DNA of 63,960 nt, counting the filler, from Psammoneis japonica (taxonomy: Eukaryota), in assembly GCA_008632985.1 (NCBI GenBank). It is 7 parts of 7 records of this genome, joined end to end, with 100 filler letters (N's around TTAATTAATTAA, not from the genome) between each part and the next. Parts side by side here need not be neighbours in the genome. Positions count along the whole stretch, not along the records: positions 22,741 to 49,866 come from QPGO01000017.1; 6 more parts are not named here. One strand, given 5' to 3'. Of the stretch, positions 1 to 63,960 are shown one piece after another. Below the pieces are notes generated by a model. It was given only the letters and a program-made list of their open reading frames with translations. It ran no database searches and had not been told where the DNA came from. The translations under genes and the position numbers were made by a program. Positions within the stretch are counted from its first letter, which is position 1, and every line of letters begins with the position of its first letter.

Positions 1-1533
1 CTACCCGGCACATGGGCTTTCAAACTCAAACGACTCCCGGATGGCACGCCCTTGAAGCACAAGGCACGACATTGCGTTCGCGGCGATTTGCAGAAACACG
101 GGATCGATTTTTTCGAGACCTGCGCGCCGGCAGTGCAATGGTCGTCCATGCGCCTTCTCCTCACCACGGCACTCAAGGAAGGTTGGACTGCGCGTCAAGT
201 GGACTACACTGCAGCCTTCTGCCAAGCTGACATCAAGGAGAAGGTCCACGTAGAGCCTCCAAAGGGTTTCCAACCAAAATCGGGCGCCGATCTGGCACCA
301 AAATTATTGAAAGGCCCACACGGCCTACGCCAGTCTCCCAAGTGCTTCTGTGAAAAGCTGAGGGACGGATTGCTCAAAAGAGGATGGATTCAATCCGCCA
401 TTGACCCTTGTCTTTATTTCAAAAAGGGCACGTCATGTGTGGTGCATGTTGACGATACCGTGTTCGCCGGCGCATCGGCCCAAGCCTTGGAAGCAGAGAT
501 TGCCAAGTTGGGCATTTCCAACGATGAGCAACGCCATGTCTTTGATCTACGTGATGAAGGCGAAGTCGGTAACTTTCTAGGCATCAAGATTCAAAAGCTC
601 GAAGACGGCCGATTCCTCCTGACCCAACCCGGCCTAATTGAGAAAGTTCTCCGCACCGCACAGATGACTGAGTGCAACGGCGCACCCACTCCTGCCTTGC
701 CTGCTCCTGCTGGCAGCGATGCCGACGGGCCACCGTTCGAAGAGCCTTATGACTGCCGTTCCGTGGTCGGCATGCTGATGTATCTAGCGTCCAACAGCCG
801 CCCGGACATTGCTTGCGCGACCCATCAAGTCGCGCGGTTCTCCTGCGCACCCAAGGCCTCCCACGCTGCGGCCATCAAGCGCATTCTTCGTTACCTGAAG
901 GATGCGGCCGATAAAGGACTTATCCTAACTCCAACCGCCGATCAACGACTCGACTGCCATGTTGATGCTGATTTCGCGGGACTCTTCAGTGTTGAAGATG
1001 GACAAGATCCCACGTCTGTTAAGTCACGTGCGGGACATGTCATTTGTCATGCTGGATGTCCGATTGTCTGGGTGTCCAAGTTGCAGACCCTCGTCGCACT
1101 CTCTGCCATGGAAGCCGAGTATGTCGCCCTCTCCCAAGCGATGCGTGATCTCATCCCCCTTCGCGAGATCGTGAAGGAAATCAACGCGCTCGTTTTCGGA
1201 CAGCCGGACAGACAGACCGACATTTCGACACATTCGAAGGCTTTCCGACACGCCAACGACGGAACTGAGGATTCTCCCATTGACTCTGCTAACCTCCCAG
1301 CATCCGTTGTGTACGAAGACAATGCTGCCTGCCTCCAATTCGCCCGTGTGCCAAAATTGTCCCCACGAACCAAGCACATCGGCATTCCCTGCCATTGGTT
1401 TCGTGCTAAAGTTGAGGCTTTGGAGATCAAAATTGAGCCTGTGAGCTCAGCTGCACAGCTTGCTGACCAGTTCACCAAAGGATTGACTGTTGATCTATTC
1501 CGTACTGGTCGCAAAGCCCTCATGGGCTGGTGA
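1..1533 (+). mobile_element. Ty1/copia retrotransposon pol, reverse transcriptase + RNase H (5'-truncated by window edge), carrying many TA->CA/TG missense changes
   Basis: Frame open from base 1 (LPGTWAFKLKRLPDG..KHKARHCVRGDLQ). Copia RT/RNase H motifs: GLRQSP, VHVDD (=YVDD), SRPDIA, DADFAG, LSAMEAEY, YEDN, PRTKHI, QLADQFTKGL. Confidence 0.95.
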
Positions 1534-1560
1534 CTGATAGTTCTCCTTCTCTTTTCGGTT

Positions 1561-1836
1561 GAGAGGGAGAGTCACGAGTCAACAACCGAGTCTGATTCAC
1601 GGATGACGCTCCCGGTCATGGATCTCTTCTTCCGGAAGAAATGTCCGTTGAGTCTTCTAGCGACAGTAATCGGAGTGACACACACGACCGTTAGGTCATA
1701 ATGTCATCTCCAATCCCTCGTGAGATCTTCTCACAATTCGTATCTTTAGCGTATCTTATTGTCCCAAACCTACTTCTTATCATCCTCTGTTGTATTGTAC
1801 AACCTCAAGAGAGTCCTGAACTCTCCATCCTACACA
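1561..1836 (+). repeat. Polypurine tract (gagagggagag, 1561-1571) followed by the probable 3' LTR; right end uncertain
   Basis: Purine run about 28 bp after the pol stop, at the expected PPT position. No second LTR is present in the window to fix the boundaries. Confidence 0.55.
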
Positions 1837-1858
1837 GTGTATTGTTGTATCCCAAGTA

Positions 1859-2157
1859 CGACCTCCTCTTTTGATATCACCGCTGTTCAACAAGAAGGTT
1901 GCTCTCCCCGACACCACTTGCGCTCTTAACAACAGATGCTAAGAGACTTATTTTTGGTAAGTCATATCCTTTATCGTGCGCTTTCCACGGGCTCAGGAAT
2001 CATCGGCACCAACCCATTTTTTCCTCTTCAGCTCCCATTGCGGCTCGACCCATCACACCCTACTCGAAGATGTGTATCTCAATTACCGTCAAAAGGAGCC
2101 CGTCACCACTGGCGCTTTTGATTGACCTCTCCTTCCTCTACCTGTTGCAGTGATGAC
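1859..2157 (+). repeat. Left arm of a ~300-bp inverted repeat (partner 4059-4360), containing an intron-like GTAAGT...CAG and ending at an ATG (2153)
   Basis: Direct alignment: cgacctcctcttttgat...ggagcccgtcaccactggcgc matches the reverse complement of 4103-4360, with weaker similarity continuing to the ATGs. Confidence 0.9.
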
Positions 2158-2429
2158 AGAAGAATCGCCCACGGCATCGTCTCCCAAAACGCAAGCGAGA
2201 TCCCCAGAGGAACCATTGCAAAGGTGTGCGGCTCCACCCTTGCATCTGCCGTGTGCCAGCAAAAGAAGGCCATGTTGTGGAAGTGGCAATGCAAGCAACA
2301 ACAACATGAGAGATGTGGTGTGTGGGCACCTTGTTGAGAACTCTTGTGTGCCACCGGGACCCACATGCAATTTTGAATACATTAGATTCAATTTTTGCGT
2401 CCGTTGTTGGCTATTTTGATGTTGCTTCA

Positions 2430-2895
2430 TTGATTTGGCTTGGCAAGGTGGCTATCATGTTTGTTTGTTGTATCAAGAAAAGCATGCTTGAATGTTTTGT
2501 TGCTGTGGCAAGCATTGTCATCGTCGCACAAAGTCGTTTTATGTGTGCAGTGTTGTGGTTTTTGATCAAATGCCATTGGCCGTGTTGTTTGCACCGGTAC
2601 TTTGTTGATTTGGCTTCATCCATTGGCTTTCACGGCTCGTATCATTTGTTTGTTGCATTGAGAAGAGCAACCGAGTCTTTTGTTGTTATGGCGGGTGTTG
2701 TCGTCGTTGTGTAAAGTCGTTTTATACAGTGTTGTGGTTTTTGATCGCATGCCGTTTTGGCTGTGTCGTTTACACTTCGTTGATTTGGCTTCATCCATTG
2801 AATTTCATCGCTGGTGTCATTTGTTTATTGTATATAGAAGAGCGACTGAGTGTTGCATTTCATGGCGGGCATTGTCGTCATCGTCAAAAGTCTTT
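2430..2895. repeat. Degenerate tandem repeat, ~175-bp unit, about 2.7 copies
   Basis: ttgatttggctt recurs at ~2430, ~2605 and ~2780, with downstream aaagtcgttttat and gtgttgtggtttttgatc recurring. Confidence 0.8.
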
Positions 2896-3203
2896 TGCTG
2901 AGCTTCTTTGTTGTGGTCGTGCATGTAACTATAAAGGATAACTTCCGTTTTTATCATTGCCTTTAATAGCTTTGGTCAGAGGACACATTTATCCCTCAGC
3001 TTCTGTTGTAAAATCTAAGAAGTAATCCAGGAAGCCATTGGGGAACTCTAGCTATCGTATCGTATCGAACATTAGCTGTCAAACACTCTAGCTGCCGCAT
3101 CGCATCGAATACTATCCATCGTATCAGATCAAATACTACTCCTACCAGTAGCTATCAGATACTACTATCTGTCACATCGTGCCAAATGCTAGTACTCTAG
3201 CTT

Positions 3204-3275
3204 TCGAATGCTAGCTACCCTATCGTACAGTATCGAATGCTAGCTACCCTGTCGTACAGTATCGAATGCTGGCTA
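3204..3275. repeat. 29-bp tandem repeat (tcgaatgctagctaccctatcgtacagta, x2.5) inside a TA-rich low-complexity tract (~3040-3320)
   Basis: Units start at 3204, 3233 and 3262. Confidence 0.85.
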
Positions 3276-3318
3276 TTGGCTATCACATCAAATGCCACCG
3301 GTAGCTATCGAACACTAC

Positions 3319-4063
3319 CTACCCAGTATTGTAGTCACAACCACGAAAAGCAGGAATGGCATACTTGAAATCCTTCCAACGGCCACCTCCAGCACTCTCA
3401 CGAGCATCGATATCAGCCGCCACCCATACAGCAGTCACCATTGTGGGGGTTTAAGTTGGTGATCCATTTCTCACCGTTGTGCCCATGCACGTCACCATCC
3501 TCAGATTCTGTGTGTGTGACAATCCCCGAATTTTGCATCTCCACGCACTGCGCTTCAGCTTCAATGGCAGCTTGAATATACGGGATTCTTTCTCGGTCGA
3601 ATGCTTTCTTGATCAGGAGCATGATGTCACCTCTTGGACAAACAATGCTTTTCCACCTGTTCAGCACCTCGAGTCTATCTTGTTCTGGCCGGTTCCACTG
3701 AAGAAGAAACAATGTCCTATCTTCAACAGGTCTTTTTCTGGCTCTACGCTTTGCATCAGTTCGCCATTTGAGCGGGTTGTGAGCGCCGTCAAAAACGTGC
3801 ACGGCTTCAATGCCGTTTTGTTTGTAAAGTCTGTTGTGACGCTGCACCAAAAGTTTTGCTGCTTGACCAACAGGTGTCTTCTTTGGTGAGGCATGCACTT
3901 GCCTTGCCGCTGTTGGGTCGAGGAGGATCTTGTAAAGAGGAATGGACACGTCAATTGCAACCGTTTCTCCTCTAAGTTGCGACAAATTGTTCTTGGGTTT
4001 GTCGTCAATCATGTCAAACTCGGGCCGGTGCACAATATCAAGATATAGGTTGTCGATGGTCAT
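3319..4063 (-). pseudogene. XPG/Exo1-family (PIN-like) 5' nuclease, frameshifted near 3415 and truncated just after the H3TH GCDY motif
   Basis: MTIDNL..LRGETVAIDVS, VHVFDG, PYIQAAIEAEAQC and SEDGD match Exo1/FEN1 motifs. A shifted frame gives ..FRGCDYNTG*. 5' UTR intron at 4188-4262. Confidence 0.75.
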
Positions 4064-4360
4064 GGTCACTACAGCAGGTATAGCAAGCCCAGAACTGATA
4101 GAGGCGCCAGTGGTGACGGGCTCCTGTTGACGGTAATGGAGATACACGTCTTCGGGTAGGTTGGGATGGGTCGAGCCGTAATAAGAGCTGAAGAGAAAAA
4201 AATGGGTTAGTGCCGATACTTCCTGAGCCCGTGGAAAGCGCACGATAAAGGGTGTGACTTACCCGATAAAAATCTCTTAGTTTCTATTGTTAAGAGCGCA
4301 AGTGGTGTCGGCGAGAGCAAGCTTCTTGTTGAACAGTGGTAACATCAAAAGAGGATGTCG
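4059..4360 (-). repeat. Right arm of the inverted repeat; forms the 5' UTR and intron of the Exo1-like gene
   Basis: Reverse-complement match to 1859-2157. GTAAGT donor, CTAAC branch point and CAG acceptor lie on the minus strand. Confidence 0.9.
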
Positions 4361-5268
4361 CTAGCGGCCGTGGTTATGTCGTGGTAAAAAAATTCTGGCT
4401 GTGGAGGTGTCACAGCAATTCAGCCGCGCAGCGCGAAACAGGTTGCGTCTATGACAAACTAACTCGACCGGATACGACCTAGCTACCAGGTACGACTCTT
4501 CTCTTCCATCTTTGAGGAAACAAAATCGCTCTCTACTGCTCTAGCTAAGTCGTACTTAGGAATAGAGCTCCTAAATGCGTCCGCTTTTGATGGGAAGAAG
4601 ACATGCATTGCAACGAAACTTAGGAGCAACGGCAACTGTATGTACAAACCTTGGACTCGGAGTGTCGCAAATAAACGATGAACTAGCATTGCAATTCCCG
4701 AGACTAGTTAAGCCACTTGACAGCACTACCACAAGCTTGACACATTGACGGTATTGGATCAAACATGATGAGAAGAATAGCATTCCTGACTTGCAAGAGG
4801 AAGGTGCTACGCCACCATCATTTCTAATGCTGAACAGGCCCTCGTGATCGACAGTTCAGGTCAGAACATGTAGTGAGAGAAGCTAAGAACGTCCAAAGCA
4901 AGCCGCAAGCCTTACAATGATGCCAAAGGCGTTATACATAGCAACGCAGGAACGAGACAACGCAACACTCAAGGCTCGTGGGATCGATGATGCATGATGC
5001 AGAATTGGAGCAGCGCAAAGACGACCCAGAACTCCGCATCGACTTCACTAGCGCCAACCACGCCTCAACATGCATCCCAGCTTTAGAATCACATTTTCTG
5101 TCTTCTGAACCATGGAATACTCTTCTATCAGAAGGATAGCTGCTCGCGTCTGCAAACTGTTCAAGCAACCGAGAACACTTCTGCGGATGGACACCCGCCA
5201 AACTAATCCGCTGAACTGAAATGAATTGATCCTGACATTATCGACTTTCCAAAGGCCTGGTTTCAGAT

Positions 5269-5649
5269 TTAGAATGAGTGATTCGATTCCTGATTCATTT
5301 GAACACAGTCACCACCATCGCGTTTCTCGAGAAAGGCCTGCCATTCCAGCTGCCGATCTTGGGCGTCTTCCAATGCGAGGGTCTTCTCGATGGAACTGAG
5401 CTTGTACCAGCTTGATATTTCATAGGAATCTCGAAAGCATCCAATGCAAACTTGACCATCCATAAAATCGTTGTTGTACCGGCAAATGCGGTTGCACGGG
5501 GTAGATGGGCTATCTTGCGGTTGTGATGTCGCCGAGAAAGCGCGACACTGCTGCACGAAGAACAAACACACCAAAATTATCAAACGAACGTTCGTTCTCG
5601 CAAGTTTAGTCTGTTCGTGTGAGGATACTGTCTCAAGATGGATGTACAT
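5269..5649 (-). CDS. DUF1289-family small Cys-rich protein, probably plastid-targeted
   Basis: PSTPCNRICRY..CIGCFRDSYEISSW motif, preceded by a hydrophobic signal ending in CRA-F. Confidence 0.75.
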   Translation of the reverse strand: MYIHLETVSSHEQTKLARTNVRLIILVCLFFVQQCRAFSATSQPQDSPSTPCNRICRYNNDFMDGQVCIGCFRDSYEISSWYKLSSIEKTLALEDAQDRQLEWQAFLEKRDGGDCVQMNQESNHSF

Positions 5650-6214
5650 TGCGTTGCTCTTTGTCTATTGCTGTTGCTGCTGTTGCTGTATTCTTTGCTG
5701 CAGCAGGCGCCGCAGAGTCGGAGGCAACATCCTCCTGACCGAAGTCGGTTTTCGCGCGCATTTTCTTCTTCTGTCTCCACGTGGAGAGGAGGCTTTTCCT
5801 ACAGCTTCGCGCGTCGCGTCATTTATGCATTTCGACTCTCTACGGTATCTACGTACTTAGCTAGCAGAGAGTAGAGAGGGCGGGGCCTAACTCTTAACTG
5901 TAGGCCCTAGTCTACCCTCTATTGTAGATAGATAGAGTATCTCTAGTAGAGAGAATGCTTGTCGCAAAGCAGTCTTACCACGATAGCCGTTGGAGCAAGC
6001 GTTGGAGAGCGTGTTTCCCAAACGATATCGGCACGCACTACTGTTTCCAAGGTCTTGAGGAAAGTGCCTTGATAGCGATTGAGAATGGTTTAAAATTAAC
6101 AATGGTAACAAGCCCATAAACGTGCCAAGTGAAGCAATTCAGATCCTACTACTAACTACTTCTAATGCAACGTAGAATGTTGCGAATCGCAAAAAGGGAC
6201 AGAAAGAGAGTGCC

Positions 6215-7260
6215 TTATCCTTTCATGATCTTTGGCTCGTCGTCATCGTCATCCTGCTTTTTCTCCTCTTTACGAGGAGTTTCACGGCTTCCCCATCCAC
6301 CTTGATTATCTTTGTTCTGATATTTCTGTTCGTCGTCACCCTCAAATGCACCAAGGTCAGCTTCCTTGGCCTTCGCCGCTCTCTTTGCGCGAGTTGGCAA
6401 CAGCACACTGTCAATGAGTCCGTACCGCACAGCTTCATCAGAAGATAGGTAAAAGTCTCGTTTGAGATCCTCTTGAATTTGCTCAAGGGGTTGTCCGGTC
6501 AAAGTTGACAGCTCTGCCTCCATGCGATCGTTCCAAGTCTTGACATTCTTCACCTCGAGGCCAATGTCGGAAGCTTGGCCTTGAAATGGTTGGTCGAGGC
6601 CGGTTCGCTGCAACAAGAAACGAGCATTGGGCATGGCAGCTCGATGACCCTTGGTACCAGCACTGCATAAGAGAGCACCCATACCAGTGCACAAACCGAG
6701 GTTTACCGTGTTGATCTCACATTGCTCACGAGTCTGCAAGAGGAGATCGTACACTGCCAAGCCAGGACGAAGAATGGCCCCAGGAACATTGAAATACAAA
6801 TCAATTGGTGCCTTTGGATCCTCCTGTCGAAGATAGAGAATGATGGAAATAAGATTATTGGCTACTTCTTCATCAATGAATTTTCCGACCATCACGATTC
6901 TCTCGCGATACATTGCTGAGTCGAGTTCGATGAATTGGGCGTACTGCGATCCCGGTGGCTGTGTCATCATTTCGAGCAACCAAAAGAAGGGTTAACTTTG
7001 ATGGACATTGTACAGAGGAAAGTATATGTCATTCTGATCTGTTGCTTTTTGCTCACCTTGTATGGAACCATGGGAGTGTTTGTTGGCATGCGAATCGGTT
7101 CGCGGCGAGTCATGCTTAAACGCGCCTCAAGTGCCGAAGTTTGCGCTGAAGTCGCATCGACTATGCTATTTGAGCTACTCTTAAAGGCTCGGTTAATCGA
7201 ATAGGCATTTGCGTCCAAGAGCGCCGACGCAGCTACAACCAAGCCCAATACTTTCATCAT
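6215..7260 (-). CDS. clpR: Plastid Clp protease non-catalytic subunit (ClpR-like); intron 6959-7056
   Basis: ClpP fold motifs (MYRERIV, NLGLCTGMGALL, RDFYLSSDEAVRYGLID). Catalytic Ser and His positions are replaced (TGMG, LLQR). N-terminal signal peptide; spliced PMVPYK|PPGSQ. Confidence 0.88.
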
Positions 7261-7326
7261 CGTCGTGCTCCAGTTGGCAAAAAGTGACGGGATTTCTTCC
7301 AGATTGTGCGTGTTCGCGCTGATTCA

Positions 7327-7334
7327 TGACGTCA
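7327..7334. promoter_or_regulatory. TGACGTCA bZIP/aureochrome-type palindrome in the divergent clpR / sugar-transporter promoter (also at 15208 and 29938)
   Basis: Exact palindrome about 70 bp upstream of the clpR start. Function is inferred only. Confidence 0.3.
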
Positions 7335-7580
7335 TCATTTGGCGCATTTTTTCGATTTTATGCATGGATCCGAGTGGTTTCAGAAAAAGAAAAAAGATTG
7401 GATTTCCAATTTTGGATTTATTTTAGGATTCATTCGCACCGCATTCCAATTCGCTTTCATCTTTCATCTTTCATCATTCCTCTTGTGTTGTTGCGGCATC
7501 GATACCAACTACCAAGACCTAAAACTGATTCAGGGTGAGACGCCTCCTTCTAGTTTCGCTCTGATAAACCCTTGATCACT

Positions 7581-9714
7581 ATGACAAACTCTGAGGACAA
7601 GCCTCTCTTATCCAGAGATGACAAAAAGGTGAGTAGCAATAAAAGATACTCCGCTGTTTTGTTACGAATTGTTGTGTTTACTTTCAACCTATTTATCAAT
7701 GTCAAATGCTATCCTACATAAAGGATCCATTCGCCAACATGGGTTCCATGAGGGAGACCAAAGCAATGCGCAGTGTGTCTCTGGCTGCCATGGGCGGATC
7801 CGCGAGTTTGGGTACGATCGAGTTCACCGATGTTCCCAAGGTTAAGGGCCTACCCAAGTCGTATAGTATCTCGGGTGTCGGCGGACCGGGCATGACCCCA
7901 ACGGAAGCCGGGCGACAGTTCCTTTACGAAGAGCTGCCATTTCAAGCCGTGATGGGTTTGCAAAAAAGAGAGCACAACATATCTCAGGCATTTGCAAACT
8001 TTGCAGCAGATCTCGACGTCTCCGCTGTGAAAGGATTGTCGGAGGACGAAATGAGCTTGCGCCGCTCTCACGCCAGTATGATTATTTTGGATGAATTAGA
8101 GTTTGAGGCTGCAGTTATTACGACCCCGCTCGTATTTGCAGTTGTTTGTGCATCGCTCTGTCAGTTCTTGGTAGGCTACAACACGGGAGTAATGAATGCT
8201 CCCGAAGCTGTAGTCTTTCCTGGACACAGTACGGCAATCTGGAGTGTGGCAGTTGCCGCTTTTGCCATTGGCGGTCCTCTTGGTGCAATCGCGGGAGGTA
8301 GACTAGCCGACTCAAGAGGAAGACGTGGGGCGCTTCTTATCGACACATGGACCTTTCTCTTCGGAGGTTTGATGCAGTCCCTTGCACCTAATATGTATGT
8401 CATCATTCTGGCACGTTTCGTCATTGGATTCGCCAGTGGTTTCTCCTCTGTCTTGGTCCCTATCTATCTCGGAGAGCTGGCTCCTCCGACGATGCGTGGA
8501 ATGCTTGGTACTCTGACGCAGTTTGCTTTGGTCACCGGTATCCTTGTTGCAGATCTCTGCGCCTTTCCTTTGGCAACGGAAGCCTTATGGCGTCTCTTGT
8601 TTGGAGTTACCGCCCTTGTTGCCGTGTTCCAGCTATTGCTCTCGGCGTTCTTGTTGGAGAGTCCTCGTGGCTGTTGGGACGTGATCCAAATTCACTCCGT
8701 GCGCGTTACATTATAAAGCAGCTTCGTGGACTACGGTATGACCACGAGATCGAAACGGAAGTGGGGCACTTTTTGGTTGGTTCCGCTTCGCAAAAGCAGG
8801 AGCAGAACTCTCAAGGTGCTGTACTGGCTGAAATCTGGCGCAGACCCAAGCTCCGTAGCATGTTTATGTCTTGCCTCTTTTTACAAATGGCTCAACAGTT
8901 CTGCGGTATCAATGCAGTATTCTATTACTCCACTTCCTTTTTCCAAGGTGTCATCGACAACCCCCTTGTTGGTACAACCATTGTCGGTGCGGTCAACGTG
9001 CTTGCCACATATGTTGCATTGTTGGTCATGGACTCATGCGGCCGAAAGACGCTTCTTCTATGGTCGTCGGGTGGTATGTTTCTCAGCTGTATCCTGATTG
9101 TTCTCGCTCTTCTTGGCTACTTCAGCAACATCATGGCGTTGATTGCAGTCAATGCTTATGTAAGTTTCTTTGAGATTGGCTTGGGCCCAATCCCTTGGCT
9201 AATTGTGGCGGAGATGTTCGCGGCGAAGCACGTGGCTGTAGCTATGAGCATGTGCAGTCAACTCAACTGGGCCTGCAACTTTGTCGTTGGCCTTACCTTT
9301 CCTACGATTAACAATGCTCTCGGTCCGTACTCCTTCGGCCCATTCGCTACGGTTCTTCTTGTGACATTCTTCTTTACGCTGCTGGTTTTGCCAGAAACGC
9401 AAGGAACTACGCCAGAGGAGTTACAGCAAGATATTGTCCGTCGAAAGTCACAGAGTGTTGTCTACCATTCCAACGACGAGCAGAACCCAAGTGGTCTAGA
9501 TGATGAGTGGAAGCGGGCGATGGAGCAGTTAATGGCCGAAGAAGAAATGGAAAGGGAAGCAGGAACGTACAGTGAGTTGATGCGAATGGCATATGGTCAG
9601 GTGTGTGATACGTGATGTACAATGGGGCACGGCTGATTACAATTTTGTTCTTTTGTGTGTTTGTTTATTTCGCCAGACTACGGCTTCGAACCAATCAAAC
9701 CAGAGGATGCATGA
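7581..9714 (+). CDS. MFS sugar porter (GLUT-like); introns 7629-7723 and 9572-9676; apparent 1-bp deletion near 8666
   Basis: [38 protein letters not shown] and PETQG sugar-porter signatures. Confidence 0.93.
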
Positions 9715-9930
9715 GAGCATTGAAACTGGTTCGGAGACGAATTGACACGGAAGAGTTTGAGAAAGAGGGATACTACCGGTACGCGCATCTGTGTATTCTC
9801 TAGCATAGTATTTTCCTTGCCAGGTAATAATGTACTCGCTACCGTATCTATTGGTATCGATATCCAGAGCACGTAGTTTAGCATGGTCCACCGGTCCACC
9901 AGAAAGCGAACCGCGATGAAATCCTGGTTT

Positions 9931-10636
9931 TCACTTGTCATTCCACTGCCTCTTGTTTGCAGTAAGTGAAGCTGTCATTACAACGTGACCAGCACTTTTT
10001 CGAGCTAGGTCAAAGCTCGATCGAAGTACATCAAATACTTCATCTCCATTGCCATCCAGCATGGAACAAAAATGTGTTTTCTCTTCCTTCCAAGCGGACG
10101 ACCTCTTTGCGCTCTCAATCACATCGTAGATTGTTTCCAAATGGTTCTCTGTTCCAAGAGGATAGATCGCAAATTGGCATGCAATCCTCGATGGCAATTT
10201 CCTTCGTGCTTCCGCTACAAATTCATCTCCGGGAGCTGAAACCGCAGTGCGAGGAGGGAGAGGAGATGAATCCGGCTCACCAGGACACCCCGCAGAGAAA
10301 GTACATTGCATTGAAACTTGTCGAGGTTTTCCCCGTTGCCGATTCCGAAGCTCTTCCAAAAGCAACCCTCATAGCCTCAAATAGGGCAGGCTCAGGTCCC
10401 AACAAGCACGTTGAAACATCATCTGGCGCTACCTCGAGACCCAAGGTGTCCAAGTCCTTCACGGCAGAAGAGATCGTCTGCCGAAGAGATCGTTTCTCGT
10501 CCTGTTCGTCGCTGTCGTGCAACACATTAGGGTAAAGCGAGAACCTGACACCCGTGAATCCTTTTCGTTGCTGAGGAGGAGACAGAGAAAGCGTTACAGT
10601 GATGCATACTGAAAGACTTAAGAAAAAAAACGCCAT
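9931..10636 (-). CDS. YkoF-like thiamine/HMP-binding protein with N-terminal signal; frameshift near 10335
   Basis: Two repeats, GVRFSLYP..DDVSTCLLG..SAGCPGE and ACQFAIYPLG..HFCSMLDG..GHVVMTASL, typical of YkoF. Confidence 0.72.
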
Positions 10637-10925
10637 GGTGTAACGGCATGGTTGCGTGATGTGCGATGTCGAAGGCATTACATTATACTCTGTAATATTC
10701 AAGGATGAATACTTTTAAAAATGTTGCTCCGCGTACGACCGGCGTCCGCCATACCGATAACCTTTTTTTCGTTTCAAGGTTTTTTGGTTTGAGGTCTCTA
10801 CTCTATGTATGGAGAGTCCTCATAGGAAACTATGGAAGATGATCCGAAGATCACAAAACAAGTTGTTTTCGTTTTGGTCACTAGGCTCTCATCTTTCAAT
10901 GTTGGCATCCCTCCTTAGAACAATT

Positions 10926-13203
10926 TCAGCCCTTCAATTCAGCCAAAGCCTCCTTCGCGTCTTCAAGTGTTATGAGTAGTCCGTCAACTCCACCTCCGTC
11001 TCGTCTGGCTCGAGCGAGTGCTAGCGACCCGGCACATCGAACAAGCCCTGCGATGTCGGCGCCCGAAAAACCACCAGTAGCGTAGTCCGCCGCCAGATCG
11101 TAGCTGGATCTCTCGGTTATTGGCTTCAAAATGCGACTCACGGTGCGCTTGATGGCCTTCCGTTTGCGTCCTGAAACTCTTGCAGATATATCTTCAAGGG
11201 GAAAATCATCGCCCTTAACTTCTGTTTTATTGATAAACGATACGTCTTCGACAGTCAACTCGCTTTCTTCGTCGCCGCCAGTGAGAACACCATCGATTGC
11301 GCAGCAAAGTGGTTTGCTAAGTCGCCCCTTTTTCCGCAACCCATCAAAGTGGATCTGGAGAATTTCTCTTCTACCTTCTTTATCTGGTAATGGGATTTCA
11401 ATCTGTACCTCCAAACGCCCAGGTCGAAGCAATGCGTCGTCAAGGAGCTCTCTACGGTTTGTCATGCCAATCAGTAAGACGTTCGGTATTGCGTTGACTC
11501 CGTCGAGCTTGGCAAGAATCTGATTCACCACGGAAGATCGTGTTGACTCGCCACTATCCTCAGCAGTACTTCGCTTCCGAAAAACAGCATCGATTTCATC
11601 GATAACAATGACGTGCAGGGCGCTCCTAGTGGCGTCCCCGTTGCACACTGCAAGTTCTGCTTCGGCGTCAGCAAAAAGGGCACGAACCAACTTTTCGGAA
11701 CCACCCACCCAGCGATCCAAAAGCTCAGGTGCCGACACAATCTTTGGGGCTCGAGCCCTGAGAGCACGCGAGATTTCTCGTGCGAGGGCTGTTTTACCGC
11801 ATCCGGGAGGTCCGTACAACAAAAGGCCTTTCACGGGTGTCAACCCGAGCAGTGCTAATTCCTCTGCTTCCATGCTAGCTATGCTGAGTTCTGCAGACAT
11901 TTCATCTTGTTCATACGGTCTGCCAATGCCTCCTTCGTCATCATCTTCAGCAGGACGGATGACTCGACCATCCAAGACCCTGCGGACGATTGAATCGATT
12001 TGGTCCCCAAGCCCGCCAACAGAGGATTGAAAATCTGATTTAAAAGCATTGTTGCGTTCTGACCCCGATAGCGTCATTGGAGTTATTCCAGAAGTAAAGC
12101 TGTTTCTCTTTTGTCCTTTGATAAGGTCCATGTTTTCGTTCTTGGCGTCAAAATACCCAAGCATGTTCTGAGGGCTCCAAACCATCCGTGTAACAGTCAT
12201 GTCATGATTCGCACACTGAAAATCCAGCTCTTTTCCACGAGGAAGCAACATGATTTCCATCACCGCAGCTGCACCCATGTCAACTGCTTCGTACATTCGG
12301 TTTGGGCCTCCGTACTGCAACCATGCTGGGACATTTTGGTCTGCAGATGTCTTAACTTCTGTTCTTTCACCCGCATTCCTGGGGGGTCTATTGCTATTAC
12401 TTGAAACCAAAGAACGGTATCTTGTCACGCCACCATACAATAGTTTGCCATAAATAATGCTGGCTGGTGGTTCTACAAGTGGACCCGACAAAGTAGATCC
12501 GGAAGGCAGCAAGATCAGACGGCATCCTAGGCGTGAGAGAAATTGCAAGCGTGACGTGTCAATTGTAGCCAATGCGGCGTCTGTAATCGTCTCATTCGCA
12601 ACCTTTCGTAGGCACTGTGACAAGTCGACAACTAGTGGCGTGGGTACCGATCTCATCCACCTGATCCACATTGAAGCTTCATCGCGATCGAGTCCTGATC
12701 TTTCCTCGGCAAGCTTTTCAGCGCATAAACGACGAAAATCCCAAGGAGTGAGGTGTGAGAAGGTGCAACTTTGTCCCCACAGACCTGTGATTTACCTTGA
12801 GAGAGATCTTATCAAATGCGTTTTGAAGGGCAAACGCATGTTTATCATTTATCCAGTTTGTTGCTGAAGAAGCCTGGGTTCCTCCGGGCTTGCCCACGGC
12901 ATCACGGCGCAGGTCGCTCTCGAACAAACACGCACATGCAAGACCAGAAACGAAATCGAATGCGTTTTCGTCTTCAACAATGTGCCTATCTGTGTTGTGT
13001 TTCTGCTCAATGTTAATGTCAACATCTGGGGAGCCGTTTACAGCGTATGCCATCAATCCAGGCAATGGGCGCGGTGAAGACGACTTCTCATTGTGGTGTG
13101 CCGTCTCATGGAAGCAAAACGCGCCAGCTACGCAAAGACGAGCAGGCGCAATACAGAGCAAGAAGCCAAATATCAGAGCATCGTTATTGATCGCTAACTT
13201 CAT
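10926..13203 (-). CDS. NSF/Sec18-like AAA+ ATPase (single AAA module) with long N-terminal extension and probable plastid presequence; intron 12714-12795
   Basis: [48 protein letters not shown]. The spliced frame joins KISLK|LAEERS. Confidence 0.88.
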
Positions 13204-13329
13204 TTGTCCACATAATAGAGAGTAGACTACAGCATGGGAAGCAAGACAGATGGGAAGATGAACTGGCATTTTTTCACCTGGTGTGGGCAGCAGGTTTTGA
13301 TTAACTCGACTCGAGCGAAACGAGAGTCG

Positions 13330-15230
13330 TCATGTCACAAAAGTGACCCGTGTGTTAAAGTGGGGAGAACTGACAACAACTGCACAAGCAACCATCATCA
13401 AAGGCAGCTGCACTCAAGGACAAGGGACAACGTGTGAAGCAAAATGCAACATGCAGACAAGGAGCTTGTGCAGAAACAAAGTGTCCAGCCACACCAGCAC
13501 CAGTGGAGGAGGCCACAAGAGGAGGCAGAGCAACACGAGGAGGAAGCAAGAAGAGAGAAGCCGCCAAAGGGGACAAGAGCCTGCACAGAGGACAGCGGCA
13601 TGTGCTGTGCCTTGAAGAACTGGGTGGAAGGGGTGAAGAGAATGCCAAAAGGGGAAATTGTGAGACTCTGTTTTGGGAGCTAAAAGCAAGAAGCAATTGT
13701 GAGATGCTTTGCAGCACAACCCAGCAAAAGCTCACATTGCTGCCCCGGCAGGCCAGCCAAGAATCTCTGTGTGTTGTCCATGACCAAGCAGCAGCTCCCT
13801 GAAAAGTGTTTTCAACACCACTTTCGGGTGTGACCCAGTTGTCATTGAGAGCTGTGCCTTGCAAAAAACTGCTCCAGTGCTTGTCAGCGAATCTCCGAGC
13901 ATGTGCGAAAGCACCGGAGCTTGCTGAAGATGTCTCTCTGCTGCTGTGCGCTGCTTCTGTCAAATGAGAGCACAAGCATGTGCTCCATGACCTCTTTGCA
14001 GAGCTGGGCAATTGTCTTTGCAGCTTTGGTGTTTGGTGCAGAGCTTCCAGCACAGTGCTTTGCTGTGGCACCAACAAGGTCATGGGCAAGAGCAGCAGTG
14101 TCAGCAGCAAAAAGCAGCTGTGCTGTGTGTTGGAGCAGCAAGCAGCCAGAGCAACAACAAGAAAAAGAAAAGATGAAAAGAGCAGAAGCTCACAAGCACG
14201 CAGCATCTGAGGCACCCGGAAATGATCTCCAGTGTGTGCCAGCACAAGACAAGCAGCAGCAAAAGCAGGGTGAGAAAACAAAGGCTTGCTTTGATGAGGA
14301 TGGCATGGGGGCAAAGTCAAGAAGCCACACAGAGAGAAGCAAGCCAACTTGGCGCAGTCTTGGCACTAGGTGGTGGCTCAAGAGTGCACATCATTGTGCA
14401 CAGCCACTGCTTGTGAGGTGCCAGCCAAGAGCAGCAGCAGTGCTGGCCAGCTCCCAGGAGCTGCCAGAGCTCAGAGAGCCGGCCCCCTGCATTGTCAACT
14501 CAGAACACTTGCAAAAGAAGAGACAACAACAGAGAGACAGGAAGCAAGCAACAGCTGACAACAGCAATTCTTTCTGCTTGGGATGCCATCACATTTTCTA
14601 TGTTCACTGGCCTAGTTGGCGACATTTGTGCCACAAGATCCGTCTTCTCCGTGCGCACTGCGATGCGGCGGTTTAAAAAGCTGTGTTTGACTAACTTGAT
14701 TAAAATGACAAAGGGCAATGTGTGATGACTCAAAAAAGTACCCCGTTAAGTAAGTAAAAATTCGCCTTTATGTACGGTATAACCTTGTTACATCCTCCGC
14801 CTTATGTATGTACGGTATAAAAATTGTACCGTACATAAGGCGCAATTACTTAGAGGATGACCTTCCACGTCAGCGTTGTCGTTATGTACGGTATCCCACA
14901 CCCCTGTGGTAGGGGAGCTGTGTGTGTGTGCGTGGTTGTGCGCGCACGGCTTCGCCGTGCGTTGAGTTTTAATGTTAATATCCACACGAATGTGTATATT
15001 CCATTTTTCCTGCTACTATTAGCATTTGTGTACAAATGCATAAATAAATGTGAGGTCATTTATATAAAAATATAATGAATAAGATATAAACTGCCACGTA
15101 ACCATGACATCACCATATTCTCCCCTACCACAGGGGTGGGTATCCCACACTGTTTGACGACCTGCCGATGAACTTACTTGAAGAGCAAAAAGCGCGGGAA
15201 AAACTAATGACGTCACTTTGTGTGTGATGC
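13330..15230. mobile_element. Unclassified transposon relic: TA-erased body (13330-14690) and TA-retaining end with subterminal direct and inverted repeats (14750-15150)
   Basis: About 6 TA in 1.36 kb of the body. Repeated tatgtacggtat; palindrome cgccttatgta..tacataaggcg; inverted pair cacccctgtggtaggggag (~14900) / ctcccctaccacaggggtg (~15120). Confidence 0.65.
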
Positions 15231-15387
15231 AACCACGTTTTGAAAGTATTTAACGTGTACGTACTGTACAGGTACAACAGTACTGTAGGACGTTTCAACT
15301 ATTTTGTCATCAATCCGTCACGCACCATCTCATTTTCAATTTTCTACTTTGCCCTTTCGCGTCGTCAAAAACCACACCTGAATCATC

Positions 15388-15409
15388 GACGACGACGACG
15401 ACGACGACA
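15388..15409. repeat. (GAC)n microsatellite
   Basis: About 7 GAC units. Confidence 0.9.
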
Positions 15410-15518
15410 GTAAGACAGAGTGAGCTTTGAGCTCCCTTTTAATGTAGTTGTCACCTAAAGAGGAGGCGTCAGAAACATCTTCAATAGAGCCGTGTCAGAC
15501 GAGACCGACAAGACCGAC

Positions 15519-17252
15519 ATGCCCGCTGTTAAGAGACCAGTGAGAACGAACCGAGAAAGAAACGCTGAAGCTACACTTTCCCACGCTGTAGCGAGCAGCA
15601 TCCCATCTAGTATGCCATCCTCTTATGAGAATGGTAACGTTGTTGGATCACCACATCCGAGAAACTCTAGCGGGGAGATAATTTCAAAGCGTCGCGCAGG
15701 TTCCAAAACGCGTGCCTTATCTTCAAACATGATGCGAGCTCTTTCGGGTCTTTGCTGCCAGGAATGCTCTCAGCCCAGCAACGAAGAGAACGAAAACCAG
15801 GACAGCAGTGAAAAGTCGCAAGAGGGGTCTTCTTTCTCCGATGGTGATGTTCTCACCGTTCTCCAAGATTCTGTGATCTCTCCTTTAGTTTTGAAACCCA
15901 TGCTGGACTCGCCAAGCGATGTAGGAACGGTGGAAAGAATCATTGGAGAATACATTGCTGCTTGTAAATTTTATGGCTGTCAAGATCGAGTTAATGCCGG
16001 TGTTCTTACGTCCTTTCGTTTCGCACTTCCCGCGGTACGCGTGAGTGGCAGCTTTCATGATGCCGACATGTTGGCCTTGGGAGAGATCCTCTTGCGTCAT
16101 TGTAACGGAGCTTTGCGATACGTCAAACGCTTAGACTTCAGTATAGCAGCTAAGGAAGGCAAGGGGCAGAATGGGAAGCATGGCTTCCAGTCTCACGGAG
16201 CTTTTACCCTCTCAAAGGTGTTGCAGACTGGCCAGTACATTCAAGAGGTATTTTTGCAACGCAACAGGATTGGACCATACGGTGCCTGTGCTATTTATCT
16301 GGGAGTATCCACGAACCCAACATTGAGAGTTCTCAATATGAGAGGATGTCGCTCCGGTGAACGTGGCGCATTGCCTTTGCGCAACATGTGTGCCGAAGCA
16401 AGGTTTGCGGGCTTGAAGAAGTCGATCTCAGCGCCAATCGGATTGGGTTTGTAGGAACTAGAGCTATCGAGCGTGAACTCACCAAACGTAACGAGAAAGC
16501 TGATAAGTTCCTAGCTGTGGACATGGAAGGGAATCTAATTTTCCAGGAGGTAAGGGCAGATATCCAGTTGTTAGTGCGTAGAGGGGAATGATTCGCAATT
16601 CACATCTCAGTTTGCACGCATTCACGTACTTGCAGGTTATGAATTGCGTTACGCATGGTCTGGGCATTTTGCTGGCGATTGTGGGTTCCTTGTCCTCTCC
16701 CGTCGTGTAAAGGATGCGCCAACCAGAAATGTGGTGAGCTGTTCTATATATTCATCATCGCTCTTGGTTTTATACACGAGTTCGACACTGTATCATTCCT
16801 TCTTTTCGTTACGGGCTACGAGATACATCTTTCAAGTGTTCGACAAGTGCGCCATTTACATTTTGATCGCTGGCTCGTACACGCCCTTTTGTGTAATTCT
16901 TATGAATCAATATCCGACAGGATTGTATCTGTTAGTCTTCATTTGGGTCTGTTCCATCATGGGCATTCTGGTGGAAGCCTTGTTTCCGACATGGAAGCAC
17001 AAATTGACATTTTCCTTAGCAATGTATTTGGGGACTGGCTGGGCAGCCGCAGTGTGTCTACCCGACATCGTTGGGATATTACCCATGGATGGCGTCAACC
17101 TTTTGGTCCTTGGTGGCGTTGGCTATACAGCAGGAGTTCCCTTTTTCGTCCGAAATCACAACCTGGACCACAGCATCTGGCACATCTTTGTGCTGGTGGC
17201 ATCCATGTTCCACTGGTTTTGTGTTTACCTCTATGTCGCAACAATGGAATAG
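15519..17252 (+). CDS. LRR (RNI-like) - hemolysin III/PAQR fusion membrane protein; intron 16550-16635; apparent frameshifts near 16373 and 16688
   Basis: [11 protein letters not shown] and [13 protein letters not shown]s. [34 protein letters not shown] and HSIWHIFV are HlyIII motifs. Confidence 0.85.
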
Positions 17253-17386
17253 ATCGCGTACAAAGCGAGTACAAAGCATCTTTTAAAATGTTTTACAATT
17301 AAAGCAGCCTTTGTTGAGCTTGCGAATCTAGTTTACATTGATCTAGGGAACTCAACAGTGTTATTGTACACGGAACAAAGCGCGTT

Positions 17387-17956
17387 TTATGCACCCGTAG
17401 GTGGCGGAGGCCCTTGTCCTGGAGGAGGTAGGGCCGGTGGAGGCAGTCCTTGCCCGGGTGGAGGCAGATTTGGCGGAGGCAGCCCTGGTCCAAGCGGCGG
17501 AGGAGGACCCTGTCCACCAGGAGGAGGGAGAGGAGGTGGCGGCCCACCAAAGTTCGGCGGTGGTACACTGAAATTGGGCGGCGGACCTGCACCAATGGGC
17601 GGCGGCGGTCCTGGTGGATATCTAGGAGGTGGCCTGGTTGGTGGAGGACCGGCAAAACGTGGTGGCGGAACTGATGTTGTTGGAGGCGGGATGAAATTCG
17701 GTCTAACCCAAGTGCGCTCCCCATGGGGGGAAATATAAAAGGTTATCCTCGTTGCATCGTCCACCTCTTCTTTCCAGCCCTCCGGCAATGGAGTAACTCC
17801 AGGACCGTTGCTTCCAACGTTCCTCAGGTAGGCCTGTTGTGCCGCGGCCAAACCCATCGGACCTTGTCTCCACGATTCCAGATGCTTTTCGTAATGCAGC
17901 TTGAAGTTCTCTCGAAATTTCCACCCCCGTCGTTGCTGCTTACGGCCCCGCGGCAC
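17387..17956 (-). CDS. WW-domain protein with proline-rich tail (last exon; 5' end unresolved)
   Basis: LPEGWKEEVD..TFYISPHGERTWVRP followed by poly-Pro. A CAG acceptor lies at the ORF start. Confidence 0.75.
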   Translation of the reverse strand: MPRGRKQQRRGWKFRENFKLHYEKHLESWRQGPMGLAAAQQAYLRNVGSNGPGVTPLPEGWKEEVDDATRITFYISPHGERTWVRPNFIPPPTTSVPPPRFAGPPPTRPPPRYPPGPPPPIGAGPPPNFSVPPPNFGGPPPPLPPPGGQGPPPPLGPGLPPPNLPPPGQGLPPPALPPPGQGPPPPTGA

Positions 17957-19266
17957 TGTCGTGAGTCAAGTAAGTGTTCGAATAGTCGTCGAAGAATCGA
18001 GCATCTTGCTTTCTTGTCTTTCGTCGACTCTAGCTCTAGCAACGCAACAACAGAAAGTTGAAGTAGTGCATCAACTCGCTCAACGCAGGCAACGGCGGCC
18101 GTCGTTTGGTGTCATGGCGCGTCCGGGTGGCGTGGTCGATGGACGGACGTGTTGGCGACGGACATACCGCCGGTTAAAAATTTCATTGCATGCCACTAAC
18201 GGATGTGAATAGACGTTGCGTTGTCGGAGGGAGCATTCACATTTTTTTTTCAAAAAAATTGAAGATGGTCGAACTCGCCGCGGATCAACGAAATAAAGAG
18301 GGGAGGTTCGTTTCAGTGGCATAGCGTACAAATTGAAAACAAATAGACAGAAAAAGCGTTGTGTTGCTGCATGTGGAAATTGAATCCGCCTTTTGTGACA
18401 AGGGCTTGTGGTGAGACTTTCTTTTGAGTTGCTGTGACATAGGCCACGCCGTTCTTTATCCACCTCTCTTACCGACAACTCAATCGTAGGCCCTGACGTG
18501 CCGTTCGTCGGGTCGCGTCCCACATTGTGTTTTAAGGATGATGTAGACCGCTCCTCCTTTGACTGTGAATGTTGAACTCGTGGTGATGTGTGCTGTAGCT
18601 TGTTCTCCCTAGTCTATTCTCTATTCTTACGGTTTCCGACTTTTGCTGTGAGTAAGAACGACAAAAATCCTAAGATGTGGTAGCTTTCAACTATGACACC
18701 GTTCTTTTTAGCAGGTTTATCATGAGACAGGCATGCCATGGAGCCAAGCCCCTCCGTAAAGATCAATCGAAAAGTTGACAAGGAAGTGTGGTAGATTGCC
18801 TGGAGCGGCAACTCTCTCGAGTTAAGATGATTACCTTACGGAAAATCGTTTGTTTGTATATGACCACGTAGCTATATTGCTTCTAGCTATTCAATTAGCT
18901 TTCCTGCAGGAGCCACCGTGGCACTGATCAGCCTCCGCTCCTCACTCTCTAGGACAGCCAATCCATAAAATCCGCCTCAAGGCTACAACATTACGCTCAA
19001 GATCTCGCTCTCCCTCTCTACCCGTAGCGTAAATTACATTTATCAAATAAATAGATCTAATTATGAAATTCAAGCTGACGCCCGGGAGCTATGATGGAAT
19101 GTGGATCCGTCCACCAGATCGCAACATAATACCGAACGGCAACTTCCAACAAATTTTCTTGTAGTATCTGGACATATGCATAGAGTCTCACTTGGAAGAT
19201 ATAAAGATCGTCTTGAAAAAGAGTACGTTGTCATCCTCAAAAGCAGGGTGGTCGTAATATAGATCT

Positions 19267-20711
19267 CTAGTCCGAAGAAGCCAGGCGTTCTCCGTTCTTG
19301 TTCTCACAAACAATTTTGTGTTTCGGCCAATCCTCCACCTGGCATTTTCGGCTACAGTAGTACTGTTTCATACAGCGTGAGCACCTTTTGAATTCAAAGC
19401 CTCCAGAGAGACGGTCCTTGTCGACCCAACGGAAACAAATGGGACACTGCTGTCGTGCTCACGGGTGGAAGCTCCGACCCACGCTTGTACTTCGGCGCTT
19501 GTCCAATAAGCACGACTATCTTTTCCCGAAGGACACCCGTCAACCAGTCGCTTGAGCGCTCGAATCTTTGGGGACTTGGTGTCTTCTAGAAGCAGGTCGT
19601 AGATAGAGCAACCGTTGGAAGGTAGATAAAGGTCAGCGCCGTGTTGCAAAAGCAGGGCGACGCATTTGCGAACTTCGCACCTCTTGCTGTCGATTTTCCT
19701 GTCCAATAGCGCAATAGCGAGAGCACAAAATCCTTTGTCATGCTCACGGCTGACATAGACACCCGTGTCGTTGACAATAGCTTGGCCTTTTTCCGACTCG
19801 AGCAAAACTTTCAGAACTCGCCAATTGCGTTTCATCACCACGAGGTGCAACAGCGGCATTTGCTTATCCGTACTTTCGTGTACGAGATCACCAGGATCCG
19901 CTCCGTAGTCTAAAAGCAATCGAACGGCCTTCAATTGATTGTGTTGAGAACCAAAGTATGACTTGCAGCAAGCGAGCGCGAGCGGCGACAAGGTCAGTCC
20001 TTCGCTTTCGCAAGATGTAGTTGCAGCGCCTCTGGCCAGCATGAGCTCCATAAGCTCAAGCTTAAACTTCCAGTCGCTCCCGTCCAAGAGCTCAATAAGA
20101 ATAAACAAAGGCGTTCCTCTTGATGTGATATTGGAAAGGTCTGCACCGGCTTCGATCAGGCTTATGATGATTTCTCTGCTGTCTTGAATCTTCTTCTTGT
20201 CGCTGTTTTCGTTGTAGTTGACTTTGTAAGTTATGAAAGCGGCATTCAGTGGTTGTGCGTTATGCTTCTGATACGGAGTGTTCGAGTGCAATACAGGTCG
20301 GTTCACGTTTGCGCCGTGGTACAGCAGCCACTCGACTAGCTCGAGATGTCCTCCCAGAATCGCGTAGTACAGCGTTGTGTTGCCGTCTTCGTCTGTACAG
20401 ACGTCTGCCGGATTGACAGTGTCGCTACCGAGCTTCACGTCCTCAAGAATGGCAAGAGCGGTATCGGGCTCTCCTTGAATGATTGCTTTGATTGGGTCCG
20501 TCAAACCTTTGTCTGATTTCTTCTCTGTAGAGTCGTCGTCATTGGTCGTGTAAACATCACGGCGAGTGCTGCTTTCTACAGGCGGACCGTCGTCAACGAA
20601 ACAACACCGCGATGCAATCAGAGCATTCTTCACGCGTGGATAATCACACGACTGGTGACTTCCTGTACAATGGACCGTGTCGTCAGTCTGAAGCTCGTCG
20701 CTCTTCGCCAT
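19267..20711 (-). CDS. Ankyrin-repeat protein with C-terminal MYND zinc finger (frameshift near 19470)
   Basis: [28 protein letters not shown] and further ANK repeats. A shifted frame reads [32 protein letters not shown]. Confidence 0.85.
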
Positions 20712-21127
20712 GGTTGCTCGCAATCTGATCGATATCTACCGGTACCGGTATTGCTGATGGCTGATGGCGGATTTGTTTTCTGTCGCCGGTAGCCGGCGGT
20801 CGCACTACAAATCTCACGGTTTGGCACGTACGTAGAATCCTCGTGGAGCCGGTACTGAGAAATTGATTTTCAAATGATCGTCTTTTGGCGCGAAAGTGGA
20901 CAGACACACAGACAGACGGAGGAGAAAAAAATCACATCATGCATGCATACAGCACGAATTTTCTTGGATCGACAGAGACACCGCACAAAAGCAAAATGAA
21001 GACAACCAACAACACCAGAATGGCACCAACGCAACAGCCAGAGCTTTGTCCCTCGGCTCACGATGGAGAGTGCAAGCAAGCTTTGAAACACGACTCCAAG
21101 CAGTCCCGGGCGTTTGGCGACCAGAAA

Positions 21128-21316
21128 CTTCGAGGTCTTGCGAGGTCTAATGGTTTTTTTCAAAAAAAGCATAAGACCTCTAATGGTTTTTATCTAGACC
21201 TCAGACCTCGCGAACCACGATGAGAACAAAAGCTTCGAGGTCTTGCGAGGTCTAATGGTTTTTCAAAAAATGTATTAGACCTCTAATGGTTTTTATCTAG
21301 ACCTCAGACCTCGCGA
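21128..21316. repeat. Two tandem ~85-bp self-complementary (MITE-like) units, 21128-21213 and 21233-21316
   Basis: Each unit starts cttcgaggtcttgcgaggtcta and ends tagacctcagacctcgcga. Confidence 0.85.
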
Positions 21317-21362
21317 CTTACATTCTCATCCCAACCTTCTTTGCGGAAAGAAGACGAGCGCC

Positions 21363-22202
21363 ATGGCCACGCTATCGAATTGCTACGTCCCTCTTGTTGC
21401 ATCCTCTTATGCTAAGGAAACACTTGAGGAGCGACAAGAACGATTATTCTCGTCAAGATCAAGCGGCGATGGAGACGGAACGCGTGGTCCTTTCGCCCTT
21501 CGTCGGTTGTGTATGGAAATATCCGTGACGAACGCAAGCGGTTCTGCACTGGTGGAGTTGGGACATACCAAGGTTTTATGCGAGGTACAAGGTCCTGTGG
21601 CGGATCCAAATACTGTCATGGATGAAGGGGTGATGCGCTGCAGTGTGCGATATGCTCCGCATATCGAATAAGGCCTGAACGCCAAGTGGCCTCTTCCGTC
21701 ATGCCTCTCGATGCGCAAATGAAAACATCCATGGGGAAATTGGGGTCACTAACAATGTCTCGTGAAGTTGAAATGTCTTCTGATCTTTATGATGCGCTAT
21801 CTGCGGCTGTGCCACTTGATAAATTGCCCAAGAGTCTTTTGAAAATTTGTGTTACGGTTTTGCAGGACGATGGGAGCGCTCTGTCGGCAGCTGTAGTTGC
21901 GTCTAGCCTCGCCTTAGCTAATGCCCACGTTGAAATGAGTGATCTTGTGGTGTCGTCTACAGTTGCATGCTTTTCAAATCAGAAATTATTGGCAGATCCT
22001 ACCGAAGACGAAGAGGAGGCAGCCAACGCCGTGGTAACTCTTGCCATAATGCCCAACTGGAAAGAAGTGACGTGATCAAGCAGGAAGACTTTCCTCGGAA
22101 GCGTCATCCCAGGCTGTTGACCTTGGTCGTGATGGCTGTCGAACGCTCTATAAATTCATGAGGCAGTGCTTAATTGATAGTGATAACAGCTTTAGAAGCT
22201 AG
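21363..22202 (+). CDS. Exosome complex RNase PH-like subunit (Rrp41/Mtr3-like); apparent frameshifts near 21668 and 22073
   Basis: ASGSALVELGHTKVLCEVQGP, VTVLQDDGS, LADPTEDEE, GCRTLYKFMRQCL. Confidence 0.85.
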
Positions 22203-22341
22203 CTACTACTATAGCTACCCCAAGCCTTACCCGGAAACGAGTGCGAGATAGGAGTGCAAGACACGGCCGACGCACGTGCGTAACGTACCAACCTAACAAC
22301 AAAATTCAACGTGATGGAAGTTGAAACGAAATGGCAACGGG

Positions 22342-22640
22342 ATGATTTCCCGCTGGACATGCACAGCCGCAGCTGTCGGTGCATTAGTATTGATCTATGC
22401 ATTACGGCCTCGTGAAAAGAAAGAGCAACGATGGGATTATCAGTACAGATCAGCGGGCGTGAAACGCTCCAGGTTTCGAGAAAAGCAACGAGATATCAAG
22501 GTTGTCTGTGCTCCATCCAACAGAATTCAACAACAGCATAGATGCATTCGTTTCGAGGAACGATAATGTCTTGATAATCCATTGTGGATCAGATGGAGGG
22601 GAAGAACGAGCTAAGCTTGCTTCTGGTATAGCTCCGCGTG
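22342..22640 (+). CDS. 5' part of an unknown gene with an N-terminal hydrophobic segment, cut by the contig end
   Basis: MISRWTCTAAAVGALVLIYAL..; a coding-like continuation runs in a shifted frame up to the gap. Confidence 0.3.
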
Positions 22641-22740
22641 NNNNNNNNNNNNNNNNNNNNNNNNNNNNNNNNNNNNNNNNNNNNTTAATTAATTAANNNN
22701 NNNNNNNNNNNNNNNNNNNNNNNNNNNNNNNNNNNNNNNN
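22641..22740. other. Artificial contig linker N44-TTAATTAATTAA-N44 (same at 49867-49966, 53184-53283, 55220-55319, 61186-61285, 62529-62628)
   Basis: Identical 100-nt structure occurs six times; the 12-mer has stops in all six frames. Confidence 0.98.
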
Positions 22741-23447
22741 TACCGGTACGTGTTGGAACACCCATCAAAGAGGGTCTGACTTGTTGTTCTTCTGGACGGT
22801 TGAAGATTTGGCCTAGCTCTGGAAATATGCTGGACGAGGTATCCATCGACGCTTCTTGATAACAAAATAATGAGAACGAGGAGTTGAAGTGCATCCGGGT
22901 ACAACGAATGGCGTGTCATCTTTTTCCGGCATTTCTGGGTAAGTCGAGCGCTTGGACATGGGTTGTTCGGGCTGGTGGAGAATCTTTGTATGTTGACTGC
23001 GGTAATGTCACTATCTGGAGAATATTCTGCTGTCATACTTCTAAAGAAAAGGTCGTTTGTGTCTTGTGTCCTCGTCGTGTGTCGTGTGGTTCTTCGACAT
23101 GTGTTTCTACCACACGTTTTTCATAGTGGCGTCATGGCCATGGCGGCTGGAAGCTGGAAGCAGGCAGGAAGCGAGCGAGAAGTATGAGAGGCACGGGAGC
23201 GAATCATCATCTCACAGACATCCATACAATTCGCGGGCCGCGCGGACGGACTTCTCACTCGTCTCTCCGTGCGTACGCGCGCGTCTTCCGCCATTCTGGG
23301 CGCGTAGTCACAAGCTCACAAGTCACTCCATCGCAAAGCAAAGCAGTGTACTGTAGGTGTGTTGTTGTTGCTGTTACCTGTGGTAGATCTATCAGCCCGT
23401 ACTGGACTTTGTTTGCAGTCAATGCTTCTTGACCCACTCAGAGCACC

Positions 23448-26443
23448 ATGTTTCGTCGGATAAAGAAGAACGTGCGCCAGATTCGGTCTAATCGCTCGTC
23501 TGCCAAGCAAGAAACTTCGGAACAATACGTCGAATCCTCCTCTGGAATCGATGCGTCGTCTTCATCCCATCGTGCAGCTCCGTCGTCGCATAGCAGAGAA
23601 GACGTGTCTATGCTGACGGACTATCTAGTCAAAGTGGAGGAGTTGGCGCCATTTGATTCTTGTGTAGAAACCTCAGATGCTCTGGCAGCTTCTTCGCCAT
23701 ACACAACCTCCTCCGCCACCTACGATCCTGAAACCGGTCTCACAGATTGCTCCGTGTTGGTATCGCCCGATGGGGAGCTGCTGCTTTTGCCGAATGAACA
23801 AGACAGCAGTCACGGAAAGAATAAGAGTGCCAGCGAAGAAGAAGTAGAAGCTGAACGAAAAATCCCGGCTCAGAATACAGTCGAACTCATGTCTCTTGGT
23901 GGCGAGTTTGAGTCGGCGATATATGTGGGAAATGACCTGAGACCCGGAGGAGATAAGGCAATGAATGGATTTTCCGCAATGGGATGGTCTCCATCAGCCT
24001 CATCGTTAGCAGTTCGACAGAGTGAACACGCCCTCAAAAATATGGCCTCCTTTGTGGAAGACATTATGTTGATTCGGAAAGAAAGCGCTGCGCGTGCTAG
24101 TCAAGCCTGTGATAAACTACGGACACGGGGAACGTCCTTGCTGGCCGACGCGAATGGCGAATCGGGAGACTACGAACTGCTATCAGATGGTGATGGTGCA
24201 TTCTCGTGGAGAAGCAATGCAAGCAATGCCAGTGGCTTGGAGCATGTTCCTAATCGTGTCGGACCTTTGTTCTTTTCAGGAGGAACCATGAATGCAGCTA
24301 CGCAAGCTTTGGAGCAATACCACACCTTAATGGCTGAAAATGACGCGGATCGATGGAGAAGAGCGTCTCTCTCGTCCTTTGCTGAATGCAGTGGTACAAA
24401 TCCAACAGTTGGCGTATTACCTGCATTGCGGCAGGCTGCAAAGCAAGCTGCGGATCGTGCTGAGAAACGAGAAAAGGCATTGCGAGAGATGCAAAGGCGA
24501 GCCGATGCTATTGACAAAAGGTTGGCGCAAAGTAAGGAGGAATCAAATCGACGTTGGGAGGCTGTCGCCGATGCTGAGGAAATGGTGACCCGTATCGTGG
24601 AAGAGCGAATGCTGGAACGATCTAGGGAAAGAGAACGACTAAGAATGGAGCAGCTTAGGGAAACATTCACTGAAGATGAAGATAATCCACAGTTGGGGGC
24701 GACACCAAACGAAATTTGGGACTTAGTATCGGCGGTTGCAGAATCCATGGACGGAGGCTCTTTTGAACCGACCGGCTTGCCACAAGCTTCTATTTCAGAA
24801 CCAAAGGACGCGAGCGGTATTGATACACCAGCCGTTGATCCGGTGAGCAACACTCCAGGTAGTGTTGCTCCTTTTCCACTTGCTTCCCGAAGTGAAATTG
24901 AAGAAGAATGCCAGCTCCCGGCTCTACGTGCTGCAGCAATGTCAGCCGACGATGCCATTGAAGACTCAGCCGGATCGCTCCTTAATGTCCTTTCCACCCT
25001 TGACACAACTCGTCGATCAGCTCGTATTGCTGCCGAGACGTGCTTGTTGAGCGCTGCCAACGCGCAGGCTAAGGCCATTCGAGCACTAATTGCACTGGAG
25101 CGTGCTTCAATTGAAGATAGATTGCGCAACATTGATGAATTGGAACGTATCGCCGAGAATATTGACGTCCGCGCTGATCTAGATAAATACATCTCTGCAG
25201 ACAAGAAGGAACGAGGAGGGTCCACGTGGCTTGGTGATGACGATGATGGCGGCGTAGCTTCGGCTTTAGCTGTCTTGAGTAGCCACGTTGAAGGCAGCAT
25301 GGGCTACACTTCGTCGTCGAAAGTATCCACGGAAGGATGGAACCAAGGGGATTACGATGAAGAATTCAGTGCGGAGGCCATGGAAGATGCTGTTGATCAT
25401 TTGTTTGACGTCAGATCATTGGAGGGCGAGAACAACGATACACCCGACAGCGCGGGGGAGGCTTACGAAAAATCTGTGTCGCTGCTGTGCAAAGTCGCGT
25501 CTGACTCAGATTCGAGTCAATCTCGGCCCCTGAGGTCAACCATTTGCTATGCTATCAATCAAAAGAGAAGTTCCCATGCCGAACTTCAAAGTCTAGTCCA
25601 ATTTGATGCTCTTTGTCGCGTCTTTGACGCAATTCTAACCGGTTGCGATCGAGAAGCCAGTGGTGTTTCTAATGCGAAAATGTGCATGATGCTATCTCAG
25701 ACGTTTTATATGGCGAATGACGGTGACGCAGAAAATGAAGGAGTGAAGAGGAATAACAGGATTTTTGTCAAGAGTCGGCTCATGAATCATGCTGTGTGGT
25801 CTGATGAAGAATTCTGGTATGGTGCTTACGTGGGCTGTCTTATATCCGTTTCGCTTAATACCTGTAGTTTCTTATTACTTTTGACGCTTCTTACCGATAC
25901 AGGGATCAAGCGTTGTTTCAATGTGTGTCGGAATCGTTGACACACAGCGGGGTAATGACGAACTTTGAACGGGCTTCCAGAAAAGCTGAGAAGAGTGAGT
26001 GGACCGAAAATAGGAAGCTCAAGTGGCATGACCTGACGCAGAAGGAACGTGCAGAAGCTGCGGTACAGGTTCATGCAGTAGTTTTTGCTCAACTCGGCGC
26101 CCTCGCTCATTCCATGATTGAATTTGGGTGCGGAATTGAACGGAGCTGTGCGTTTGTACGCCGAATGTCAATCCGAAATCAACTACCGATTTCACAGCGT
26201 GCAATGCTACTTCGCCACCTGCTTGAGAGTGAAGACGGACTTCCCGTGGCAGAAGCAGGAGGCGCGGTTGTCACAAAAGAGAAGCTAGAAGATAATGAAG
26301 CCGACGATTCGGAGGGAAAATTAAAGGCGGAGGGTCTTACTTCTGACGACGTGAACATTCAAACGAAGGTAGAGGATTCAAGACTGGGCGATATCGAGAA
26401 CGAAGGAGAAGATGAAGACACGAAAAATCAGGAAGAAGACTAG
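23448..26443 (+). CDS. Large coiled-coil protein with C-terminal SBF2-like domain; intron 25817-25902
   Basis: 830-aa ORF spliced as HAVWSDEEFW|DQALFQ. MMLSQTFY and VVFAQLGALAHSMIEFG resemble the SBF2 domain. Confidence 0.75.
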
Positions 26444-26574
26444 AGTAGCTTTCGGATGCCGTACGTCGCCCTCTTCAGTTCGATTTTCTCTGTTTTCTAA
26501 CGCGTTGCAGGTAAAAGTATAGAGCACGTGATTTTCAGCAAAAGTATCATGCATTCAAGGAGCACTGTGCACGT

Positions 26575-27788
26575 CTACTCAAGACGAGCTAAAATAGATT
26601 CCATATAAACAGAAGGGTCAACGTAGTGGTGAGTCCTTGGCCCGCATCGCTTCCCTCTCTCGTCACAACCGTAATTATGCTCTGTGAAGGTCCCAGGTGT
26701 AGCCCATGCGACTTTCTTCTCGATTCCAAGTATGTTCTTTCCCATTTCAACCAGAGCAAACCCCATTATACCCCAGTACTCTCCCCACGAGTTTCGGATT
26801 ATCCAATGCTTCAACCCTGATTCTGGGTCCATCCCCCAACCAACAAGTGACACGATATGAGTTGTTTCTTTGCTTGCTGTTTCGTCGCGAAAAACACCAC
26901 CTCTATAGCTATGTATCGGCGCCCCAGCAATCTCGGCGGCAACCGGTCCTCGCGCATAAATTTCTTGCATAATGCCAGTGACATTCATCTCGATTGTTCC
27001 ATACTCTGCAACTGTCGCATTCGGAAAGAAATCGATCTTTTCCAACAAAGACTCAAGGGTAAGAAAGTAAATGTTTTCATCGGTACAAGAACCAAATCGA
27101 GGAAGGAATTAACTCACTTCTTTACATTCTTCAGAGTATCCTCCAGCTAATGCAGTGCAGGAGCGACAGATGTTTAAAGGAATGCATGATGTGTCAACGT
27201 AGCTACAAAACCCCTCAGACGAATCCGAGGAACACGCCATGTAGGGCATGCAAGTGTCGTATGGAACGAATCCTCGCTTCTTGATGAATTCATAGACGCC
27301 CGTGTGACTTCCGCCATGACATGATCCAGCTACAGATCCACCACAATTCAAGACGTATTGAATGGAGAGATTGATCTCCTCGGCAGCGTCATCTTTCCTC
27401 GCAATCTTGATCCGATCCGCAAGAGCACTCAACGCACCATGCGCCCAACAACTACCACAATACTATTAACAGAAACAGTCACGGGTAACAACATACGAGT
27501 GAGTCATGAGAAAAAGTCTTCACGTACTGCAACTTGGTTTCCTGTACAATTGGAAATGTCACCTGAGGTAAGTGTTGGTTTAAGCTGCGCGTTAGATATG
27601 AGGTTTCATTTACATTGCCCCACGTGAACGAGTCGGGCAATTCTTCCGGATCAATATATTCATTTGGCAACGGTAGCGTGTAATCGTTCTGAACCGTATG
27701 ACCCAGAGGATGCTGCAGCAGCAAAGGCAACCAGCAGCAAAACAGGGGTAAAACAGGCCATCAGTAGAAGGATACCTTTGCGATTTTT

Positions 27789-27821
<33 letters not shown>

Positions 27822-27918
27822 AGCTTGATCGACTTACTTTTATTTCAGAGTATCCGCCAATCGTCAGTGCAAGGCTATGTAGGACGGGAACCAGCCTCTT
27901 CAGGGCACGATATCCCAT
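26575..27918 (-). CDS. Cathepsin Z/X-like papain cysteine protease, paralogue 1 (4 exons; start codon tentative)
   Basis: NQHLPQ|YCGSCWAH, GSCHGG, EIYARGPV, HIVSLVGWG, WIIRNSWGEYWG. Confidence 0.9.
27797..27820. repeat. (AC)12 microsatellite in cathepsin intron 1
   Basis: Direct reading. Confidence 0.95.
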
Positions 27919-28091
27919 ACCGTACACTGCAGCGAGGAGAATTGGAAGAATGCATGCCTGGTTCTCCGCCGCTTTACGCTCATTCGTACCTCATCGTGCT
28001 GCAAGGACCTTGGCAAGGACTCTCCACTTACCGGTACTGAAAAGAAACAATAAGATCTCCGTCTACATATAAATATAAAATGAAAATATTA

Positions 28092-30077
28092 CTACGAAAT
28101 ACCTAACAATTGTCATAATTAAAAGTAGCAAATTTTCTTTTACAATTTTTTGAGTCAACCTCAACAAAAGTTCAACTAAAGTGGCGCGGTTTCGGCATCA
28201 CGTAGAACCTACGGACTTCTCAGTACACTCGATTCTGACGACTGGCAGACCAAGAAAAACACCAGAATTTATCCGCAGTCAAGGTTGACGATGGCGTTGC
28301 TCGTCTTGTCTATACTCTTGATAAACAATGTCACAGCTCCCAACAAACATTTCTATTGTCAATACAGGCACGAGAGGCATCCCCAATCATACCGGGGATG
28401 AATCTGCAGCGTCTACTCAACCGCCACCGGAGCAGACGTCGGTTGAGCTGCAGGGTCGTGTTGAGTCGTCGTGTTGAAGACGACATCGGCTTCACCGCAC
28501 TGAAAGGAAGCAGTGTGTTGAAGATAGAAAACAAACGCAAGCTATTGGTAGCATTTATGGAGAGGCCTGTAAAGGCTAACTTCCAAGGACCGACAGAGGA
28601 GCATGCTGTCGCCGAGATCCACAATCTCAAAATATCGGGTGCGACGACGGCGGCGCGCAAACGCAGCTGGAACGCAGACTGGACGGATGTGTTCTTGTGC
28701 TATTTGTTGCTGCCCATACGATGCAAGCTACGCAATGCACGAGGCAAGTCTATTGAAGGTAGTATTGTTTGCATGTTCTTTTTGTTGTGGCTCTACTGAT
28801 ACTGTGATTTCTATTTTTCTGTATCCAGAGAACCAAAATCATGAAGGATGCCTACCTTGAAAAGCATCTAAATGATTTTGAGACTCAGGCTACTAGGGCT
28901 GCACCACAGAGGCAGCTTGAAATACTACAAGGTATCATTGGAGACAACATTAGGAATGGCATGATGGACGCCAGTCAAGGTAGCGACGAGAGCAGGAGCT
29001 ATTATGATATCGCCGCGGAAGGACTTGAGACTTGGCATTGCAGGATTTGCTACTATATCCAATAGAGCAATAGGCTGTATGGTAGACTTGACTGAAAAAT
29101 AGTATCTATTTGTTGGCACCTCTCACGATACCGGTAGTAGCACAAGCTATCAATACTAGTCGATGTTGGATTGACATTCTATCGAGTAGTAAAAAGTATT
29201 GTAGAGTTGGCCTCTATCTATTTTTTCTTATTCTATCACACTAGTTCCAAATGTAGCCACAGTTGTGGAAGGTATTAGCAATACCGTGCAACTCTTGGGC
29301 GGCAACCGTGTAGATTATTTGTTGCTCCAGATCGTGGAGGCTGTTGATGGGAAAAAAGCCGGTCCGTGAGGATCTGGCAAATGGCATACTCCACAGGACC
29401 ATCCTTGGGCTAGTGGGGTGGTCTCTGGGCTATTTGAAAGTGATATCCTGGAGTATTGCGACCCTCCACTGTTTGGGTTACGAGTGGAGTGAGATGCGAG
29501 TTGAGATTGTCCCACATCACAATTCGGTGGGTCGTCCAAACCGGCAATTGGGTTCGCCTCGATTGAAGACAGCACCTGGTTGACAAAATCAGCAAATGCA
29601 AATTGGTCTGTACCTCCTACTCGCCTCAATAAATCGTATTGATACAGTGATGTCGTCACCATTGAAGAATTGCTGCAGTCCAGCTTCGCGGAACCAAACT
29701 GGATGCCCTAGGCATGCACCACGTAAGATGGGTCGGGAAGCCGCGCACGTGTCATTCCGAGCTCTCTGTGTGCCCTAATGGTAATACGGGCAGAAGCCCT
29801 TTGATCCGCAGGGTCATTCTGCATTGTATATTGTGTAGTCTACAGCATTGCTGCTTCCATTTCCTCGTCGCAATGAGACGATCATTGCTCGTTTTGGTTT
29901 GATGGAATCAGTTTTGATGATTCTTGCCGCCATCACATGACGTCAGAGTACTAGCCGCACGTACATGTGTACGAGAGCGAAGCTCGCAAATTTTGTTGAA
30001 CTTTTGTTGAGGTTGACTGAAAAATTGTAAAAGAAATTTGCAACTTTTAATTATGACAATTGTTAGGTATTTCGTAG
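28092..30077. mobile_element. ~2-kb non-autonomous TIR DNA transposon with ~85-bp terminal inverted repeats and TA flanks (Tc1/mariner-like TSD; a CACTA-like TACTA end is an alternative reading)
   Basis: TA|ctacgaaatacctaacaattgtcataattaaaag...gttcaac (28092-28176) matches the reverse complement of 29995-30077|TA. No transposase recognised inside. Confidence 0.8.
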
Positions 30078-30323
30078 TATGTTGTCAAAACATAATACTG
30101 TACCCTACAGTATGGTACTGTACGCTACTGTCTAATACCTCTGTAAGTGTTCGTAGGTTCGGTATTAAAAATACGACCTCCATCCCTTAAAGTCTTATAA
30201 CCATTCAACGCCTGCACGGAATGCGCGGAACGCGTGAGAGCCCAGCAATTTCACTCCCAACTGGGAGGTCAGAGACGATGAACACCGGATCACATTCGAA
30301 CATTGTAAAGCTGTCGAGAATTG

Positions 30324-31798
30324 ATGAATAGGATGTTTATTTTCGCGACGAGTGTGCTCTTTGCTTCTCTGCAGATCGCCGCAGGGAGCGAGTTCGTGGT
30401 AAGTGCGCTTCAGAACTCCTAACGCACAAACACTCTCAGCTTCTCATTCTTTCGCTTCAACCCGCACTTACTTAGCTCCTCGAAGGCCACAAGGTTCAGA
30501 ACGACTACAAGTCTCCCTTACCCTACTCATACCTTCGAAAGGAGGATCTTCCTGAGAACTTCAGTTGGCAGGACGTGAATGGAATTTCATATGTGACACA
30601 CAGTTTGAACCAACATATCCCGCAGGTAAGTTTTCTGAGTTAGGAGTCCGTCGAGCGAAATAACAAGCGGAAGAACTTCTCACCTGCGACTGTTTCTGTT
30701 AATAGTATTGTGGTAGTTGTTGGGCGCACGGTGCTTTGAGTGCTCTTGCGGATCGCATCAAGATTGCGAGGAAAGATGACGCAGCCGAGGAGATCAATCT
30801 CTCCATTCAATACATCTTGAATTGTGGCGGAGCTGTAGCTGGATCGTGTCATGGCGGAAGTCACACGGGCGTCTATGAATTCATCAAGAAGCGAGGGTTT
30901 GTTCCATACGACACGTGCATGCCCTACATGGCATGTTCCTCGGTAGGAGACGCTCTTGTGTGTGGCTGTAGTCTACAATGGAAGCATCTAACTTGTTCGT
31001 TTTTCGACGTCAAACTCCTTGTTCAAGGATTCGGATGAAGGGTTTTGTGAACATGTTGATACCACGTGCTCCGCTGCGAATACTTGCCGCACTTGCGATA
31101 CGTTCGCCGGAATGGGTGGAAAATGTTCAGAGGTGAGAATCATATTGTCAAACTCCTTGCATTCATTGCCACCGACTGATATGTTGAATGGTGTAACTCC
31201 GGGGCGTCGTGCTGTTCATTTAAATTCCAGATCGACGTCTTTCCGAACGCTACCATTCAAGAGTATGGTACCTACAATATTTTTTCTTCCGATCGAGTCC
31301 ACAAAATCATGGCTGAGATCTTTGCACGTGGCCCAGTAGCTGCTGGAGTAAATGCCGATCCTCTCGTTGCATACCGTGGTGGGGTTGTGAAGGACACGTC
31401 CGTTTGGAGAATGCTCGTCAACCATGTAGTCTCGATTGTAGGATGGGGAACGGAGGAAGAAACCGGTGACATGTATTGGATAGTCCGAAACAGCTGGGGT
31501 CAATTCTGGGGTGGTGAGTACTGATGTTGCACACTCTTGACTAGCTTTTGCCGTTTGTTCCTTACCGTCCTTTTTCTGATTCTTGTGGGGAGAAATGGGC
31601 TATTTTCGCATTCTTGCTGGGAAGAACTCACTTGGTATCGAGTCAGAAGTGGCCTGGGCGACCCCGGGAGAATTCACAGTCGACAACTTCCCTTGTGACG
31701 AGGATGGTGGAAACTGCAACGGAAACGGGGCTCAGAAGTACATTGATCCGTCCACCAACGTAGAAATCATTCAAGCACGTCTCCGTGGTGCGTTTTGA
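30324..31798 (+). CDS. Cathepsin Z/X-like papain cysteine protease, paralogue 2 (6 exons)
   Basis: Signal peptide MNRMFIFATSVLFASLQIAAG, NQHIPQ|YCGSCWAH, EIFARGPV, HVVSIVGWG, WIVRNSWG; GT-AG introns. Confidence 0.92.
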
Positions 31799-31837
31799 GT
31801 TGGATAGAGAAGTTTGCAGTAGCAATCCTTTCGCACC

Positions 31838-32881
31838 TCACAGCTCTGGCTTAACAGTAGAATTTTGTTCAACCAACTTCATGATGATATCGCAATCGCA
31901 GTGCTGTGTCATCAGCTTGCTCACAACGCCTTGAAACTTGTCTGGACTGAGCCATAGATGTGAGAAGGGCGGAGGAGACCAAACTGCAAATGACTCGTCT
32001 GTTATGTTTACTGAAATGGCTGAAGCATGCAAATAAGTTCGAGTAGTTGGCAACAGGGCAGTGCCATCTTTGTAAATGGGGTCACCCAACAACGGCATCC
32101 CTAGACTCTTTGCGGCCACACGAAGTTGATGGGTCTTTCCAGTGTATGGTCGAAACAAAAGACACGTCTTGATTACGAGGTCGTGACTATTTTCCTGCGA
32201 ATCTTCCAAATGACCAAGCCCTGCCGTGCAAAAGCGAGTGCTAGCAAACATGTCCTTCCTGGTGTTTCCGGTGTTTTCTTTTGATGGGCTTGACAGGTAC
32301 CATGATTTTCGTCGTCCTCTCGTCATGTGCCCGCGTACCCAACCCTGCTTCTTCCTGGCCTTTCTTGAAGACAAGCCAAAATAGTACTTGGTCACGAGTC
32401 CCTCTCGAAAGGCTTTTGTCAGCTCAGACGCCATTTCTGCATCCTTGGCGAGGATGAGAATCCCTGACGTAACTCGGTCGAGTCTATGAACACCGTAGAG
32501 ACGACCCGAATATCGAATGACACCTAGTGACTGCAGATAACGTAAGTGGCTCAAAATCCCCGGCTCTTTGTCGTTGTCTTGGTGGGGGACACCTGGAGGC
32601 TTTTCTACCACGAGAACTCGTTCGGATTCGTGGAGAATGGGAACGGAAAAGGGTTCGAATTTTGCGTCTCCTGGATCCATGTGCAATGTCGTCATTCGTA
32701 TGGACCCGAACTTAAACAGCGTTTCCGAGCCTCGACAGCTATCTGGAAAAGTGACGAAGTCAGTACCTGTCGATATGTGCGGAAACGAATGAACTGGTTG
32801 GAGCGAGAATATCCAGCAGATTAGAGTGATCAACGTTGCTATCGCATGAATCCTCGGGTAACCAAATGGTCGTAAACACAT
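31838..32881 (-). CDS. RluA-family RNA pseudouridine synthase, probably plastid-targeted
   Basis: VVEKPPG, VHRLDRVTSG, TGKTHQLRV, LGDPIY, YLHA; signal peptide ending VHS-F. Confidence 0.9.
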   Translation of the reverse strand: MCLRPFGYPRIHAIATLITLICWIFSLQPVHSFPHISTGTDFVTFPDSCRGSETLFKFGSIRMTTLHMDPGDAKFEPFSVPILHESERVLVVEKPPGVPHQDNDKEPGILSHLRYLQSLGVIRYSGRLYGVHRLDRVTSGILILAKDAEMASELTKAFREGLVTKYYFGLSSRKARKKQGWVRGHMTRGRRKSWYLSSPSKENTGNTRKDMFASTRFCTAGLGHLEDSQENSHDLVIKTCLLFRPYTGKTHQLRVAAKSLGMPLLGDPIYKDGTALLPTTRTYLHASAISVNITDESFAVWSPPPFSHLWLSPDKFQGVVSKLMTQHCDCDIIMKLVEQNSTVKPEL

Positions 32882-35800
32882 CCTCCTCACTCTCTGTCTG
32901 TGACAAAGATGTCCTCGCTCATTCGTAGCTTTCTTGACGCGAGTTGAGGTTCGTTCGTGTGCATACAGTACGGTACGGCTGAGCATGGATCGGAAGTCGG
33001 AAAATCGAAAATCATTGCTGTCGCCCAACGCCCAACGCCTGACGCGCCCACGCAGTCTCCATCGTGAATCATCTAAAGTCTGGGAGGAACGTATAGTTGG
33101 ACAGACTGCCGATCGTCGTGGCGTGAAGAATTCTGTGTTCGCATCATCTTGAATCTTACGCGGTCACCAGCCAGACACACTCAAAAATCGTACGGTAAAG
33201 CTTCACACACACTAACACAAAGCCGGTGTTGGTGTCTGCCGCGCGCATTGCCACTCGCATCGTTGTTGTTGCTCTGCTGCTGTCGCCAACGTGCGATTCA
33301 AAATCGCATCAACACAAATGAACTGTGTCATCTGCAAACAGTGGCCATTGGTTTGGTGGGGGCTGTGTGGCAGTGTCAGCAGACAACAAGAGAAAGCGAC
33401 ACTCCTTGCTCACAGAATGACAGAATGAGTGGTGTGGCACCAGGCGGTGCTGACTGCTGTTGATGGCGTCACTGGAGGCATTGGTGACTGTGCATCACTT
33501 GGTCCAGCTGGTGGCTCATTGTCTAAAAGTCACTTGGAGTGTCAGTTGGAATTGCAGATGGAATGTTTTTTGAAGTCGCAGTTTCAGATGATGTCGTCGA
33601 AGCCTCGGATCACAGCCTCTTTGGGCTCTGTGACATCGATGGAGAATCAGATGATGGACTCGGTGCCACAGATGCCTTGTTGATGGTGTCAAGGATGGTG
33701 CACCACTTGGTGCTGTGCTTGGGGCCCTTGACAGACTTGGCGATGGTGCGCTGAAGGTTTCATGGAAGGCACGTCGCTCAGTTCAGTTGATTGGACTTGC
33801 GGCTCTTGCGCAAGTGCGAACATGCGTGAAGGCAGTGGTTGGCACTCACTCCTCTTTTGTGCACACTTTGTTGGGATGCAGAGTCAAGCACATGGCAGAA
33901 TGTGTGGTGTGCATCAACAATGGGATGCAGTGCATCAACAGCGACAATTTCAAGGCATTCGCAGAACTGAGGGGTGAAGGCACGACAATTTGATTTGTCA
34001 GGATTTTCTGCTGTAAGAGAAATGCGCAGCGCTGTGTGCCTCATTGCCAAAAATTGGCAATGTGATGGTGGTGAGTTGTTGCATTGATGGCGATGACAGC
34101 GACGTGTCCCAGCATCTTTTGTCATTGTGGACATTCAGTTCATTGAGTTGAAGAACGTGTGCAGTCATGAAAGTCCCCGTGAGCAACCTCCGTTCAAAAG
34201 CAAAATGCCACGCCAATGAGGAGCTCTGTTTTTTCATCATTGTTTGATGCACTTGATTGTTGAACGATTGTGAGTTTGTCTGGGGGACTTTCTTTGCACA
34301 CACATGTTCCCAACAGCGCAATTGATTGGTGTGTTAAGTGCCTGTTGTGAAGTCATCCTCTGTCAGCATCTGAAAATTGTCATCATCATTGTGGGCTTCA
34401 AATGGCAATTTTGTCATCCAAATCGCAATCAATTGCACAGCTGTCATCTGTCCAACATTGCACTTCTGTGCGCAACTTCTGCGCACACCTCAACAGCATG
34501 GAAAGCGCATTTTGGCTTCTTCTTGGGGCCTGTCACAGTTGGGTTGAGAAATGGCCTGGGGATTTTAGTCAATTGCATGCATGAATGCAATGAAACCAGT
34601 GATGGAAAAACCACTTTTACGATGATGATGACGATGACGACACCCAACATAAAAATGCCACGTTCAACCTCTCTTCTCACATTGCAACAAACAAACAGAC
34701 TAATGTGTGTGATCCCTTGCATGAATCGTGAGTCCACCTTTTTTGGCGGACATCTGACAGACCATCGTGACAGCGCTAACTGACTCTTCAGACCACAGAA
34801 GCCAAAAAGCACCAAAATCAACTGCAACAATGACGATGCCCTGGCTTGCACTGCTGACCTCACCATGTTGTTTTGTCGTGATTTGTGCACTGTCGAGGAA
34901 GTGTGTGAGTTCCTTGATGTCTCTGTGGTGGCCTCACATGTCATCGCGGAGCTGCTTGAGGGGGAAAGATGCTCCACCACCTCTGGATGTGACTGCCCTG
35001 CCATGTGCCGCAACAAGAGGACCTTGCTCCGGCCACTTTTTTGTTGCATGTCCACACTGCCACCAGCTCTTCCCTCAAGTTTCTGTCTCCCAACAGCAAG
35101 AATGACACAAGAATGACAGTGATGGCTGTTGCAAGCCATCCACATTTCAATCGCCCACGTCGATTCTCAAAAAGCATCCCAAAACATCCACACTGCCCGC
35201 TGCTGCTTCTGCAGCACAACTGCTTGTAGAATGCCCCATCGAAACAAAGGTTCCATCCAAGACTCTGGTCCAAGCATTGCATGAGGATGTTGTTCAAGGT
35301 GAGATGTTGACAATCACCAAAATCAACAGAATGGTTGGAACAGTGGTTTGTTGTTGTTGGTTCAAGTGTTGCTTCCCGCGGTGGCTCAATCTCATGCACA
35401 GGCACTCCAGCAGCTTCAGCCAAGCTGCAAGGGAATTCCACCAAAATGAAGGCAAAATGAATGCTGTTGAGGCATGTCAGATTGCCGCTTGTCAAGCCAT
35501 GGTGGCTGGCATTCATCAAGTGCAAGAGATGCGTGCCGAGCATGATGAGAGACCATCATGTTGAAAGAGCTTGAACAGCAGAAGCAATTGGAAAAACAAG
35601 AAACAGCCAAGCATTGCATGGAGACAAAAAGGAGAAACCAAAGCAACAGCATCCACTCAAAGCCAAGCAGCCACACATGAGCCAAACCGTGCCACCAAGC
35701 AGGAGGAATTGAATCTCATGGAGGAGGAACTGGTGGCATTGGAAAAGGAAGAACGTGTGGAAGGAGGAGCAGAAGCAATTGAAAGTGCACAAGCAACAAG

Positions 35801-38196
35801 GAGAGGAAGAAAGCAGAACAGCAAGTTGTGCATGAGACTGATGGCACTGCTGCTGCTGCCACTGAGGCACTGCTGCAACTTTTAGTCTCCCACATGCACA
35901 AGAATTGGAGAAGCCATTCAAAACATTGCCACCTCATTGGTTCACATTTGTCAAGCCATGGAATCCAAATCCAACCTGGCGCACGAGGCAGATGAGATTT
36001 GGAAGGAAATGCACAGGGGAGTTGCAAGCAAGACTTTCAATTCCGTGGATGTCATGATGCCAGTGATGCCAAGGGACTCCTTCAGGCATTGACTCTTGAC
36101 AGTGATGGCAACAATGACATGGAGTCATGGTGTGTTGGGGTGCCACAATCTGTGGCAGAGAGATTTGGAGATAACATGAAATGGGTGTGCATGACGTCAT
36201 TGATCAAAACAGAATTGTGCTTGAAATGCATTTCTCTTTTGTTGGTGCTCTGGCACAAAAGGACAACAATGAGCAAAGGAAGCAGTCGTGGCATGCCCCA
36301 GACATGATCTTCTTCCAAACCATCACAACATCCTGCTCAGCATTGTCACTTGGTCTTCAGAGTCAGGGCCTGGCAGCTGCAGTGTGTGACTGTCTTGAGC
36401 TGCTTGTGGCAGTGACTTTACAGCAGCAGCAGTGAGGTCCTAGAGAGCTGGCTCAACAAAAGTGGATGACGAAAGCAGATGTCAGAAGACACACTGCACA
36501 TGCTCACAGAACAGCTTGATCAGGGACCAATGAGCAACTGCCAATCAAAAACAAACTTGCTCAGCAGCAAACAACAGTGTTGAGAGCTTGAAGAAGCAGT
36601 GGAGAATGCTCCAGTTTGGGCGCTGCACCACCAAATGTTCTTTGAGAGACAGAACAAACCAGTGCATGTGCTCTGTGCATCCAGAAAAAAATGTTTCTTG
36701 CTGAGCAAATATGGGCAAGAAGACAAAGGCTGTCTCATGTGCCTCAGGCACATGACACCTCAACTGCTTTTGAACTTTGGTGTTGGTGCATGCGTTGGTT
36801 TCTTGCAGTCCACCCCATCCCTTGGTGGCAAGAATGAAACCATTTGACCCAACAGATGAGTTGGAATGGACACAAAAGCACACCCAACATTGGTGGAGGC
36901 AAAGGATGTGGATTGAACCAAGGGACAAATCAAGGACAAATCAAATTTAACATGAAGCCACATGCGCTCACCTTGCATGCAGACAATGCCGCCCTCATGT
37001 GGACACCAAGACTTGTTTGTGATTGGTGTGCATGCAGATTTCTTGATGGGCAAACTCATGCATTTGGTGACTTGAATGATGCCATCTGACACCAAGACAT
37101 TGCCACAATGAGTGGATTCAAAGCATGAGCATGTCTTGAAACTTGAAATGGCCATGGTGCCAGACCTTTTTGACTTGCTTGCAATGCCAACAGCACTGGA
37201 AATTTGTGTGTTCTTGCCTCTCCTTGCTCATGAAACCAGCCATCAGTGACAAAATCCACACCACTGTGCAAGGATGCAAATGTCAAGAAGAAACAACAGT
37301 GATGAAACAAGCTTGCAAGCCACATGCATCCTCAGAGCATGCTTTGACTGCCAACTCCACTTGACGCTGATTGCAGCATGGCACAGGACTTGCTTTAAGC
37401 CCATGGGAGGATCAGCACTTTTGGCACTGCACATGGTTGTTGTTGTCCTTGGATTGTGGTTGCTGTTTTGCCTTTGATGTCGGCACCTCCACATTGAAAC
37501 AGATGCAATGATCTCTTTTGGAACCTTGAAACACAGCACAGAGAATCTGGTGGTGTGCAGCTTCAAAGAAGGCCTGTCACATCAAACAAAACATGGTGTT
37601 TCCCAAAATTCAGATGACGACATGTCTTTGGCTCATTTGAGGGTAAAGGAACTGGCAGCAGAAGTCCATGGATTCCCATGGGGCCACTCAGAGAACATCA
37701 GCACTTCAGCGATCTCCCTGATGATGTGCAATGGAGTGTTGAAAATCCAGAAAAAAGTTAGCGCTGTTACAAACAGTGATTTTTGGCTGCATGCAGAGAC
37801 TTGCAATGGAGGTGGTCACATGCGTGCACATGTGACAGGAATCACTCGGGTCCTGAGAGTCATCACGCAGAAATTGTGCAGCAGTGGAGCACCAAAAATG
37901 GTCATTGTCAGTTTGTCCATCCATCCACACATGAACATCAACTTCTCAGGAAACAAATTGAAATGCCATCTGACCAACGACATTTTGATTCACAGGTGAA
38001 GGCCAGTGCCATTGATCAGATGGCATTCAAATTCAGTTCCCAAGAAGTTGTTAGCTCTGGTCACTCTCTCACCTCTCACATGACATTGTGTGTGCATTTC
38101 TGCACGATTTTGTGTTTTTCCCATGCAAAATGTCAATTGTGACTTGTGCAACATTTTTGAATGACTCCTGTTGGTGTGCAGAGCAATCAAGGTGGT

Positions 38197-38372
38197 CTTG
38201 CACAAGGCCATGGGTGGTCCTGTGGAGCAGTCAAGTTGGTCACGCGGAGGCCATGGGTGATGGCATGGAGTGATCAAGTTGGTTGCACAGAGCCATGGGT
38301 GGTCATGCGGCGCAATCAAAGGTGGTCGCACAGGAGGCCATGGGTGGTTGTGTGGAGCCATGGGTGGTCATG
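38197..38372. repeat. Degenerate ~40-bp tandem repeat (gccatgggtggtc..ggagcagtcaagttggtc), with a further copy at ~38800
   Basis: ccatgggtg recurs at ~38208, 38252, 38293, 38338, 38358 and 38803. Confidence 0.8.
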
Positions 38373-41189
38373 CTGAGCAATCAAGATGCGTTCTAGCCCT
38401 GTGGGTCTTTTTGTGACATTTGCCCTCAGAATTCTGCGTGCAAGCTCTGCGCAGTTTGCACTCTGGTGGTCAATGCACACGCATTTGTTGTTGACATCAA
38501 ATGAACGACCAAGTTTGTGGCACATGCACCCCTGTTCACACTCAAAGTTTTGGACAATCTGCCTGCCCTGTGCCATTCTTTAGATGTTTGAGAATGGCAC
38601 AGAAGAAAAAATGTCAAAAGTTGTTGAATGGATCATCTCCCAAAAATTGTGCCATCAAATGACACAAAATTTTGCCAAAATCACGTAGAAATGTGTGTGT
38701 GTGACACACAACGTAATTCAAAAAGCCATTGACATCACAGTTCAGCAGTGCAAGGTCCCACCTGAACCTGGAATGTGTCTCAAGGTGGTTGCTGTGTGGA
38801 GGCCATGGGTGGTTGCATGGAGCAGTCAAGTTGGTCAGGGGACCATCGTCTGCAGCATTCTTCATCTCTAATTTTCCTGCATGATTTCTGTGTGACAAAC
38901 AAAATTCTGCTCTGGCACAAAATGGCACATTTCACGTGCCAGTGATTGATTCTTTGTGGCTGCCCACTGCTTGCAACAAACTCATTTCTTGCTCCAAGCA
39001 GAGCAGNNNNNNNNNNNNNNNNNNAATTCTCCCTGCCATGATTTCTGTGTGACAAACAAAATTCTGCTCTGGCACAAAATGGCACATTTCACGTGCCAGT
39101 GATTGATTCTTTGTGGCTGCCCACTGCTTGCAACAAACTCATTTCTTGCTCCAAGCAGAGCAGAGCAAGCATTGACCCTTCAACCACCGGACTTGAGCAA
39201 ATCTCCAGGGGTGAACATTTGCTTGATTACGTCACAAATGCGTTGACAGCAATGTTTTCAGATGTGAGCAATGGACAATTTGCACGATTTTGTTTTGGAG
39301 TGTGCATTCTCCAAAAGCTCGGGGGGGGGGGGGGGGCATTCTTGCAATTTAGAAAGCAGGAGCTAAATCTCAACCTTTGACAATGACATTTGTGGTGAGT
39401 TGCCATCACAACAGAGCAGCAAATGCCGCACCCTTGGAGTGGAGATTTGCTTGTGACAAGCAAATGCACCTGTGGCGTGTTTCATGCAGATCACACATGA
39501 TGTGACATTTTGTGTTGTGTTCATTGCACCATCACATGAATGCATGACATGCCACAATTTGTCAAGTGGAGCAAATCTCCACCCATTGCAGCCAAGCCCC
39601 ACTTTCTCCCCTTTTGAATGACTTCTCAACCTCATTCTCTTCTACAAGCTCCCACTTTCAATCCAACCATGCCTTGCTGCCAACTGCTTTCTTGCCCTGC
39701 ACAAGACCCATCTGACCTCTCCATGCTGTGCCAGTTGGTGCTGGTGCCTTCCTCTGCCACATCTCAGGTGCTCTTGTTGCACACCTCTTGCAGCTGCTTT
39801 CACTGCTGGTCCACTTAGATCTGGCCATTTCAGCATTGGCATTCATTGCAGCTTGGACTTCCTCATCCATGCCATCCATTCCAAAACAGAGTGCTGTCTC
39901 TCCCCAGATGCACCCCCCACCCAAGCTGTGGTTCTTCTTGATCTTGTGAGCAAGCTCAGCAAAGAAGCCTCCCACAACATTTGCCACCATGTCCTCTCCT
40001 CCTCCCTTGACACTGCCCCTCATCTCCTTTTCAGCCTTGCATGTCAAGAGCCCAAAATGTCAGTTGGTGTCATGACCAGCACCAATGCCAGTGGCTCTTC
40101 TTCCTGCAACACAAAGGGTTTGTTCAAAGCTGCTCCCTTGCCCCCACTTTGCCAGCCTCATCCTGGCTTGTGCCCTCATCCCACTTGGCCAAGAACTGCA
40201 GCTCCACCCCCCTCCCCACTCTCAATCTGCTGCCTCCTCCTGCCTTGATGACATTTGCATTTTCCCCCCTCATTCCATCATCACTTGGCACTTCTCTGCG
40301 ATTGTCACCCAATGGCTCTTTCTCTTTCTCAATGGCTTGATTTGCTCTCTGTGTGATGCTGCCCTTGCCACCCCCACTCCCACCCTCTCTGACAATCTGC
40401 CCAACTTCCACACCTCCTCCTGCTGCTCTCACTCTTCCCAACAAGCTGCTGATGTTGATGACCTCAGCACCACACAGGCTTGTCTCACCTCCTCTCTTCC
40501 AGTTGCTTCCCTTGCTCCTGAGCACATCAAGAAACTGTGCCCTCCCCACAAACACCCTCCTCTGCTTCCCAGCACTCATGACACTGCCCCACTGCCCTCC
40601 ACCTCCTCCTTCTCCCATCCAATGCTTGGTCAAAGATCTTCAAAGGCCCTTTCAAAATGTTGCCCAGGCACTGCTGCTGCAACTTTGCCAGTTCTGCCAA
40701 ATCCCTCACGTCTTTTGCACTCCATTGATGCTCTGCACCCATCCCTGCAGCCAGGCCCCAATGTTGGAGCATCCAGCATGAGCAGAAAACAACACAAGAA
40801 ACCCAGAGACAGATCTGTTTCCTGATGTGGTGGATCAGATGACACTTTGAAAGTGAGTGTGCATTTGTGGCCCATCTTGCCAATCTCATTTTGTCTTGCT
40901 CTTTGGGGAAGTGAATCATTTGGTTTCCACAAATTGCATTGTGGTGCAACCAGGCACCCTTTGTGCCATGAGATCAAAGTTGTTGAGAGCTTCCAGGCAA
41001 CAACCGCAGCTGCCATGGCAACCAGAACAAGTGCAACAAGCAAACCTCAGAGGATTCCCTTTTGGCAACATTGTTTTGACAGCATTCAGTCCAAAGAGTC
41101 AACAGCACCACATTCAGTGCATGTGGTGCCAACCTCCATTGCATCATCCAAATTGGGAAACCTGCATCATGAGTTGCAGAGGAGGAGAG

Positions 41190-44100
41190 AAAATGAGTGC
41201 TAAAGGCTGAGGACATGACCAAGGCAGGGGTGGCAGAGGCCAGAAGTCTTGCCATGACAAGAACAAGAAGACTGACCCCAAGAAGAGCTTCAAGCTGGAA
41301 ATGAAGTTTTGTTGGTGATTGATGAACAGCAACTCGTGCAATTTGATGTTGAAGAAATCAAGGAAAAGATCAACTGCACGCAGAAGGAATGTGATCAAGG
41401 TGTGCATCTGGCAGGTCCCTGGAAGACATGGCAAGCATGATGTTCACTGGTGAGAGTCCAACTCTCTGGCCTGGTGATGGCAATGACAGCAGTGTCAGCA
41501 GAGAGTCAGGTGAAGATTGCCAGATTGAGACAAGCAAAAGGGCCAGACAAGAAAGGCAACTGGAATGTGAGCACAAGATCCAGTTGCAAGACTGTGGCAA
41601 GAAAGTGAAAAGCTCAAAGAAAACAAGAGTGCCGCTGCATTTGTGGTGATCCCAGATGGTGACTGTTCCAAGTTGATGAAGCAGAGAGTGCAACCTGACC
41701 CCAGTCATCAGAGGATCAGAGATGACCCAATCAAGCTGGTCAAGCTGATCCAGTCACTTGTGTTCAACTCCACAAGAGGTTGAGTCCCATTTCACACACT
41801 TGCCAATTGCCAACAAGTCCATGATGCCACACTGGAAGTCAAACAGCTGGAGGACAAGTCACTGAATGACTGCCTGTCAAGATTAAAAATCAACAAGATG
41901 CCAAAAGCAATGGTCTTGGCAGCAAGATGTTGGGTGGATTTGTCAAGAATGCCAAGGAGTGCAAGGAAGGACTGCACTGCAACAGCAAATGAGAAAGCAT
42001 TGGACTTCACCTTGCAAGTCATGATGCAGAAACATGCATTGTGCCTCATTTCCATGCATTGGTGCTGTTTTTCTTGCACAAGTGCAGTGTGAGATTTTGA
42101 GTTGAATGCAGTTTGGGATCTCACAACTTTGGCTCATGGGTGTGCATGGGGCATGCCAAGTGTGCTGTCATCACTGTTGCCACAATTCTGCCTGGGTTTC
42201 TCTGCCACACCTTTTGCATGTTTTTCTGTGCAAGCTCTGGTGGCACAGATGTCACCCTTCTCTGACAATGTGACAATGAGTGGGTGCCACAGATTTGTGA
42301 TGTTAATCTTGGCCAGCTGCCACGCATCCCTGCCACATTGTGTTGGTGTGCTGCGGGTGTGGGTTGGGTTGTTGCCAGAGTTGCAGGGTGGAAACACAGC
42401 AGCATTGTGCAAAAGCATGTGGCTTTGGTGCTGAGTTCAATTTTTGCACCATGTGAAAACTGAACTTCACAACACACACCTTTGCCCAATGAGAACAAGA
42501 AGACTGGCCCCAAGAAAAGCTTCAAACTGGAAATGAAGTTTTGCCCATCATTGATGTGACATTTGAAGATGTCAAGGAAAAGAACAACCATGCACAGAAG
42601 GAGTGTGATCAAGGCATGCATCTGAAAAGGTCTCTAGAAGACATGGCATGTGTGACCTTTTTTGGTAAAAAGCCTGCACTGGCAATGACAATGACAGCAG
42701 CATGCCAAAGGATGATGACAAAGATTGCCAGAAGACAGTGAACAAGAGAGCTCAAGAGGAGACACAGCTCAAATGTGAGGCAACATCAAGTTGCGTGACT
42801 GCAATGAGAAAGTCAAGAAGCTCAAAGAAAACAAGAGCACAAAATTTGCAGCAATCCTGGATGGTTGCTGTTCCAAGCCAATGAAGCAAAGAGTGCGAGC
42901 TGATCCCTCACATGTGAAGATCAGAGATGACCCAATCAAGCTGCTGAAGCTAATCCAGTCCCCCTCATGCTCAACTCCATGGAAGTCAACTGCCTTTCCA
43001 CACTTGCCAAGTCACTGAAGCACATGCTGGAAGTGATGCAATTGGAGGATGAGTCACTGAACAACTGCCTGTCAAGATTTGAGAATCAAAGAGAGGCTGC
43101 AAGCAAAAGTCTTGGCAGTGAGATGCCAGATGTGTTTGTCAAGAACACCAAGCATTGCAAGGACTGCACTGGCACAGTGGATGAGAATGCATTGAAGGAC
43201 ACTGCATTTGAGACATGGACCACATGCCTGTTCTTGGAGAACAGTGATGACTGCTGCCACAAGAGCATCAAGAAGAGCCTTGTGAGAGACTGCAGCCTGG
43301 GAAGGGATTTGCACCCAAAGACCCCAGGGAAGGCAATGGATGTGCCACTGAACCATCCAAAAGACAATGATCTGCACACAAGGGACAGGAGCAAGAAGAA
43401 CAATGAACACCCAAATGACAAATTAGAGGACACGGGCAATGACAAGACCAAGAACCTGCAAGACAAGAATCATGCACAGAGTGACAAAGTGACATGAGGA
43501 TGAGATCCTGGCAGAAGGACTTGCGCAACAAGCCCAGCAGGAAACCAGATGCTGGAGGACTGAGTCATGCACAGAGAAACAAAACAATTGGTCAACAAGC
43601 AGCAACAATGCCAGCATTGATGCCTGCAGGTCAAGCCCATCTGCAAGCTCCAGCAGGAGAGACATTGCATGGCATGGGATCCAGTTAGATGAACAGGCCA
43701 AAGAAGGGCCAGAAACAAGTTTGAACCAAGAAGCTGATGTTGGCATCAAGTCAGATCAGATCATTCTCAATCTGCCCTTGACATGGCAGCAAGCCAGAAA
43801 CTGGTGCACAATGTGCAACCGGCAAGGATCAAGATTGATCTTTCCACTGACACCAAGACTGCACCATGCCAGGATGGGGTGACATGAAGCTTGGGCCACA
43901 GAATGCAGCAGTCAACATCCTCAGTCTCAAGGATGTGAAGAGCAAGCACTGCATGGTGCATGACAACCGAGTGGTGTGCATGAGTTCCATGTCACTGTGT
44001 TCAAAGTCAATGATTGGGCTGCATGCCTCAACACCAAGTCAGCAATTCTTTGACCATGCAGAAGATGCATCTCCAAGAAGATGAGTTGCATGTGAGCATG

Positions 44101-46190
44101 TTGTCAAAGGACAAGAAGGCTGCAAAGAAGATCAGCACAAAGCACAGGAGTGCATTGGGAACTGTTGTTCCAACTGTAAAACAGAGTGTGAATGGCTGCA
44201 CCAAACAAGAGGTGGCAAACACCAAGGAACATTGAAACTCTGATGCAAGGCTGGAACACCCCACAAAGGCAATTTCAAGCCTTTCATGCCATCCCATCAG
44301 GTGAAAACCCATCCATTCTGCCTGAGGATGTGGGTAGAATGGCGGCCATGTGGGGTCCACCAACAGATGCACTCAAAGGCAAGACCAAGCTTGCACACCA
44401 TTTTCACGAGAGAAATGACATCATTGTCACACCACCTGAGATTGCAAGAGGCAGAGAGATGGGTGAACCTCTGCATTGATGTCATGAAGTGTGTGGTGTG
44501 TCGACACTGTGTGCAGTTGACAAGATGATGAAGTGCCAATCAAGTGAGTGAAGTCCAAAAAGCATGATCACATTTACAAAGCCTTGGATGTGATTCTCGG
44601 ACAGCACAACATGGCCCCATTCAAGACAGATTTTGTCAAGTGTGATCCTGAGCTCAAAGACATGCTAGGGAAGTTGCAGATGGTGTGAATCTAGAGCTTG
44701 TCTCTGGCACCAATGCCAAGGACCACATTCCTGAAGTTGAGCAAAGCACTCTGATCATCGGGGAGCAAATCCAAGCCATCATGCATCACCACCACACAAG
44801 TTGATGTGCAAGCAAGCCATGATCAAGAACACTGTCATGTCAAATGTGTGCATGCAAAAGGAAGGGATTTCTGACACTTGCAGTCCTCTCACTGCTGTGC
44901 AATGAAGAAACCCTTGACTTGTGCAACAAACACTTTCAGCTCAGATTTGGGGAACTTGTTGTTTCCAACATCAAGAATGACAAGATGATCACTGTGGAAG
45001 CACATGGTGTTGACAGTGTCTGCCTGCAATCACATTTTGATTTGCCCAAGGGCGTCACCATGCTGTGAACCTGCACAGGATGGGCAAGTCATTGAATTCC
45101 CACAAGTGCACCTCTGTTCCCTTGGCCAACATGCACATTGCAGCTGTCAAGGAGATGGCCATGGGACAAGGCATCAAGGAATTCAAGTTCACAGGGGAAA
45201 TGCAAAGACAATCCACGTGATGTTGATTGGACTGCAGGATGAGTGGACAACTGAAAACAAAAGCAACAGCAATGATGAAAGTGACAATGAAACAAAATCC
45301 CAGAAAGAGAAAACATGCAAACTGCATGACTGAGTCAGAAGCTAAAGATTGCAAAGCTAAGATGACCTGACTCAGATGATTAATGCAAAGAAGCAAATGA
45401 GACATTGGCCAATGAAAGGTCCAGTCCCAGCCAACAGCACAAAGCTCATGAGGAGCAAGAAGTTGAAGCAAGCAAAAACTGCAACAATGAAAGTCCAAAG
45501 AGGTGATGATTCTCTGGATGATGACAGATGGGAAGGACAATGATTGGAGGAAAAAGCAAGAACCACGCCTGGTCAAACCCTGAGAAGCAGTGCAAGCTTG
45601 AGTGCAGCCATCATTTGCATGCCAACATGAGTCCTGATTCAAAGGACAACATCAAATGTGCAAAGCAGAGATGGCAATTGCACTTGCACACTTCATGTGT
45701 GAGGTCGATGACCAACTCTGAAGTGGAGAGGGTGCATGCTCAGCCAGCAACATTTGCTCCATGAAGGCCTCAAAGCATTGGCCTTTGCCCAGAAGAGGCA
45801 TGATGCCTCAGAGAAAGAGACAACCAAGTGTGCTTTGGTGACTCCAACTTCCAACTGAAAGGACCAGCCAAGGCCATGCCAGCCTTGATGTTCCTCGCCA
45901 AGAAACGAGATGGTTGCATGAAAGGACAAATTGTCTGCAATGGCAAACCAACCCAAGAGTGGCCAGATGAAGATGAGTCAGCCAGCCCCACTGCATCCCT
46001 TGAGGGGAGGACATTGATGATGGAATCATTGATGCCCATGAAGGACATGATGAAATGAGTGCTGCATTCCAAATGCATTTGCGCACAGATTGTGATGGTG
46101 CCGGAGCCTGGAGAAGGTGAGGACCACATCAGAGGCTGCAACACAGTGGTGTTTACTTCCTTTTGTCTGATTTGTGACAATTGATGCAAT
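41190..46190 (+). mobile_element. Degenerate diatom-type copia element: two gag copies (~41190-42000 and ~42490-43500), then protease/integrase/RT remnants, truncated in RT
   Basis: NILSLKDVK, EDV..MWGP..ALKGKT, LCIDVM, LMFLAKKRDGCMKGQIVCNGKPTQEW..SASPTASLE (cf. ..KRDG.IKGR.VYNGKPTREW..SPT). Confidence 0.8.
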
Positions 46191-48625
46191 GCAAGTTTCT
46201 CTTTCCTTTTTTTTTACTCTTGCATGCAAGTGTGTTCATGCAGTGTTCAATTCACACATTTTGCATGGATCTTTTTGCTTTTTTTTTGGCTTAATTTTGT
46301 CAATTGATCCAAATGCATCTAGTTTTTGATTTCAGTGCATCACATTTTGACAGCATTGTTGCACTTGTTTTGATGCATTGTCTTTGACAGTGGTTTTCAA
46401 TGGCTCCTCCCCACACATGCACCACCACAGTGGCTGGCATCCCCTCTGCACCCAAGTCACCCCCCTGCGCACTTGCCTCATTGTTTGATCCAGCACTTTC
46501 CAGAATTTCAGTGCATGGCTCTCTACCTTGTTTTTAGTGCATGTTCTACATGCACAATGTTCTGCCTGTTTCATGACAGTCCATGTCCTTTCCCCAAAAT
46601 GCATTCGACCAGAGCATGTGCTGTCATGATTCACGCACTTTCTACATGAATCAACAACTGACTTTTGGCTGTGGTGGTCAACGACTTTACCCCGTCCCAC
46701 GATGAGGTCACCCACCCTTCCTTCCAATTTCCTGATGAGTGTGATTTTGATGAAATGGAACATTTTGCCAATGGTTTTGGAATGGAGTTGTTTGGACCCA
46801 AGCTCAAAAGCATGATTTCAACGCTTGCATCCAAAAACCAGTTTTTGGAGACAACAAATTGGTCCCCCTCTCCAGAGTTCCTCACTCTTCCCTTCCCTTT
46901 GTCACAAGCTAAAGTTGTGTCACATTCCACATGTCGCAGAAGTTGTCCGCACCAACAGTGTTGTCAGGAAAACTCTTGGATGCCCTGACATTTGGTCCCA
47001 CATCATGACCATGGTTGGTCCATGAAGAAATCCAGCACACTGAAAGGTGAGTGTGTTTTTCAATGTCAAAATTTGGAGGAAGCTCTCTCCATTTCTCTAA
47101 AATGCCCGGAGAGACAGAACAAGAAGAGGAGCACCTTGTTTTGCTTTGCCGCAACATCAAGGCAATGGCAGAATTTGTGCACATGGTCGATGGGGACAAC
47201 CCAATGATCCTGTCTCTGGTGAGCCTTGTTTCCATTTTTCATGGTCAAAAATCTCCAAGCATTGATCAACAACCAAGCCCACAACCTTCACGGTGCATGC
47301 TTTGTCACTGACATCATTGTGCACTGCATCCAGTGCAAACCCAAGGACATGGGCTGTTGGTTCATGCAGATTTTTCACCATGTCAACACCCAAAAGGAAT
47401 GGCTCATGTTTGTCAATGGCTTTCTGGTCATGTGCAATTCCAACGATCCAGGTTCCCAGGAGGATGAGATCAAGGGGTTCCTGGAGACAAAATCAGTGAC
47501 ATTGAGAACTCTGTGATGACAGCCAGTGATTCCCTTGCAAGTTGGGAGGCATGCAAAGAAAAAATCAATTCCATGTTGAATCATGAATTTGGGAAGCACT
47601 GTCCTGAGGAGCAACCTGGCACATGACCTGGGTGCAGCAAGCAGCAAAATGCTTTGTTGCAGAATGTGTGATCAGAGGGCTGACTGCCCAGAAGATGACA
47701 ACAAATGAGAGTGCAAATCCCAAATTCAAAATGAGGAGGATCCGCAAAGATGGCACCTGTTTGAATGATGGCAAGCACCCCCCTCCCCCCCCTTTGCCTT
47801 CATTGCCTGCCTGCATCTGTTGTCTCATGGATCCTTTCCCCCCTGATTGTACATGCCCCACCAGAGCCTTCCTTGACCATCCCCAACAAGAAGGCCAAGA
47901 CTGCCATCACACTCAAACCAAGTCCCTCCTTTGTCGTCCAGTGATGTGCCATTGTCCAGGGAGGTGCACCGCACTCTCACAACGGACCTTCTGACATTGT
48001 CAGAAATCATGGATCCAGGAAAACCTTCTTCCCCCCCCAATGTCCTCCCTCCAAATGGCATTTTTCTTGGTTGGGTGTTTCTGCAAATCACTTGGTTGTT
48101 TTGTCTCCTCCCCCTGACACCAGGACATGTTGTGGCTGGACAAGTCTGCCATTTGCCAGCACTTTGACCTGTCCAAGTGTTGATCTGTTGCCTCAGGGGA
48201 AGTTGTCACCCATCTGTCATGCCTGCACATCATCGACAAGGCCACCAACACTGAGTGTGTGCTGCATCATTCCACCACTGACTTTCACCCAGCAGACAAT
48301 TTGCAAGAAAACTGGCACATGTTCTCCAACAAAACTCCCTTGAGCAATCCCACCACCACCTCTTCAATTCTGGAGATGCTGCACAACTAGAGCCAGTCAA
48401 CCTGGAAGAACAGCTGCTCATGCACCAATGGATGTCATCAGAGACCAGGACCAAAGAGCATGGTTGGAATGGAATGGAGCACAAACTGTGTGAGAATGCT
48501 GAGACAATTGCTGCACCCACACATTCGACCATGCATTCCGTGGTCCCTGTTCTGGACAAAACCTGTTCACCTTCTCTCCCTCTGGTCAGCATCTGTGCAA
48601 GGGATGTGGATTCACAGAGCATCAA

Positions 48626-49866
48626 ATGGTGGAGTGCATTGACACCAACCCAAACATGTGCAAGGAATGCACCAGCCAAGTTGCCATGTCAGACATGTCT
48701 GACTTGGTTCCCAGTGGACTTGTTGCTGACAATGAATCTCACTTGTTGGAGAAATCCCACAGTGACAATGACATTGGCAAATCATTGGTTCCCAATGGAC
48801 TTGTTGCTGACAATAATTCAAACTCATTGTCTGGGGAATCTGACAACAATGATGACAGTGATGAATCCTTGGTGAATGATGGGCTTGTGGCAGACAATGA
48901 ACTAAACTCATTGTTGGAGGAATCCTCCATCAACAAATCTGCCATTGACAAAGTTGTTGATGGGTTCAAAGAATCTGAGTGCTGCCTGCCCATTGTTGCA
49001 GGTGAATCAGCAGTCATCCCATCACTGGAACAAAATTTGGATGATGAGGAAATGTGCAATGATCCCATGGACAATCAAGCAAAACCACCAGACCTTTCAA
49101 AAGTGCAAAATTTGGATGTGGAGGCATGCGTGGACACAACCATGTTGCAAGTCTCACATTCGCGCATTGACTCATTCCATTTTCTGATTGTGTCATTTGA
49201 CTCATGTCATGATTCTGGAACCATCTAATGCAAAACTTTTGTGTCACTTTTTTCATCCTCACAAGCAATGATGGAGGTGCAAAAATCCTGTGGCTGTGCA
49301 CGACAAGGCCTGTCAATGCGGGAGAGCTGTCCTTGGATGAGCTTTGTTCAGACTGTGGTTTGAAGGCTGTGCAAGTTGTGAAGGACCTTTGCACCAACGC
49401 CTCTGTTGAGGCATGCATCCTCTCTCTGCAGGACAGAAGTGCCACACACCACCCAAATTGCAACATTCATGCCAAGGATTTTGTTGATCATGTGAAGTTG
49501 CAATTTGGTGGTGAGATTGATTTTAAGAAGAGTGGATTTGTTCAAATTTGCATGGACTGCTGCTGGATGCAATGAGGGGAGTGGCAGCAAATGTCATTTG
49601 GAGAATGCTTTTTCCACAAAAACCTCAAAGAGATGATGAAATCTTTGTTGCATCCAAAGCTTGAAAGGTGCCACATCACAGTCCCATGCAACCTGTGGTC
49701 CCTTGCCCAAGCTGTGCGCAGCTGGAGCACACAGAAGAATGTGTGCTGGTGCTTGGTGTGACCGAGGAGATGGCATGTAACAAAGTGACAATTTACCAGG
49801 CATCCCTTGAAATGGAGAGCAGGACAGGGGTGATTGGCTTGGAAAACCATCCAATCAGGAAGCCCT
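48626..49866 (+). pseudogene. Degenerate ORF with three ~82-bp GLVADNE repeats, followed by a possibly Mutator-like transposase remnant
   Basis: Repeats at ~48706, 48787 and 48871. HAKDFVDHVKLQFGGEIDFKK loosely resembles the MuDR pre-catalytic region. Confidence 0.3.
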
Positions 49867-49966
49867 NNNNNNNNNNNNNNNNNNNNNNNNNNNNNNNNNN
49901 NNNNNNNNNNTTAATTAATTAANNNNNNNNNNNNNNNNNNNNNNNNNNNNNNNNNNNNNNNNNNNN

Positions 49967-50465
49967 TCGCCACCTTTCGTCCACGCGTCGGTCAATATGC
50001 GACGAAACCTTGAGACGGGAAAAGAGTGCAAGTGCATTCGTCACTCTTGAAAAAGGGGCACGGAAGTTCTCCAACGCCACTTTGTTGGTTCGCGTCTTCA
50101 TTTTTTGATTGAATCGCGCAATAAGATCCACCGACTTTCACCGCATTTGACACGTAATTGTTGAAGCACTCGATGCAGAACGAATGCCGGGATTTGCCGA
50201 TGCATTCTACGGTCTCTTGTTTGGGTTGCCTGTCGCCGCAAGTGACACATGCTGTAAAAGACATCTTTGTACACTTACTGTTGTCGTCACTATTTTTGCT
50301 ACTAGTTGTCTTTTTAATGGATGGAAACGCCTTTAACCCAATAAAGCATTCGGAGCAGAACGCTTGGTCCCGCCCTCGCGGACCGTGATACGTCACAGCC
50401 GCTGGCTCTGAGCAAACGGAGCATAAAGCTGTTGTGACGCTCATCGTCGTAGATATTGCCGTCAT
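49967..50465 (-). CDS. Zinc-finger/RING (RBR RING1-like) protein, 3'-truncated by the contig end
   Basis: CSVC..CSEC, then CVTC..C..HSFCIECF..LPCP; normal TA content. Confidence 0.6.
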
Positions 50466-51266
50466 GATGACTACGATACAAGTCACGTTGTTTAATGGCT
50501 GAGTGCTTTTTGTGGCTTTGTAGATGTAAGTTACGCAACGAAACGTGCACTTTTTGTGACGAGGAGTCAGTCGTACCGGCACATCAGAAGCACGACTCAG
50601 AATGATGTCATGTCGGCATTTTTGTGCATGCGGCTCATTACCTTAACTTTTTCCGTACCCACGCGGTTTCGCGCGATTGCCCTATTTAAACAAAATTTTC
50701 AATTATGAAGAATACCAACATAAATAACAAAACTTTTCTATTCAAATAAATACAAATAAATGTGTGCTGTTTCGACCGTGACAGTTTTGTCTAATGGCAT
50801 TACAAGCCCTAGGACAGACTTTGGACCTGTATATTGGACAATTGCGAAGAGATCCGTGCCCGGAATACATCTGAATGGACTAGGGCAATAGAGTGCAAAA
50901 AAGTGACGGACAGACGCATGCATACTGGGGACGTATGTACCGGTAGACACCATGGAAGAGTGACTTTTGGCGATAATTTCCGAAATCTTCGGTCCTATTC
51001 AAAGTTTTGCATGTTATGCATAGGTTTTGTCAGCAGGGCTGTGCACCCTGCTTCATAAGTGTCTAAACTAAATGTCTATGGGTCGAAATGTGTTAAGCCG
51101 AGTCATTCTTCTGAAGCTGCTGACAAAGAGGAAAGGCAACATTTTCTATTCAAATAATATAACACCAGGAAATATGTGATTAAATATATAAATAATAATG
51201 AAATAACAATTACACTTGAGTTAATTAGAGAAAATACCGGGACAAAAAATTTTGTCCCGCGGGCAC

Positions 51267-52801
51267 CTAAAAAGTTAAACTGCCCAGGGCCCTCTCTCTG
51301 TTAAAGAGCAGCCAGCGGTGGCCTCTGTCCAAGGTCAGAAATCTCACTTCATCATTGCTGGATGAGAACCGAGAACCAAGAAAGTCCAAGCCCCCCATCA
51401 GCGGCTGAGCTGTCTTCCATTTTGTGCCGCACAAAGAAGTTTTGACTGGCCTTTCGTGCACAGCATGAGTGCCATTTGCGTGACCCATGCGTTGTGCGAC
51501 AACCAAAATGATCACACAGTCAAGCTGGTGCATCGGGGGGGGGGGCGAATTTGGAATCCCCCACCGGCTGATGAGCAGATCACTGTCTGGGAAAAAGGTG
51601 TGTGAGGAGTGTGAGCACGCAAATTTGTTTGTGACAAATCAGTCCAACTTGTCACAAATCACACCTGTTCGTGACAAATGGATGTGATTTGAAACAACAA
51701 ACGTCTTTTGCTTCCCAATGAACATCCAAGTTTGCAAATCAAGAGCAGGCCAACTTGGCAAATTTGGCACGAATCAGCAAGTTGATGCCAACAAAGCACT
51801 CCATTTGATGTTTGCAGTCAACTGCTGACTGAGAATTGATTGGCTGACTGATGTTTTTAAATGACTGATTTGTGATGTGCTGCTGCAACTCATTTTCAAT
51901 CTGTCGTCTAAAATGCAGTTCTACAGTGGGGCACTGCCATGTGATCTGCCATCGAACAATGCAGCTGCTGCCATTTGTTTTTTGTCCACTGAGCTGCTGT
52001 CAACCACCAAGCTGCCATCAACTCCAGTTTGCGTGTCTTTGCACAGTTTGCCATGTGGTCTCCCTCATCATCCAGTTCATTGAGTTCTTCTTCCACTTCT
52101 TTTCTGTGGTTTTCCAGAGTCATCCTCCCACTGTGCAGCTGTCCTCCCATTGGCCAAGCCACCCATTCTCAACCTCTTGTTTGATGTCCATGCAATCCTT
52201 CCTTGAAGAAGTTGTTTGCCCTTGGTGACCCCCTTTGCTCTTTCTTGGCATCTTTCATCACTGCTTCCCACTGCCTGCACCTTCCTCCATTGCATTTGAG
52301 TGGCCAAACATGAAGTGCTTGAGCCATCTCATGTGCACTGTCTTTTTTTTATGAGTTCCTTGCTGGGTGGTCCCCTGTGGTGGTCGAGCTCATTCATGAC
52401 TTCTGTCAAAGCAAACAGCCAGTCCTTTGTTTTCTGGAGGGAGAAGCACCAGAGCCAGAACTCAATGTCAAAGAAGAGGATCAGACTTGGGGATTCAAAA
52501 AGTCTGAGTTGGGAGTGAATGGCTGAGGGTGGGCTGGGGAACAGAGGATTGGCTGTGAAATGAATCAGGTTGAGGGAGAGCTTTTGCCACCCAGATGATC
52601 AGTGTTGATGCCATGTTTTGAGCAGGATGTGATGAGAAAAGCACATCAGTTTCTAAAAGTTGTGGTTCTCCATTGTCAGTCTGCAAGTTTGGGGTGCTGC
52701 TTTTTCCTCTCTTTGCTGAACCATCAACTCTGTGGCACACCCAGTGCAGATGCTGGCAGCTCAAATTGATTCTCACTTTTGGTTTGAACAGCCCCAATTT
52801 T

Positions 52802-52832
<31 letters not shown>

Positions 52833-53183
52833 GCCAGACAGCAGAGTGATGAGAAGACTGGAGCTGAAACAAACACTGAACTGCTGCCCAACCTGAAGGG
52901 GAAAGAGGGCGGGAGGGTGCTTCAGACAGCCAAGTTGCCTTTCCCACATGATTTCTCATGGGTGGCATGCCTGCACACACACCCCTCATGGAGGAGTCAC
53001 CAGCCCATCTCCCCTGCCTCCATTCTCCTCCATTCCAGTTTTGCACAGGTGTGGCAAGTGGGTGAGGGAGCTTCTCTTCTTGACAAGAAACAGTCTGGCT
53101 GTTGTGTGCTGTGTGTCAACAGAATCCAGCAATCTGCTTGGCTCCAGTGCTCTCACTGTGTGTGCATGGCAGACAACAGAGTG
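51267..53183. mobile_element. Unclassified TA/CG-depleted repeat, preceded by hairpin gggacaaaaaattttgtccc (51239-51258); contains (CT)14 at 52804-52831
   Basis: Abrupt switch from TA-rich to TA-free sequence. Confidence 0.55.
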
Positions 53184-53283
53184 NNNNNNNNNNNNNNNNN
53201 NNNNNNNNNNNNNNNNNNNNNNNNNNNTTAATTAATTAANNNNNNNNNNNNNNNNNNNNNNNNNNNNNNNNNNNNNNNNNNNN

Positions 53284-55219
53284 ATCTGAAGGCAAGGTTC
53301 AAAAAGAGAGAAGAGGACGCTCGAATCGAAGTAAGGATCAGAAGAGTTCATCCCGCATGTTGTAAGGAAAGCTTACAGAACTCACTTTGTTGCTCTTGCG
53401 CGCTTTTCTGCTGTAGGCAGAGAAGAAGGTAACGGTCAAGTACTCTGTACACCGACCAATTGGGCGAGTCGAAGTGGCGGTGTACCGAGGAAGAAATATC
53501 AGATCGAGAGACCTCGGTTTGACTGGTAGCGTTGGTTGCCGGGTTTATTGGGATCCACTCAGATACCAGAATGACGCTGCCAAGGAAGTAGTGGTTACAT
53601 ATGATAAGGCGGCTAGCAGGACACATGACATTGCATTCACAAACTACCAGTATTCGCAGAATCCAGTTTGGGATGAATTCACAGAGAGCAACGAGACAAG
53701 ACGTCTGAAACAGCTTCTTCCCGACGATGGCTTGTTTTTTGAAAGAGAAAAACCAAGGTTGAGCCATTCAACCAAAGTAACTGGCGACACGGTCCATTTC
53801 CCTGTGTTGCAGCCAATCACGGCTGTCCGGAAAGCCAAACTTGCCGGCGGAAGCGAAGCACCTGAGGGAAGCTTAAGCGTAGACGCTTGGAATCGCTCTG
53901 GCGGCGCCGTCGTTGTGCAAGTAAATTTTCGCGACGTTCTAAACAAACTGCCTGGCTTCGATGATACGCTGGGCGAGGTTTCTATTCCTTTAAGGCAGCT
54001 CGTAGAAAAAGGAGAGATTCAGGGCTGGTACCACATCCTTGATACGGGCAGTACTGACACTGTTGTTGGCGACTACAAAGGCGAGCAGGACACCGCGTTT
54101 CCCGGGGATCCGTCTACATATAGCGACAGGATTGCGAAGGATGAGATTTCTGCAAAAGCCACAACAGAATATCCGCAGTTGTACCTGAAAATGAGATGGG
54201 ACCCGCCGATCGCCGAGGTCTCAGACACGGATCGCGAAGCGTCAGTTGTCGTTGCGGAAGAGTTGATTCGGTCCGCGGTAAACTCCAGGGATAAAATGGA
54301 TTTCATTGGAAGCTCAATTGGTGCGATCAATACTGTATGGGGGTTGGGCGGAAATGTCCAGTTTATCCAAAACACTCTCGGTACAATCTTGGACGCTATT
54401 GAGAAGATTCGAAACGCATTCAATTTTTCGGTAAGTTAAGATTGAATTGATCTGAGGCACCATCGATTGAAATTGTTCTCATTTTATGTAATTGCTTTGA
54501 TTATAGGATCCGATCAAGTCTTCGATTTTGCTTCTTGCCTTGTTTGCGCTATGGTTGTTTTTGGCTCTAGTGCCCACGAGAGCATTGGTTCTGGTTGCGG
54601 GGTCGGTAAGTGGGAGGCCTCGCTTGTGAGAATCTTTTCATGTTTATTCTTTTCACATCTGACGATACGCCCCGGCAATGTTCGAAGGCTCAATACATTG
54701 CTACATTTATTGCAGCGTACGGCCCTTCGTCAAAAGCTGGCGACGCTTCAGAGAGAAAATCAGACGAAGAGGAAAGCGATGGCAAGAACGATGGTGATGG
54801 CCCTTTATTTCTGACTTGGATATCGAACGCTTTCAGATCACTGCCAACCGACGAAGATCTTCGAAGGACGTATTTCTGGGAAAGTTGCAGGCTTGGCGAA
54901 CGTGAAAGCCAGATACTTGTAAGTTTATTCTGATGCAGCGATATGAAAATGATCTCTACTATGCAGTGGAATCTCAAACCAACTTGTCTCTGTGACATCG
55001 TAATATGCGATAGGCTACCAAGAAGCGAGAGTCGCGGTTGCGTCGATTATGGAAAGCCGAATGGTATGGCTCACTTAAGATCAAGGTCAATAGTAGCAAA
55101 GGTCCTCATTTAGAAGGTCGTGGTTGGGAGTGGGTGACAGCATTTGCAATGGTCCAAGGCCGACGATTGTTGTGGTGGCGCGGTGTCTACGATTTCGACA
55201 ATGGCGAAGCCCCTTTAGG
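53284..55219 (+). CDS. Internal fragment of a C2-domain / PRT_C (MCTP-like) membrane protein; four introns (~53332-53416, 54431-54506, 54605-54688, 54919-55013)
   Basis: AVYRGRNI..DDTLGEVSIPL..GWYHI (C2). IQNTLG..EKIRNAFNFS|DPIKSSILL.. and FRSLPTDEDL (PRT_C-like). Confidence 0.75.
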
Positions 55220-55319
55220 NNNNNNNNNNNNNNNNNNNNNNNNNNNNNNNNNNNNNNNNNNNNTTAATTAATTAANNNNNNNNNNNNNNNNNNNNNNNNN
55301 NNNNNNNNNNNNNNNNNNN

Positions 55320-58060
55320 AAGTCTCTTTGTTGTGTTGTCTGGACAAGCAGTCAGACCAGGGACGCGGTTGTTGCTCAACAAATGACATGCCACAAACTC
55401 TGGGTTTGTCCAGCATTTAGTGCAATGAGGGCAATGCGCGAACATGCCGTTTTTTGATTTCTGACCGTGCTTGTGCCTTGGGCATCGAAGCTGCTGATTG
55501 CTGACCATTTTAGGCACAGCACGACAGGCAAGATTAACAGTGCAATCATGATCAAAAGTCTCTATGATGGACAGTCGAGTGCAATCCTCGCTGCACATCA
55601 ACCCAGTTGTGCAGATCCGACTGGTCAGTTTGGATGGTGTTCTTTTACCATCACGCCTAAAATCTCCATTGTCAGAATGCAGATTGTCTCTTGCTGTGTT
55701 TGTGTCTTCAAACCATGCCTGAATGTGACCGTGCACCGAGAGTCTGCCTTGTTCTTCCATTGCAGCTATGAAAGCGGAGGGTCTCCCTGTGTAGAATTCA
55801 AAATCTTCTCTGGGTGAATTCCTTTTTAAGTCCCATCCTGTCACTTCTTCCATGACGATTTCCAACAACATTTCGAATGCAAAAGCCATGACACCCGGGT
55901 GCTCCACACGAAGCTCGTTTCTTGCCTTGGCCTTTTCGGTCAATTCTTCATCCGACATTTCTGTCACATCTCTGCCTTCGTCGATGAGCATGTCCGCATA
56001 AATTTGAACTAAAAAGGAGCTAGCATCATCGGGGCTTGTCGTTAAAAATGCTCCAGGTTGTCCAAAGTGGTGTTGGCAGGTTTCAGCATTTCTTCTCATT
56101 TTTTTTGCTGCTTCATTTGCATGTGGAATAGATGCCGACACCACATCCACTGCACTTAAGAAACGATGTCCCAATGCGCAATTCCTGCATTCACCGGTCT
56201 GTCTGTCACATGTGGCACGGTCGACATCGTCTTGTGTCAGTTCATTTGAGAATTGTCTGGCTTGATTTTTGTCTCTTACTTTCCATCCAGCACTGTGCAC
56301 CATTCGTTGCTTCACAGTCAGATTGCACAGGGTCAGAACAAAGAGTTGCTTGTGGAAATGGGGCTGAGAAATGCGGGCCAAGTGATCTGCGCAATGTGCT
56401 AGATTTGTGCAGTCGCGAGACTCCCGTCTTCTTTCATTCTTGTTTCATTAACACCGCCACGCCCACAAGGAAATTGCAGCAAGCAAGCATTTGCCAGGTT
56501 GTCATCCTTAAAGTCACTGACTGATTCTTTCAAAAGGTCAGCTTTGAATTCAATGTCAAAACCGCTTGCAGCTGCATCGTGCACCAAGTCTTTGAAGCTG
56601 TCTAAATTGCGTTGTCCACCAGTTGTTGAAGAAACGGTGCCATCGGGGAAACAAACACTGCAGGACTCCGTGGTTTCAATGTTTGCATTTTCGCTTTCGT
56701 CTGAACTGCTGTTGTCCACTAAAACTGGATTCTGCAAATTACTTCGCACTTCCTCTAGATCGATGTCTTGATTCATCCAATTCTTGTGGTGATGGACAAG
56801 CCATTCTAGTGCTCTCATCACATGGTGAGTCCTGATTTTGTTCTTTTGTCTGGCCATTCGCCTTTGCTCTGGTGTCATTTTGCCGGATGCCAACACAACC
56901 ACATTTTGATGAAGGTTCAACACGTCAAAGTGCATGATGGTGCGGGCGATGCTCTTTGTGTTTATCTTGCAATGGGAAAGACTGCCTTGCAGTTTCTTCT
57001 GTTTGCCGCCGACAAAACTGAAGCAGCAGCCACATGTTTTCACAGGTGTCAACAAAGCCAGTTCTGCTTCGGCAAGACACGATAATTCAGGTGGTGGTGT
57101 TCCAAAACAGCAATTGTTTGCTGTTGCGCATGGAGGCATAGAAGCAGTGCAGAGACTTCTTTTACAAGGCCTGCAACAAGTGAATCCTTCAGACCTTCTG
57201 TTGTCGTTCGGAACAATGCATCGAGCTCTTGGCGAAAGTGACAGGTCGGAAATCCATCAGCAATCCCGTGGAACATGGTCGTCATCGATGCGATGACAAT
57301 CGTGCAGGTCTTCCGACACTTGGTTCCATTCAGATGGAGTTAACAGGTGTCTGGCTTCATTCAATCTGTTGACAGAAAGTCGAGCAGTCTGAGACGGTTT
57401 TAACAATCTGTCACACACCAAACAAACCCAAGGGACGCACTCGTTTCCATTCCTGCAACAAAGCTTCTCAAAACGTCTGTTCACATTGTCTCGGTGCCTG
57501 GTGTTGCTGTCATCCACAAGACAGCTTGTAACGGCAGGCTCACACTGCGCAAAGATGAGTTGAACCAACAACGCAGCAACAGGTGCACACCAGATAACAC
57601 GACGACCCATGAGACTTGCAATGAGAATGATCTGAGTAAAGTCAATATGATCAATAGATGGCAGATGATCCCACCTGCAACTGGTGTTCCCAGTCACTGC
57701 AGGGTCCACTTCCAGTGTTTTCTGGACTCAGCAGACGAGTGTGTGTAACAAATCTTCAGTGTGTCAAGAGTGCAATGAACAAAAATGAATGTGAAATGAC
57801 AAATCTGCAACCGGTGTTTCCCGGTCTCTGCAGACTCTGCGACCAGTGTGTTCTGGTCCCCGCAGATGTTGTCTCAGCTGCAACTGGTGATGCTTTGTGT
57901 CGAGATGGCTGGAGAGTCTTCCTTTGTAAAAGTTCAGATCTCATGAAAAATGAGGGTTGAAGCAAACTTCCGTGCATGATTGACGGACCCGACACGTTGT
58001 AGATCGTTCGTCTCGATTTGCTTGACACGTCATCGTTCGCTCGTGCGTTCTGCATTGGGA
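55320..58060 (-). mobile_element. Helitron-like Rep-helicase gene, N-terminal part, frameshifted and TA-depleted
   Basis: VCLVCD, PPPELSCL.EAE, VMRALEWL, LQFPCGRGG (=FPYG), FGQPGAFLTTSPDD and EEQGRLSVHGHIQAW (HUH motif). Confidence 0.85.
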
Positions 58061-58599
58061 TGCACTGCTGACAGCAGCGGCATCACACCGGTGAGGTTAT
58101 GAACGTCAGCGGAAACACATCTTGTGGAAGTTCAATGTGCGATGATGCATCTCGTAGTTGAAGTCGGTTCCACCCACTACGACTGTACGACGTTTGTACG
58201 ACCACGACGCCTCACATCTCGATCCACTGCCAAGTGCAACAGATGTGTGTTGTTGCAGTGTATCCTTGTGATCGGCACGTTCCTTTCATCCCACTTGTGA
58301 ATCATGTCGTCTTGCAGTGCATGTACTGACATTGAACCATTCGAGTGAAAAGATTCCAAATTTTAGAAAGATTTCCAGCCACACCTTTCTTTCGTACAAT
58401 TTTACGTAGCCCATCACACTGGTCCTTCTTTCCCACGTCTCACAGTGGAAATTGTGCGTGACATGAGTGACGCACCTGCACGACCGTCACTGGGCCTACA
58501 CGACCGCTGCTGTGTTAGCTCTTCGTGGGAGCTCAGTGACTGGTGACCTTGTTTTTGGCTCACAATTTTGTGCTGATCAACAACGTAAGACTTTGTAAG

Positions 58600-59469
58600 A
58601 TGGCCCATAAAACGCGAGGTTCTGCCAAGAAGTTGGACGCTTCTCCAACCAAGAAACAGCAGTCTCCCGTCAAGTTTTCTGCTTCCCTCATGAAAAAAAT
58701 TACCCCTGCCAAGACCGTTGGTCTCAATGATGAAGACATGAAGGCCGAAGATTTGTTGGCCAAGACGGGCATCAAGGTTGCGAAGGTGTCTGGTGGCACA
58801 GCAAGCGACACTGCCAGCAAGGATGCTAATTTACGAGTGGCCAAGATCACCGAAGGCAACAAGCAAGGCTTGGCATTCCGTTTGGAGCCCAGGGGGACAG
58901 GCAACCCCTCCGGTGCATGGGCAGAGAAAGTGTTTTTTGATGCCATGCGCTCAGGCAAGTCTTGGGTTGCCAATTCAGGGTTTGTGCCGCACACCAAGCA
59001 GTGGTGCCATGACAATGTGTCGATGAAGAATGGAAGGGATTGCTCCATTCGTCTCTTCGTGATTTACATCGAGGAGACCCCGTCCGATGAACAAGTCAAG
59101 ATGTTGGCCAAGTGCGTTGCTGCCAAGTTGAGCAACGACCCGGACAACAACACTGCCGCTCACATTGAGGACGACTGCATCTGGATCCAGGATGGTGTGT
59201 GGGCCGATGTGATTGGCAACGACCAGGCTTTAACGGAACTCCGTAAGGAGGGTGGTGACTTCCACTTAGGATGGCACGAGCAGCACAAGAACTTGCTTCA
59301 CAGTTGCCTTCGAACGGGAACCTTGCCCATGGATTTCTGCCGCGTGATTGGTGCTCCAGCAGACGAAGCGGCTGAGGATCTTGATGAGGAAGATGGGGTG
59401 TTGCACGATGACCAGATGTCTGATGACGAGGAGAACGACTTGCTGCTTTGCGACACCGACGAGAACTGA
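58600..59469 (+). CDS. Unknown protein divergent from the Helitron Rep gene; probable Helitron accessory gene, partly TA-depleted
   Basis: Open 289-codon frame with a basic N-terminus, acidic tail and only one Tyr. Confidence 0.55.
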   Translation: MAHKTRGSAKKLDASPTKKQQSPVKFSASLMKKITPAKTVGLNDEDMKAEDLLAKTGIKVAKVSGGTASDTASKDANLRVAKITEGNKQGLAFRLEPRGTGNPSGAWAEKVFFDAMRSGKSWVANSGFVPHTKQWCHDNVSMKNGRDCSIRLFVIYIEETPSDEQVKMLAKCVAAKLSNDPDNNTAAHIEDDCIWIQDGVWADVIGNDQALTELRKEGGDFHLGWHEQHKNLLHSCLRTGTLPMDFCRVIGAPADEAAEDLDEEDGVLHDDQMSDDEENDLLLCDTDEN

Positions 59470-60585
59470 GAAGTTTTTCCCCGGTCTGGCCTCCGCTCTT
59501 TAGTGCGTTGTACAGCATGTAAATGTTTAGTCCATTTAATCAAACATTTTTTTATTTACTTGACAAGTGAGACTTGCATTGCGCGCGACTGTGGCAAATC
59601 GTGCACATTTAAATTATGCATTTGTCAGTCATTGAATGCTGCATTCGCAGCCGGCTCGTTTTCTGCATGATTTCAAAATCAATTGGCATTCGTGTCTTAA
59701 TCATTGTGTGTGTCTCTTTTCTGACAGTGATTTCAAAATGTCATGTGTTTGGCCTGCCTGACTTGCATTTCCGGTTGTTTCCGCAAAGTCTGCTTTTCAA
59801 ACTTTGTGCCAGTGCACACAATTCACCAAATGAGACTGCGTCACCAATGCACGGCCTCAGCATGGTAGTGAGTTAGTGATGAAGCCATCCCACTAAGAGA
59901 CCCAGCCCGGTGTTCATGCCTCAGACCCATCTCCTCTGGAGACCAGTCCACTGTGGCACCAGTGTCGCGGTTGATCTCATTGGGTCACTTTTTGCTGCTC
60001 CTTGCCGATTGTAGGGTGCCGATTGTGAGGTGCGCGGNNNNNNNNNNNNNNNNNNNNNNNNNNNNNNNNNNNNNNNNNNNNNNNNNNNNNNNNNNNNNNN
60101 NNNNNNNNNNNNNNNNNNNNNNNNNNNNNNNNNNNNNNNNNNNNNNNNNNNNNNNNNNNNNNNNNNNNNNNNNNNNNNNNNNNNNNNNNNNNNNNNNNNN
60201 NNNNNNNNNNNNNNNNNNNNNNNNNNNNNNNNNNNNNNNNNNNNNNNNNNNNNNNNNNNNNNNNNNNNNNNNNNNNNNNNNNNNNNNNNNNNNNNNNNNN
60301 NNNNNNNNNNNNNNNNNNNNNNNNNNNNNNNNNNNNNNNNTGGGGTGCAGGGCACAGCAATTGCAGGGTGCGGTGAGAACCGCACAACTCACCGGCACCA
60401 TGAAAATGTGATGTGTCAACACGGCAAGGGATGCTGATGAAGTGGTCCCACATGAGGACCCAGCACACTGTGCCTTTCCCTGTCGTGTGTGTTTTGAGTG
60501 TGCAGCAGCATTGCCGCATGCTGCAGTTGTGGCCGTTGCTGCCGGAGGCTGGGAAAATTTTCTTTTTTTTTGAACAAATCCCCCC

Positions 60586-60869
60586 AACATGTGATGCGTG
60601 CAAATCCTGCATGTCGTTCCTCATGGCCCCTGTCAATGGCTTGTTCGTTCGTGTGTGCAACACACATGCGGAGTGCAACAGGGAAAAGATTCCTCTGTGC
60701 GGTGTGCAGCACAGCATTGGTTTAACATGTGACACAGCACTGTGCTGTGCGTGCAAATCCTGCAGGTCGTTCCTCACAACCCCTGTCAATGGCTCATTCG
60801 TTCATGCACACAAGACACACACGGAGTGCAACAGGGAAAAGATTCATGCGGTGTGCCACAGCATTGGTT
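60586..60869. repeat. Two-copy ~150-bp tandem repeat
   Basis: gcgtgcaaatcctgca..gagtgcaacagggaaaagattc..cacagcattggtt at 60596 and 60749. Confidence 0.9.
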
Positions 60870-61285
60870 GATGCACGACACTGGATGAAAAAAAAAACAG
60901 CACCATAAGATGTGCCATGAGTCACCCCAATCAGTCCGGCAAAGACAACACCACCCTTGCGTTGCTTGGGAAAACGGTCGCTGTGAAAACAAGCTCCAAT
61001 TGTGGGGGTGGCTTCATTCACACCTGCAAGGCTCAGACGCCTTCTTCGTCGAGAGTTGCGGCACTGGCACATTTGACAAACAGAGAACCCGCAGCTAACG
61101 AAGGCAAGTGGTCTGCTGAAAAGATGATGCATCGAGCCAACAAAAAGGCTGCAAAGATCGAAAGTCTAGAAGAACTGCCTGCACANNNNNNNNNNNNNNN
61201 NNNNNNNNNNNNNNNNNNNNNNNNNNNNNTTAATTAATTAANNNNNNNNNNNNNNNNNNNNNNNNNNNNNNNNNNNNNNNNNNNN

Positions 61286-62528
61286 CCAAATTTGTTGTGA
61301 TTGCTGCTGCTTGTTGTCATGCAGACAATCTTGTGACATGCTCTTCTTTGCCTTTTTGCAACCCCGAGGCAGGCCCCAGACAACCAGCTGTGAAGGGGCG
61401 CGCTCTTCATTTTCTTTGCATGAATGAGTGGTTTCACCACACCAGCGTCATTTGAGCAAGCTGCAAAAAGGCATTCTCAAAAATCAAAAAGACAAACAAA
61501 CACCCAATTGTTAAAATTTCTTTGCCACTTTTGATGACAACCCCAACCCCAACCCCAATTTAAGAGCAACAAGTGAGCTGAAGAAAAAACAAATTTTAAT
61601 TTTAAAACGATTGGTTGACACTGAGTCTTGCACCCACAAATTAAAAAAAACCAATTGCAAGTGCAGGTCAAAATTTAAAAAATTAATTTTTGCATCACTG
61701 AAAAATGGGTTAAAACAACAAAAAACAAAGAAATTCCATCGACCTCGCACTGCTGAACTGTGACATCAACAGTTTTTTGGATCGCGTCGCATGTCGCGCA
61801 CGTGCATTTCCACGTGTGACATTCTACGAAATTGTTTCATGCTCCCTGTTTTGCAAAGCCAAAGGCTTTCTATTTTCAACATTTGTGAGAATGAAAATGC
61901 ACTGGGTGTGTTCTTTAATGTCTGAAGAACACACCCGGGCAAACTGTCAATGGTGTGCTGCAAGCATGAAGGAGGAGATGCATTCGCAAAATTGCCTCTT
62001 TTTCTGTTGGCGATCACACCCATTTTCATTGCAGCACAAATTTGCTGCAGAGCTTGCACGCAGAATTCTGTGGGCCCAATGTCACACGGAGTCCCACTTG
62101 GGACTGGAACCCATCTGCAGCTGCCTTGCAGTGGGAGCAGAGCAACAGCACGAGCTGTGCACACAGCTGACTGGTGGGTGCAAGCAGCGCTGAAACCATC
62201 TCCACTCTGCTTTGATGAGTGTCCAGTTTTTTTTTTGAGGTGGATGGCACTTTTTTCCTGGGGTCAGCATGCACCGCAGTAAAATCTTGCTGCTTCTGCT
62301 GAAAGAAAATCACCCCTGTCCTTCAATGATGCTTGTTTGAACAGAATCAAGCCAGCTCTGGTTTTTGCTGCCAAACCAGCAACTTTGTCAGCCAGCTGGT
62401 TGTGATGGCATGCTTTTGCATGGCGCAACCATCCCAGCCTCAGAGCAAGTGTTGGGAGGCAAGTGCACAAGCACCTTGGAGCGGTGGCCAACAATGCAGC
62501 TGCTGCACTTGCAGTTGTTGCCCACATC
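61286..62528. mobile_element. Unclassified TA-depleted repeat contig
   Basis: Remaining TA is almost only in TTAA-type runs. Confidence 0.5.
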
Positions 62529-62628
62529 NNNNNNNNNNNNNNNNNNNNNNNNNNNNNNNNNNNNNNNNNNNNTTAATTAATTAANNNNNNNNNNNNNNNN
62601 NNNNNNNNNNNNNNNNNNNNNNNNNNNN

Positions 62629-63960
62629 GGAGTAGAGTCGTCCCTTGACAGCAGGGAACTTGAGCCAAGGGGCTTTCTTCCGGACTTTCCGTTCGGATGG
62701 TGTGCAGACATTGCGGACCCCTGCCTGGGTCATCACTCTGATGGTGTTCTCAGCAGCCGTCAGGCCAATGTTCCACCTTTTAGAGAGTGTCTCGGGCGTG
62801 ACAGTTGATGCACGACTCAAGGTCGACAGTGCATGCACCCGTTTCCGCTCGGCACAATCCAGGTGGACATCCAGGTCATGCCGGTCGTGTGGCCCGTCTC
62901 CCTCGGTGTCGTTGTGGGAGACATTCACCTGAGCAACCATGCGGCGATGCAATGAATTGTCGTCATCAGTGTCCACAATGACGCTCTCGTCATGACAGGA
63001 CATTTGGTGTGAATGAATGGAAGCAACACACCTGGTCACATTCATTGTCGTCAACCATCCGCCCGACTTTGCTGATCCTTGGCGCACACTGGCACATGCA
63101 CGCGCTTCCTCCTTTTGCGCCATGGCATCAGCAGAAGGCTCCCATCTCGGGGGTGATGTGAGTTCCAGCCGGGGGAGGTTCTCCAGATCCTCATTTGTTG
63201 GCTCGTGTGAATCAAAGACAGAAGCAACGCCTCTTGTTCGCAGTGGCACCCTGATCTTCAAGTCAGGGAAAGCAATGGAGTGCGCGCCAGTCGGATCAAA
63301 CTGGCAAGGGGTGTCGTGGACAATCAGCCCATTTGCTCGCAGTTGGTTGGGGCACAGAAGGGTGTTGGTCATCTTGTCCCCAAAAAACATGGCCTCGTGG
63401 ACTGGCAGCAAGCACGGTTGTCCATCAGTTGGATCAACCCACACGGCAGCAGCCGCGCAAACAGGAGTGTTTTCCATTGGCGCGTGCTCTTCGGAGTGGG
63501 GGTGCACCACGACAGTTCTGTCGATGTCAGAGCACATCACAAATTGGACCCAACAGCACACGTGTCAGCGTGCGAGTCTAAATCAGTGGTGGCTTCGTCA
63601 TCTGAATTTCCAGCAGATGACAAAGAGACACAATCACATCCTTTGAGAATCACCCAGACAAACAAACAGTGCCAGCAGGTTTAGCGACATTTGGTTCTGT
63701 GCCTTTCAGTGCTGGCGCAACTGTTCATTCCTCATTCTGAGGTTTCTCATGTGCGCTGCATCCAAACTGGGTGCCTGCATTGGCGGCAGGTTCGTCAGGC
63801 TCGTCGGAGTCTTTCGGTGCATCAGCAGGTTGAGCAGCAGGCTCGGCAACAGCCGCTTTCTTTACAGCGAGAGTTTCGGCATCGACCGACTCAGCTTCCA
63901 AGGACACAGCAGCAGCTTTGCATTTCTTTTTGGCCTTCTTGGCATCGCGGAGCTTTGGAC
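62629..63960 (-). mobile_element. Diatom-type copia gag end / protease / pre-integrase region, TA-erased but CpG-rich
   Basis: AANAGTQFG, DLDSHADTC, FFGDKMTNTLLCPNQLRANG, ELTSPPRWEP, TPETLSKRWNIGL. Confidence 0.85.

Follow-up and report, generated by a model that had tools for sequence, protein, structure and literature searches.

How can a retrotransposon keep a long open pol frame despite having lost the tyrosine of its reverse-transcriptase (RT) active site? This question is raised by the first 1,533 nucleotides of the window, that is, the whole stretch of 63,960 nucleotides of DNA analysed here, which comes from a probable diatom. The element at this end comprises the following features.

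1..1533, + strand: 3′ part of a Ty1/copia pol ORF (RT and RNase H region), recognized by its open frame, Pfam RVT_2 and full-length alignment with 69 relatives
4..699, + strand: RVT_2 reverse-transcriptase domain (PF07727), Pfam E 5e-34, aa 2–233 corresponding to profile positions 17–243 of 244
445..456, + strand: RT motif C reading HVDD, not YVDD (CAT for TAT), with both Asp codons retained
1534..1857, + strand: probable 3′ LTR, recognized by contig depth, with an approximate start and an end taken from loose ends

The frame of 510 codons is open at the 5′ edge of the window, runs to a TGA stop at 1531–1533 and contains no frameshift or internal stop. With a CpG o/e of 0.97, it is as open and CpG-rich as an earlier, sequence-only reading had described it. 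The Pfam search of the ORF returned RVT_2 at 118 bits against a cut-off of 31.6, and the RNase H region gave no Pfam match separate from RVT_2. This region, downstream of the RT (residues 300–510), aligns full length with 69 relatives; D322, D324, E371, E373, D440, N441, H459 and D489, to which we presumptively assign catalytic roles, are invariant or at least 90% conserved there and are all kept. Every invariant column of the alignment, including the Asp pair of motif C, is likewise retained. The 69 relatives, which cover ~100% of the query and were taken from the 120 matches listed, are 48–63% identical to the window copy, and the nearest of them are environmental sequences. No close sister protein was found in a collection of 5.8 billion proteins, where the best identity was 62% for near-length and 64% for shorter-length matches, and a representative search agreed. 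Within the window, tblastn with 80 relatives of more than 1000 aa detected no second copia copy, with no match outside 1–1533.

Judged by its domain and alignment, the copy is a Ty1/copia member by descent. Its layout of an RVT_2 RT, then an RNase H region, then a probable LTR is that of the Ty1/copia elements (Pseudoviridae) of diatoms, whose lineages go by the name CoDi. The window begins within the RT, and of the LTRs it holds only the one probable 3′ LTR (~1534–1857). The copy differs from its diatom counterparts in that motif C, Y-x-D-D in Ty1/copia pol, reads HVDD, and in that 15 more TpA-type replacements fall at conserved columns. Its RT is probably inactive, as the altered motif suggests.

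The replacements and the further candidate sites are as follows.

121..1392 (span), + strand: 16 single-TpA-transition replacements at conserved columns, 9 TA>CA and 7 TA>TG
Codon starts 121, 754 and 1390, + strand: Tyr to Cys (TGC at each)
Codon starts 247, 319, 445, 958 and 1036, + strand: Tyr to His (CAC at 247 and 319, CAT at 445, 958 and 1036)
Codon starts 190, 904, 1030 and 1105, + strand: Thr to Ala, the preceding codon ending in T in 4/4 (cgt|gcg at 1030, tct|gcc at 1105)
Codon starts 130 and 295, + strand: Val to Ala (both GCA)
Codon starts 298 and 316, + strand: Leu to Pro (both CCA)
Codon starts 58 (aa20, CAC), 70 (aa24, CAC), 814 (aa272, TGC) and 1048 (aa350, CAT), + strand: further probable lost Tyr codons, in columns of mixed Tyr/Phe in the relatives

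The His and Cys codons that the sequence-only reading had named as former Tyr (the eight listed above and the CAC at 58) were all found, as were its cross-codon sites at 130, 316, 1030 and 1105 and exactly seven surviving Tyr. Tyr is indeed the majority residue (78–100%) at 8/9 of these sites in the 69-relative alignment. The ninth, aa20, is less clear: the relatives are ambiguous there (Phe in 31, His in 18, Tyr in 15), although sister copies with TGC point to an ancestral TAC. The window residue occurs in 0/68–69 relatives at six of the listed Tyr sites, in 4 relatives at aa320 and in 8 at aa346. Counted over the conserved Tyr columns, 8/12 are now His or Cys in the window copy, the YVDD-to-HVDD change among them. 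A leave-one-out count of the same kind of change gave a maximum of 2 in the 69 relatives and none in 57/69. Consistently, Tyr makes up 1.37% of the window protein versus 2.42–5.27% of the relatives.

One reading is that the His, Cys, Ala and Pro residues became fixed, by drift or selection, in one lineage of copia elements that is still functional and whose RT works with HVDD. The 510-codon open frame and the abundance of the family would suit it, and among 217 fetched proteins with the segment aligned, the YVDD position is Tyr in 207, His in 3 and Cys in 1. In the aligned relatives, however, this position is Tyr in 96% and His in 0/69, and the window residue is unshared at most of the other sites. 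Only three fetched proteins have likewise lost 8/12 Tyr, and these unrelated copia polyproteins from public collections, one of them 2061 residues long, are themselves nearly Tyr-free (0.0–0.8% Tyr), so they look mutated too. In addition, sister copies carry Cys where the window copy has His, and all 16 changes need a TpA context, which in 4/4 Thr-to-Ala changes includes the third base of the preceding codon. We therefore regard a functional HVDD family as very unlikely.

The sequence context of the changes separates the window copy from its relatives. TpA-type changes account for 16/19 single-transition replacements in the window copy, compared with 0–3 in each of the 22 relatives with DNA, which were picked from 80 loci for full-length match. 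The changes are thus neither shared with the relatives nor spread evenly across contexts. In total, 41 departures were found at 280 conserved columns, 16 of them (39%) single TpA transitions; the other 25 comprise 10 single transversions, 12 multi-step changes, 2 other transitions and 1 CpG transition. By number, these 25 fall inside the range of 12–33 total departures among the nine closest relatives for which DNA was available. The earlier claim that nearly every departure is a transition at TA thus holds for the excess over the relatives and is overstated for all departures (16/41).

The composition of the ORF lies inside the spread of its relatives. Its o/e values are 0.32 for TA, 1.15 for CA and 1.35 for TG, against 0.18–0.85, 1.00–1.43 and 1.02–1.80, respectively, in 29 relatives. 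The TpA o/e of 0.32 is inside the relatives' range and near that of the host ClpP gene (0.36), therefore composition alone is no proof of hypermutation. TpA o/e was discarded as a criterion for the ORF, since one relative (L001) combines 0.39 with 4.2% Tyr and ClpP itself stands so low. Among the 80 loci, a single metagenome relative (L026) has a TpA o/e below 0.3; it was considered as a similarly mutated element and found unconvincing (TA 0.18, CG 0.10, conserved-column TpA count 3).

From these patterns we consider it highly probable that this copy of a high-copy Ty1/copia element, in a probable diatom, was damaged by a strand-symmetric A:T→G:C hypermutation that acts on DNA, is specific for TpA and targets mobile elements. 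The proposed process would change a single dinucleotide, TpA, into TpG or CpA. As TpA is palindromic, a single kind of event (A:T→G:C at an A after T, on either strand) would account for both products, and a site once hit would be a target no longer. In coding DNA, the process would turn Tyr (TAY) into Cys (TGY) or His (CAY), xTA into xCA (Val to Ala, Leu to Pro) and NNT|ANN into NNT|GNN (Thr to Ala). Since it cannot make a stop codon, the frame would still be open despite the lost active-site Tyr, and for the same reason an open frame is weak evidence of youth. Strand symmetry is visible on the sense strand as 9 TA>CA versus 7 TA>TG. Two Tyr codons that are novel relative to the consensus (F139Y and W250Y) lie beyond what a TpA process can produce and count against this explanation.

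Neutral decay of a dead copy, driven mainly by methylation-dependent CpG deamination, would also yield transitions, which dominate among sister copies (196/263 places), and CpG is indeed lost in old tracts of the window. This account fits the copia copy poorly: its CpG o/e is 0.97, only 1/19 single-transition replacements is of CpG type, and 510 codons have gathered no frameshift or stop. We judge decay of this kind highly improbable.

Sister copies were available as Logan contigs of a public run (X1), which may derive from the same sample as the window assembly and are not independent proof. On window positions 1–2400, 581 contigs matched at a likeness of at least 80% and 147 at at least 99%. 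Among the 40 difference rows listed (226 more exist), 38 rows were classified as 33 events, and two rows supported by X2 only were left out. TpA was involved in 15/33 of these listed events. In 5/33 the window has CA where other copies have TG at the same site, and 10/33 are single exchanges between TA and TG or CA, in which the window has kept TA at 8 and lost it at 2; the remainder are 7 CpG-type events, 5 other transitions and 6 transversions. The either/or pattern is seen at aa20 and aa350, where sister copies have TGC and TGT versus CAC and CAT in the window (nt 58–59 and 1048–1049). At aa350 and aa492 the ancestor was TA rather than CG, because the relatives' residues are Phe/Tyr at aa350 and Thr in 69/69 at aa492. 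None of the 16 replacement sites is among the 40 listed difference rows, with 226 further rows existing, and the window copy may share some of its changes with a mutated source copy from which it descends, rather than carrying them all as private ones.

The same contigs delimit the probable LTR. Their summed depth rises from ~550–870 in bins 1201–1520 to 6000–10000 over 1521–1840, with loose ends at 1857/1859. The LTR retains 16 TpA (o/e 0.68) and appears less hit than the ORF, another point against the hypermutation reading.

The contigs also bear on whether the pattern arose in sequencing or assembly, for instance if repeats with heavy base modification were systematically misread at the modified base. 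In favour of such an artefact, the window is a draft of joined contigs (N44-TTAATTAATTAA-N44 linkers), and no platform is recorded for the runs. Against an artefact, host genes are normal within the same contigs, X1 contigs reproduce the stretch (the 147 at at least 99%) and CA and TG both occur at the same sites. Miscalls would, moreover, lack clean either/or products and amino-acid-level coherence in two unrelated transposon proteins. This is the explanation to which we give the least credence.

The second of these proteins, and the tract that lies before it, are located as follows.

33214..49866, no strand: saturated tract (TpA o/e 0.02–0.08, CpG o/e 0.05–0.39), on a contig shared with normal host genes
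55320..57493, − strand: N-terminal remnant of a Helitron protein with TpA scars, recognized by DUF6570 and tblastn, with 11 relatives carrying PF14214, PF05970 and PF20209

In the Helitron remnant, 6/6 conserved Tyr are changed and 10/19 single transitions are of TpA type. Such scars on a Helitron mean that the process is not tied to reverse transcription. Between 33.2 and 50 kb, the tracts show clear TpA depletion with CpA and TpG enrichment; ORFs of at least 120 aa in the saturated tract have no Pfam match, and its ORFs contain 0% Tyr. The edges of TpA-free tracts are sharp to tens of bases, the last dense TpA lying at 13356, 33213 and 51302, and ten host ORFs near the tracts have 1.6–6.2% Tyr and a TpA o/e of 0.36–0.68 (ClpP at the lower end of this o/e range). 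Compared with 6/6 Tyr lost in the Helitron remnant and 0% Tyr in saturated-tract ORFs, the loss of 8/12 agrees with the sequence-only description of the copia copy as caught mid-mutation; judged by its Tyr codons, it is roughly two-thirds saturated.

Among the 65 TpA that survive in the saturated tract, 49 are in NTAA/TTAN and 4 in ATAN/NTAT, versus 420 and 526, respectively, of 1144 in host DNA. In the copia copy, comparison by eye of 24 surviving TpA with the 16 inferred hit sites revealed no clear difference in a wider target motif.

The TpA process is independent of CpG loss. Methylation-type CpG depletion is absent from the copia ORF (o/e 0.97, one CpG-type replacement) and present in older tracts only. 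The window also shows that TpA loss precedes CpG loss: over 55.4–64 kb, CpG o/e is 0.4–1.0 where TpA is already at 0–0.3, and CpG o/e comes near 0 in the saturated tract only.

These data also address editing before integration, in which an ADAR/ADAT-like adenine deaminase would act on the RNA or cDNA and the changes would be fixed by reverse transcription, so that copies arrive already mutated. APOBEC3 acts in this manner on C in retroviral cDNA, and copia replicates via RNA. APOBEC3 (G>A in retroviruses and endogenous retroelements) and ADAR (A>G in animal repeat RNA) resemble the window process in making clustered, neighbour-biased transitions that inactivate retroelements. ADAR prefers a 5′ U, and known adenosine deaminases favour 5′ U/T (bioRxiv 10.64898/2026.01.13.699255). 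Many contigs of this family, which is present in high copy number, have alternative letters in common; such sharing is expected anyway, because each TpA has only two possible products. In contrast to the window, where 9 T>C stand against 7 A>G and a DNA transposon is hit, both enzymes work on single-stranded cDNA or RNA and are strand-asymmetric, and editing of the genomic RNA would give sense A>G only. The scars also occur on sharp-edged anonymous tracts and on the Helitron, an element without an RNA intermediate. Editing before integration thus seems quite unlikely.

Hypermutation of the integrated DNA would require a chemistry, which we take, following the proposal made for Bigelowiella natans, to be deamination of adenine to hypoxanthine in DNA. 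With the same targeting and signature, a TET/JBP-type enzyme could instead oxidize the thymine of TpA, for example, and the resulting 5-hydroxymethyl- or 5-formyl-uracil would then pair wrongly with G or undergo error-prone repair. 5-Formyluracil mispairs with G, and sequence leaves A>G indistinguishable from T>C on the complementary strand. The sole experimental study prefers adenine deamination, though by a candidate-gene argument only (bioRxiv 10.64898/2026.01.13.699255). Thymine chemistry is unlikely on balance, less so than editing before integration.

On our preferred reading of DNA-level hypermutation, the host may use the process to defend itself against mobile or foreign DNA, much as fungi use RIP. 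RIP in ascomycetes is a burst-like, context-specific run of transitions that cripples repeated or mobile DNA while sparing neighbouring genes, and its dinucleotide signature is legible across the copies of one family; the window resembles it in these respects. RIP creates TpA, raises A+T and makes stop codons. The window process is the opposite, with TpA destroyed, G+C raised and stops impossible. In terms of the base change, RIP is C>T, mainly at CpA (PMC2621366), whereas the copia copy has 0 CA>TA or TG>TA replacements and has lost TpA.

A closer counterpart is B. natans. In its mutation-accumulation lines, 230/231 mutations in two integrated viral regions were A→G or T→C, all on TpA, and reverse transcriptase and DDE endonuclease domains are over-represented in its TpA-depleted coding sequences (Mettrop et al., bioRxiv 10.64898/2026.01.13.699255). 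The two systems share near-exclusive A>G/T>C change on TpA, giving TpG or CpA by strand, and long-term TpA loss with CpA and TpG gain (bioRxiv 10.64898/2026.01.13.699255). They also share a focus on mobile or foreign DNA, as in the window the copia, the Helitron and anonymous tracts are hit and host genes are spared. They differ in host, B. natans being a rhizarian (chlorarachniophyte) and the window host probably a diatom (stramenopile), and in host TpA frequency, ~4.2% in the window (1144 in ~27.4 kb) versus 6.0% reported for B. natans (bioRxiv 10.64898/2026.01.13.699255). Giant-virus and virophage insertions are reported as hit there, compared with an LTR retrotransposon, a Helitron and unannotated tracts here; the NCLDV region has a Rho of 0.45, whereas the window tracts are saturated (TpA o/e 0.02–0.08). 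The text of the preprint does not contain 'CpG', 'diatom' or 'Tyr', and the old tracts of the window are also CpG-depleted. The process was measured directly in living lines there, in contrast to the window, where the signature is read from sequence.

Textbook cases of targeted hypermutation of selfish DNA are confined to RIP in fungi and to the deaminases with which animals attack retroviral cDNA or RNA. We know of no RIP-like process in diatoms, a group of large ecological weight. A literature search covering diatoms and other organisms found no report of TpA hypermutation other than the B. natans preprint (bioRxiv 10.64898/2026.01.13.699255). The window looks like a new instance, in a probable diatom, of TpA hypermutation of the B. 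natans kind. More tentatively, and against our own leaning, such hypermutation could, rather than being peculiar to Bigelowiella, be a conserved genome defence of SAR-lineage algae, diatoms included, that acts on any mobile DNA, be it an LTR retrotransposon, a Helitron or a viral insert, is saturable and is separate from cytosine methylation.

The copia copy is intact save for its TpA hits, and it therefore offers a clean codon-level read-out of the process, with both strands represented and CpG untouched. If this interpretation is true, mobile DNA would leave behind long open 'ghost' frames, because the process cannot create stop codons, and gene callers would report these frames as proteins. 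One could then search eukaryote genomes and metagenomes for Tyr-free, His/Cys-rich frames as a marker of the process. An open frame in such a genome would be no evidence of an active element, and divergence-based dating of transposons would be wrong wherever the TpA process is left out of account. Tyr-free 'proteins' in databases may, by the same token, be the ghosts of mutated transposons.

The left end of the window is an open frame in which Pfam recognized RVT_2 (PF07727), the reverse transcriptase of Ty1/copia elements, at residues 2–233 (E 5e-34). In a search of 5.8 billion proteins, its closest relatives were environmental proteins of 48–63% identity. As these align along all 510 residues, the frame beyond the reverse transcriptase is the polyprotein's RNase H region. 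Past the stop codon, a public run showed summed contig depth climbing from ~550–870 to 6000–10000, and loose contig ends at 1857/1859 marked the end of what is probably the 3′ LTR.

1–1533, plus strand: copia pol open frame, 510 codons, open at the left edge of the window, TGA stop at 1531–1533
about 1534–1857: probable 3′ LTR, from contig depth and loose contig ends

An inverted repeat of 295 bases (1859–2153 and 4066–4360, 85% identity) flanks the XPG-like gene region on both sides. Its left arm begins exactly at the copia LTR end and is multi-copy in X1, a public DNA sequencing run. The arms show 44 differences, 10 of them TA↔TG/CA.

The sequence-only reading had described this frame as open and CpG-rich, with many expected tyrosines replaced by His or Cys and seven surviving. 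Indeed, all the codons it named were present where it had placed them, the frame runs 510 codons to its TGA with a CpG observed/expected (o/e) ratio of 0.97, and the count of seven was correct; two of these tyrosines (aa 139 and 250) sit at Phe or Trp columns of relatives. We aligned the frame with 69 relatives, kept from 120 listed for nearly whole-query coverage. Among the 12 columns with at least 70% conserved Tyr, the query departs at 8, each time to His (aa 83, 107, 149, 320 and 346) or Cys (aa 41, 252 and 464), and at 6 of the 8 its residue is found in none of 68–69 relatives. In a leave-one-out test, relatives showed at most 2 such changes, and 57 of the 69 showed none. Consistently, Tyr content is 1.37% in the query versus 2.42–5.27% in relatives. 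Judged by this alignment, the tyrosine loss is confirmed and lies far beyond chance.

For each departure at 280 conserved columns, we determined whether the query codon lies a single base change away from a codon for the consensus residue, and in which dinucleotide that change falls. The 41 departures comprised 9 TA>CA and 7 TA>TG (together, TpA-type) changes, 1 CpG-type change, 2 other transitions, 10 transversions and 12 multi-step changes; none created a TpA. All four Thr>Ala changes were preceded by a codon ending in T, although such codons make up only 24% of the frame, and both Val>Ala changes read GCA and both Leu>Pro changes CCA. Applied as a control to DNA from 22 relatives picked from 80 metagenome loci for full-length matches, the script returned 0–3 TpA-type changes per relative, supporting a copy partly rewritten by TA>CA/TG. 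The 25 non-TpA departures fall within the 12–33 departures counted in total for each of the nine closest relatives that had DNA; the copy thus otherwise looks no more damaged than a normal element, and its excess over relatives consists wholly of TpA-type changes. The earlier claim that nearly every departure lies at a TA was thus worded too strongly, with 16 of 41, and held for that excess.

Composition was less informative. TpA o/e of the copia frame is 0.32, compared with 0.18–0.85 (mean 0.60) in homologous coding regions of 29 relatives; L001, a related metagenome locus, combines 0.39 with a Tyr content of 4.2%, and ClpP, a host gene, stands at 0.36. The ratio is therefore low but not decisive, and the evidence is the replacement pattern. 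Separately, among 80 related loci, the metagenome contig match L026:1–1776 alone fell under 0.3 in TpA o/e, at 0.18, with CpG at 0.10, TpG at 1.79, 1.9% Tyr and 2 stops within the match. It could represent a mutated copy in a different organism, but its conserved columns hold just 3 TpA-type changes.

One sample's runs contain the stretch, and run X1 possibly derives from the assembly's own sample. In X1, 581 contigs matched window 1–2400 at 80% likeness or more, indicating that the copia family is highly repeated, and transitions made up 196 of 263 differing places. Forty sister-copy differences were listed, with 226 others outside the list; the 38 with X1 support resolved into 33 events. Five paired a CA in the window with TG in other copies, and 10 were single TA↔TG/CA differences, at which the window retains TA in 8 and has lost it in 2; the remainder were 7 CpG-type, 5 other transitions and 6 transversions. 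At aa350, CAT in the window stands against TGT in sister copies and Phe/Tyr in relatives; at aa491–492, the window has TTC|ACC and sister copies TTT|GCC, with Thr in 69/69 relatives. The relatives' residues show that TA was ancestral at both places and was resolved differently in the window and elsewhere, as expected if each copy were mutated separately with two outcomes open to it. None of the 16 TpA-type replacement sites was among the 40 listed differences (226 further ones lie outside).

The remaining parts of the window place the copia damage within a general process. Host genes at 3–33 kb have TpA o/e of 0.36–0.68, CpG of 0.78–1.17 and 1.6–6.2% Tyr. In two language-model look-ups of host proteins, Bacillariophyta was each time the most frequent taxon in the nearest clusters, a lead that makes a diatom host probable. 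Between and alongside the host genes are tracts nearly devoid of TpA.

3–33 kb: host genes (XPG-like, ClpP, sugar transporter, AAA ATPase, HlyIII, ankyrin, RNase PH, papain-type peptidase, pseudouridine synthase)
13357–14598: TpA-poor tract
33214–49866: TpA-poor tract
51303–53183: TpA-poor tract
55320–63960: TpA-poor tract, less complete
57493–55320, minus strand: Helitron protein, N-terminal 740 residues, DUF6570 and Helitron_like_N region

At the tract edges, TpA content changes abruptly, within tens of bases; the edge at 33213 adjoins the 5′ end of the normal pseudouridine-synthase gene on the same contig. Beyond it lie 16.6 kb of sequence that is complex rather than simply repetitive, with no Pfam match among its ORFs of at least 120 aa. 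At 34–50 kb, TpA o/e is 0.02–0.08, CpG 0.05–0.39, CpA 1.54–1.95 and TpG 1.78–2.15. ORFs of such saturated tracts have 0% Tyr and 4–7% Cys. The 1.2-kb insert at 13357–14598, between host genes, has only 2 TpA and CpG o/e ~0.2, and its 336-codon open frame (0% Tyr, 7.1% Cys) had no family match. CpG falls off gradually across 33.2–36 kb. At 55.4–64 kb and in copia, TpA is already low with CpG mostly retained, indicating that TpA loss came first, independently of CpG loss. Within the saturated tract, direct repeats 41260–42002 and 42492–43194 (71% identity) differ by 19 CA↔TG pairs, or 38 of 148 mismatched columns, the mark expected if one ancestral TA or CG were resolved both ways.

Surviving TpA in 33400–49800 (n=65) read NTAA/TTAN at 49/65 versus 420/1144 in host DNA, and ATAN/NTAT at 4/65 versus 526/1144. 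This bias could reflect a flanking-base preference or TpA created later. TpG exceeds CpA at 40001–46000 (1.99–2.15 vs 1.54–1.80), with the opposite asymmetry at 62001–63960 (CpA 1.94 vs TpG 1.37), which might indicate a locally preferred strand. The gaps at 22641–22740, 49867–49966, 53184–53283, 55220–55319, 61186–61285 and 62529–62628 each consist of 44 N, TTAATTAATTAA and 44 N. This is a linker with stops in all six frames, a type that serves to join contigs; the window is thus a contig chain, with adjacency across gaps uncertain.

The Helitron remnant is truncated by the contig join at 55320 and changes frame near 56400. All 11 relatives carry Helitron_like_N and DUF6570, and five of ~1900 residues also have PIF1 helicase domains. 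Where 80% or more of these 11 relatives agree, 6/6 conserved Tyr are changed; the 19 single transitions include 10 TpA-type (6 TA>CA, 4 TA>TG) and 2 CpG-type, and CpG is still 0.6–0.7. Because Helitrons move without an RNA intermediate, this scarring shows that the process acts on DNA and does not arise from reverse transcription. The copia strand shares, nearly equal at 9 vs 7, point in the same direction.

At the level of sequence, these patterns show a strand-symmetric, TpA-restricted A:T>G:C change that is confined to mobile or anonymous inserted DNA and reaches saturation. A host system would direct it as a defence. As TpA is palindromic, the most economical chemistry would be deamination of the adenine after T on one strand or the other, and a site once changed would be immune; alternatively, the modification may act on the thymine. 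By the genetic code, TpA change makes no TAA, TAG or TGA from sense codons (only TAA>TGA). Frames therefore remain open, so that an open copia frame is weak evidence of activity or of the youth that the sequence-only reading had proposed, and saturated tracts fill with long spurious ORFs on both strands.

Fungal RIP, a C>T change at CpA that creates TpA and stops, is alike in logic and opposite in direction. Diatoms have RID-related DNMT4 enzymes, described as of unknown function (PMC9998398). Our literature search for RIP-like or TpA-specific processes in diatoms or elsewhere found only the preprint of Mettrop et al. 2026 (bioRxiv 10.64898/2026.01.13.699255). It describes mutation-accumulation lines of Bigelowiella natans, a chlorarachniophyte, in which two viral regions integrated in the genome mutate ~1000-fold faster than its remainder; of 231 changes there, 230 were A>G or T>C, every one on TpA. 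Domains of reverse transcriptase and DDE type are overrepresented in TpA-depleted coding sequences, and an ADAT2-like deaminase is put forward as a candidate. The window shares this signature and kind of target. In contrast to the B. natans viral regions, the targets in the window are transposons and TpA loss is saturated; its host is a probable diatom with TpA frequency ~4.2% (6.0% reported for B. natans), and CpG is lost later, whereas neither 'CpG' nor 'diatom' occurs in the text of the preprint. The window process is thus of a very recently described kind with one published precedent.

We also surveyed 364 fetched copia proteins in which six or more of the 12 Tyr columns were covered. Tyr>His/Cys changes numbered 0–2 in 360, 4 in one and 8 in three; the last (P0183, P0257 and P0259), from three different source collections, have 8/12 conserved Tyr replaced, share 34–46% identity and contain 0.8%, 0.0% (2061 residues) and 0.3% Tyr over their whole lengths, respectively. 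This pattern suggests that the same process operates in other sequenced organisms; if so, its products have apparently been called as proteins.

Follow-up and report, generated by a model that had tools for sequence, protein, structure and literature searches.

The window analysed here is a stretch of 63,960 nucleotides from the diatom Psammoneis japonica, made up of several contigs joined by N44-TTAATTAATTAA-N44 spacers, in which host genes alternate with DNA that is poor in the dinucleotide TA. At its left end lies a partly mutated ORF on the plus strand for the reverse transcriptase and RNase H of a Copia element (1-1530; RVT_2, E 5e-34). It is adjoined by a plus-strand inverted-repeat arm (1859-2153), whose partner at 4066-4360 is 85% identical. 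A TA-free island follows between host genes (13357-14598), with both borders inside one contig. The largest feature is a TA-free, CG-poor block that runs from 33214 to the contig end at 49866 and contains a stretch of about 1.2 kb that was duplicated in tandem and has since diverged (41260-43194, plus strand). To its right are a repeat poor in TA and CG (51303-53183), a partly mutated Helitron on the minus strand (55320-58060), moderately TA-depleted DNA that includes a 303-N gap (58061-61185), a short contig that is TA-poor throughout (61286-62528), and a fragment of a Copia-type polyprotein gene on the minus strand (62629-63960, ORF 62629-63564), which is nearly TA-free with CG almost intact. 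No Rfam family reached its gathering score anywhere in the window.

Expected counts of TA and CG were scaled from their density in the host DNA at 14700-33100. On this basis, the dinucleotide count for 33180-49866 gives 68 TA where about 726 would be expected and 172 CG instead of about 972; from 33214 onwards the figures are 65 against 724 and 170 against 970. TA is entirely absent from 39820-41200 (60 expected), and the longest run without it measures 1385 nt (39816-41201), compared with a maximum of 200 nt in host DNA. The observed/expected ratios (o/e) in the block are 0.06 for TA, 1.94 for TG and 1.74 for CA, as opposed to 0.65, 1.16 and 1.12 in host DNA, and CG is depleted too, with an o/e of 0.18. 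Only these four YpR dinucleotides are shifted, while the remaining 12 lie within about 0.15 of their host values. Summing the YpR counts by hand gives shares of 24.3% for the block and 24.4% for the host, which is what transitions alone would produce. gBGC was rejected as an explanation: it is not specific to particular dinucleotides, and at 47.7% GC the block is no richer than the host at 48.2%. Among the 131 ORFs of at least 70 aa overlapping 33100-49900, most contain no Tyr. The TA deficit of the repeat DNA is thus confirmed as a real pattern: the TA counts given in an earlier sequence-only reading were all reproduced on recount, and the excess of TG and CA and the Tyr-poor ORFs that it described were found again. 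The loss of CG that accompanies the loss of TA in the block is a further observation, absent from that reading.

The smaller intervals show the same deficit to different degrees. At 13330-14690, TA occurs 6 times (59 expected) and CG 23 times (79 expected); at 51267-53183 the counts are 8 against 83 and 20 against 112, and at 61286-62528 they are 12 against 54 and 25 against 72. The Helitron interval 55320-58060 has 38 TA where 119 are expected, and the region 58061-61185, in which no Pfam match was found, shows a TA o/e of 0.07-0.38 in 500-nt bins. The Copia fragment at 62629-63960 retains 5 TA of 58 expected, together with 70 CG of 78. The sharp borders claimed for these intervals hold at about 33214, at about 13357 and 14598, and at about 51303, which are true internal borders; the positions 49866, 53183, 55320, 61286, 62528 and 62629 are contig ends and not biological borders. 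At the left edge of the main block, the transition falls within about 50 nt of the host ORF at 33163-33214.

The main block is a multi-copy dispersed repeat, an assignment made on read depth and not on TE domains. At an identity of at least 80%, 2610 contigs of the sequencing run X1 align to 31000-49866, with 2178 variant places among them, and their summed depth on the block ranges from 87 to 12044, compared with about 55 on the adjoining host gene. A Pfam scan of the block ORFs of at least 70 aa (n = 128) yielded no relevant match, only a sub-threshold BAR_3, and tblastn of 123 Copia and Helitron proteins gave no match within the block. The earlier description of these 16.7 kb as a transposon therefore stands in so far as the DNA is repeated and dispersed, and not as regards TE domains. 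Three long TA-free ORFs were translated, and two of them (P0399 and P0401) look like chance frames and were set aside.

Since a signal confined to repeats appears where assemblies are weakest, and since the contigs are short and end inside TA-poor blocks, an artefact of sequencing or assembly has to be considered, in which modified TpA (and CpG) would be misread or repeats misassembled. All three sequencing runs derive from one sample and probably supplied the assembly itself, which deprives the read-level support of independence. However, a misread palindrome predicts phased TG and CA at half depth, whereas the run contigs in the block have a depth of 48-61, compared with 55 for a single-copy host contig, and TG and CA are interleaved and not phased. 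The TA-free stretch 39576-41247 was recovered in independently built run contigs with 1-3 differences. Moreover, the signature is repeated in assemblies from other datasets of two different archives, and the surviving TAs obey a precise flanking rule (see below), which makes an artefact highly improbable.

The effect on coding sequence can be followed in elements with recognisable homologues. The ORFs at 1-1530 and 62629-63564 are predicted to be Ty1/Copia from their RVT_2 match or their homology to RVT_2 polyproteins, P0400 matching such polyproteins of about 1400 aa with an E of 1e-76. In the first, with a TA o/e of 0.22-0.46 and a CG o/e of about 1.0, the reverse transcriptase motif reads HVDD where the family motif is YVDD (YXDD). 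Its 13 conserved-Tyr columns hold Tyr in 4 cases, His in 5, Cys in 3 and Ile in 1, while Arg is retained in 17 of 18 conserved columns. Among 16 dinucleotide models, TA>TG/CA explains 18 of the 51 changes and the runner-up 7. In the second Copia fragment, five conserved-Tyr columns read His (3), Cys (1) and Tyr (1), and TA>TG/CA is again the best of the 16 models, with 7 of 24 changes against 4 for the runner-up. The Copia homologues (120 hits) have a mean Tyr content of 3.45% and a minimum of 2.26%.

The ORF at 55320-57256 is predicted to be a Helitron by its Rep domain (Helitron_like_N, 55320-56444, E 2.8e-11), followed by DUF6570 (56402-57256, E 6.3e-16) in the Pfam scan. It has 718 homologues at E<=0.001. 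Tyr makes up 0.53% of this ORF, compared with a mean of 2.29% in homologues. For its conserved columns a 35% threshold was used together with the closest homologue, as a 60% threshold gave a single Tyr column. Where the closest homologue has its 10 Tyr, this ORF has Cys (4), His (2), Tyr (2), Phe (1) and Thr (1). In this ORF alone the TA model ties with another model at 3 of 17 changes each. Taken over the Copia at 1-1530, the Helitron and the Copia at 62629-63564, 23 conserved-Tyr columns comprise 6 Tyr, 10 His (CAY), 6 Cys (TGY) and 1 other residue, as the sequence-only reading had proposed for conserved Tyr codons, and Arg is retained in 17/18, 12/14 and 8/9 columns. The database Helitron protein P0398 has 1875 aa with no stop and no Tyr. 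Aligned to the first 20 reference Helitron proteins by id, it carries Cys in 11, His in 9, Arg in 1 and Phe in 1 of 22 conserved-Tyr columns, with Arg kept in 34/34, Phe in 31/34 and Trp in 13/14.

Differences between copies within the window carry the same imprint. The tandem copies 41260-42002 and 42492-43194 in the main block are 78.5% identical over 688 columns and differ by 19 TG<->CA double mismatches, the next class of double mismatch having 3; a run contig from another genomic place jumps from 41728 to 42931 in this region. In the inverted repeat, the arm at 1859-2153 has CA or TG where the partner at 4066-4360 has TA at 8 sites, and the opposite holds at 2 sites, leaving 11 TA in the arm and 18 in the partner. 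The replacement of Tyr by His and Cys, the TG<->CA flips between copies and the 8:2 asymmetry of the inverted repeat support a mutational origin of the TA loss as opposed to an intrinsic composition, in agreement with the earlier proposal. The alternative would be TE lineages that shun UpA and CpG by selection or by their nature, or their horizontal transfer from a TA-poor donor. Joint suppression of CpG and UpA with an excess of UpG and CpA is a classical pattern of RNA viruses, and long ORFs survive in the mutated elements. However, by the genetic code TA>TG/CA makes no stop codons, so open frames are no evidence of function. In addition, conserved and catalytic Tyr are replaced (HVDD in the reverse transcriptase, all 22 columns in P0398), the Copia homologues are Tyr-normal, the pattern is common to three unrelated element classes and to non-coding repeats, and the flips arose after duplication. 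We regard intrinsic composition as extremely improbable. The direction of change, TA to TG or CA, and its restriction to repeats are shown by the data. The duplicated host protease genes showed no TA loss, but their copies are too diverged for this to bear on repeat recognition as a trigger.

The outcomes TG and CA are interleaved along the DNA (a runs test counts 1300 runs where 1232 are expected, z +2.75), and single ORFs of the Copia and Helitron elements contain both Tyr>Cys and Tyr>His. These patterns show that both strands have been hit, apparently within the chromosome itself. They also bear out the earlier claims that either strand is affected and that LTR retroelements (two Copia fragments) and a DNA element (one Helitron) are hit alike. 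Elements could also arrive already mutated if an ADAR- or ADAT-like enzyme edited A to I in their RNA, or if their transposition intermediates were deaminated while single-stranded, with reverse transcription or integration then fixing the changes. This would account for the sharp borders at repeat ends, and U before the edited A is also the natural context of tRNA adenosine deaminases. Against this stands the interleaving of both directions at short range in every element. A Helitron has no RNA intermediate and transfers one strand, yet Helitrons are hit both ways (P0398, C11:H9). TG<->CA flips also separate the tandem copies, which arose in place, and unclassified non-coding repeats are hit equally strongly. 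Editing of RNA or of intermediates is therefore very unlikely, and the sequence-only reading had likewise set aside one-stranded RNA editing.

A flanking rule, which is new relative to that reading, emerges from the TAs that survive. With host DNA as the baseline, a stand-in for the ancestral TE composition, RTAY sites persist at 0-2% of their host density and YTAR sites at 18-42%. An additive per-strand model of the flanks reaches an R2 of 0.97 in the partly mutated set and 0.80 in the saturated set, with chi-square p values for flanking context of 2e-8 and 3e-25, respectively. By trinucleotide, with adenine taken as the base hit, the loss decreases in the order TAT > TAC > TAG > TAA, the last being about zero. 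Two of the five Tyr>His codons in the Copia ORF at 1-1530 follow a C, a context that the rule disfavours. The predicted target is 5'-TAY-3' if the change is A>G and equally 5'-RTA-3' if it is T>C; as TA is its own reverse complement, the two are not separable. Of the earlier claim of A->G at TpA, an A:T->G:C change at TpA is upheld, in a form indistinguishable from T>C.

The relation to CpG decay can be judged from elements in which the two losses come apart. In 62629-63960 and in Copia 1-1530, TA is lost without loss of CG, which shows that the TA loss is independent of CpG decay, a point on which the earlier reading was right. Ordinary decay would remove CG and leave TA unchanged, and in the block TA is lost more strongly than CG. 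Conversely, the metagenome Helitrons L041 and L076, loci found by a scan with alignment A1, have a CG o/e of 0-0.03 with TA at 0.86-0.87; with CG erased and TA normal, they indicate that methylation decay alone brings no TA loss. CG is the sole depletion in L041, L076 and L067. Deamination of 5-methylcytosine accordingly explains only part of the pattern, namely the CG>TG/CA share in older blocks, and cannot remove TA. CpG decay is probably a second, separate and slower process that takes CG out of the same DNA at a later time.

These dissociations also bear on the possibility that no dedicated mutator exists and that TA loss is a passive by-product of heterochromatin, arising slowly from error-prone repair synthesis at 5mC lesions (for example polymerase-eta-like WA>WG errors during long-patch or non-canonical mismatch repair) or from another bias of repair or replication limited to silenced DNA. 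TA and CG losses do share blocks, and TA loss is graded between elements, as for accumulation with time. The errors of polymerase eta include A>G following A or T. AA, however, is untouched (o/e 1.14 in block and host alike), and the AA model accounts for 1 of the 51 Copia changes as opposed to 18 for TA. Furthermore, elements that are TA-poor with CG intact indicate that TA loss neither follows nor lags 5mC damage, and the CG-erased Helitrons L041 and L076 keep their TA. We consider such a by-product unlikely.

Other Helitron loci from the scan with A1 repeat the loss of TA in independent metagenome data. L042, L079 and L060 have a TA o/e of 0.15-0.18, a CG o/e of 0-0.24 and o/e values for TG and CA of 1.45-1.89. 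L060 obeys the flanking rule (p 0.005), whereas in L042 and L079 TA is lost and the rule is absent (p 0.55), which would mean either a lineage-specific specificity or a different process there. L020 and L021 (TA o/e 0.28-0.30) were rejected as ordinary low-TA DNA, with no TG/CA excess, a GC content of 53-55% and CG at 1.2. A metagenome scan with P0246 gave 406 pattern matches, none of which was confirmed.

To our knowledge, a defence that permanently mutates transposons has been described essentially in fungi, where repeat-induced point mutation (RIP) works through cytosine chemistry. RIP relies on RID/DIM-2 and a premeiotic stage; RID is a protein like cytosine methyltransferases, whose chemistry cannot alter adenine or thymine. 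The likeness to RIP in Neurospora and other ascomycetes lies in a transition hypermutation of repeats on both strands, in a dinucleotide context, with sharp borders, which permanently inactivates any class of element in chromosomal DNA; in the window, too, the block is multi-copy, both directions are interleaved and borders are sharp. However, RIP is described as C:G>T:A at CpA, creating TpA (PMC7882544; PMC6963459), whereas in the diatom TpA is destroyed by A:T>G:C changes. As the sequence-only reading had noted, TpA falls (o/e 0.06) and Tyr (TAY) is lost instead of gained. RIP also makes stop codons, which TA>TG/CA cannot. DNMT4 genes related to RID are present in diatoms, with a function yet to be established (PMC9998398), and nothing ties these to the pattern of TA loss.

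Another parallel may lie in the thymine modifications made by TET/JBP enzymes, 2OG/Fe(II) dioxygenases (5hmU and base J, in dinoflagellates and kinetoplastids). Dinoflagellate 5hmU is concentrated on repeats and keeps transposons silent in an alga that is likewise of the SAR lineage (PMC11572971). An older report on Crypthecodinium, as cited there and in PMC11071213, states that modified thymine prefers TA and TC, while in Breviolum no sequence preference was found (PMC11071213). An enzymatic modification of thymine on repeats is what the systems would have in common; TET/JBP products differ in being an epigenetic mark, for which no erasure of TpA is known.

For adenine, the nearest models are TadA, ADAT2/3 and the adenine base editors derived from TadA, which turn A into I, decoded as G, where the base 5' of that A is a pyrimidine, mostly U or T. 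They would share with the diatom pattern an A>G-type change with T before the target adenine. The natural TadA and ADAT enzymes act on tRNA, and their UAC context differs from the TAT > TAC preference found here. A natural deaminase directed at adenine in transposon DNA is not known to us. APOBEC3 and ADAR resemble the pattern as deaminase restriction that leaves hypermutated copies of mobile elements, but they act on one strand and only on elements with RNA or cDNA intermediates. APOBEC produces C>U, and the APOBEC-type models (TC, CC, CT) account for 0-4 of the 51 Copia changes, in keeping with its earlier dismissal; the 3' G preferred by ADAR (UAG) is opposite to TAY. No Pfam match to a deaminase domain was found within the window among 148 ORFs of at least 90 aa outside the block. 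The earlier reading knew of no description in diatoms, and a search of full-text literature lying mostly outside the subscription journals likewise found none of TpA-directed transposon hypermutation, in diatoms or elsewhere; term look-ups in PMC2806351 and 10.1101/2025.10.24.684338 returned none either.

It is thus likely, from the patterns compared here, that a sequence-specific mutational activity acts on repeat and transposon DNA in the diatom chromosome, separate from CpG decay. The change of TA to TG/CA in repeats points to an apparently undescribed genome-defence mutator working in the direction opposite to fungal RIP. By changing A:T to G:C at TpA, whichever strand is hit, such an activity would turn TA into TG or CA. 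If adenine is hit, the target would be 5'-TAY-3', or 5'-RTA-3' with thymine hit on the other strand. LTR retroelements, a Helitron and unclassified repeats would all be affected, the activity would end within tens of bases of host genes, and it would be much faster than CpG decay. Since the change creates no stop codon and erases every Tyr codon, elements would be inactivated by missense at the reverse transcriptase motif (YXDD) and at the catalytic tyrosines of Helitrons, leaving long, open, Tyr-free reading frames. That the agent is an enzyme and its role genome defence is what we infer. The chemistry would presumably be deamination or modification of a base, with adenine to hypoxanthine as the first choice and thymine oxidation as the second. 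The TadA/ADAT-like deaminase proposed in the earlier reading stays a candidate, and targeting may go by silencing marks, as that reading assumed, or by recognition of repeats. Thymine modification would be an equally valid chemistry, with a precedent in the TET/JBP 5hmU on dinoflagellate repeats (PMC11572971). In its fullest form, which we hold tentatively as possible and somewhat short of probable, raphid diatoms, and perhaps other marine protists, would possess a dedicated "reverse RIP" enzyme, guided to repeats or silenced chromatin and acting on both strands at 5'-TAY-3' to turn A:T into G:C, most simply a DNA adenine deaminase or else a thymine-modifying dioxygenase with a G-pairing product.

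A:T>G:C editing of DNA has so far come only from the laboratory evolution of TadA. If our reading is true, diatoms would hold the first natural A:T>G:C DNA editor, an enzyme with three-base specificity, and the genome defences of eukaryotes would gain a new class. It would explain the Tyr-free, Cys/His-rich predicted "proteins" in public databases (P0246, P0282, P0398). The combination of RTAY loss, TG/CA excess and Tyr-free transposon ORFs would serve as a marker with which the process could be mapped across eukaryotes and metagenomes and its gene found by phylogenetic profiling. Transposons would be killed by the erasure of Tyr codons without any stop codon, and a second, chemically opposite genome-defence hypermutation would exist in major marine primary producers.

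The sequence-only reading had reported that the dinucleotide TA is almost absent from transposon DNA in this stretch, and all of its TA counts were reproduced by a recount. No TA occurs in 39820-41200, where 60 would be expected at the density of the host DNA (14700-33100), and there are 6 instead of 59 in 13330-14690 and 5 instead of 58 in 62629-63960. The main repeat block (33180-49866) contains 68 TA as opposed to 726 expected, and the longest run without TA is 1385 nt, whereas no such run exceeds 200 nt in the 18 kb of host DNA. Expressed as observed/expected ratios (o/e), TA is reduced to 0.06 in the block with TG at 1.94 and CA at 1.74, as opposed to 0.65, 1.16 and 1.12, respectively, in the host DNA. 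In addition, CG is depleted in the block (172 vs 972 expected, o/e 0.18), a co-depletion not described in the earlier reading. The shifts are confined to the four pyrimidine-purine dinucleotides, the other twelve being close to host values, and these four, summed by hand, make up 24.3% of the block and 24.4% of the host DNA, as expected from transitions alone. The stop-type triplets TAA, TAG and TGA number 30, 20 and 492 in the block and 177, 179 and 348 in the host DNA.

The loss of TA is independent of the loss of CpG and faster. A Copia reverse transcriptase/RNase H open reading frame (ORF) at 1-1530 (RVT_2, E 5e-34) has a TA o/e of 0.22-0.46 with CG at approximately 1.0, and CG in 62629-63960 amounts to 70 compared with 78 expected. 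Within the block, TA is uniformly low (o/e approximately 0.03-0.15), whereas the CG value is 0.5 at the left end and drops to 0-0.1 in the central part. Since TA is lost where CG is intact and CG is uneven within the block, two separate processes are indicated, and CpG decay is ruled out as the sole cause by 62629-63960. CG depletion is a general feature of methylated transposons, and it has no dependence on the flanking context comparable to that of TA loss. Four Helitron loci on metagenome contigs (L041, L076, L067 and L061) have lost almost all CG (o/e 0-0.25) at a normal TA o/e of 0.67-0.87. These are cases of ordinary methylation decay unaccompanied by the TA process, and they show that in nature one depletion can occur apart from the other.

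The flanking bases of the remaining TA sites were evaluated by comparing the density of each NTAN tetranucleotide with that in host DNA, taken as a proxy for the original composition of the elements. The comparison covered a TA-free set of 22.3 kb (89 TA) and a set of partly mutated elements of 7.1 kb (104 TA). In the former, sites of the type R-TA-Y are erased (ATAC 0 of 137 expected, GTAC 1 of 82, ATAT 1 of 62), those of the type Y-TA-R have the highest survival (TTAA 18 of 44 expected, CTAA 29 of 69, CTAG 8 of 46) and sites with mixed flanks are intermediate; the partly mutated set ranks alike. An additive model with independent contributions from the two strands, each set by the base 3' of that strand's adenine, gave an R2 of 0.97 for the partly mutated elements (with rates of 1.32 for TAT, 0.72 for TAC, 0.36 for TAG and -0.1 for TAA) and of 0.80 for the saturated set (2.49, 2.06, 0.91 and 0.34). 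When the sites were classed by two, one or no targetable strands, the p values were 2e-8 and 3e-25, respectively. As judged from these densities, the target would be 5'-TAY-3' if the adenine is hit and 5'-RTA-3' if the thymine is hit, two options that are inseparable by sequence because TA is its own complement. This flanking rule is new here.

A mutational origin of the TA deficit is supported by the coding regions of the elements. For Copia 1-1530, the alignment included 60 of the 120 homologues listed. Of the 13 columns with tyrosine in at least 70% of these homologues, the element retains tyrosine in 4 and has histidine (CAY) in 5, cysteine (TGY) in 3 and isoleucine in 1; arginine is retained in 17 of 18 columns. 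Its reverse transcriptase motif is HVDD, as opposed to the family motif YVDD. Among 301 conserved columns, 18 of the 51 changed residues are restored to the consensus residue by a single change of TG or CA to TA; among the other 15 dinucleotide models, the most successful accounts for 7 and the CG model for 2. The tyrosine content of this ORF is 1.37%, whereas the 120 matches listed average 3.45% and none of them is below 2.26%. A second Copia-type polyprotein fragment (62629-63564) matches RVT_2 polyproteins of approximately 1400 aa (E 1e-76), one match being labelled Fragilaria crotonensis at source. It was aligned with 24 of 25 matches, the omitted one covering 15% of the query, and at five tyrosine columns it carries three histidines, one cysteine and one tyrosine; the TA model explains 7 of 24 changes and the runner-up 4. 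The Helitron at 55320-57256 (Helitron_like_N and DUF6570) has two cysteines, two histidines and one tyrosine at five columns with a tyrosine plurality, and the 10 tyrosines of its closest homologue (60% identical) correspond to four cysteines, two histidines, two tyrosines, one phenylalanine and one threonine. At a threshold of 60%, a single tyrosine column remains for this element and the TA model ties with another at 3 of 17 changes each. Pooled over the three elements, 23 conserved tyrosine columns comprise 6 kept, 10 histidines, 6 cysteines and 1 other residue. The earlier claims that tyrosine codons become either TGY or CAY, and that both LTR retroelements and a Helitron are affected, are thus borne out.

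Repeat copies point in the same direction. Two diverged copies of approximately 0.7 kb (41260-42002 and 42492-43194, both within the block) show 19 double mismatches between TG and CA, with all other classes at three or fewer, which implies that a palindromic ancestor (TA or CG) was resolved separately in the two copies once the duplication had taken place. Of two inverted-repeat arms with 85% identity (1859-2153 and 4066-4360), the arm on the Copia side has CA or TG opposite TA in its partner at eight sites and the reverse at two. TG and CA along 39025-49866 form 1300 runs as opposed to 1232 expected (z +2.75), slightly more mixed than random, which argues against any one-strand process over long tracts; with both outcomes interleaved and a Helitron affected, one-strand RNA editing is ruled out. 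The proposed reading of a mutation at the DNA level on both strands is therefore supported by the conversion of tyrosine to both histidine and cysteine, the TG/CA flips between copies and the interleaved TG and CA.

The stretch is covered by no public runs other than three of one sample, in the form of contigs, which were placed on 31000-49866 at a likeness of at least 80%. In one of these runs, 2610 contigs matched; the likeness was at least 99% in 273 of them, 95-99% in 387, 90-95% in 789 and below 90% in 1161, and the summed contig depth rises from approximately 55 in the host gene to between 87 and 12044 in the block, which is accordingly dispersed multi-copy DNA with many diverged copies. 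The differences between copies are mostly transitions (A>G 399, G>A 405, C>T 362, T>C 394), each of the eight transversions numbering 65-89. Independently built contigs recover the zero-TA stretch 39576-41247 with one to three differences and a depth of 48-61 compared with 55 for the host. As the assembly was probably built from these very runs, this agreement represents consistency, not independent replication. A misread palindromic modification would yield strand-phased TG and CA versions at half depth; the contigs are at full depth instead. The segment with the highest copy number (38100-39200) reaches a summed depth of 12044 in the bin 38548-39176, compared with approximately 55 for single-copy DNA, and contains a degenerate 43-nt tandem array (38181-38346). 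A gap of 18 N (39007-39024) is flanked by an exact duplication of 127 nt that looks like a scaffolding artefact. One run contig links 41728 to 42931 and omits 1202 nt, so the tandem pair present here corresponds to a single unit in other genomic copies of this repeat.

At least seven joined contigs make up the window, and no feature should be read across the joins. In each spacer (22641-22740, 49867-49966, 53184-53283, 55220-55319, 61186-61285 and 62529-62628), the 12 letters TTAATTAATTAA, which provide a stop codon in all six frames, are flanked by 44 N on either side. The sharp borders described earlier hold within single contigs at ~33214, ~13357 and 14598, and ~51303; several others are contig ends because the window is made of joined contigs. 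At the first of these, the process ends within approximately 50 nt of a host ORF (33163 vs 33214). The main 16.7-kb block contains no recognisable domain, its 128 ORFs of at least 70 aa giving one sub-threshold match, and a tblastn search with 123 Copia and Helitron proteins gave no match to it. The host was classed as a raphid pennate diatom. Its genes include an AAA ATPase (10929-12791, minus strand) with 63-66% identity to proteins labelled Seminavis, Nitzschia, Cylindrotheca and Pseudo-nitzschia at source and 72% to the best match without such a label, and two papain-family cysteine protease genes in inverted orientation (26578-27462, minus; 30706-31521, plus). The latter share approximately 75% identity overall and 94.7% over 262 nt without TA depletion, so gene duplicates of such divergence escape the process. 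An open frame of 835 aa in host DNA (23433-25937, plus) has no Pfam match. Near the Copia element, between the inverted-repeat arms, lies an ORF encoding the nuclease domains XPG_N and XPG_I (3416-4258, minus) that is low in TA (1-3 per 100 nt) and could be a host FEN1/XPG-like gene or mobile-element cargo.

Together, these data describe a process of A:T>G:C transitions at a target of three bases, which acts on both strands, in repeated DNA of any element class, and outruns CpG decay. From its speed, context specificity and restriction to repeats, we infer an enzyme rather than passive chemistry. Adenine at the target would be deaminated to hypoxanthine, which pairs with C; the product of thymine hydroxylation mostly still pairs with A. 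Since every event must be highly mutagenic, adenine deamination is favoured over thymine hydroxylation, and the TadA-like enzyme proposed earlier is a guess. The thymine route has a dinoflagellate precedent as a repeat mark: TET/JBP enzymes produce 5hmU that is enriched in repeats and silences transposons (PMC11572971), and an old report of a TA/TC preference in Crypthecodinium is cited (PMC11572971; PMC11071213), a preference not seen in Breviolum (PMC11071213).

Under the genetic code, no sense codon can become a stop through TA>TG/CA: TAA is the sole source of TGA and TAG, and the change does eliminate TAA and TAG. The elements would instead be disabled through the erasure of tyrosine, including that of the reverse transcriptase active site and the catalytic tyrosines of the Helitron. 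Without new stops, long open frames remain, which gene callers report as proteins. Among 150 Helitron homologues from public proteins, several are free of tyrosine and rich in cysteine and histidine, the tyrosine-free ones stemming from metagenome assemblies in two archives. P0246 (866 aa) and P0282 (1355 aa) lack tyrosine, the latter in a cluster of six with P0398 (1875 aa); these three and P0395 are long and uninterrupted, with no tyrosine and with cysteine and histidine at 4-5% each, and most likely derive from the translation of dead Helitrons whose TA has been erased. Aligned with reference Helitron proteins (the first 20 by id with at least 1500 aa and at least 2% tyrosine), P0398 has 11 cysteines, 9 histidines, 1 arginine and 1 phenylalanine at 22 conserved tyrosine columns and retains arginine in 34 of 34, phenylalanine in 31 of 34 and tryptophan in 13 of 14 columns. 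At the DNA level, the signature is present in 3 of 80 metagenome Helitron loci (L042, L079 and L060; TA o/e 0.15-0.18, CG 0-0.24, TG/CA 1.45-1.89). L060 follows the flanking rule (1 RTAY site vs approximately 9 expected, p 0.005); L042 and L079 show a uniform TA loss that does not (p 0.55), reflecting either a host-specific specificity or another process.

The process resembles RIP in being restricted to repeats, acting on both strands in a dinucleotide context and being permanent. However, RIP creates TpA, which is destroyed here, and identity with RIP is ruled out by this reversal of its defining feature. APOBEC-type editing was also rejected. The earlier judgement that RIP, CpG decay, APOBEC-type editing and one-strand RNA editing all fail to fit stands on the opposite TpA direction, the TA loss with intact CG and the interleaved outcomes. 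The process may be triggered either by the repetition of a sequence, as RIP is, or by a chromatin mark. Diatoms carry RID-related DNMT4 genes, described as of unknown function (PMC9998398). Cytosine-methyltransferase chemistry, however, cannot yield this change of TA. A search of full-text literature, mostly outside the subscription journals and including diatom transposon papers, found no description of the process, so a report may have been missed. The observation itself is confirmed, and CG co-depletion, the context rule and independent occurrences are added to it. Tyrosine-free proteins could serve as a database-wide marker of the process, and if the enzyme is a natural DNA adenine deaminase or similar, the repeat-directed hypermutation in this diatom would be categorically new.

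Follow-up and report, generated by a model that had tools for sequence, protein, structure and literature searches.

Flanking bases set the pace of TpA loss in TA-depleted blocks of Psammoneis japonica DNA

Which TA dinucleotides persist in DNA that has lost nearly all of its TA, and what do their neighbors say about the agent of the loss? This question is raised by a window of 63,960 nucleotides from Psammoneis japonica (GCA_008632985.1), the whole stretch analyzed here, in which 7 parts of 7 records are joined end to end by filler. TA-depleted blocks were defined by a TA observed/expected ratio (o/e) below 0.25 in 300-bp windows, yielding six blocks with 26,499 non-N bases in total; the comparison set is the 36,612 normal bases of the same window (about 1,501 to 1,502 TA), which carry genes for an AAA ATPase, a sugar transporter, an ankyrin protein, and a pseudouridine synthase. 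In the depleted blocks, TA o/e is 0.08, with 146 TA left, and the loss of TpA is matched by a gain of TpG and CpA (o/e of 1.80 for TG and 1.72 for CA). Some of these blocks have lost CG as well, but separately from TA. In the following, RTAY denotes purine-TA-pyrimidine, YTAR denotes pyrimidine-TA-purine, "mixed" covers the remaining contexts, and YR is a pyrimidine-purine dinucleotide. The features are as follows.

13367 to 14551, no strand: TA-depleted block; 2 TA survive, both YTAR.
33245 to 49766, no strand: large old block with TA and CG both erased and without a recognizable protein domain; 63 TA survive (38 YTAR, 23 mixed, 2 RTAY).
51377 to 53098, no strand: block depleted in TA and CG; 5 TA survive (3 YTAR, 0 RTAY).
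55320 to 57493, minus strand: Helitron remnant with DUF6570 and Helitron_like_N; frameshift near 56390.
55435 to 58028, no strand: TA-depleted block that spans the Helitron remnant, CG largely retained; 37 TA (17 YTAR, 19 mixed, 1 RTAY).
58661 to 59351, no strand: TA-depleted block, CG retained; 7 TA survive, 0 RTAY.
59679 to 63960, no strand: TA-depleted block enclosing the A-rich stretch 61490 to 61730; 32 TA (17 TTAA, 24 YTAR, 0 RTAY).
61490 to 61730, no strand: A-rich stretch singled out earlier; 8 TA, all TTAA, with 25 CA and 15 TG.

Pfam searches of 104 stop-to-stop open reading frames located within or at the edges of the depleted blocks returned only DUF6570 (from the Helitron) and a weak zinc-finger match; the 16.5-kb block at 33245 to 49766 has no Pfam domain, and the window holds few repeats for it. 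Within the depleted blocks, Tandem Repeats Finder gave no arrays of use. Self-BLAST of the window gave 10 pairs, and the best before/after candidate among them (4066-4360 versus 2153-1859) showed mixed differences without a TA signature.

The flanks of the surviving TA are not random. On the 5' side, the 146 survivors comprise 68 TTA, 46 CTA, 20 GTA, and 12 ATA; on the 3' side, 77 TAA, 39 TAG, 23 TAC, and 7 TAT. The corresponding counts among the roughly 1,502 TA of normal DNA are 320 for TTA, 345 for TAA, and 84 for TTAA. The tetramer TTAA accounts for 35 of the 146 survivors versus 84 of about 1,501 TA in normal DNA (odds ratio, 5.3; P = 1e-11), and RTAY for only 3 of 146 versus about 434 to 436 of about 1,501. 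When NTAN tetramers were counted in ten strand-symmetric classes, survivors and normal DNA differed strongly (chi-square, 174.6; df, 9; P = 7e-33), so the survivor contexts do not match the background. The first-pass annotation had reported that TA in the A-rich stretch persists only in contexts related to TTAA. All 8 TA of this stretch (61512, 61561, 61597, 61603, 61642, 61676, 61684, and 61711) are indeed in TTAA; with T at 0.24 and A at 0.44 of the local bases, TTAA has a chance of 0.105 per site, and AT-rich 240-bp windows of normal regions have 31 TTAA among 415 TA. The survivors that it listed elsewhere proved to be TTAA (13356, 36948, 37396, 41884, and 42304) or CTAA (13681 and 41201), and between 62629 and 63960, four of the five TA lie in TTA or TAA (GTAG, TTAG, CTAA, TTAG, and TTAC). 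The bias was found in all six blocks, with RTAY counts of 0, 2, 0, 1, 0, and 0.

A survival index was calculated with x[YR]y as the baseline, on the premise that TA, TG, CA, and CG together keep a constant total for each flank pair; the YR density is 0.2427 per base in the depleted blocks and 0.2437 per base in normal DNA. With this baseline, which was drawn from the whole window and is mostly genic DNA rather than the true ancestors of the depleted blocks, the index is 0.010 for RTAY, 0.097 for mixed contexts, 0.432 for YTAR, and 0.63 for TTAA, the best-protected tetramer. For RTAY, this corresponds to 3 TA at 1,570 YR sites in depleted blocks versus 434 at 2,165 in normal DNA, and single tetramers reach 0 (ATAC and GTAT) or 0.01 (GTAC). 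By 5' base, the index is about 0.29 to 0.33 for T, 0.17 for C, 0.06 for G, and about 0.04 to 0.05 for A; by 3' base, it is 0.28 for TAA, 0.18 for TAG, 0.07 for TAC, and 0.03 for TAT. Survival is thus strongly raised by T on the 5' side or A on the 3' side, as had been proposed, and the suggested target motif (VTA or TAB) points in the right direction but is too simple, because C on the 5' side and G on the 3' side protect as well: the real split is between cold YTAR and hot RTAY.

The influence of the flanks is of short range. T at –2 gives an index of 0.23 versus about 0.09 for other bases, and T at –3 gives 0.185, whereas the index no longer varies from position 4 outward; TA gains no protection from the AT content of positions 4 to 15. 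Strong at –1, detectable at –2 and –3, and absent by position 4, this pattern bears out the enzyme-like preference suggested by the annotation. The two flanks are independent among survivors (P = 0.14), since TTAA is expected about 36 times (68 x 77 / 146) and is seen 35 times. Hazards are roughly additive, with 2.33 for mixed contexts versus 2.72 predicted, and the fitted relative hazards per flank, for the base 5' of T, are 2.1 for A, 1.85 for G, 0.72 for C, and 0.24 for T. Context dependence, short range, and additivity are therefore features of the data themselves. As a negative control, CG survival over the same 16 contexts ranged only from 0.23 to 0.40, with no such context rule. TTAA is intact in the blocks that kept CG and is down to about a quarter (8 versus 33.5 expected) in those where CG is gone; protection is slower loss, not immunity.

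The Helitron remnant offered a before/after comparison. It corresponds to residues 8 to about 740 of relatives with a length of about 1,900 residues and is almost without tyrosine. A HMMER search returned 701 homologues of its open reading frame, and word-index searches returned two of near length and none longer. Alignment gave 16 metagenome loci, which are not TA-erased (TA o/e, 0.37 to 0.90) and were therefore used as a baseline (26.3 kb of coding DNA of intact relatives), not as a replicate of the flank rule. Against this baseline, observed and expected TA in the remnant were 0 and 23.3 for RTAY, 18 and 21.2 for YTAR, 7 and 22.7 for RTAR, and 5 and 25.0 for YTAY. The nucleotide-level ancestor can be inferred only at the 31 dinucleotides that are TA in at least half of the intact relatives, and at these sites the window has TG 15 times, CA 10 times, TA once, and another dinucleotide 5 times. 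TA has thus gone to TG or CA at 25 of the 31 sites, which establishes this direction of change; judged from the aligned relatives, TA is the ancestral state and the change is A:T to G:C. Both strands are affected, as a single strand shows enrichment of TG as well as of CA and as copies differ by CA-versus-TG doubles (see below). At the protein level, the 14 columns with a tyrosine majority among close homologues contain 7 Cys, 3 His, 1 Tyr, and 3 other residues in the window; a weak count over distant homologues gave 5 Cys and 4 His. When other copies (contigs of run X1) were compared with 55320 to 61185 of the window, transitions made up 255 of 283 differences, and among the 40 differences listed, at least 12 were CA-versus-TG doubles (8 RTAY, 2 YTAY, 2 RTAR, and 0 YTAR).

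These data probably reflect a mutator that acts at the DNA level on repeat or silent DNA and converts TpA to TpG or CpA on either strand at a rate set by the flanks, with an adenine deaminase as the candidate agent. The blocks would be repeat or silent DNA processed in this way (A:T to G:C), and the mutator would sense more than the dinucleotide, namely, the adjacent bases and, more weakly, the next one or two outward. A site would be hot with a purine 5' of T or a pyrimidine 3' of A and cold with T or, to a lesser degree, C on the 5' side or with A or, to a lesser degree, G on the 3' side. Because the flank effects sum, RTAY would be lost first, mixed contexts next, and YTAR last, above all T-rich-TA-A-rich sites such as TTTAAA. 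Stacking of A on its 3' neighbor was dropped as a simple cause, because TAC is hot even though A and C form a well-stacked step.

Two models were compared for the strand on which the flank acts: in model A, the flank lies 5' of T on the strand where TA becomes TG, and in model B, it lies 3' of the edited A. Model B exceeded model A in log-likelihood by 18.5 in the CG-kept blocks and by 35.3 in all blocks; the advantage was only 2.3 in the CG-erased blocks, compared with a median of 34 in simulations under a true model B. The share of block-bootstrap replicates without an advantage for model B was 0.033 and 0.020, and in simulations of D1-like data, a true model A favored model B in 0 of 25 cases. 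In four tyrosine-poor Helitron proteins from public databases, aligned with MAFFT, 24 consensus Tyr columns hold 20 Cys, 14 His, and 6 Tyr, which was also counted in favor of model B. Model A was rejected by this analysis of products. At a coarse level, TG:CA ratios differ little between depleted blocks and normal DNA, so that what is concluded from the products depends on the baseline and on the assumption that CG decay is evenly split. With moderate support, we favor the reading that T-A-Y is hit faster than T-A-R on the strand where A becomes G. The flank would then work mainly where it is 3' of the A becoming G, with T-A-T and T-A-C faster than T-A-G and T-A-G faster than T-A-A. The view in the first-pass annotation that each flank protects one strand holds in part; the fitted single-strand share of the flank effect is about 0.6 to 0.9, depending on the data set, and is not complete.

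The main competitor is a duplex read as a whole, in which a 4- to 6-bp site is recognized through DNA shape or symmetric binding, with RTAY preferred, and either strand is then changed at random with no strand-specific flank protection. Survival data alone fit this reading and the per-strand models equally, and the extra protection by T at –2 and –3 (a T-tract and then an A-tract) could be a shape effect. Strand assignment is where the two part, and mixture weights were fitted in which 0.5 means none. The weight was 0.8 to 0.9 in the CG-kept blocks, where 0.5 is worse by 3.9 log-likelihood units, and over all blocks, 0.5 is 5.8 units worse than 0.7; the products are unequal as well, CTAC becoming mostly CTGC and GTAA mostly GCAA in CG-kept and CG-erased blocks alike. 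The CG-erased blocks gave a weight of 0.6 (interval, 0.3 to 0.9). A hand tally of the 25 polarized Helitron sites, of which 15 are informative, assigned 8 to model B and 7 to model A, with a best weight of 0.6 and an equal fit at 0.5. On balance, recognition of the whole duplex appears unlikely.

Returning to the strand-specific deaminase, the agent may be an adenine deaminase of polynucleotides that requires T on the 5' side and favors YAY over YAR; if A is the edited base, its 5' neighbor is T, as the loss is restricted to TA and CA increases. The same flank rule could also arise if the T of TpA were attacked, for instance through amination or through oxidation that yields a mispairing derivative, with R-T-A as the motif on the attacked strand. 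A-to-G on one strand is T-to-C on the other, so the two targets give the same sequences and cannot be told apart from them, and the flank of model B lies directly 5' of that T. To our knowledge, there is no citable DNA enzyme that converts T into C. Adenine deamination, in turn, is the established chemistry of polynucleotide deaminases, and ADAT2 is reported to deaminate DNA (PMC10354150), which leaves attack on T a rather improbable explanation.

It is very improbable that the survivors are not escapees at all, i.e., that TTAA-like TA was created later (by mutation or by slippage in AT-rich tracts), was selected, or lies in patches that the mutator never reached. Such an origin might be suspected from the fact that 8 of the 35 TTAA fall within one low-complexity A-rich stretch, but the bias persists without that stretch (27 of 138 versus 84 of 1,501; P = 1e-7) and in every block, and local AT content does not increase survival. 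Unreached patches would have kept RTAY too. The Helitron YTAR count, slightly below that expected from intact relatives, indicates that these sites were retained rather than newly gained, and any TA formed anew out of TG or CA would inherit their contexts, of which only 396 of 5,814 TG plus CA in the depleted blocks (about 7%) have the form T..A. Least credible of all is editing of retroelement transcripts by an ADAR- or ADAT-type enzyme with fixation by reverse transcription, which shares a preferred U at –1 with ADARs and fungal ADAT-based editing (PMC4817773), because TG and CA products occur together on one strand, a DNA transposon remnant (the Helitron) and domain-free DNA are affected, and on the 3' side those enzymes prefer G (ADARs) or A/G (Fusarium), the opposite of the pattern seen here, where TAG and TAA survive and TAT and TAC do not.

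A flank rule of about 40-fold, of short range and additive, is the first quantitative limit on the agent and argues for an enzyme touching 4 to 6 bp rather than for an effect of region or composition. Repeat-induced point mutation (RIP) converts C:G to T:A, mostly at CpA, and creates TpA. It was rejected as a candidate because its chemistry is the opposite of that in the blocks, where TpA is destroyed and CpA and TpG are gained. In other respects, there is a likeness to RIP of ascomycetes (RIPCAL paper, PMC2621366). Common to both are dinucleotide-specific transitions in repeated or foreign DNA and sharp-edged blocks of skewed dinucleotide content.

The closest parallel is Bigelowiella natans, for which a preprint (Mettrop et al., bioRxiv 10.64898/2026.01.13.699255) describes hypermutation restricted to TpA in DNA integrated from giant viruses and virophages; a literature search for TpA hypermutation or its context returned only this report from 2026. 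The changes that it reports are almost only A-to-G and T-to-C, all at TpA and giving TpG or CpA by strand, as here; they are confined to foreign or repeat DNA, and clusters poor in TpA and rich in CpA and TpG occur genome-wide. It has published 231 new TpA mutations. In the present window, the part that can be assigned to mobile DNA is one Helitron remnant, with genes in normal DNA and the 16.5-kb block free of domains. B. natans belongs to another lineage, and new mutations were scored there, in contrast to the long-term footprint here. The preprint's main text does not mention flanking bases, so that the flank rule adds to what it describes.

The comparison with TadA/ADAT enzymes that the first-pass annotation had called for gave a divided answer. 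Some engineered TadA editors agree: ABE3.1 is reported to prefer YAC, and ABE8e-YA (TadA-8e A48E) edits YA motifs with YAY over YAR (PMC12528748), so that a 5' T with a 3' pyrimidine ahead of a 3' purine would be shared if A is the edited base. These editors differ in being engineered, guided by Cas9 to single-stranded DNA, and tolerant of a 5' C (PMC12528748), whereas here CA arises from the process and is not itself attacked. Fungal sexual-stage A-to-I mRNA editing by Tad2-Tad3 (PMC4817773, PMC11156358) and animal ADARs share the strong 5' U/T; U is found directly 5' of 85.7% of edited A in Fusarium mRNA. Their substrate is RNA, however, with A/G enriched at +1 in Fusarium and a 3' G preferred by ADARs (PMC4817773), unlike the cold TAA and TAG described above. 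Nor does amphioxus ADAT2/3 fit, which is reported to deaminate A and C in DNA in GAA and TCG contexts, respectively (PMC10354150), as the target here is TA. The flank rule thus sets the agent apart from ADARs, from fungal mRNA editing, and from what amphioxus ADAT2 is reported to do on DNA; the preference to which it points, YAY over YAR, is TadA-like. That a natural TadA/ADAT-like adenine deaminase edits the nuclear DNA of silenced repeats, with the flank hierarchy (strict 5' T, T-A-Y far ahead of T-A-G, T-A-G ahead of T-A-A, and a further base) as its footprint, is a tentative and still doubtful proposal. If true, a natural "adenine base editor" would serve genome defense in SAR (stramenopile-alveolate-rhizarian) algae, and the ratio of surviving YTAR to RTAY would be a clock of tract exposure time.

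For practical use, indices for detecting such tracts should set RTAY against YTAR, and the missing classes show how far decay has gone, as with TTAA in CG-kept and CG-gone blocks. The loss of TAA and TAG stops and of Tyr codons leads to long tyrosine-free pseudo-proteins, which are already present in public protein collections.

TA is found in the whole window at 0.40 of its expected frequency (observed/expected, o/e), with CA/TG at 1.43 to 1.44, and the depletion falls into sharply bounded blocks. With a depleted block defined by a TA o/e below 0.25 in 300-bp windows, the following regions were obtained:

13367-14551, depleted block
33245-49766, depleted block
51377-53098, depleted block
55435-58028, depleted block
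58661-59351, depleted block
59679-63960, depleted block

The o/e values in these blocks are 0.08 for TA, 0.30 for CG, 1.72 for CA, and 1.80 for TG, compared with 0.61 for TA, 0.98 for CG, and 1.17 for CA/TG in the remainder. Pyrimidine-purine (YR) dinucleotides (TA+TG+CA+CG) are equally dense in both, with 0.2427 per base in depleted and 0.2437 in normal DNA, as expected if transitions turned TA and CG into TG and CA. The losses of TA and CG are uncoupled: 7.4 kb (D1) lost TA and largely kept CG, and 16 kb (D2) lost both. Loss of TA without loss of CG is seen at 62751-63960 and 33245-34100 (0 to 2 TA and 17 to 30 CG per 500 bp), and loss of both at 39500-45000 (0 to 4 CG per 500 bp). Inside the old erased block 33245-49766, about 750 bp are directly duplicated (41260-42002 and 42492-43194, 71% identical), and both copies are saturated.

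A total of 146 TA survive in the depleted blocks, preceded by T (68), C (46), G (20), or A (12) and followed by A (77), G (39), C (23), or T (7). The first-pass annotation had proposed that TA persists at 61490-61730 within TTAA; all eight TA there are indeed TTAA, and every other coordinate it listed was correct. TTAA is over-represented among survivors as a whole, as it had suggested (35 of 146 versus 84 of 1,501 TA in normal DNA), and the bias persists when 61490-61730 is left out (27 of 138, P = 1e-7). RTAY (purine-TA-pyrimidine), in turn, accounts for 3 of 146 survivors (3 of 138 without that stretch) versus 436 of the 1,501 TA in normal DNA. Over ten strand-symmetric classes, survivors and normal DNA differ with a chi-square of 174.6 (P = 7e-33), and the context bias is present in every depleted block.

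Because the process only interconverts TA, CG, TG, and CA, the x[YR]y count of each flank pair is conserved, and a survival index was calculated against the TA share per flank pair in normal regions, scaled to the depleted blocks.

Survival index of TA by context in depleted blocks
TTAA, 0.63
CTAA, 0.47
TTAG, 0.41
TTAC, 0.29
CTAG, 0.24
GTAA, 0.14
GTAG, 0.10
ATAA, 0.08
GTAC, 0.01
ATAC and GTAT, 0
Contexts not itemized, 0.06 or less

With zero, one, or two protective flanks (Y 5' of T, R 3' of A), the index is 0.010, 0.097, and 0.432, respectively (139 of 146 survivors, sites near N runs or ends being omitted). Hazards are approximately additive (mixed contexts, 2.33 versus 2.72 predicted), and the two flanks are independent among survivors (P = 0.14). 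The CG survival index, calculated in the same way for 16 contexts, varies only from 0.23 to 0.40, indicating that the method itself does not generate the context effect and that CG decay, which is almost without a flank rule, is a different process. Protection of TTAA is relative, not absolute, with 22 observed versus 13.5 expected in D1 and 8 versus 33.5 in D2.

The flank effect extends slightly beyond the adjacent base. At position –1 (5' of T, on either strand), the index is 0.29 for T, 0.17 for C, 0.06 for G, and 0.04 for A; T at –2 gives 0.23 versus about 0.09 with other bases, T at –3 gives 0.185, and the profile is flat from position 4. With zero, one, or two T at –2, the index is 0.24, 0.60, and 0.78 for YTAR (pyrimidine-TA-purine) and 0.04, 0.12, and 0.37 for mixed sites (RTAR/YTAY). 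No survival gain from AT content at positions 4 to 15 was seen in depleted blocks; together with the effect of T at –2 and –3, this indicates that the protected site is T-rich 5' and A-rich 3' over about 6 bp and not simply AT-rich.

A Helitron remnant provided a family-specific test:

57493-55320, minus strand, Helitron remnant matching relatives of about 1,900 residues between residues 8 and about 740

Sixteen related metagenome loci are not TA-erased (TA o/e 0.37 to 0.90), and homologous coding DNA from these loci, 26.3 kb in total, served as the baseline. Observed versus expected TA in the remnant are 0 versus 23.3 for RTAY, 18 versus 21.2 for YTAR, 7 versus 22.7 for RTAR, and 5 versus 25.0 for YTAY. 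Of the dinucleotides, 31 are TA in at least half of the relatives; in the window these are TG (15), CA (10), TA (1), or others (5), which establishes that the change ran from TA to TG/CA. At 14 columns with a Tyr majority in close homologues, the window has seven Cys, three His, one Tyr, and three others, and the two translated Helitron segments have Tyr contents of 0 and 0.6%. Four public Helitron "proteins" (P0016, P0051, P0107, and P0024, from the HMMER search) have no or almost no Tyr (P0016, 866 amino acids, and P0051, 1,355 amino acids, have none), raised Cys+His, and Cys or His at consensus Tyr columns; from their sequences, they resemble translations predicted from TA-erased copies, where long open frames arise because TAA and TAG stops are lost.

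The Helitron family is probably multi-copy, judging from word depth, which is no copy number. In the X1 contigs (sequencing-run contigs carrying other copies), summed depth is about 550 to 2,960 over the Helitron part of 55320-58260 versus about 160 to 320 at 58652-59631; one single contig at 55320-58260 has a depth of 66. At 80% likeness, X1 contigs differ from 55320-61185 at 283 positions, 255 of them transitions. At least 12 CA-versus-TG double differences occur among the 40 of 283 differences listed, each the mark of one ancestral site struck on opposite strands in two copies; the contexts of these 12, some possibly former CG, are RTAY (8), YTAY (2), RTAR (2), and YTAR (0). An adjacent double transition at 56019-56020 (GC in the window versus AT in X1 contigs; GAGCTAG versus GAATTAG) is not at TA and falls outside the TA rule.

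Since survival is blind to strand, product types (TG versus CA) were used to compare two models, in which the base that sets the TA-to-TG rate on a strand lies 5' of T (model A) or 3' of A (model B); under B, the TA-to-CA rate is correspondingly governed by the base 5' of T. Under an even split of CG decay, the log-likelihood advantage of B over A is 18.5 units in D1, 2.3 units in D2, and 35.3 units for all blocks; the share of block-bootstrap replicates without a B advantage is 0.033 (D1) and 0.020 (all blocks). In D1-like simulations on normal DNA, B was favored in 0 of 25 runs under true A and in 25 of 25 under true B. The 24 consensus Tyr columns of the four tyrosine-poor proteins contain 20 Cys, 14 His, and 6 Tyr, and the Cys share that we calculated from fitted hazards is about 34% under A and about 66% under B. 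Model A is rejected on this product analysis, and model B is favored. However, the advantage of 2.3 in D2 falls far short of the median of 34 from true-B simulations, coarse TG:CA ratios in blocks are near normal, and 15 informative sites among 25 directly polarized Helitron sites divide by hand tally into 8 favoring B and 7 favoring A, all against pure B. On a mixture scale from 0 (A) through 0.5 (no strand assignment) to 1 (B), the best weight is 0.8 to 0.9 in D1, 0.6 in D2, 0.7 overall, and 0.6 at the direct sites, where 0.5 fits equally well. A symmetric, duplex-level reading of the site with no strand-specific flank is a less probable alternative.

Hazard under model B by base 5' of T (bootstrap interval)
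A, 2.09 (1.68-2.55)
G, 1.85 (1.59-2.22)
C, 0.72 (0.50-0.91)
T, 0.24 (0-0.41)

The short range, additivity, and independence from regional composition point to an intrinsic preference of an enzyme, which would contact TA and the nearest one or two bases to its left and right. A preprint on Bigelowiella natans describes mutation restricted to TpA and proposes deamination of A to inosine (bioRxiv 10.64898/2026.01.13.699255). If A is changed, the edited-strand motif would strictly require T on the 5' side, and the favored 3' base would be T or C, then G, and last A. Preferences reported for some TadA-derived editors follow the same hierarchy (YAC for ABE3.1, YAY over YAR for ABE8e-YA; PMC12528748). 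Fungal Tad2/3 mRNA editing, with U at –1 but A/G enrichment at +1, and ADARs, with 3' G (both PMC4817773), have a different hierarchy, as does amphioxus ADAT2 on DNA (GAA and TCG; PMC10354150). T-directed chemistry with the motif R-T-A would give the same sequence outcome and is considered improbable. The main text of the preprint holds no flanking-base statement, and no other description of TpA hypermutation or its context was found in the literature searched; the flank rule is thus a previously undescribed feature of a process for which this preprint is the published account.

The window is eukaryotic, with a Copia reverse transcriptase, the Helitron remnant, an AAA ATPase, a sugar transporter, and an ankyrin protein. 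The Copia-type reverse transcriptase open reading frame (1-1533; RVT_2, E = 5e-34), open at the window start, is not clearly mutated (TA o/e 0.37 to 0.50, CG normal). Outside the defined blocks, 2001-2750 has a partial signature (93 to 111 CA+TG and 9 to 20 TA per 500 bp) and adjoins a 74%-identical direct repeat pair (2416-2722 and 2605-2896). All six joins (22641-22740, 49867-49966, 53184-53283, 55220-55319, 61186-61285, and 62529-62628) have a pattern of 44 N, 12 bases, and 44 N, and three of them sit at normal/depleted borders; two more N runs, one of 303 positions (60038-60340) and one of 18 (39007-39024), are masked or gap stretches.

Follow-up and report, generated by a model that had tools for sequence, protein, structure and literature searches.

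Loss of TpA ahead of CpG in sharply bounded transposon tracts of a diatom genome

The window analysed here, 63,960 bases of Psammoneis japonica DNA, consists of seven contigs joined by N44-TTAATTAATTAA-N44 linkers (Table 1). Eukaryotic genes with few introns lie on contigs 1 and 2; they encode ClpP, a sugar transporter, an NSF-type AAA ATPase, XPG, an ankyrin protein and a pseudouridine synthase. Among its named relatives, the AAA protein is closest to those of raphid pennate diatoms, at 66% (Seminavis robusta), 64% (Nitzschia inconspicua) and 63% (Cylindrotheca closterium); centric diatoms match at 56–58%, and the top match overall stands at 72%. The host is accordingly a diatom and distinct from Bigelowiella, and an exact-sequence search with six of its proteins gave no match in the protein collection. 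Tracts were defined by low TA. The 33.9 kb of non-tract DNA in the window provided the baseline (TA o/e 0.63, CG 1.00, TG and CA 1.15), and expected TA and CG counts take these host ratios as their starting point, on the assumption that the ancestral dinucleotide content of the tracts was that of the host DNA or of the element family.

Table 1. Contigs of the window and features located on them.
Feature	Coordinates	Strand	Details
Contig 1	1-22640		
Contig 2	22741-49866		
Contig 3	49967-53183		
Contig 4	53284-55219		
Contig 5	55320-61185		
Contig 6	61286-62528		
Contig 7	62629-63960		
Copia RT/RNase H open frame, cut by contig end	1..1533	+	Pfam RVT_2 at 5e-34
Duplicate of host XPG-gene fragment, beside copia element	1859..2153	-	parent 4066-4360
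Short hypermutated tract amid host genes	13224..14691	.	TA o/e 0.10, CG o/e 0.29
Saturated tract, 16.7 kb	33158..49866	.	o/e over 33158-49895: TA 0.06, CG 0.18, TG 1.94, CA 1.74
Second copia-type RT remnant, within saturated tract	45804..46055	+	relatives carry RVT_2
Saturated tract at contig end	51236..53183	.	TA o/e 0.06, CG o/e 0.20
Helitron contig	55320..61185	-	Helitron_like_N + DUF6570 frames at 55320-57256
Short repeat contig	61286..62528	.	TA o/e 0.13, CG o/e 0.39
Ty1/copia-like element fragment	62629..63960	-	TA o/e 0.07, CG o/e 0.70
Open frame, 312 aa, protease-to-pre-integrase part of copia polyprotein	62629..63564	-	homologues + alignment

Within the tracts, the dinucleotides that shift are TA and CG, which are depleted, and TG and CA, which are raised (to 1.7–1.96); the other 12 of the 16 are unchanged. 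Tract TA o/e is 0.06–0.24 with TG/CA at 1.5–1.9, as A-to-G and T-to-C changes at TpA would leave them, and G+C is unchanged at ~0.48. The boundaries are abrupt. TA, present once per 10–30 bp up to 33.16 kb, occurs just three times in the kilobase that follows, and the ATG of the pseudouridine-synthase gene lies only 170 bp from the start of this saturated tract; comparable sharp edges occur at 13.2, 14.7 and 51.3 kb, with normal TA in the adjoining host genes, and the intergenic host DNA flanking the tracts is TA-rich. The tracts contain copia, Helitron and RT remnants and are confined to regions of selfish DNA, with the addition of one affected host-derived duplicate. Given that TG and CA rise about equally, both strands have been hit; TG:CA skew per 500 bp is no greater in the tracts than in host DNA.

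The 1332-bp contig at the end of the window contains 5 TA, 70 CG, 109 TG and 147 CA. At host ratios, 42.7 TA (Poisson P = 4e-13) and 98 CG (P = 0.002) would be expected, and the lowest TA count across 2000 mononucleotide shuffles was 47; the leftover TA lie at 62633, 62781, 63579, 63682 and 63863. The excess of CA over TG in this contig has no evidential value as strand asymmetry, given that host genes span the same range. Its 312-aa frame is collinear with homologues and has zero stops, frameshifts or indels despite the loss of five of the six consensus Tyr: in an alignment with seven homologues, these six columns hold four His (CAC), one Cys (TGC) and one Tyr in the window, and Tyr codons were thus altered on either strand, while consensus Arg was retained at eight of nine columns, five of them as CGN codons. 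A Pfam search of the frame gave no match. However, it has 11 relatives in public data (P0001–P0011), and the metagenomic relatives L006 and L009 continue downstream into rve (integrase core) and RVT_2 reverse transcriptase, a protease–integrase–RVT_2 order that identifies the frame as a Ty1/copia fragment. The sequence-only reading had described this contig as a copia fragment with only five TA in 1.33 kb, dozens of remaining CpG and converted Tyr positions, and was right on each count. Among 80 metagenomic loci of the copia family, TA o/e ranged from 0.36 to 0.90 and none fell below 0.3, indicating that TA poverty is not a family trait. Some of these metagenomic relatives are CG-poor with normal TA, such as L050 (CG 0.34, TA 0.80). 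Searched against the window, copia polyproteins from the metagenomic loci matched at 1–1434 and 62.6–63.65 kb and nowhere else.

Together with this fragment, the other tracts form a series of stages that spans separate contigs of one assembly. The copia RT frame at the window's start represents an early stage, in which TA was about half lost (25 vs 49.2 expected, P = 1e-4) and CG was intact (111 vs 114.6). The Helitron contig is at an intermediate stage, with TA o/e 0.22 and CG 0.69 (0.24 and 0.71 over 55320–60037). In the 16.7-kb saturated tract both dinucleotides are nearly gone, and CG becomes scarcer rightwards over 33.2–36 kb. Pfam searches found no match for the short tract amid host genes and no significant family among 158 stop-to-stop frames of at least 60 aa from the 33.2–49.9 kb tract (54, plus 104 of the 106 shorter frames). 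The RT remnant inside the saturated tract carries three Arg-to-Gln (CAA) changes and one Tyr-to-Cys (TGC) change, and its peptide at 45921–45962, KGQ(CAA)IVC(TGC)NGKPTQ(CAA)EW, is the sole form in the window and the mutated one; 12 aligned relatives, of 124 found, read the unmutated consensus KGRMVYNGKPTREW, and longer relatives carry RVT_2. Both this peptide, cited by the sequence-only reading as its example, and the proposed progression from partial TA loss through tracts with TA nearly gone and CG kept to loss of both agree with these data, and the direction from TA and CG to TG and CA was borne out by the Tyr-to-His/Cys and Arg-to-Gln codons and by the XPG duplicate. Comparison of the window with itself by blastn and tblastx revealed short duplicates only and no mutated/unmutated transposon pair.

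Because the tracts were defined by low TA, 126 usable 500-bp windows were classed without selection as a check on the order of the losses. TA and CG were both low in 34, TA was low with intermediate CG in 10 and with normal CG in three, and in none was CG low while TA was not. That the TA clock saturates first, as had been proposed, is therefore upheld by 13 TA-first against zero CG-first windows of the 126, a small sample in which the 13 stem from about four elements. The apparent log-loss ratio of TA to CG is 2.4–23 in unsaturated tracts and ~1.4 once both are saturated. The duplicate of the XPG-gene fragment, a case polarised by its parent, supports this order: it has TG or CA at eight of 18 parental TA (opposite direction, 2/11), and one of 16 parental CG was converted (opposite direction, 1/14). 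Given that it also differs from its parent by 20 transversions alongside only eight TA losses, the TA process can be weak locally.

The dinucleotides that survive in the tracts also bear on how many processes are involved. Surviving TA in YTAR, mixed and RTAY contexts number 100, 74 and 12 in the tracts vs 236, 754 and 423 in host DNA (chi-square 147, p = 1.5e-32) and 3082, 8282 and 5451 in the 80 copia-like loci (p = 1e-36 vs tracts). By the base following A, TAA is enriched 2.2-fold and TAG 1.2-fold among survivors, with TAC down to 0.65 and TAT to 0.26. This survivor bias implies that the TA process prefers T-A-pyrimidine or, read on the other strand, purine-T-A. Surviving CG, by contrast, shows no context bias (131/313/142 in tracts vs 431/1012/442 in host DNA, p = 0.92). 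The difference argues for TA and CG loss being two distinct processes, in line with the two clocks proposed from sequence. The G:C-to-A:T component of the signature consists of CG loss in the same tracts, later and free of context bias, and this loss may be a separate process laid over TA loss. Targeting, however, is shared, given that both losses occur in the same tracts and that TA and CG ratios are correlated over the 500-bp windows (Spearman 0.76). The earlier claim that the two losses are independent is thus just half correct and goes too far, the tracts that they strike being the same.

The one account of TpA-directed hypermutation to date is a 2026 preprint on a single chlorarachniophyte, Bigelowiella natans, which was the sole relevant paper in a literature search that found no report of such hypermutation in diatoms. 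According to the main text of this preprint (Mettrop et al., bioRxiv 10.64898/2026.01.13.699255), 15 mutation-accumulation lines yielded 302 nuclear mutations, 231 of which lay within two insertions, one from a giant virus and one from a virophage, and 230 of these 231 were A-to-G or T-to-C changes, all at TpA, at a rate of ~6e-7 per site per generation, ~1000-fold above background. Activity was of an on/off kind, in just 11 and 6 of the lines, and the authors proposed an ADAT2-like adenine deaminase (bioRxiv 10.64898/2026.01.13.699255). They also described 124 genomic clusters of TpA-poor, CpA+TpG-rich windows and an enrichment of reverse-transcriptase and DDE Pfam families in TpA-poor coding sequences. 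The tracts reported here resemble that system in the conversion of TpA to TpG or CpA, in their restriction to discrete selfish or foreign regions, and in forming TpA-poor, CpA+TpG-rich clusters. They differ in that the host is a diatom (Stramenopiles) and not a member of Rhizaria, that the process struck copia elements, a Helitron and a duplicated piece of a host gene instead of giant-virus and virophage insertions, and that depletion reaches ~90%, compared to a Rho_TpA of 0.45 in the B. natans NCLDV region. Relative to the main text of the preprint, in which the words "CpG", "retrotransposon" and "copia" do not occur and a flanking preference is not reported, the co-localised later CpG loss and the order of RTAY (fast) over YTAR (slow) are new. 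The present case would thus place TpA-directed hypermutation in another major lineage, in ordinary transposons and a host duplicate.

We consider it probable that two transition processes act on genomic DNA in the same sharply bounded tracts, a fast, context-dependent conversion of TpA to TpG or CpA and a slower conversion of CpG to TpG or CpA. The fast process (A:T to G:C) would be of the same kind as the TpA-specific hypermutation of B. natans, would proceed quickest at RTAY and slowest at YTAR, and would level off with ~90% of TA gone. The slower process would act without flanking-base bias, and both could be directed to the same places by one silencing mark. Given that the TpA process outruns the CpG process, young copies such as the copia fragment would be TA-poor and CG-rich, and old tracts, having lost both, would end as TG/CA-rich DNA with unchanged G+C. 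The simplest source of CpG loss would be deamination of 5-methylcytosine in methylated repeats. Decay of this type shares with the tracts the change from CG to TG/CA, the lack of flanking-base bias and the confinement to repeats, and is compatible with the observed CpG signature; with methylation itself presumed, it would account for only half of the overall signature. In Phaeodactylum, all LTR retrotransposons tested were methylated, and preliminary data from one bisulfite-checked locus, Blackbeard, pointed to methylation in CpG context (PMC2806351, in the text available).

A different reading would have one deaminase or complex edit A in TpA as well as C in CpG, with CpG as the poorer substrate. 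TA and CG losses in exactly the same tracts, a host CG o/e that stays at 1.00, and a CG loss just about 2–23 times slower than TA loss would all follow from such a single defence system, and amphioxus and Trypanosoma ADAT2, as cited in the main text of the B. natans preprint, deaminate both A and C in DNA (bioRxiv 10.64898/2026.01.13.699255). However, a context bias limited to surviving TA is difficult to reconcile with a single activity, and the NCLDV region of B. natans has 210 of 211 mutations at A:T and no CpG component in the same account. Additionally, a 262-bp inverted repeat outside the tracts (94.7% identity) has 14 differences, of which eight are at CpG and none at TpA, with zero swaps between CA and TG, showing that CpG transitions occur without the TA process. 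We therefore regard a single system as unlikely.

For the fast process of the two-process reading, the leading candidate would be enzymatic deamination of adenine to inosine, which is read as G. TadA natively targets U-A-C, Y-A-C was the preference of early adenine base editors, and ADAR prefers a 3' G. By this analogy, a TadA-type U-A-C context would fit the T-A-Y preference of the tracts, and the 3' G preference of ADAR would not. TpA is self-complementary, so A-to-G and T-to-C changes are inseparable, and adenine and thymine chemistry look alike in the product. The T of TpA could accordingly have been modified, for instance to 5-hydroxymethyl- or 5-formyluracil, and have mispaired with G, giving T-to-C changes that the other strand reads as A to G; the hydroxymethyluracil of dinoflagellate DNA occurs chiefly at TpA and TpC. 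The present data show no sign of such a base in diatoms, and the bias towards TAT and TAC, relative to TAG and TAA, resembles the U-A-C context of TadA-type deaminases, so that this thymine route seems slightly less probable even than a single defence system.

Comparisons between copies bear on the molecule in which the mutations arose. The Helitron copies were k-mer contigs of run X1 aligned to the Helitron contig with a similarity of at least 80%; 640 contig pieces matched, indicating that this family is highly repeated in the genome, and runs X2 and X3 yielded no contigs matching the Helitron contig. Of the 195 variant places, just 11 were transversions, against 184 transitions (A>G 55, T>C 47, C>T 41, G>A 41). 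Among the 27 events drawn from the 40 of 195 variant places listed, 12 were adjacent swaps between CA and TG, four had TG or CA in the window vs TA in other copies, two had TA in the window vs CA, two had CG in the window vs TG, and seven were of other types. CA facing TG between copies results from one ancestral TA or CG mutated independently on opposite strands, and mutation thus struck the Helitron copies separately, on DNA. Swaps were also frequent in other duplicates within the tracts: a paralogous pair in the saturated tract (42492–43194 and 41260–42002) has 23 in 163 mismatches (59 of them transversions), compared to a rough estimate of one to three from chance adjacency, and a tandem pair at 60.6–60.9 kb has five in 15 mismatches.

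These observations bear on an origin at the RNA level, by which ADAR-like A-to-I editing or reverse-transcriptase errors would have become fixed when an edited copy integrated. Two of the affected elements are retrotransposons, and ADAR has a preference for U preceding the edited A, as noted in the B. natans preprint (bioRxiv 10.64898/2026.01.13.699255). Yet a Helitron, which is a DNA transposon without an RNA genome, a host-gene duplicate and unassigned tracts are affected too, and both strands were hit, as seen in the about equal rise of TG and CA and in the Tyr codons that became CAC or TGC. A Helitron among the targets and the about equal rise both speak against RNA editing or reverse-transcription error as the source, and to our knowledge ADAR is confined to animals. 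An RNA-level origin is therefore very improbable, and its ADAR-type form, hyper-editing fixed by retrotransposition, is contradicted by the Helitron, the host duplicate and the lack of excess TG:CA skew. Animal ADAR and APOBEC systems do resemble the tracts in their deaminase-driven, clustered transitions in selfish elements and, for the edited A, in a preceding U or T; they act on RNA or single-stranded cDNA with strand bias, unlike the changes on both strands and in DNA transposons seen here. APOBEC contexts are TC and CC, whereas C changes in the tracts occur at CpG.

Passive neutral decay, or a composition typical of the element families, has in its favour that host DNA is also short of TA. 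It is hard to square with the TA-rich DNA between host genes next to the tracts, with the absence of TA-poor members among the 80 family relatives, and with an intact 312-aa frame from which nearly all consensus Tyr have gone. The ratio of transition to transversion places in the Helitron copies (184:11) likewise differs from the ~50:59 at the other sites of the old paralogous pair. Passive decay is accordingly as improbable as an RNA-level origin, and the part of the earlier reading that called for an active process is corroborated by the sharp edges beside genes with normal TA and by the predominance of transitions in the Helitron copies; an active, targeted process, and not passive decay, is supported. 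A sequencing or assembly artefact, such as modified bases miscalled in methylated repeats, is the least credible reading, in that frames lack indels and the X1 contigs show copy-specific states (CA in one, TG in others) unlike a context-determined miscall, even though all reads come from one sample, which is probably that behind the assembly and so not an independent replicate of the base calls.

Fungal repeat-induced point mutation (RIP) offers a further comparison for the two transition processes. Like the changes described here, RIP is a transition-only process that works at the DNA level, affects repeats alone and disables transposons, and in the tracts a duplicated host fragment was hit as well. 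In fungal RIP, C becomes T, chiefly at CpA, so that TpA is created and G+C lowered (PMC2621366, in the text available). In the tracts it is TpA that disappears and CpA that increases, with unchanged G+C, and fungal RIP is consequently ruled out as the process acting here. In an account that discusses diatom DNA methyltransferases, RIP is mentioned, as far as the accessible text goes, solely as a fungal process (PMC9998398). With respect to RIP-style homology targeting, the 262-bp inverted repeat was left untouched.

The rates of the two processes can be set against those of B. natans. There, 6e-7 per site with 3.3% TpA corresponds to roughly 1e-5 per TpA per generation. If TA were lost at this rate and CG by ordinary 5-methylcytosine decay, a TA:CG loss ratio of just about 2–23 would imply that TA loss is episodic, in keeping with the on/off lines of B. 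natans, or that CG loss is also accelerated. The burst-like course proposed by the sequence-only reading would likewise draw on that on/off activity in B. natans. More speculatively, diatoms and chlorarachniophytes might share an old genome defence, in which a TadA/ADAT2-like DNA adenine deaminase with a T-A-Y preference is guided to silenced, CpG-methylated repeats and, together with 5-methylcytosine deamination, erases both self-complementary pyrimidine–purine steps. We put this forward tentatively, as a possibility rather than an expectation. If it were true, invading elements would end as TG/CA-rich sequence in which TAA and TAG stops are few, and insertions could be dated by a built-in, two-hand clock made up of the YTAR residue and the order of TA before CG.

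In practical terms, the tracts escape domain searches, as shown by 16.7 kb without a significant Pfam match. Stops of the TAA and TAG type are far fewer in the tracts, and the terminal copia contig has fewer stop triplets overall. Few stops and missing domain matches can thus mislead gene and repeat annotation in diatoms. The order of the two losses offers a ranking of insertion age that does not depend on a consensus sequence, and the loss of RTAY first and YTAR last provides a fingerprint for testing candidate deaminases. Finally, a saturated signature in a diatom would mean that TpA hypermutation also affects ordinary transposons and occurs in a second major lineage within the SAR supergroup. 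Given that diatoms are ecologically dominant and include transformable model species, the enzyme could be sought by genetics.

The TA process, the conversion of TpA to TpG or CpA in sharply bounded tracts, seems to reach past the transposon proper, since the DNA that separates the copia element from the XPG gene (2001–3000) is partly converted (TA o/e 0.41, CG 0.78, TG+CA 1.58). The two copies of the tandem repeat in this stretch differ by 5 swaps of CA in one copy for TG in the other, 9 TA-type changes, 11 CG-type changes and 23 transversions. TA depletion is absent from the inverted duplication, which consists of a 262-bp core with 94.7% identity and weaker, protein-level similarity farther out. 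Of the 14 core mismatches, 8 are at CpG and none at TpA, so this repeat was left untouched by the TA process.

Coordinates of the repeats, the assembly gap and the transporter gene
Feature	Coordinates	Strand	Description
Tandem repeat	2416–2722 / 2605–2896		copies within 2001–3000
Sugar-transporter gene	7643–8713 and 8392–9612	+	two overlapping frames
Inverted duplication	26644–27491 and 30676–31717		inverted arms around ~3 kb
N run, 18 N	39007–39024		flanked by 38876–39006 / 39032–39163

The sugar-transporter gene has its Sugar_tr profile positions divided between its two frames (2–196 and 182–450); the split marks a short intron or else a frameshift. Within the saturated tract (33158–49866), the flanks of the N run are 99% identical across 132 bp, probably an unclosed assembly overlap. 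The same tract holds a plus-strand block rich in C and T (39501–41000; maximum 197 C per 500 bases) with long frames rich in Pro, Cys and Leu.

Across the converted tracts (35500–49866, 55320–60037 and 62629–63960), TAA and TAG each fell from ~20 per kb, counting both strands, to ~3, while TGA rose from 33 to 44–55, so that the stops left are almost exclusively TGA. Frames are lengthened on both strands, and such TAA- and TAG-poor tracts can mislead gene callers.

Four metagenome loci of the copia family from other hosts (L050, L041, L051 and L076) had CG o/e of 0.34–0.52 and normal TA o/e of 0.79–0.82, a case of simple CpG decay in which the TA process plays no part. This suggests that the TA process is peculiar to certain hosts.
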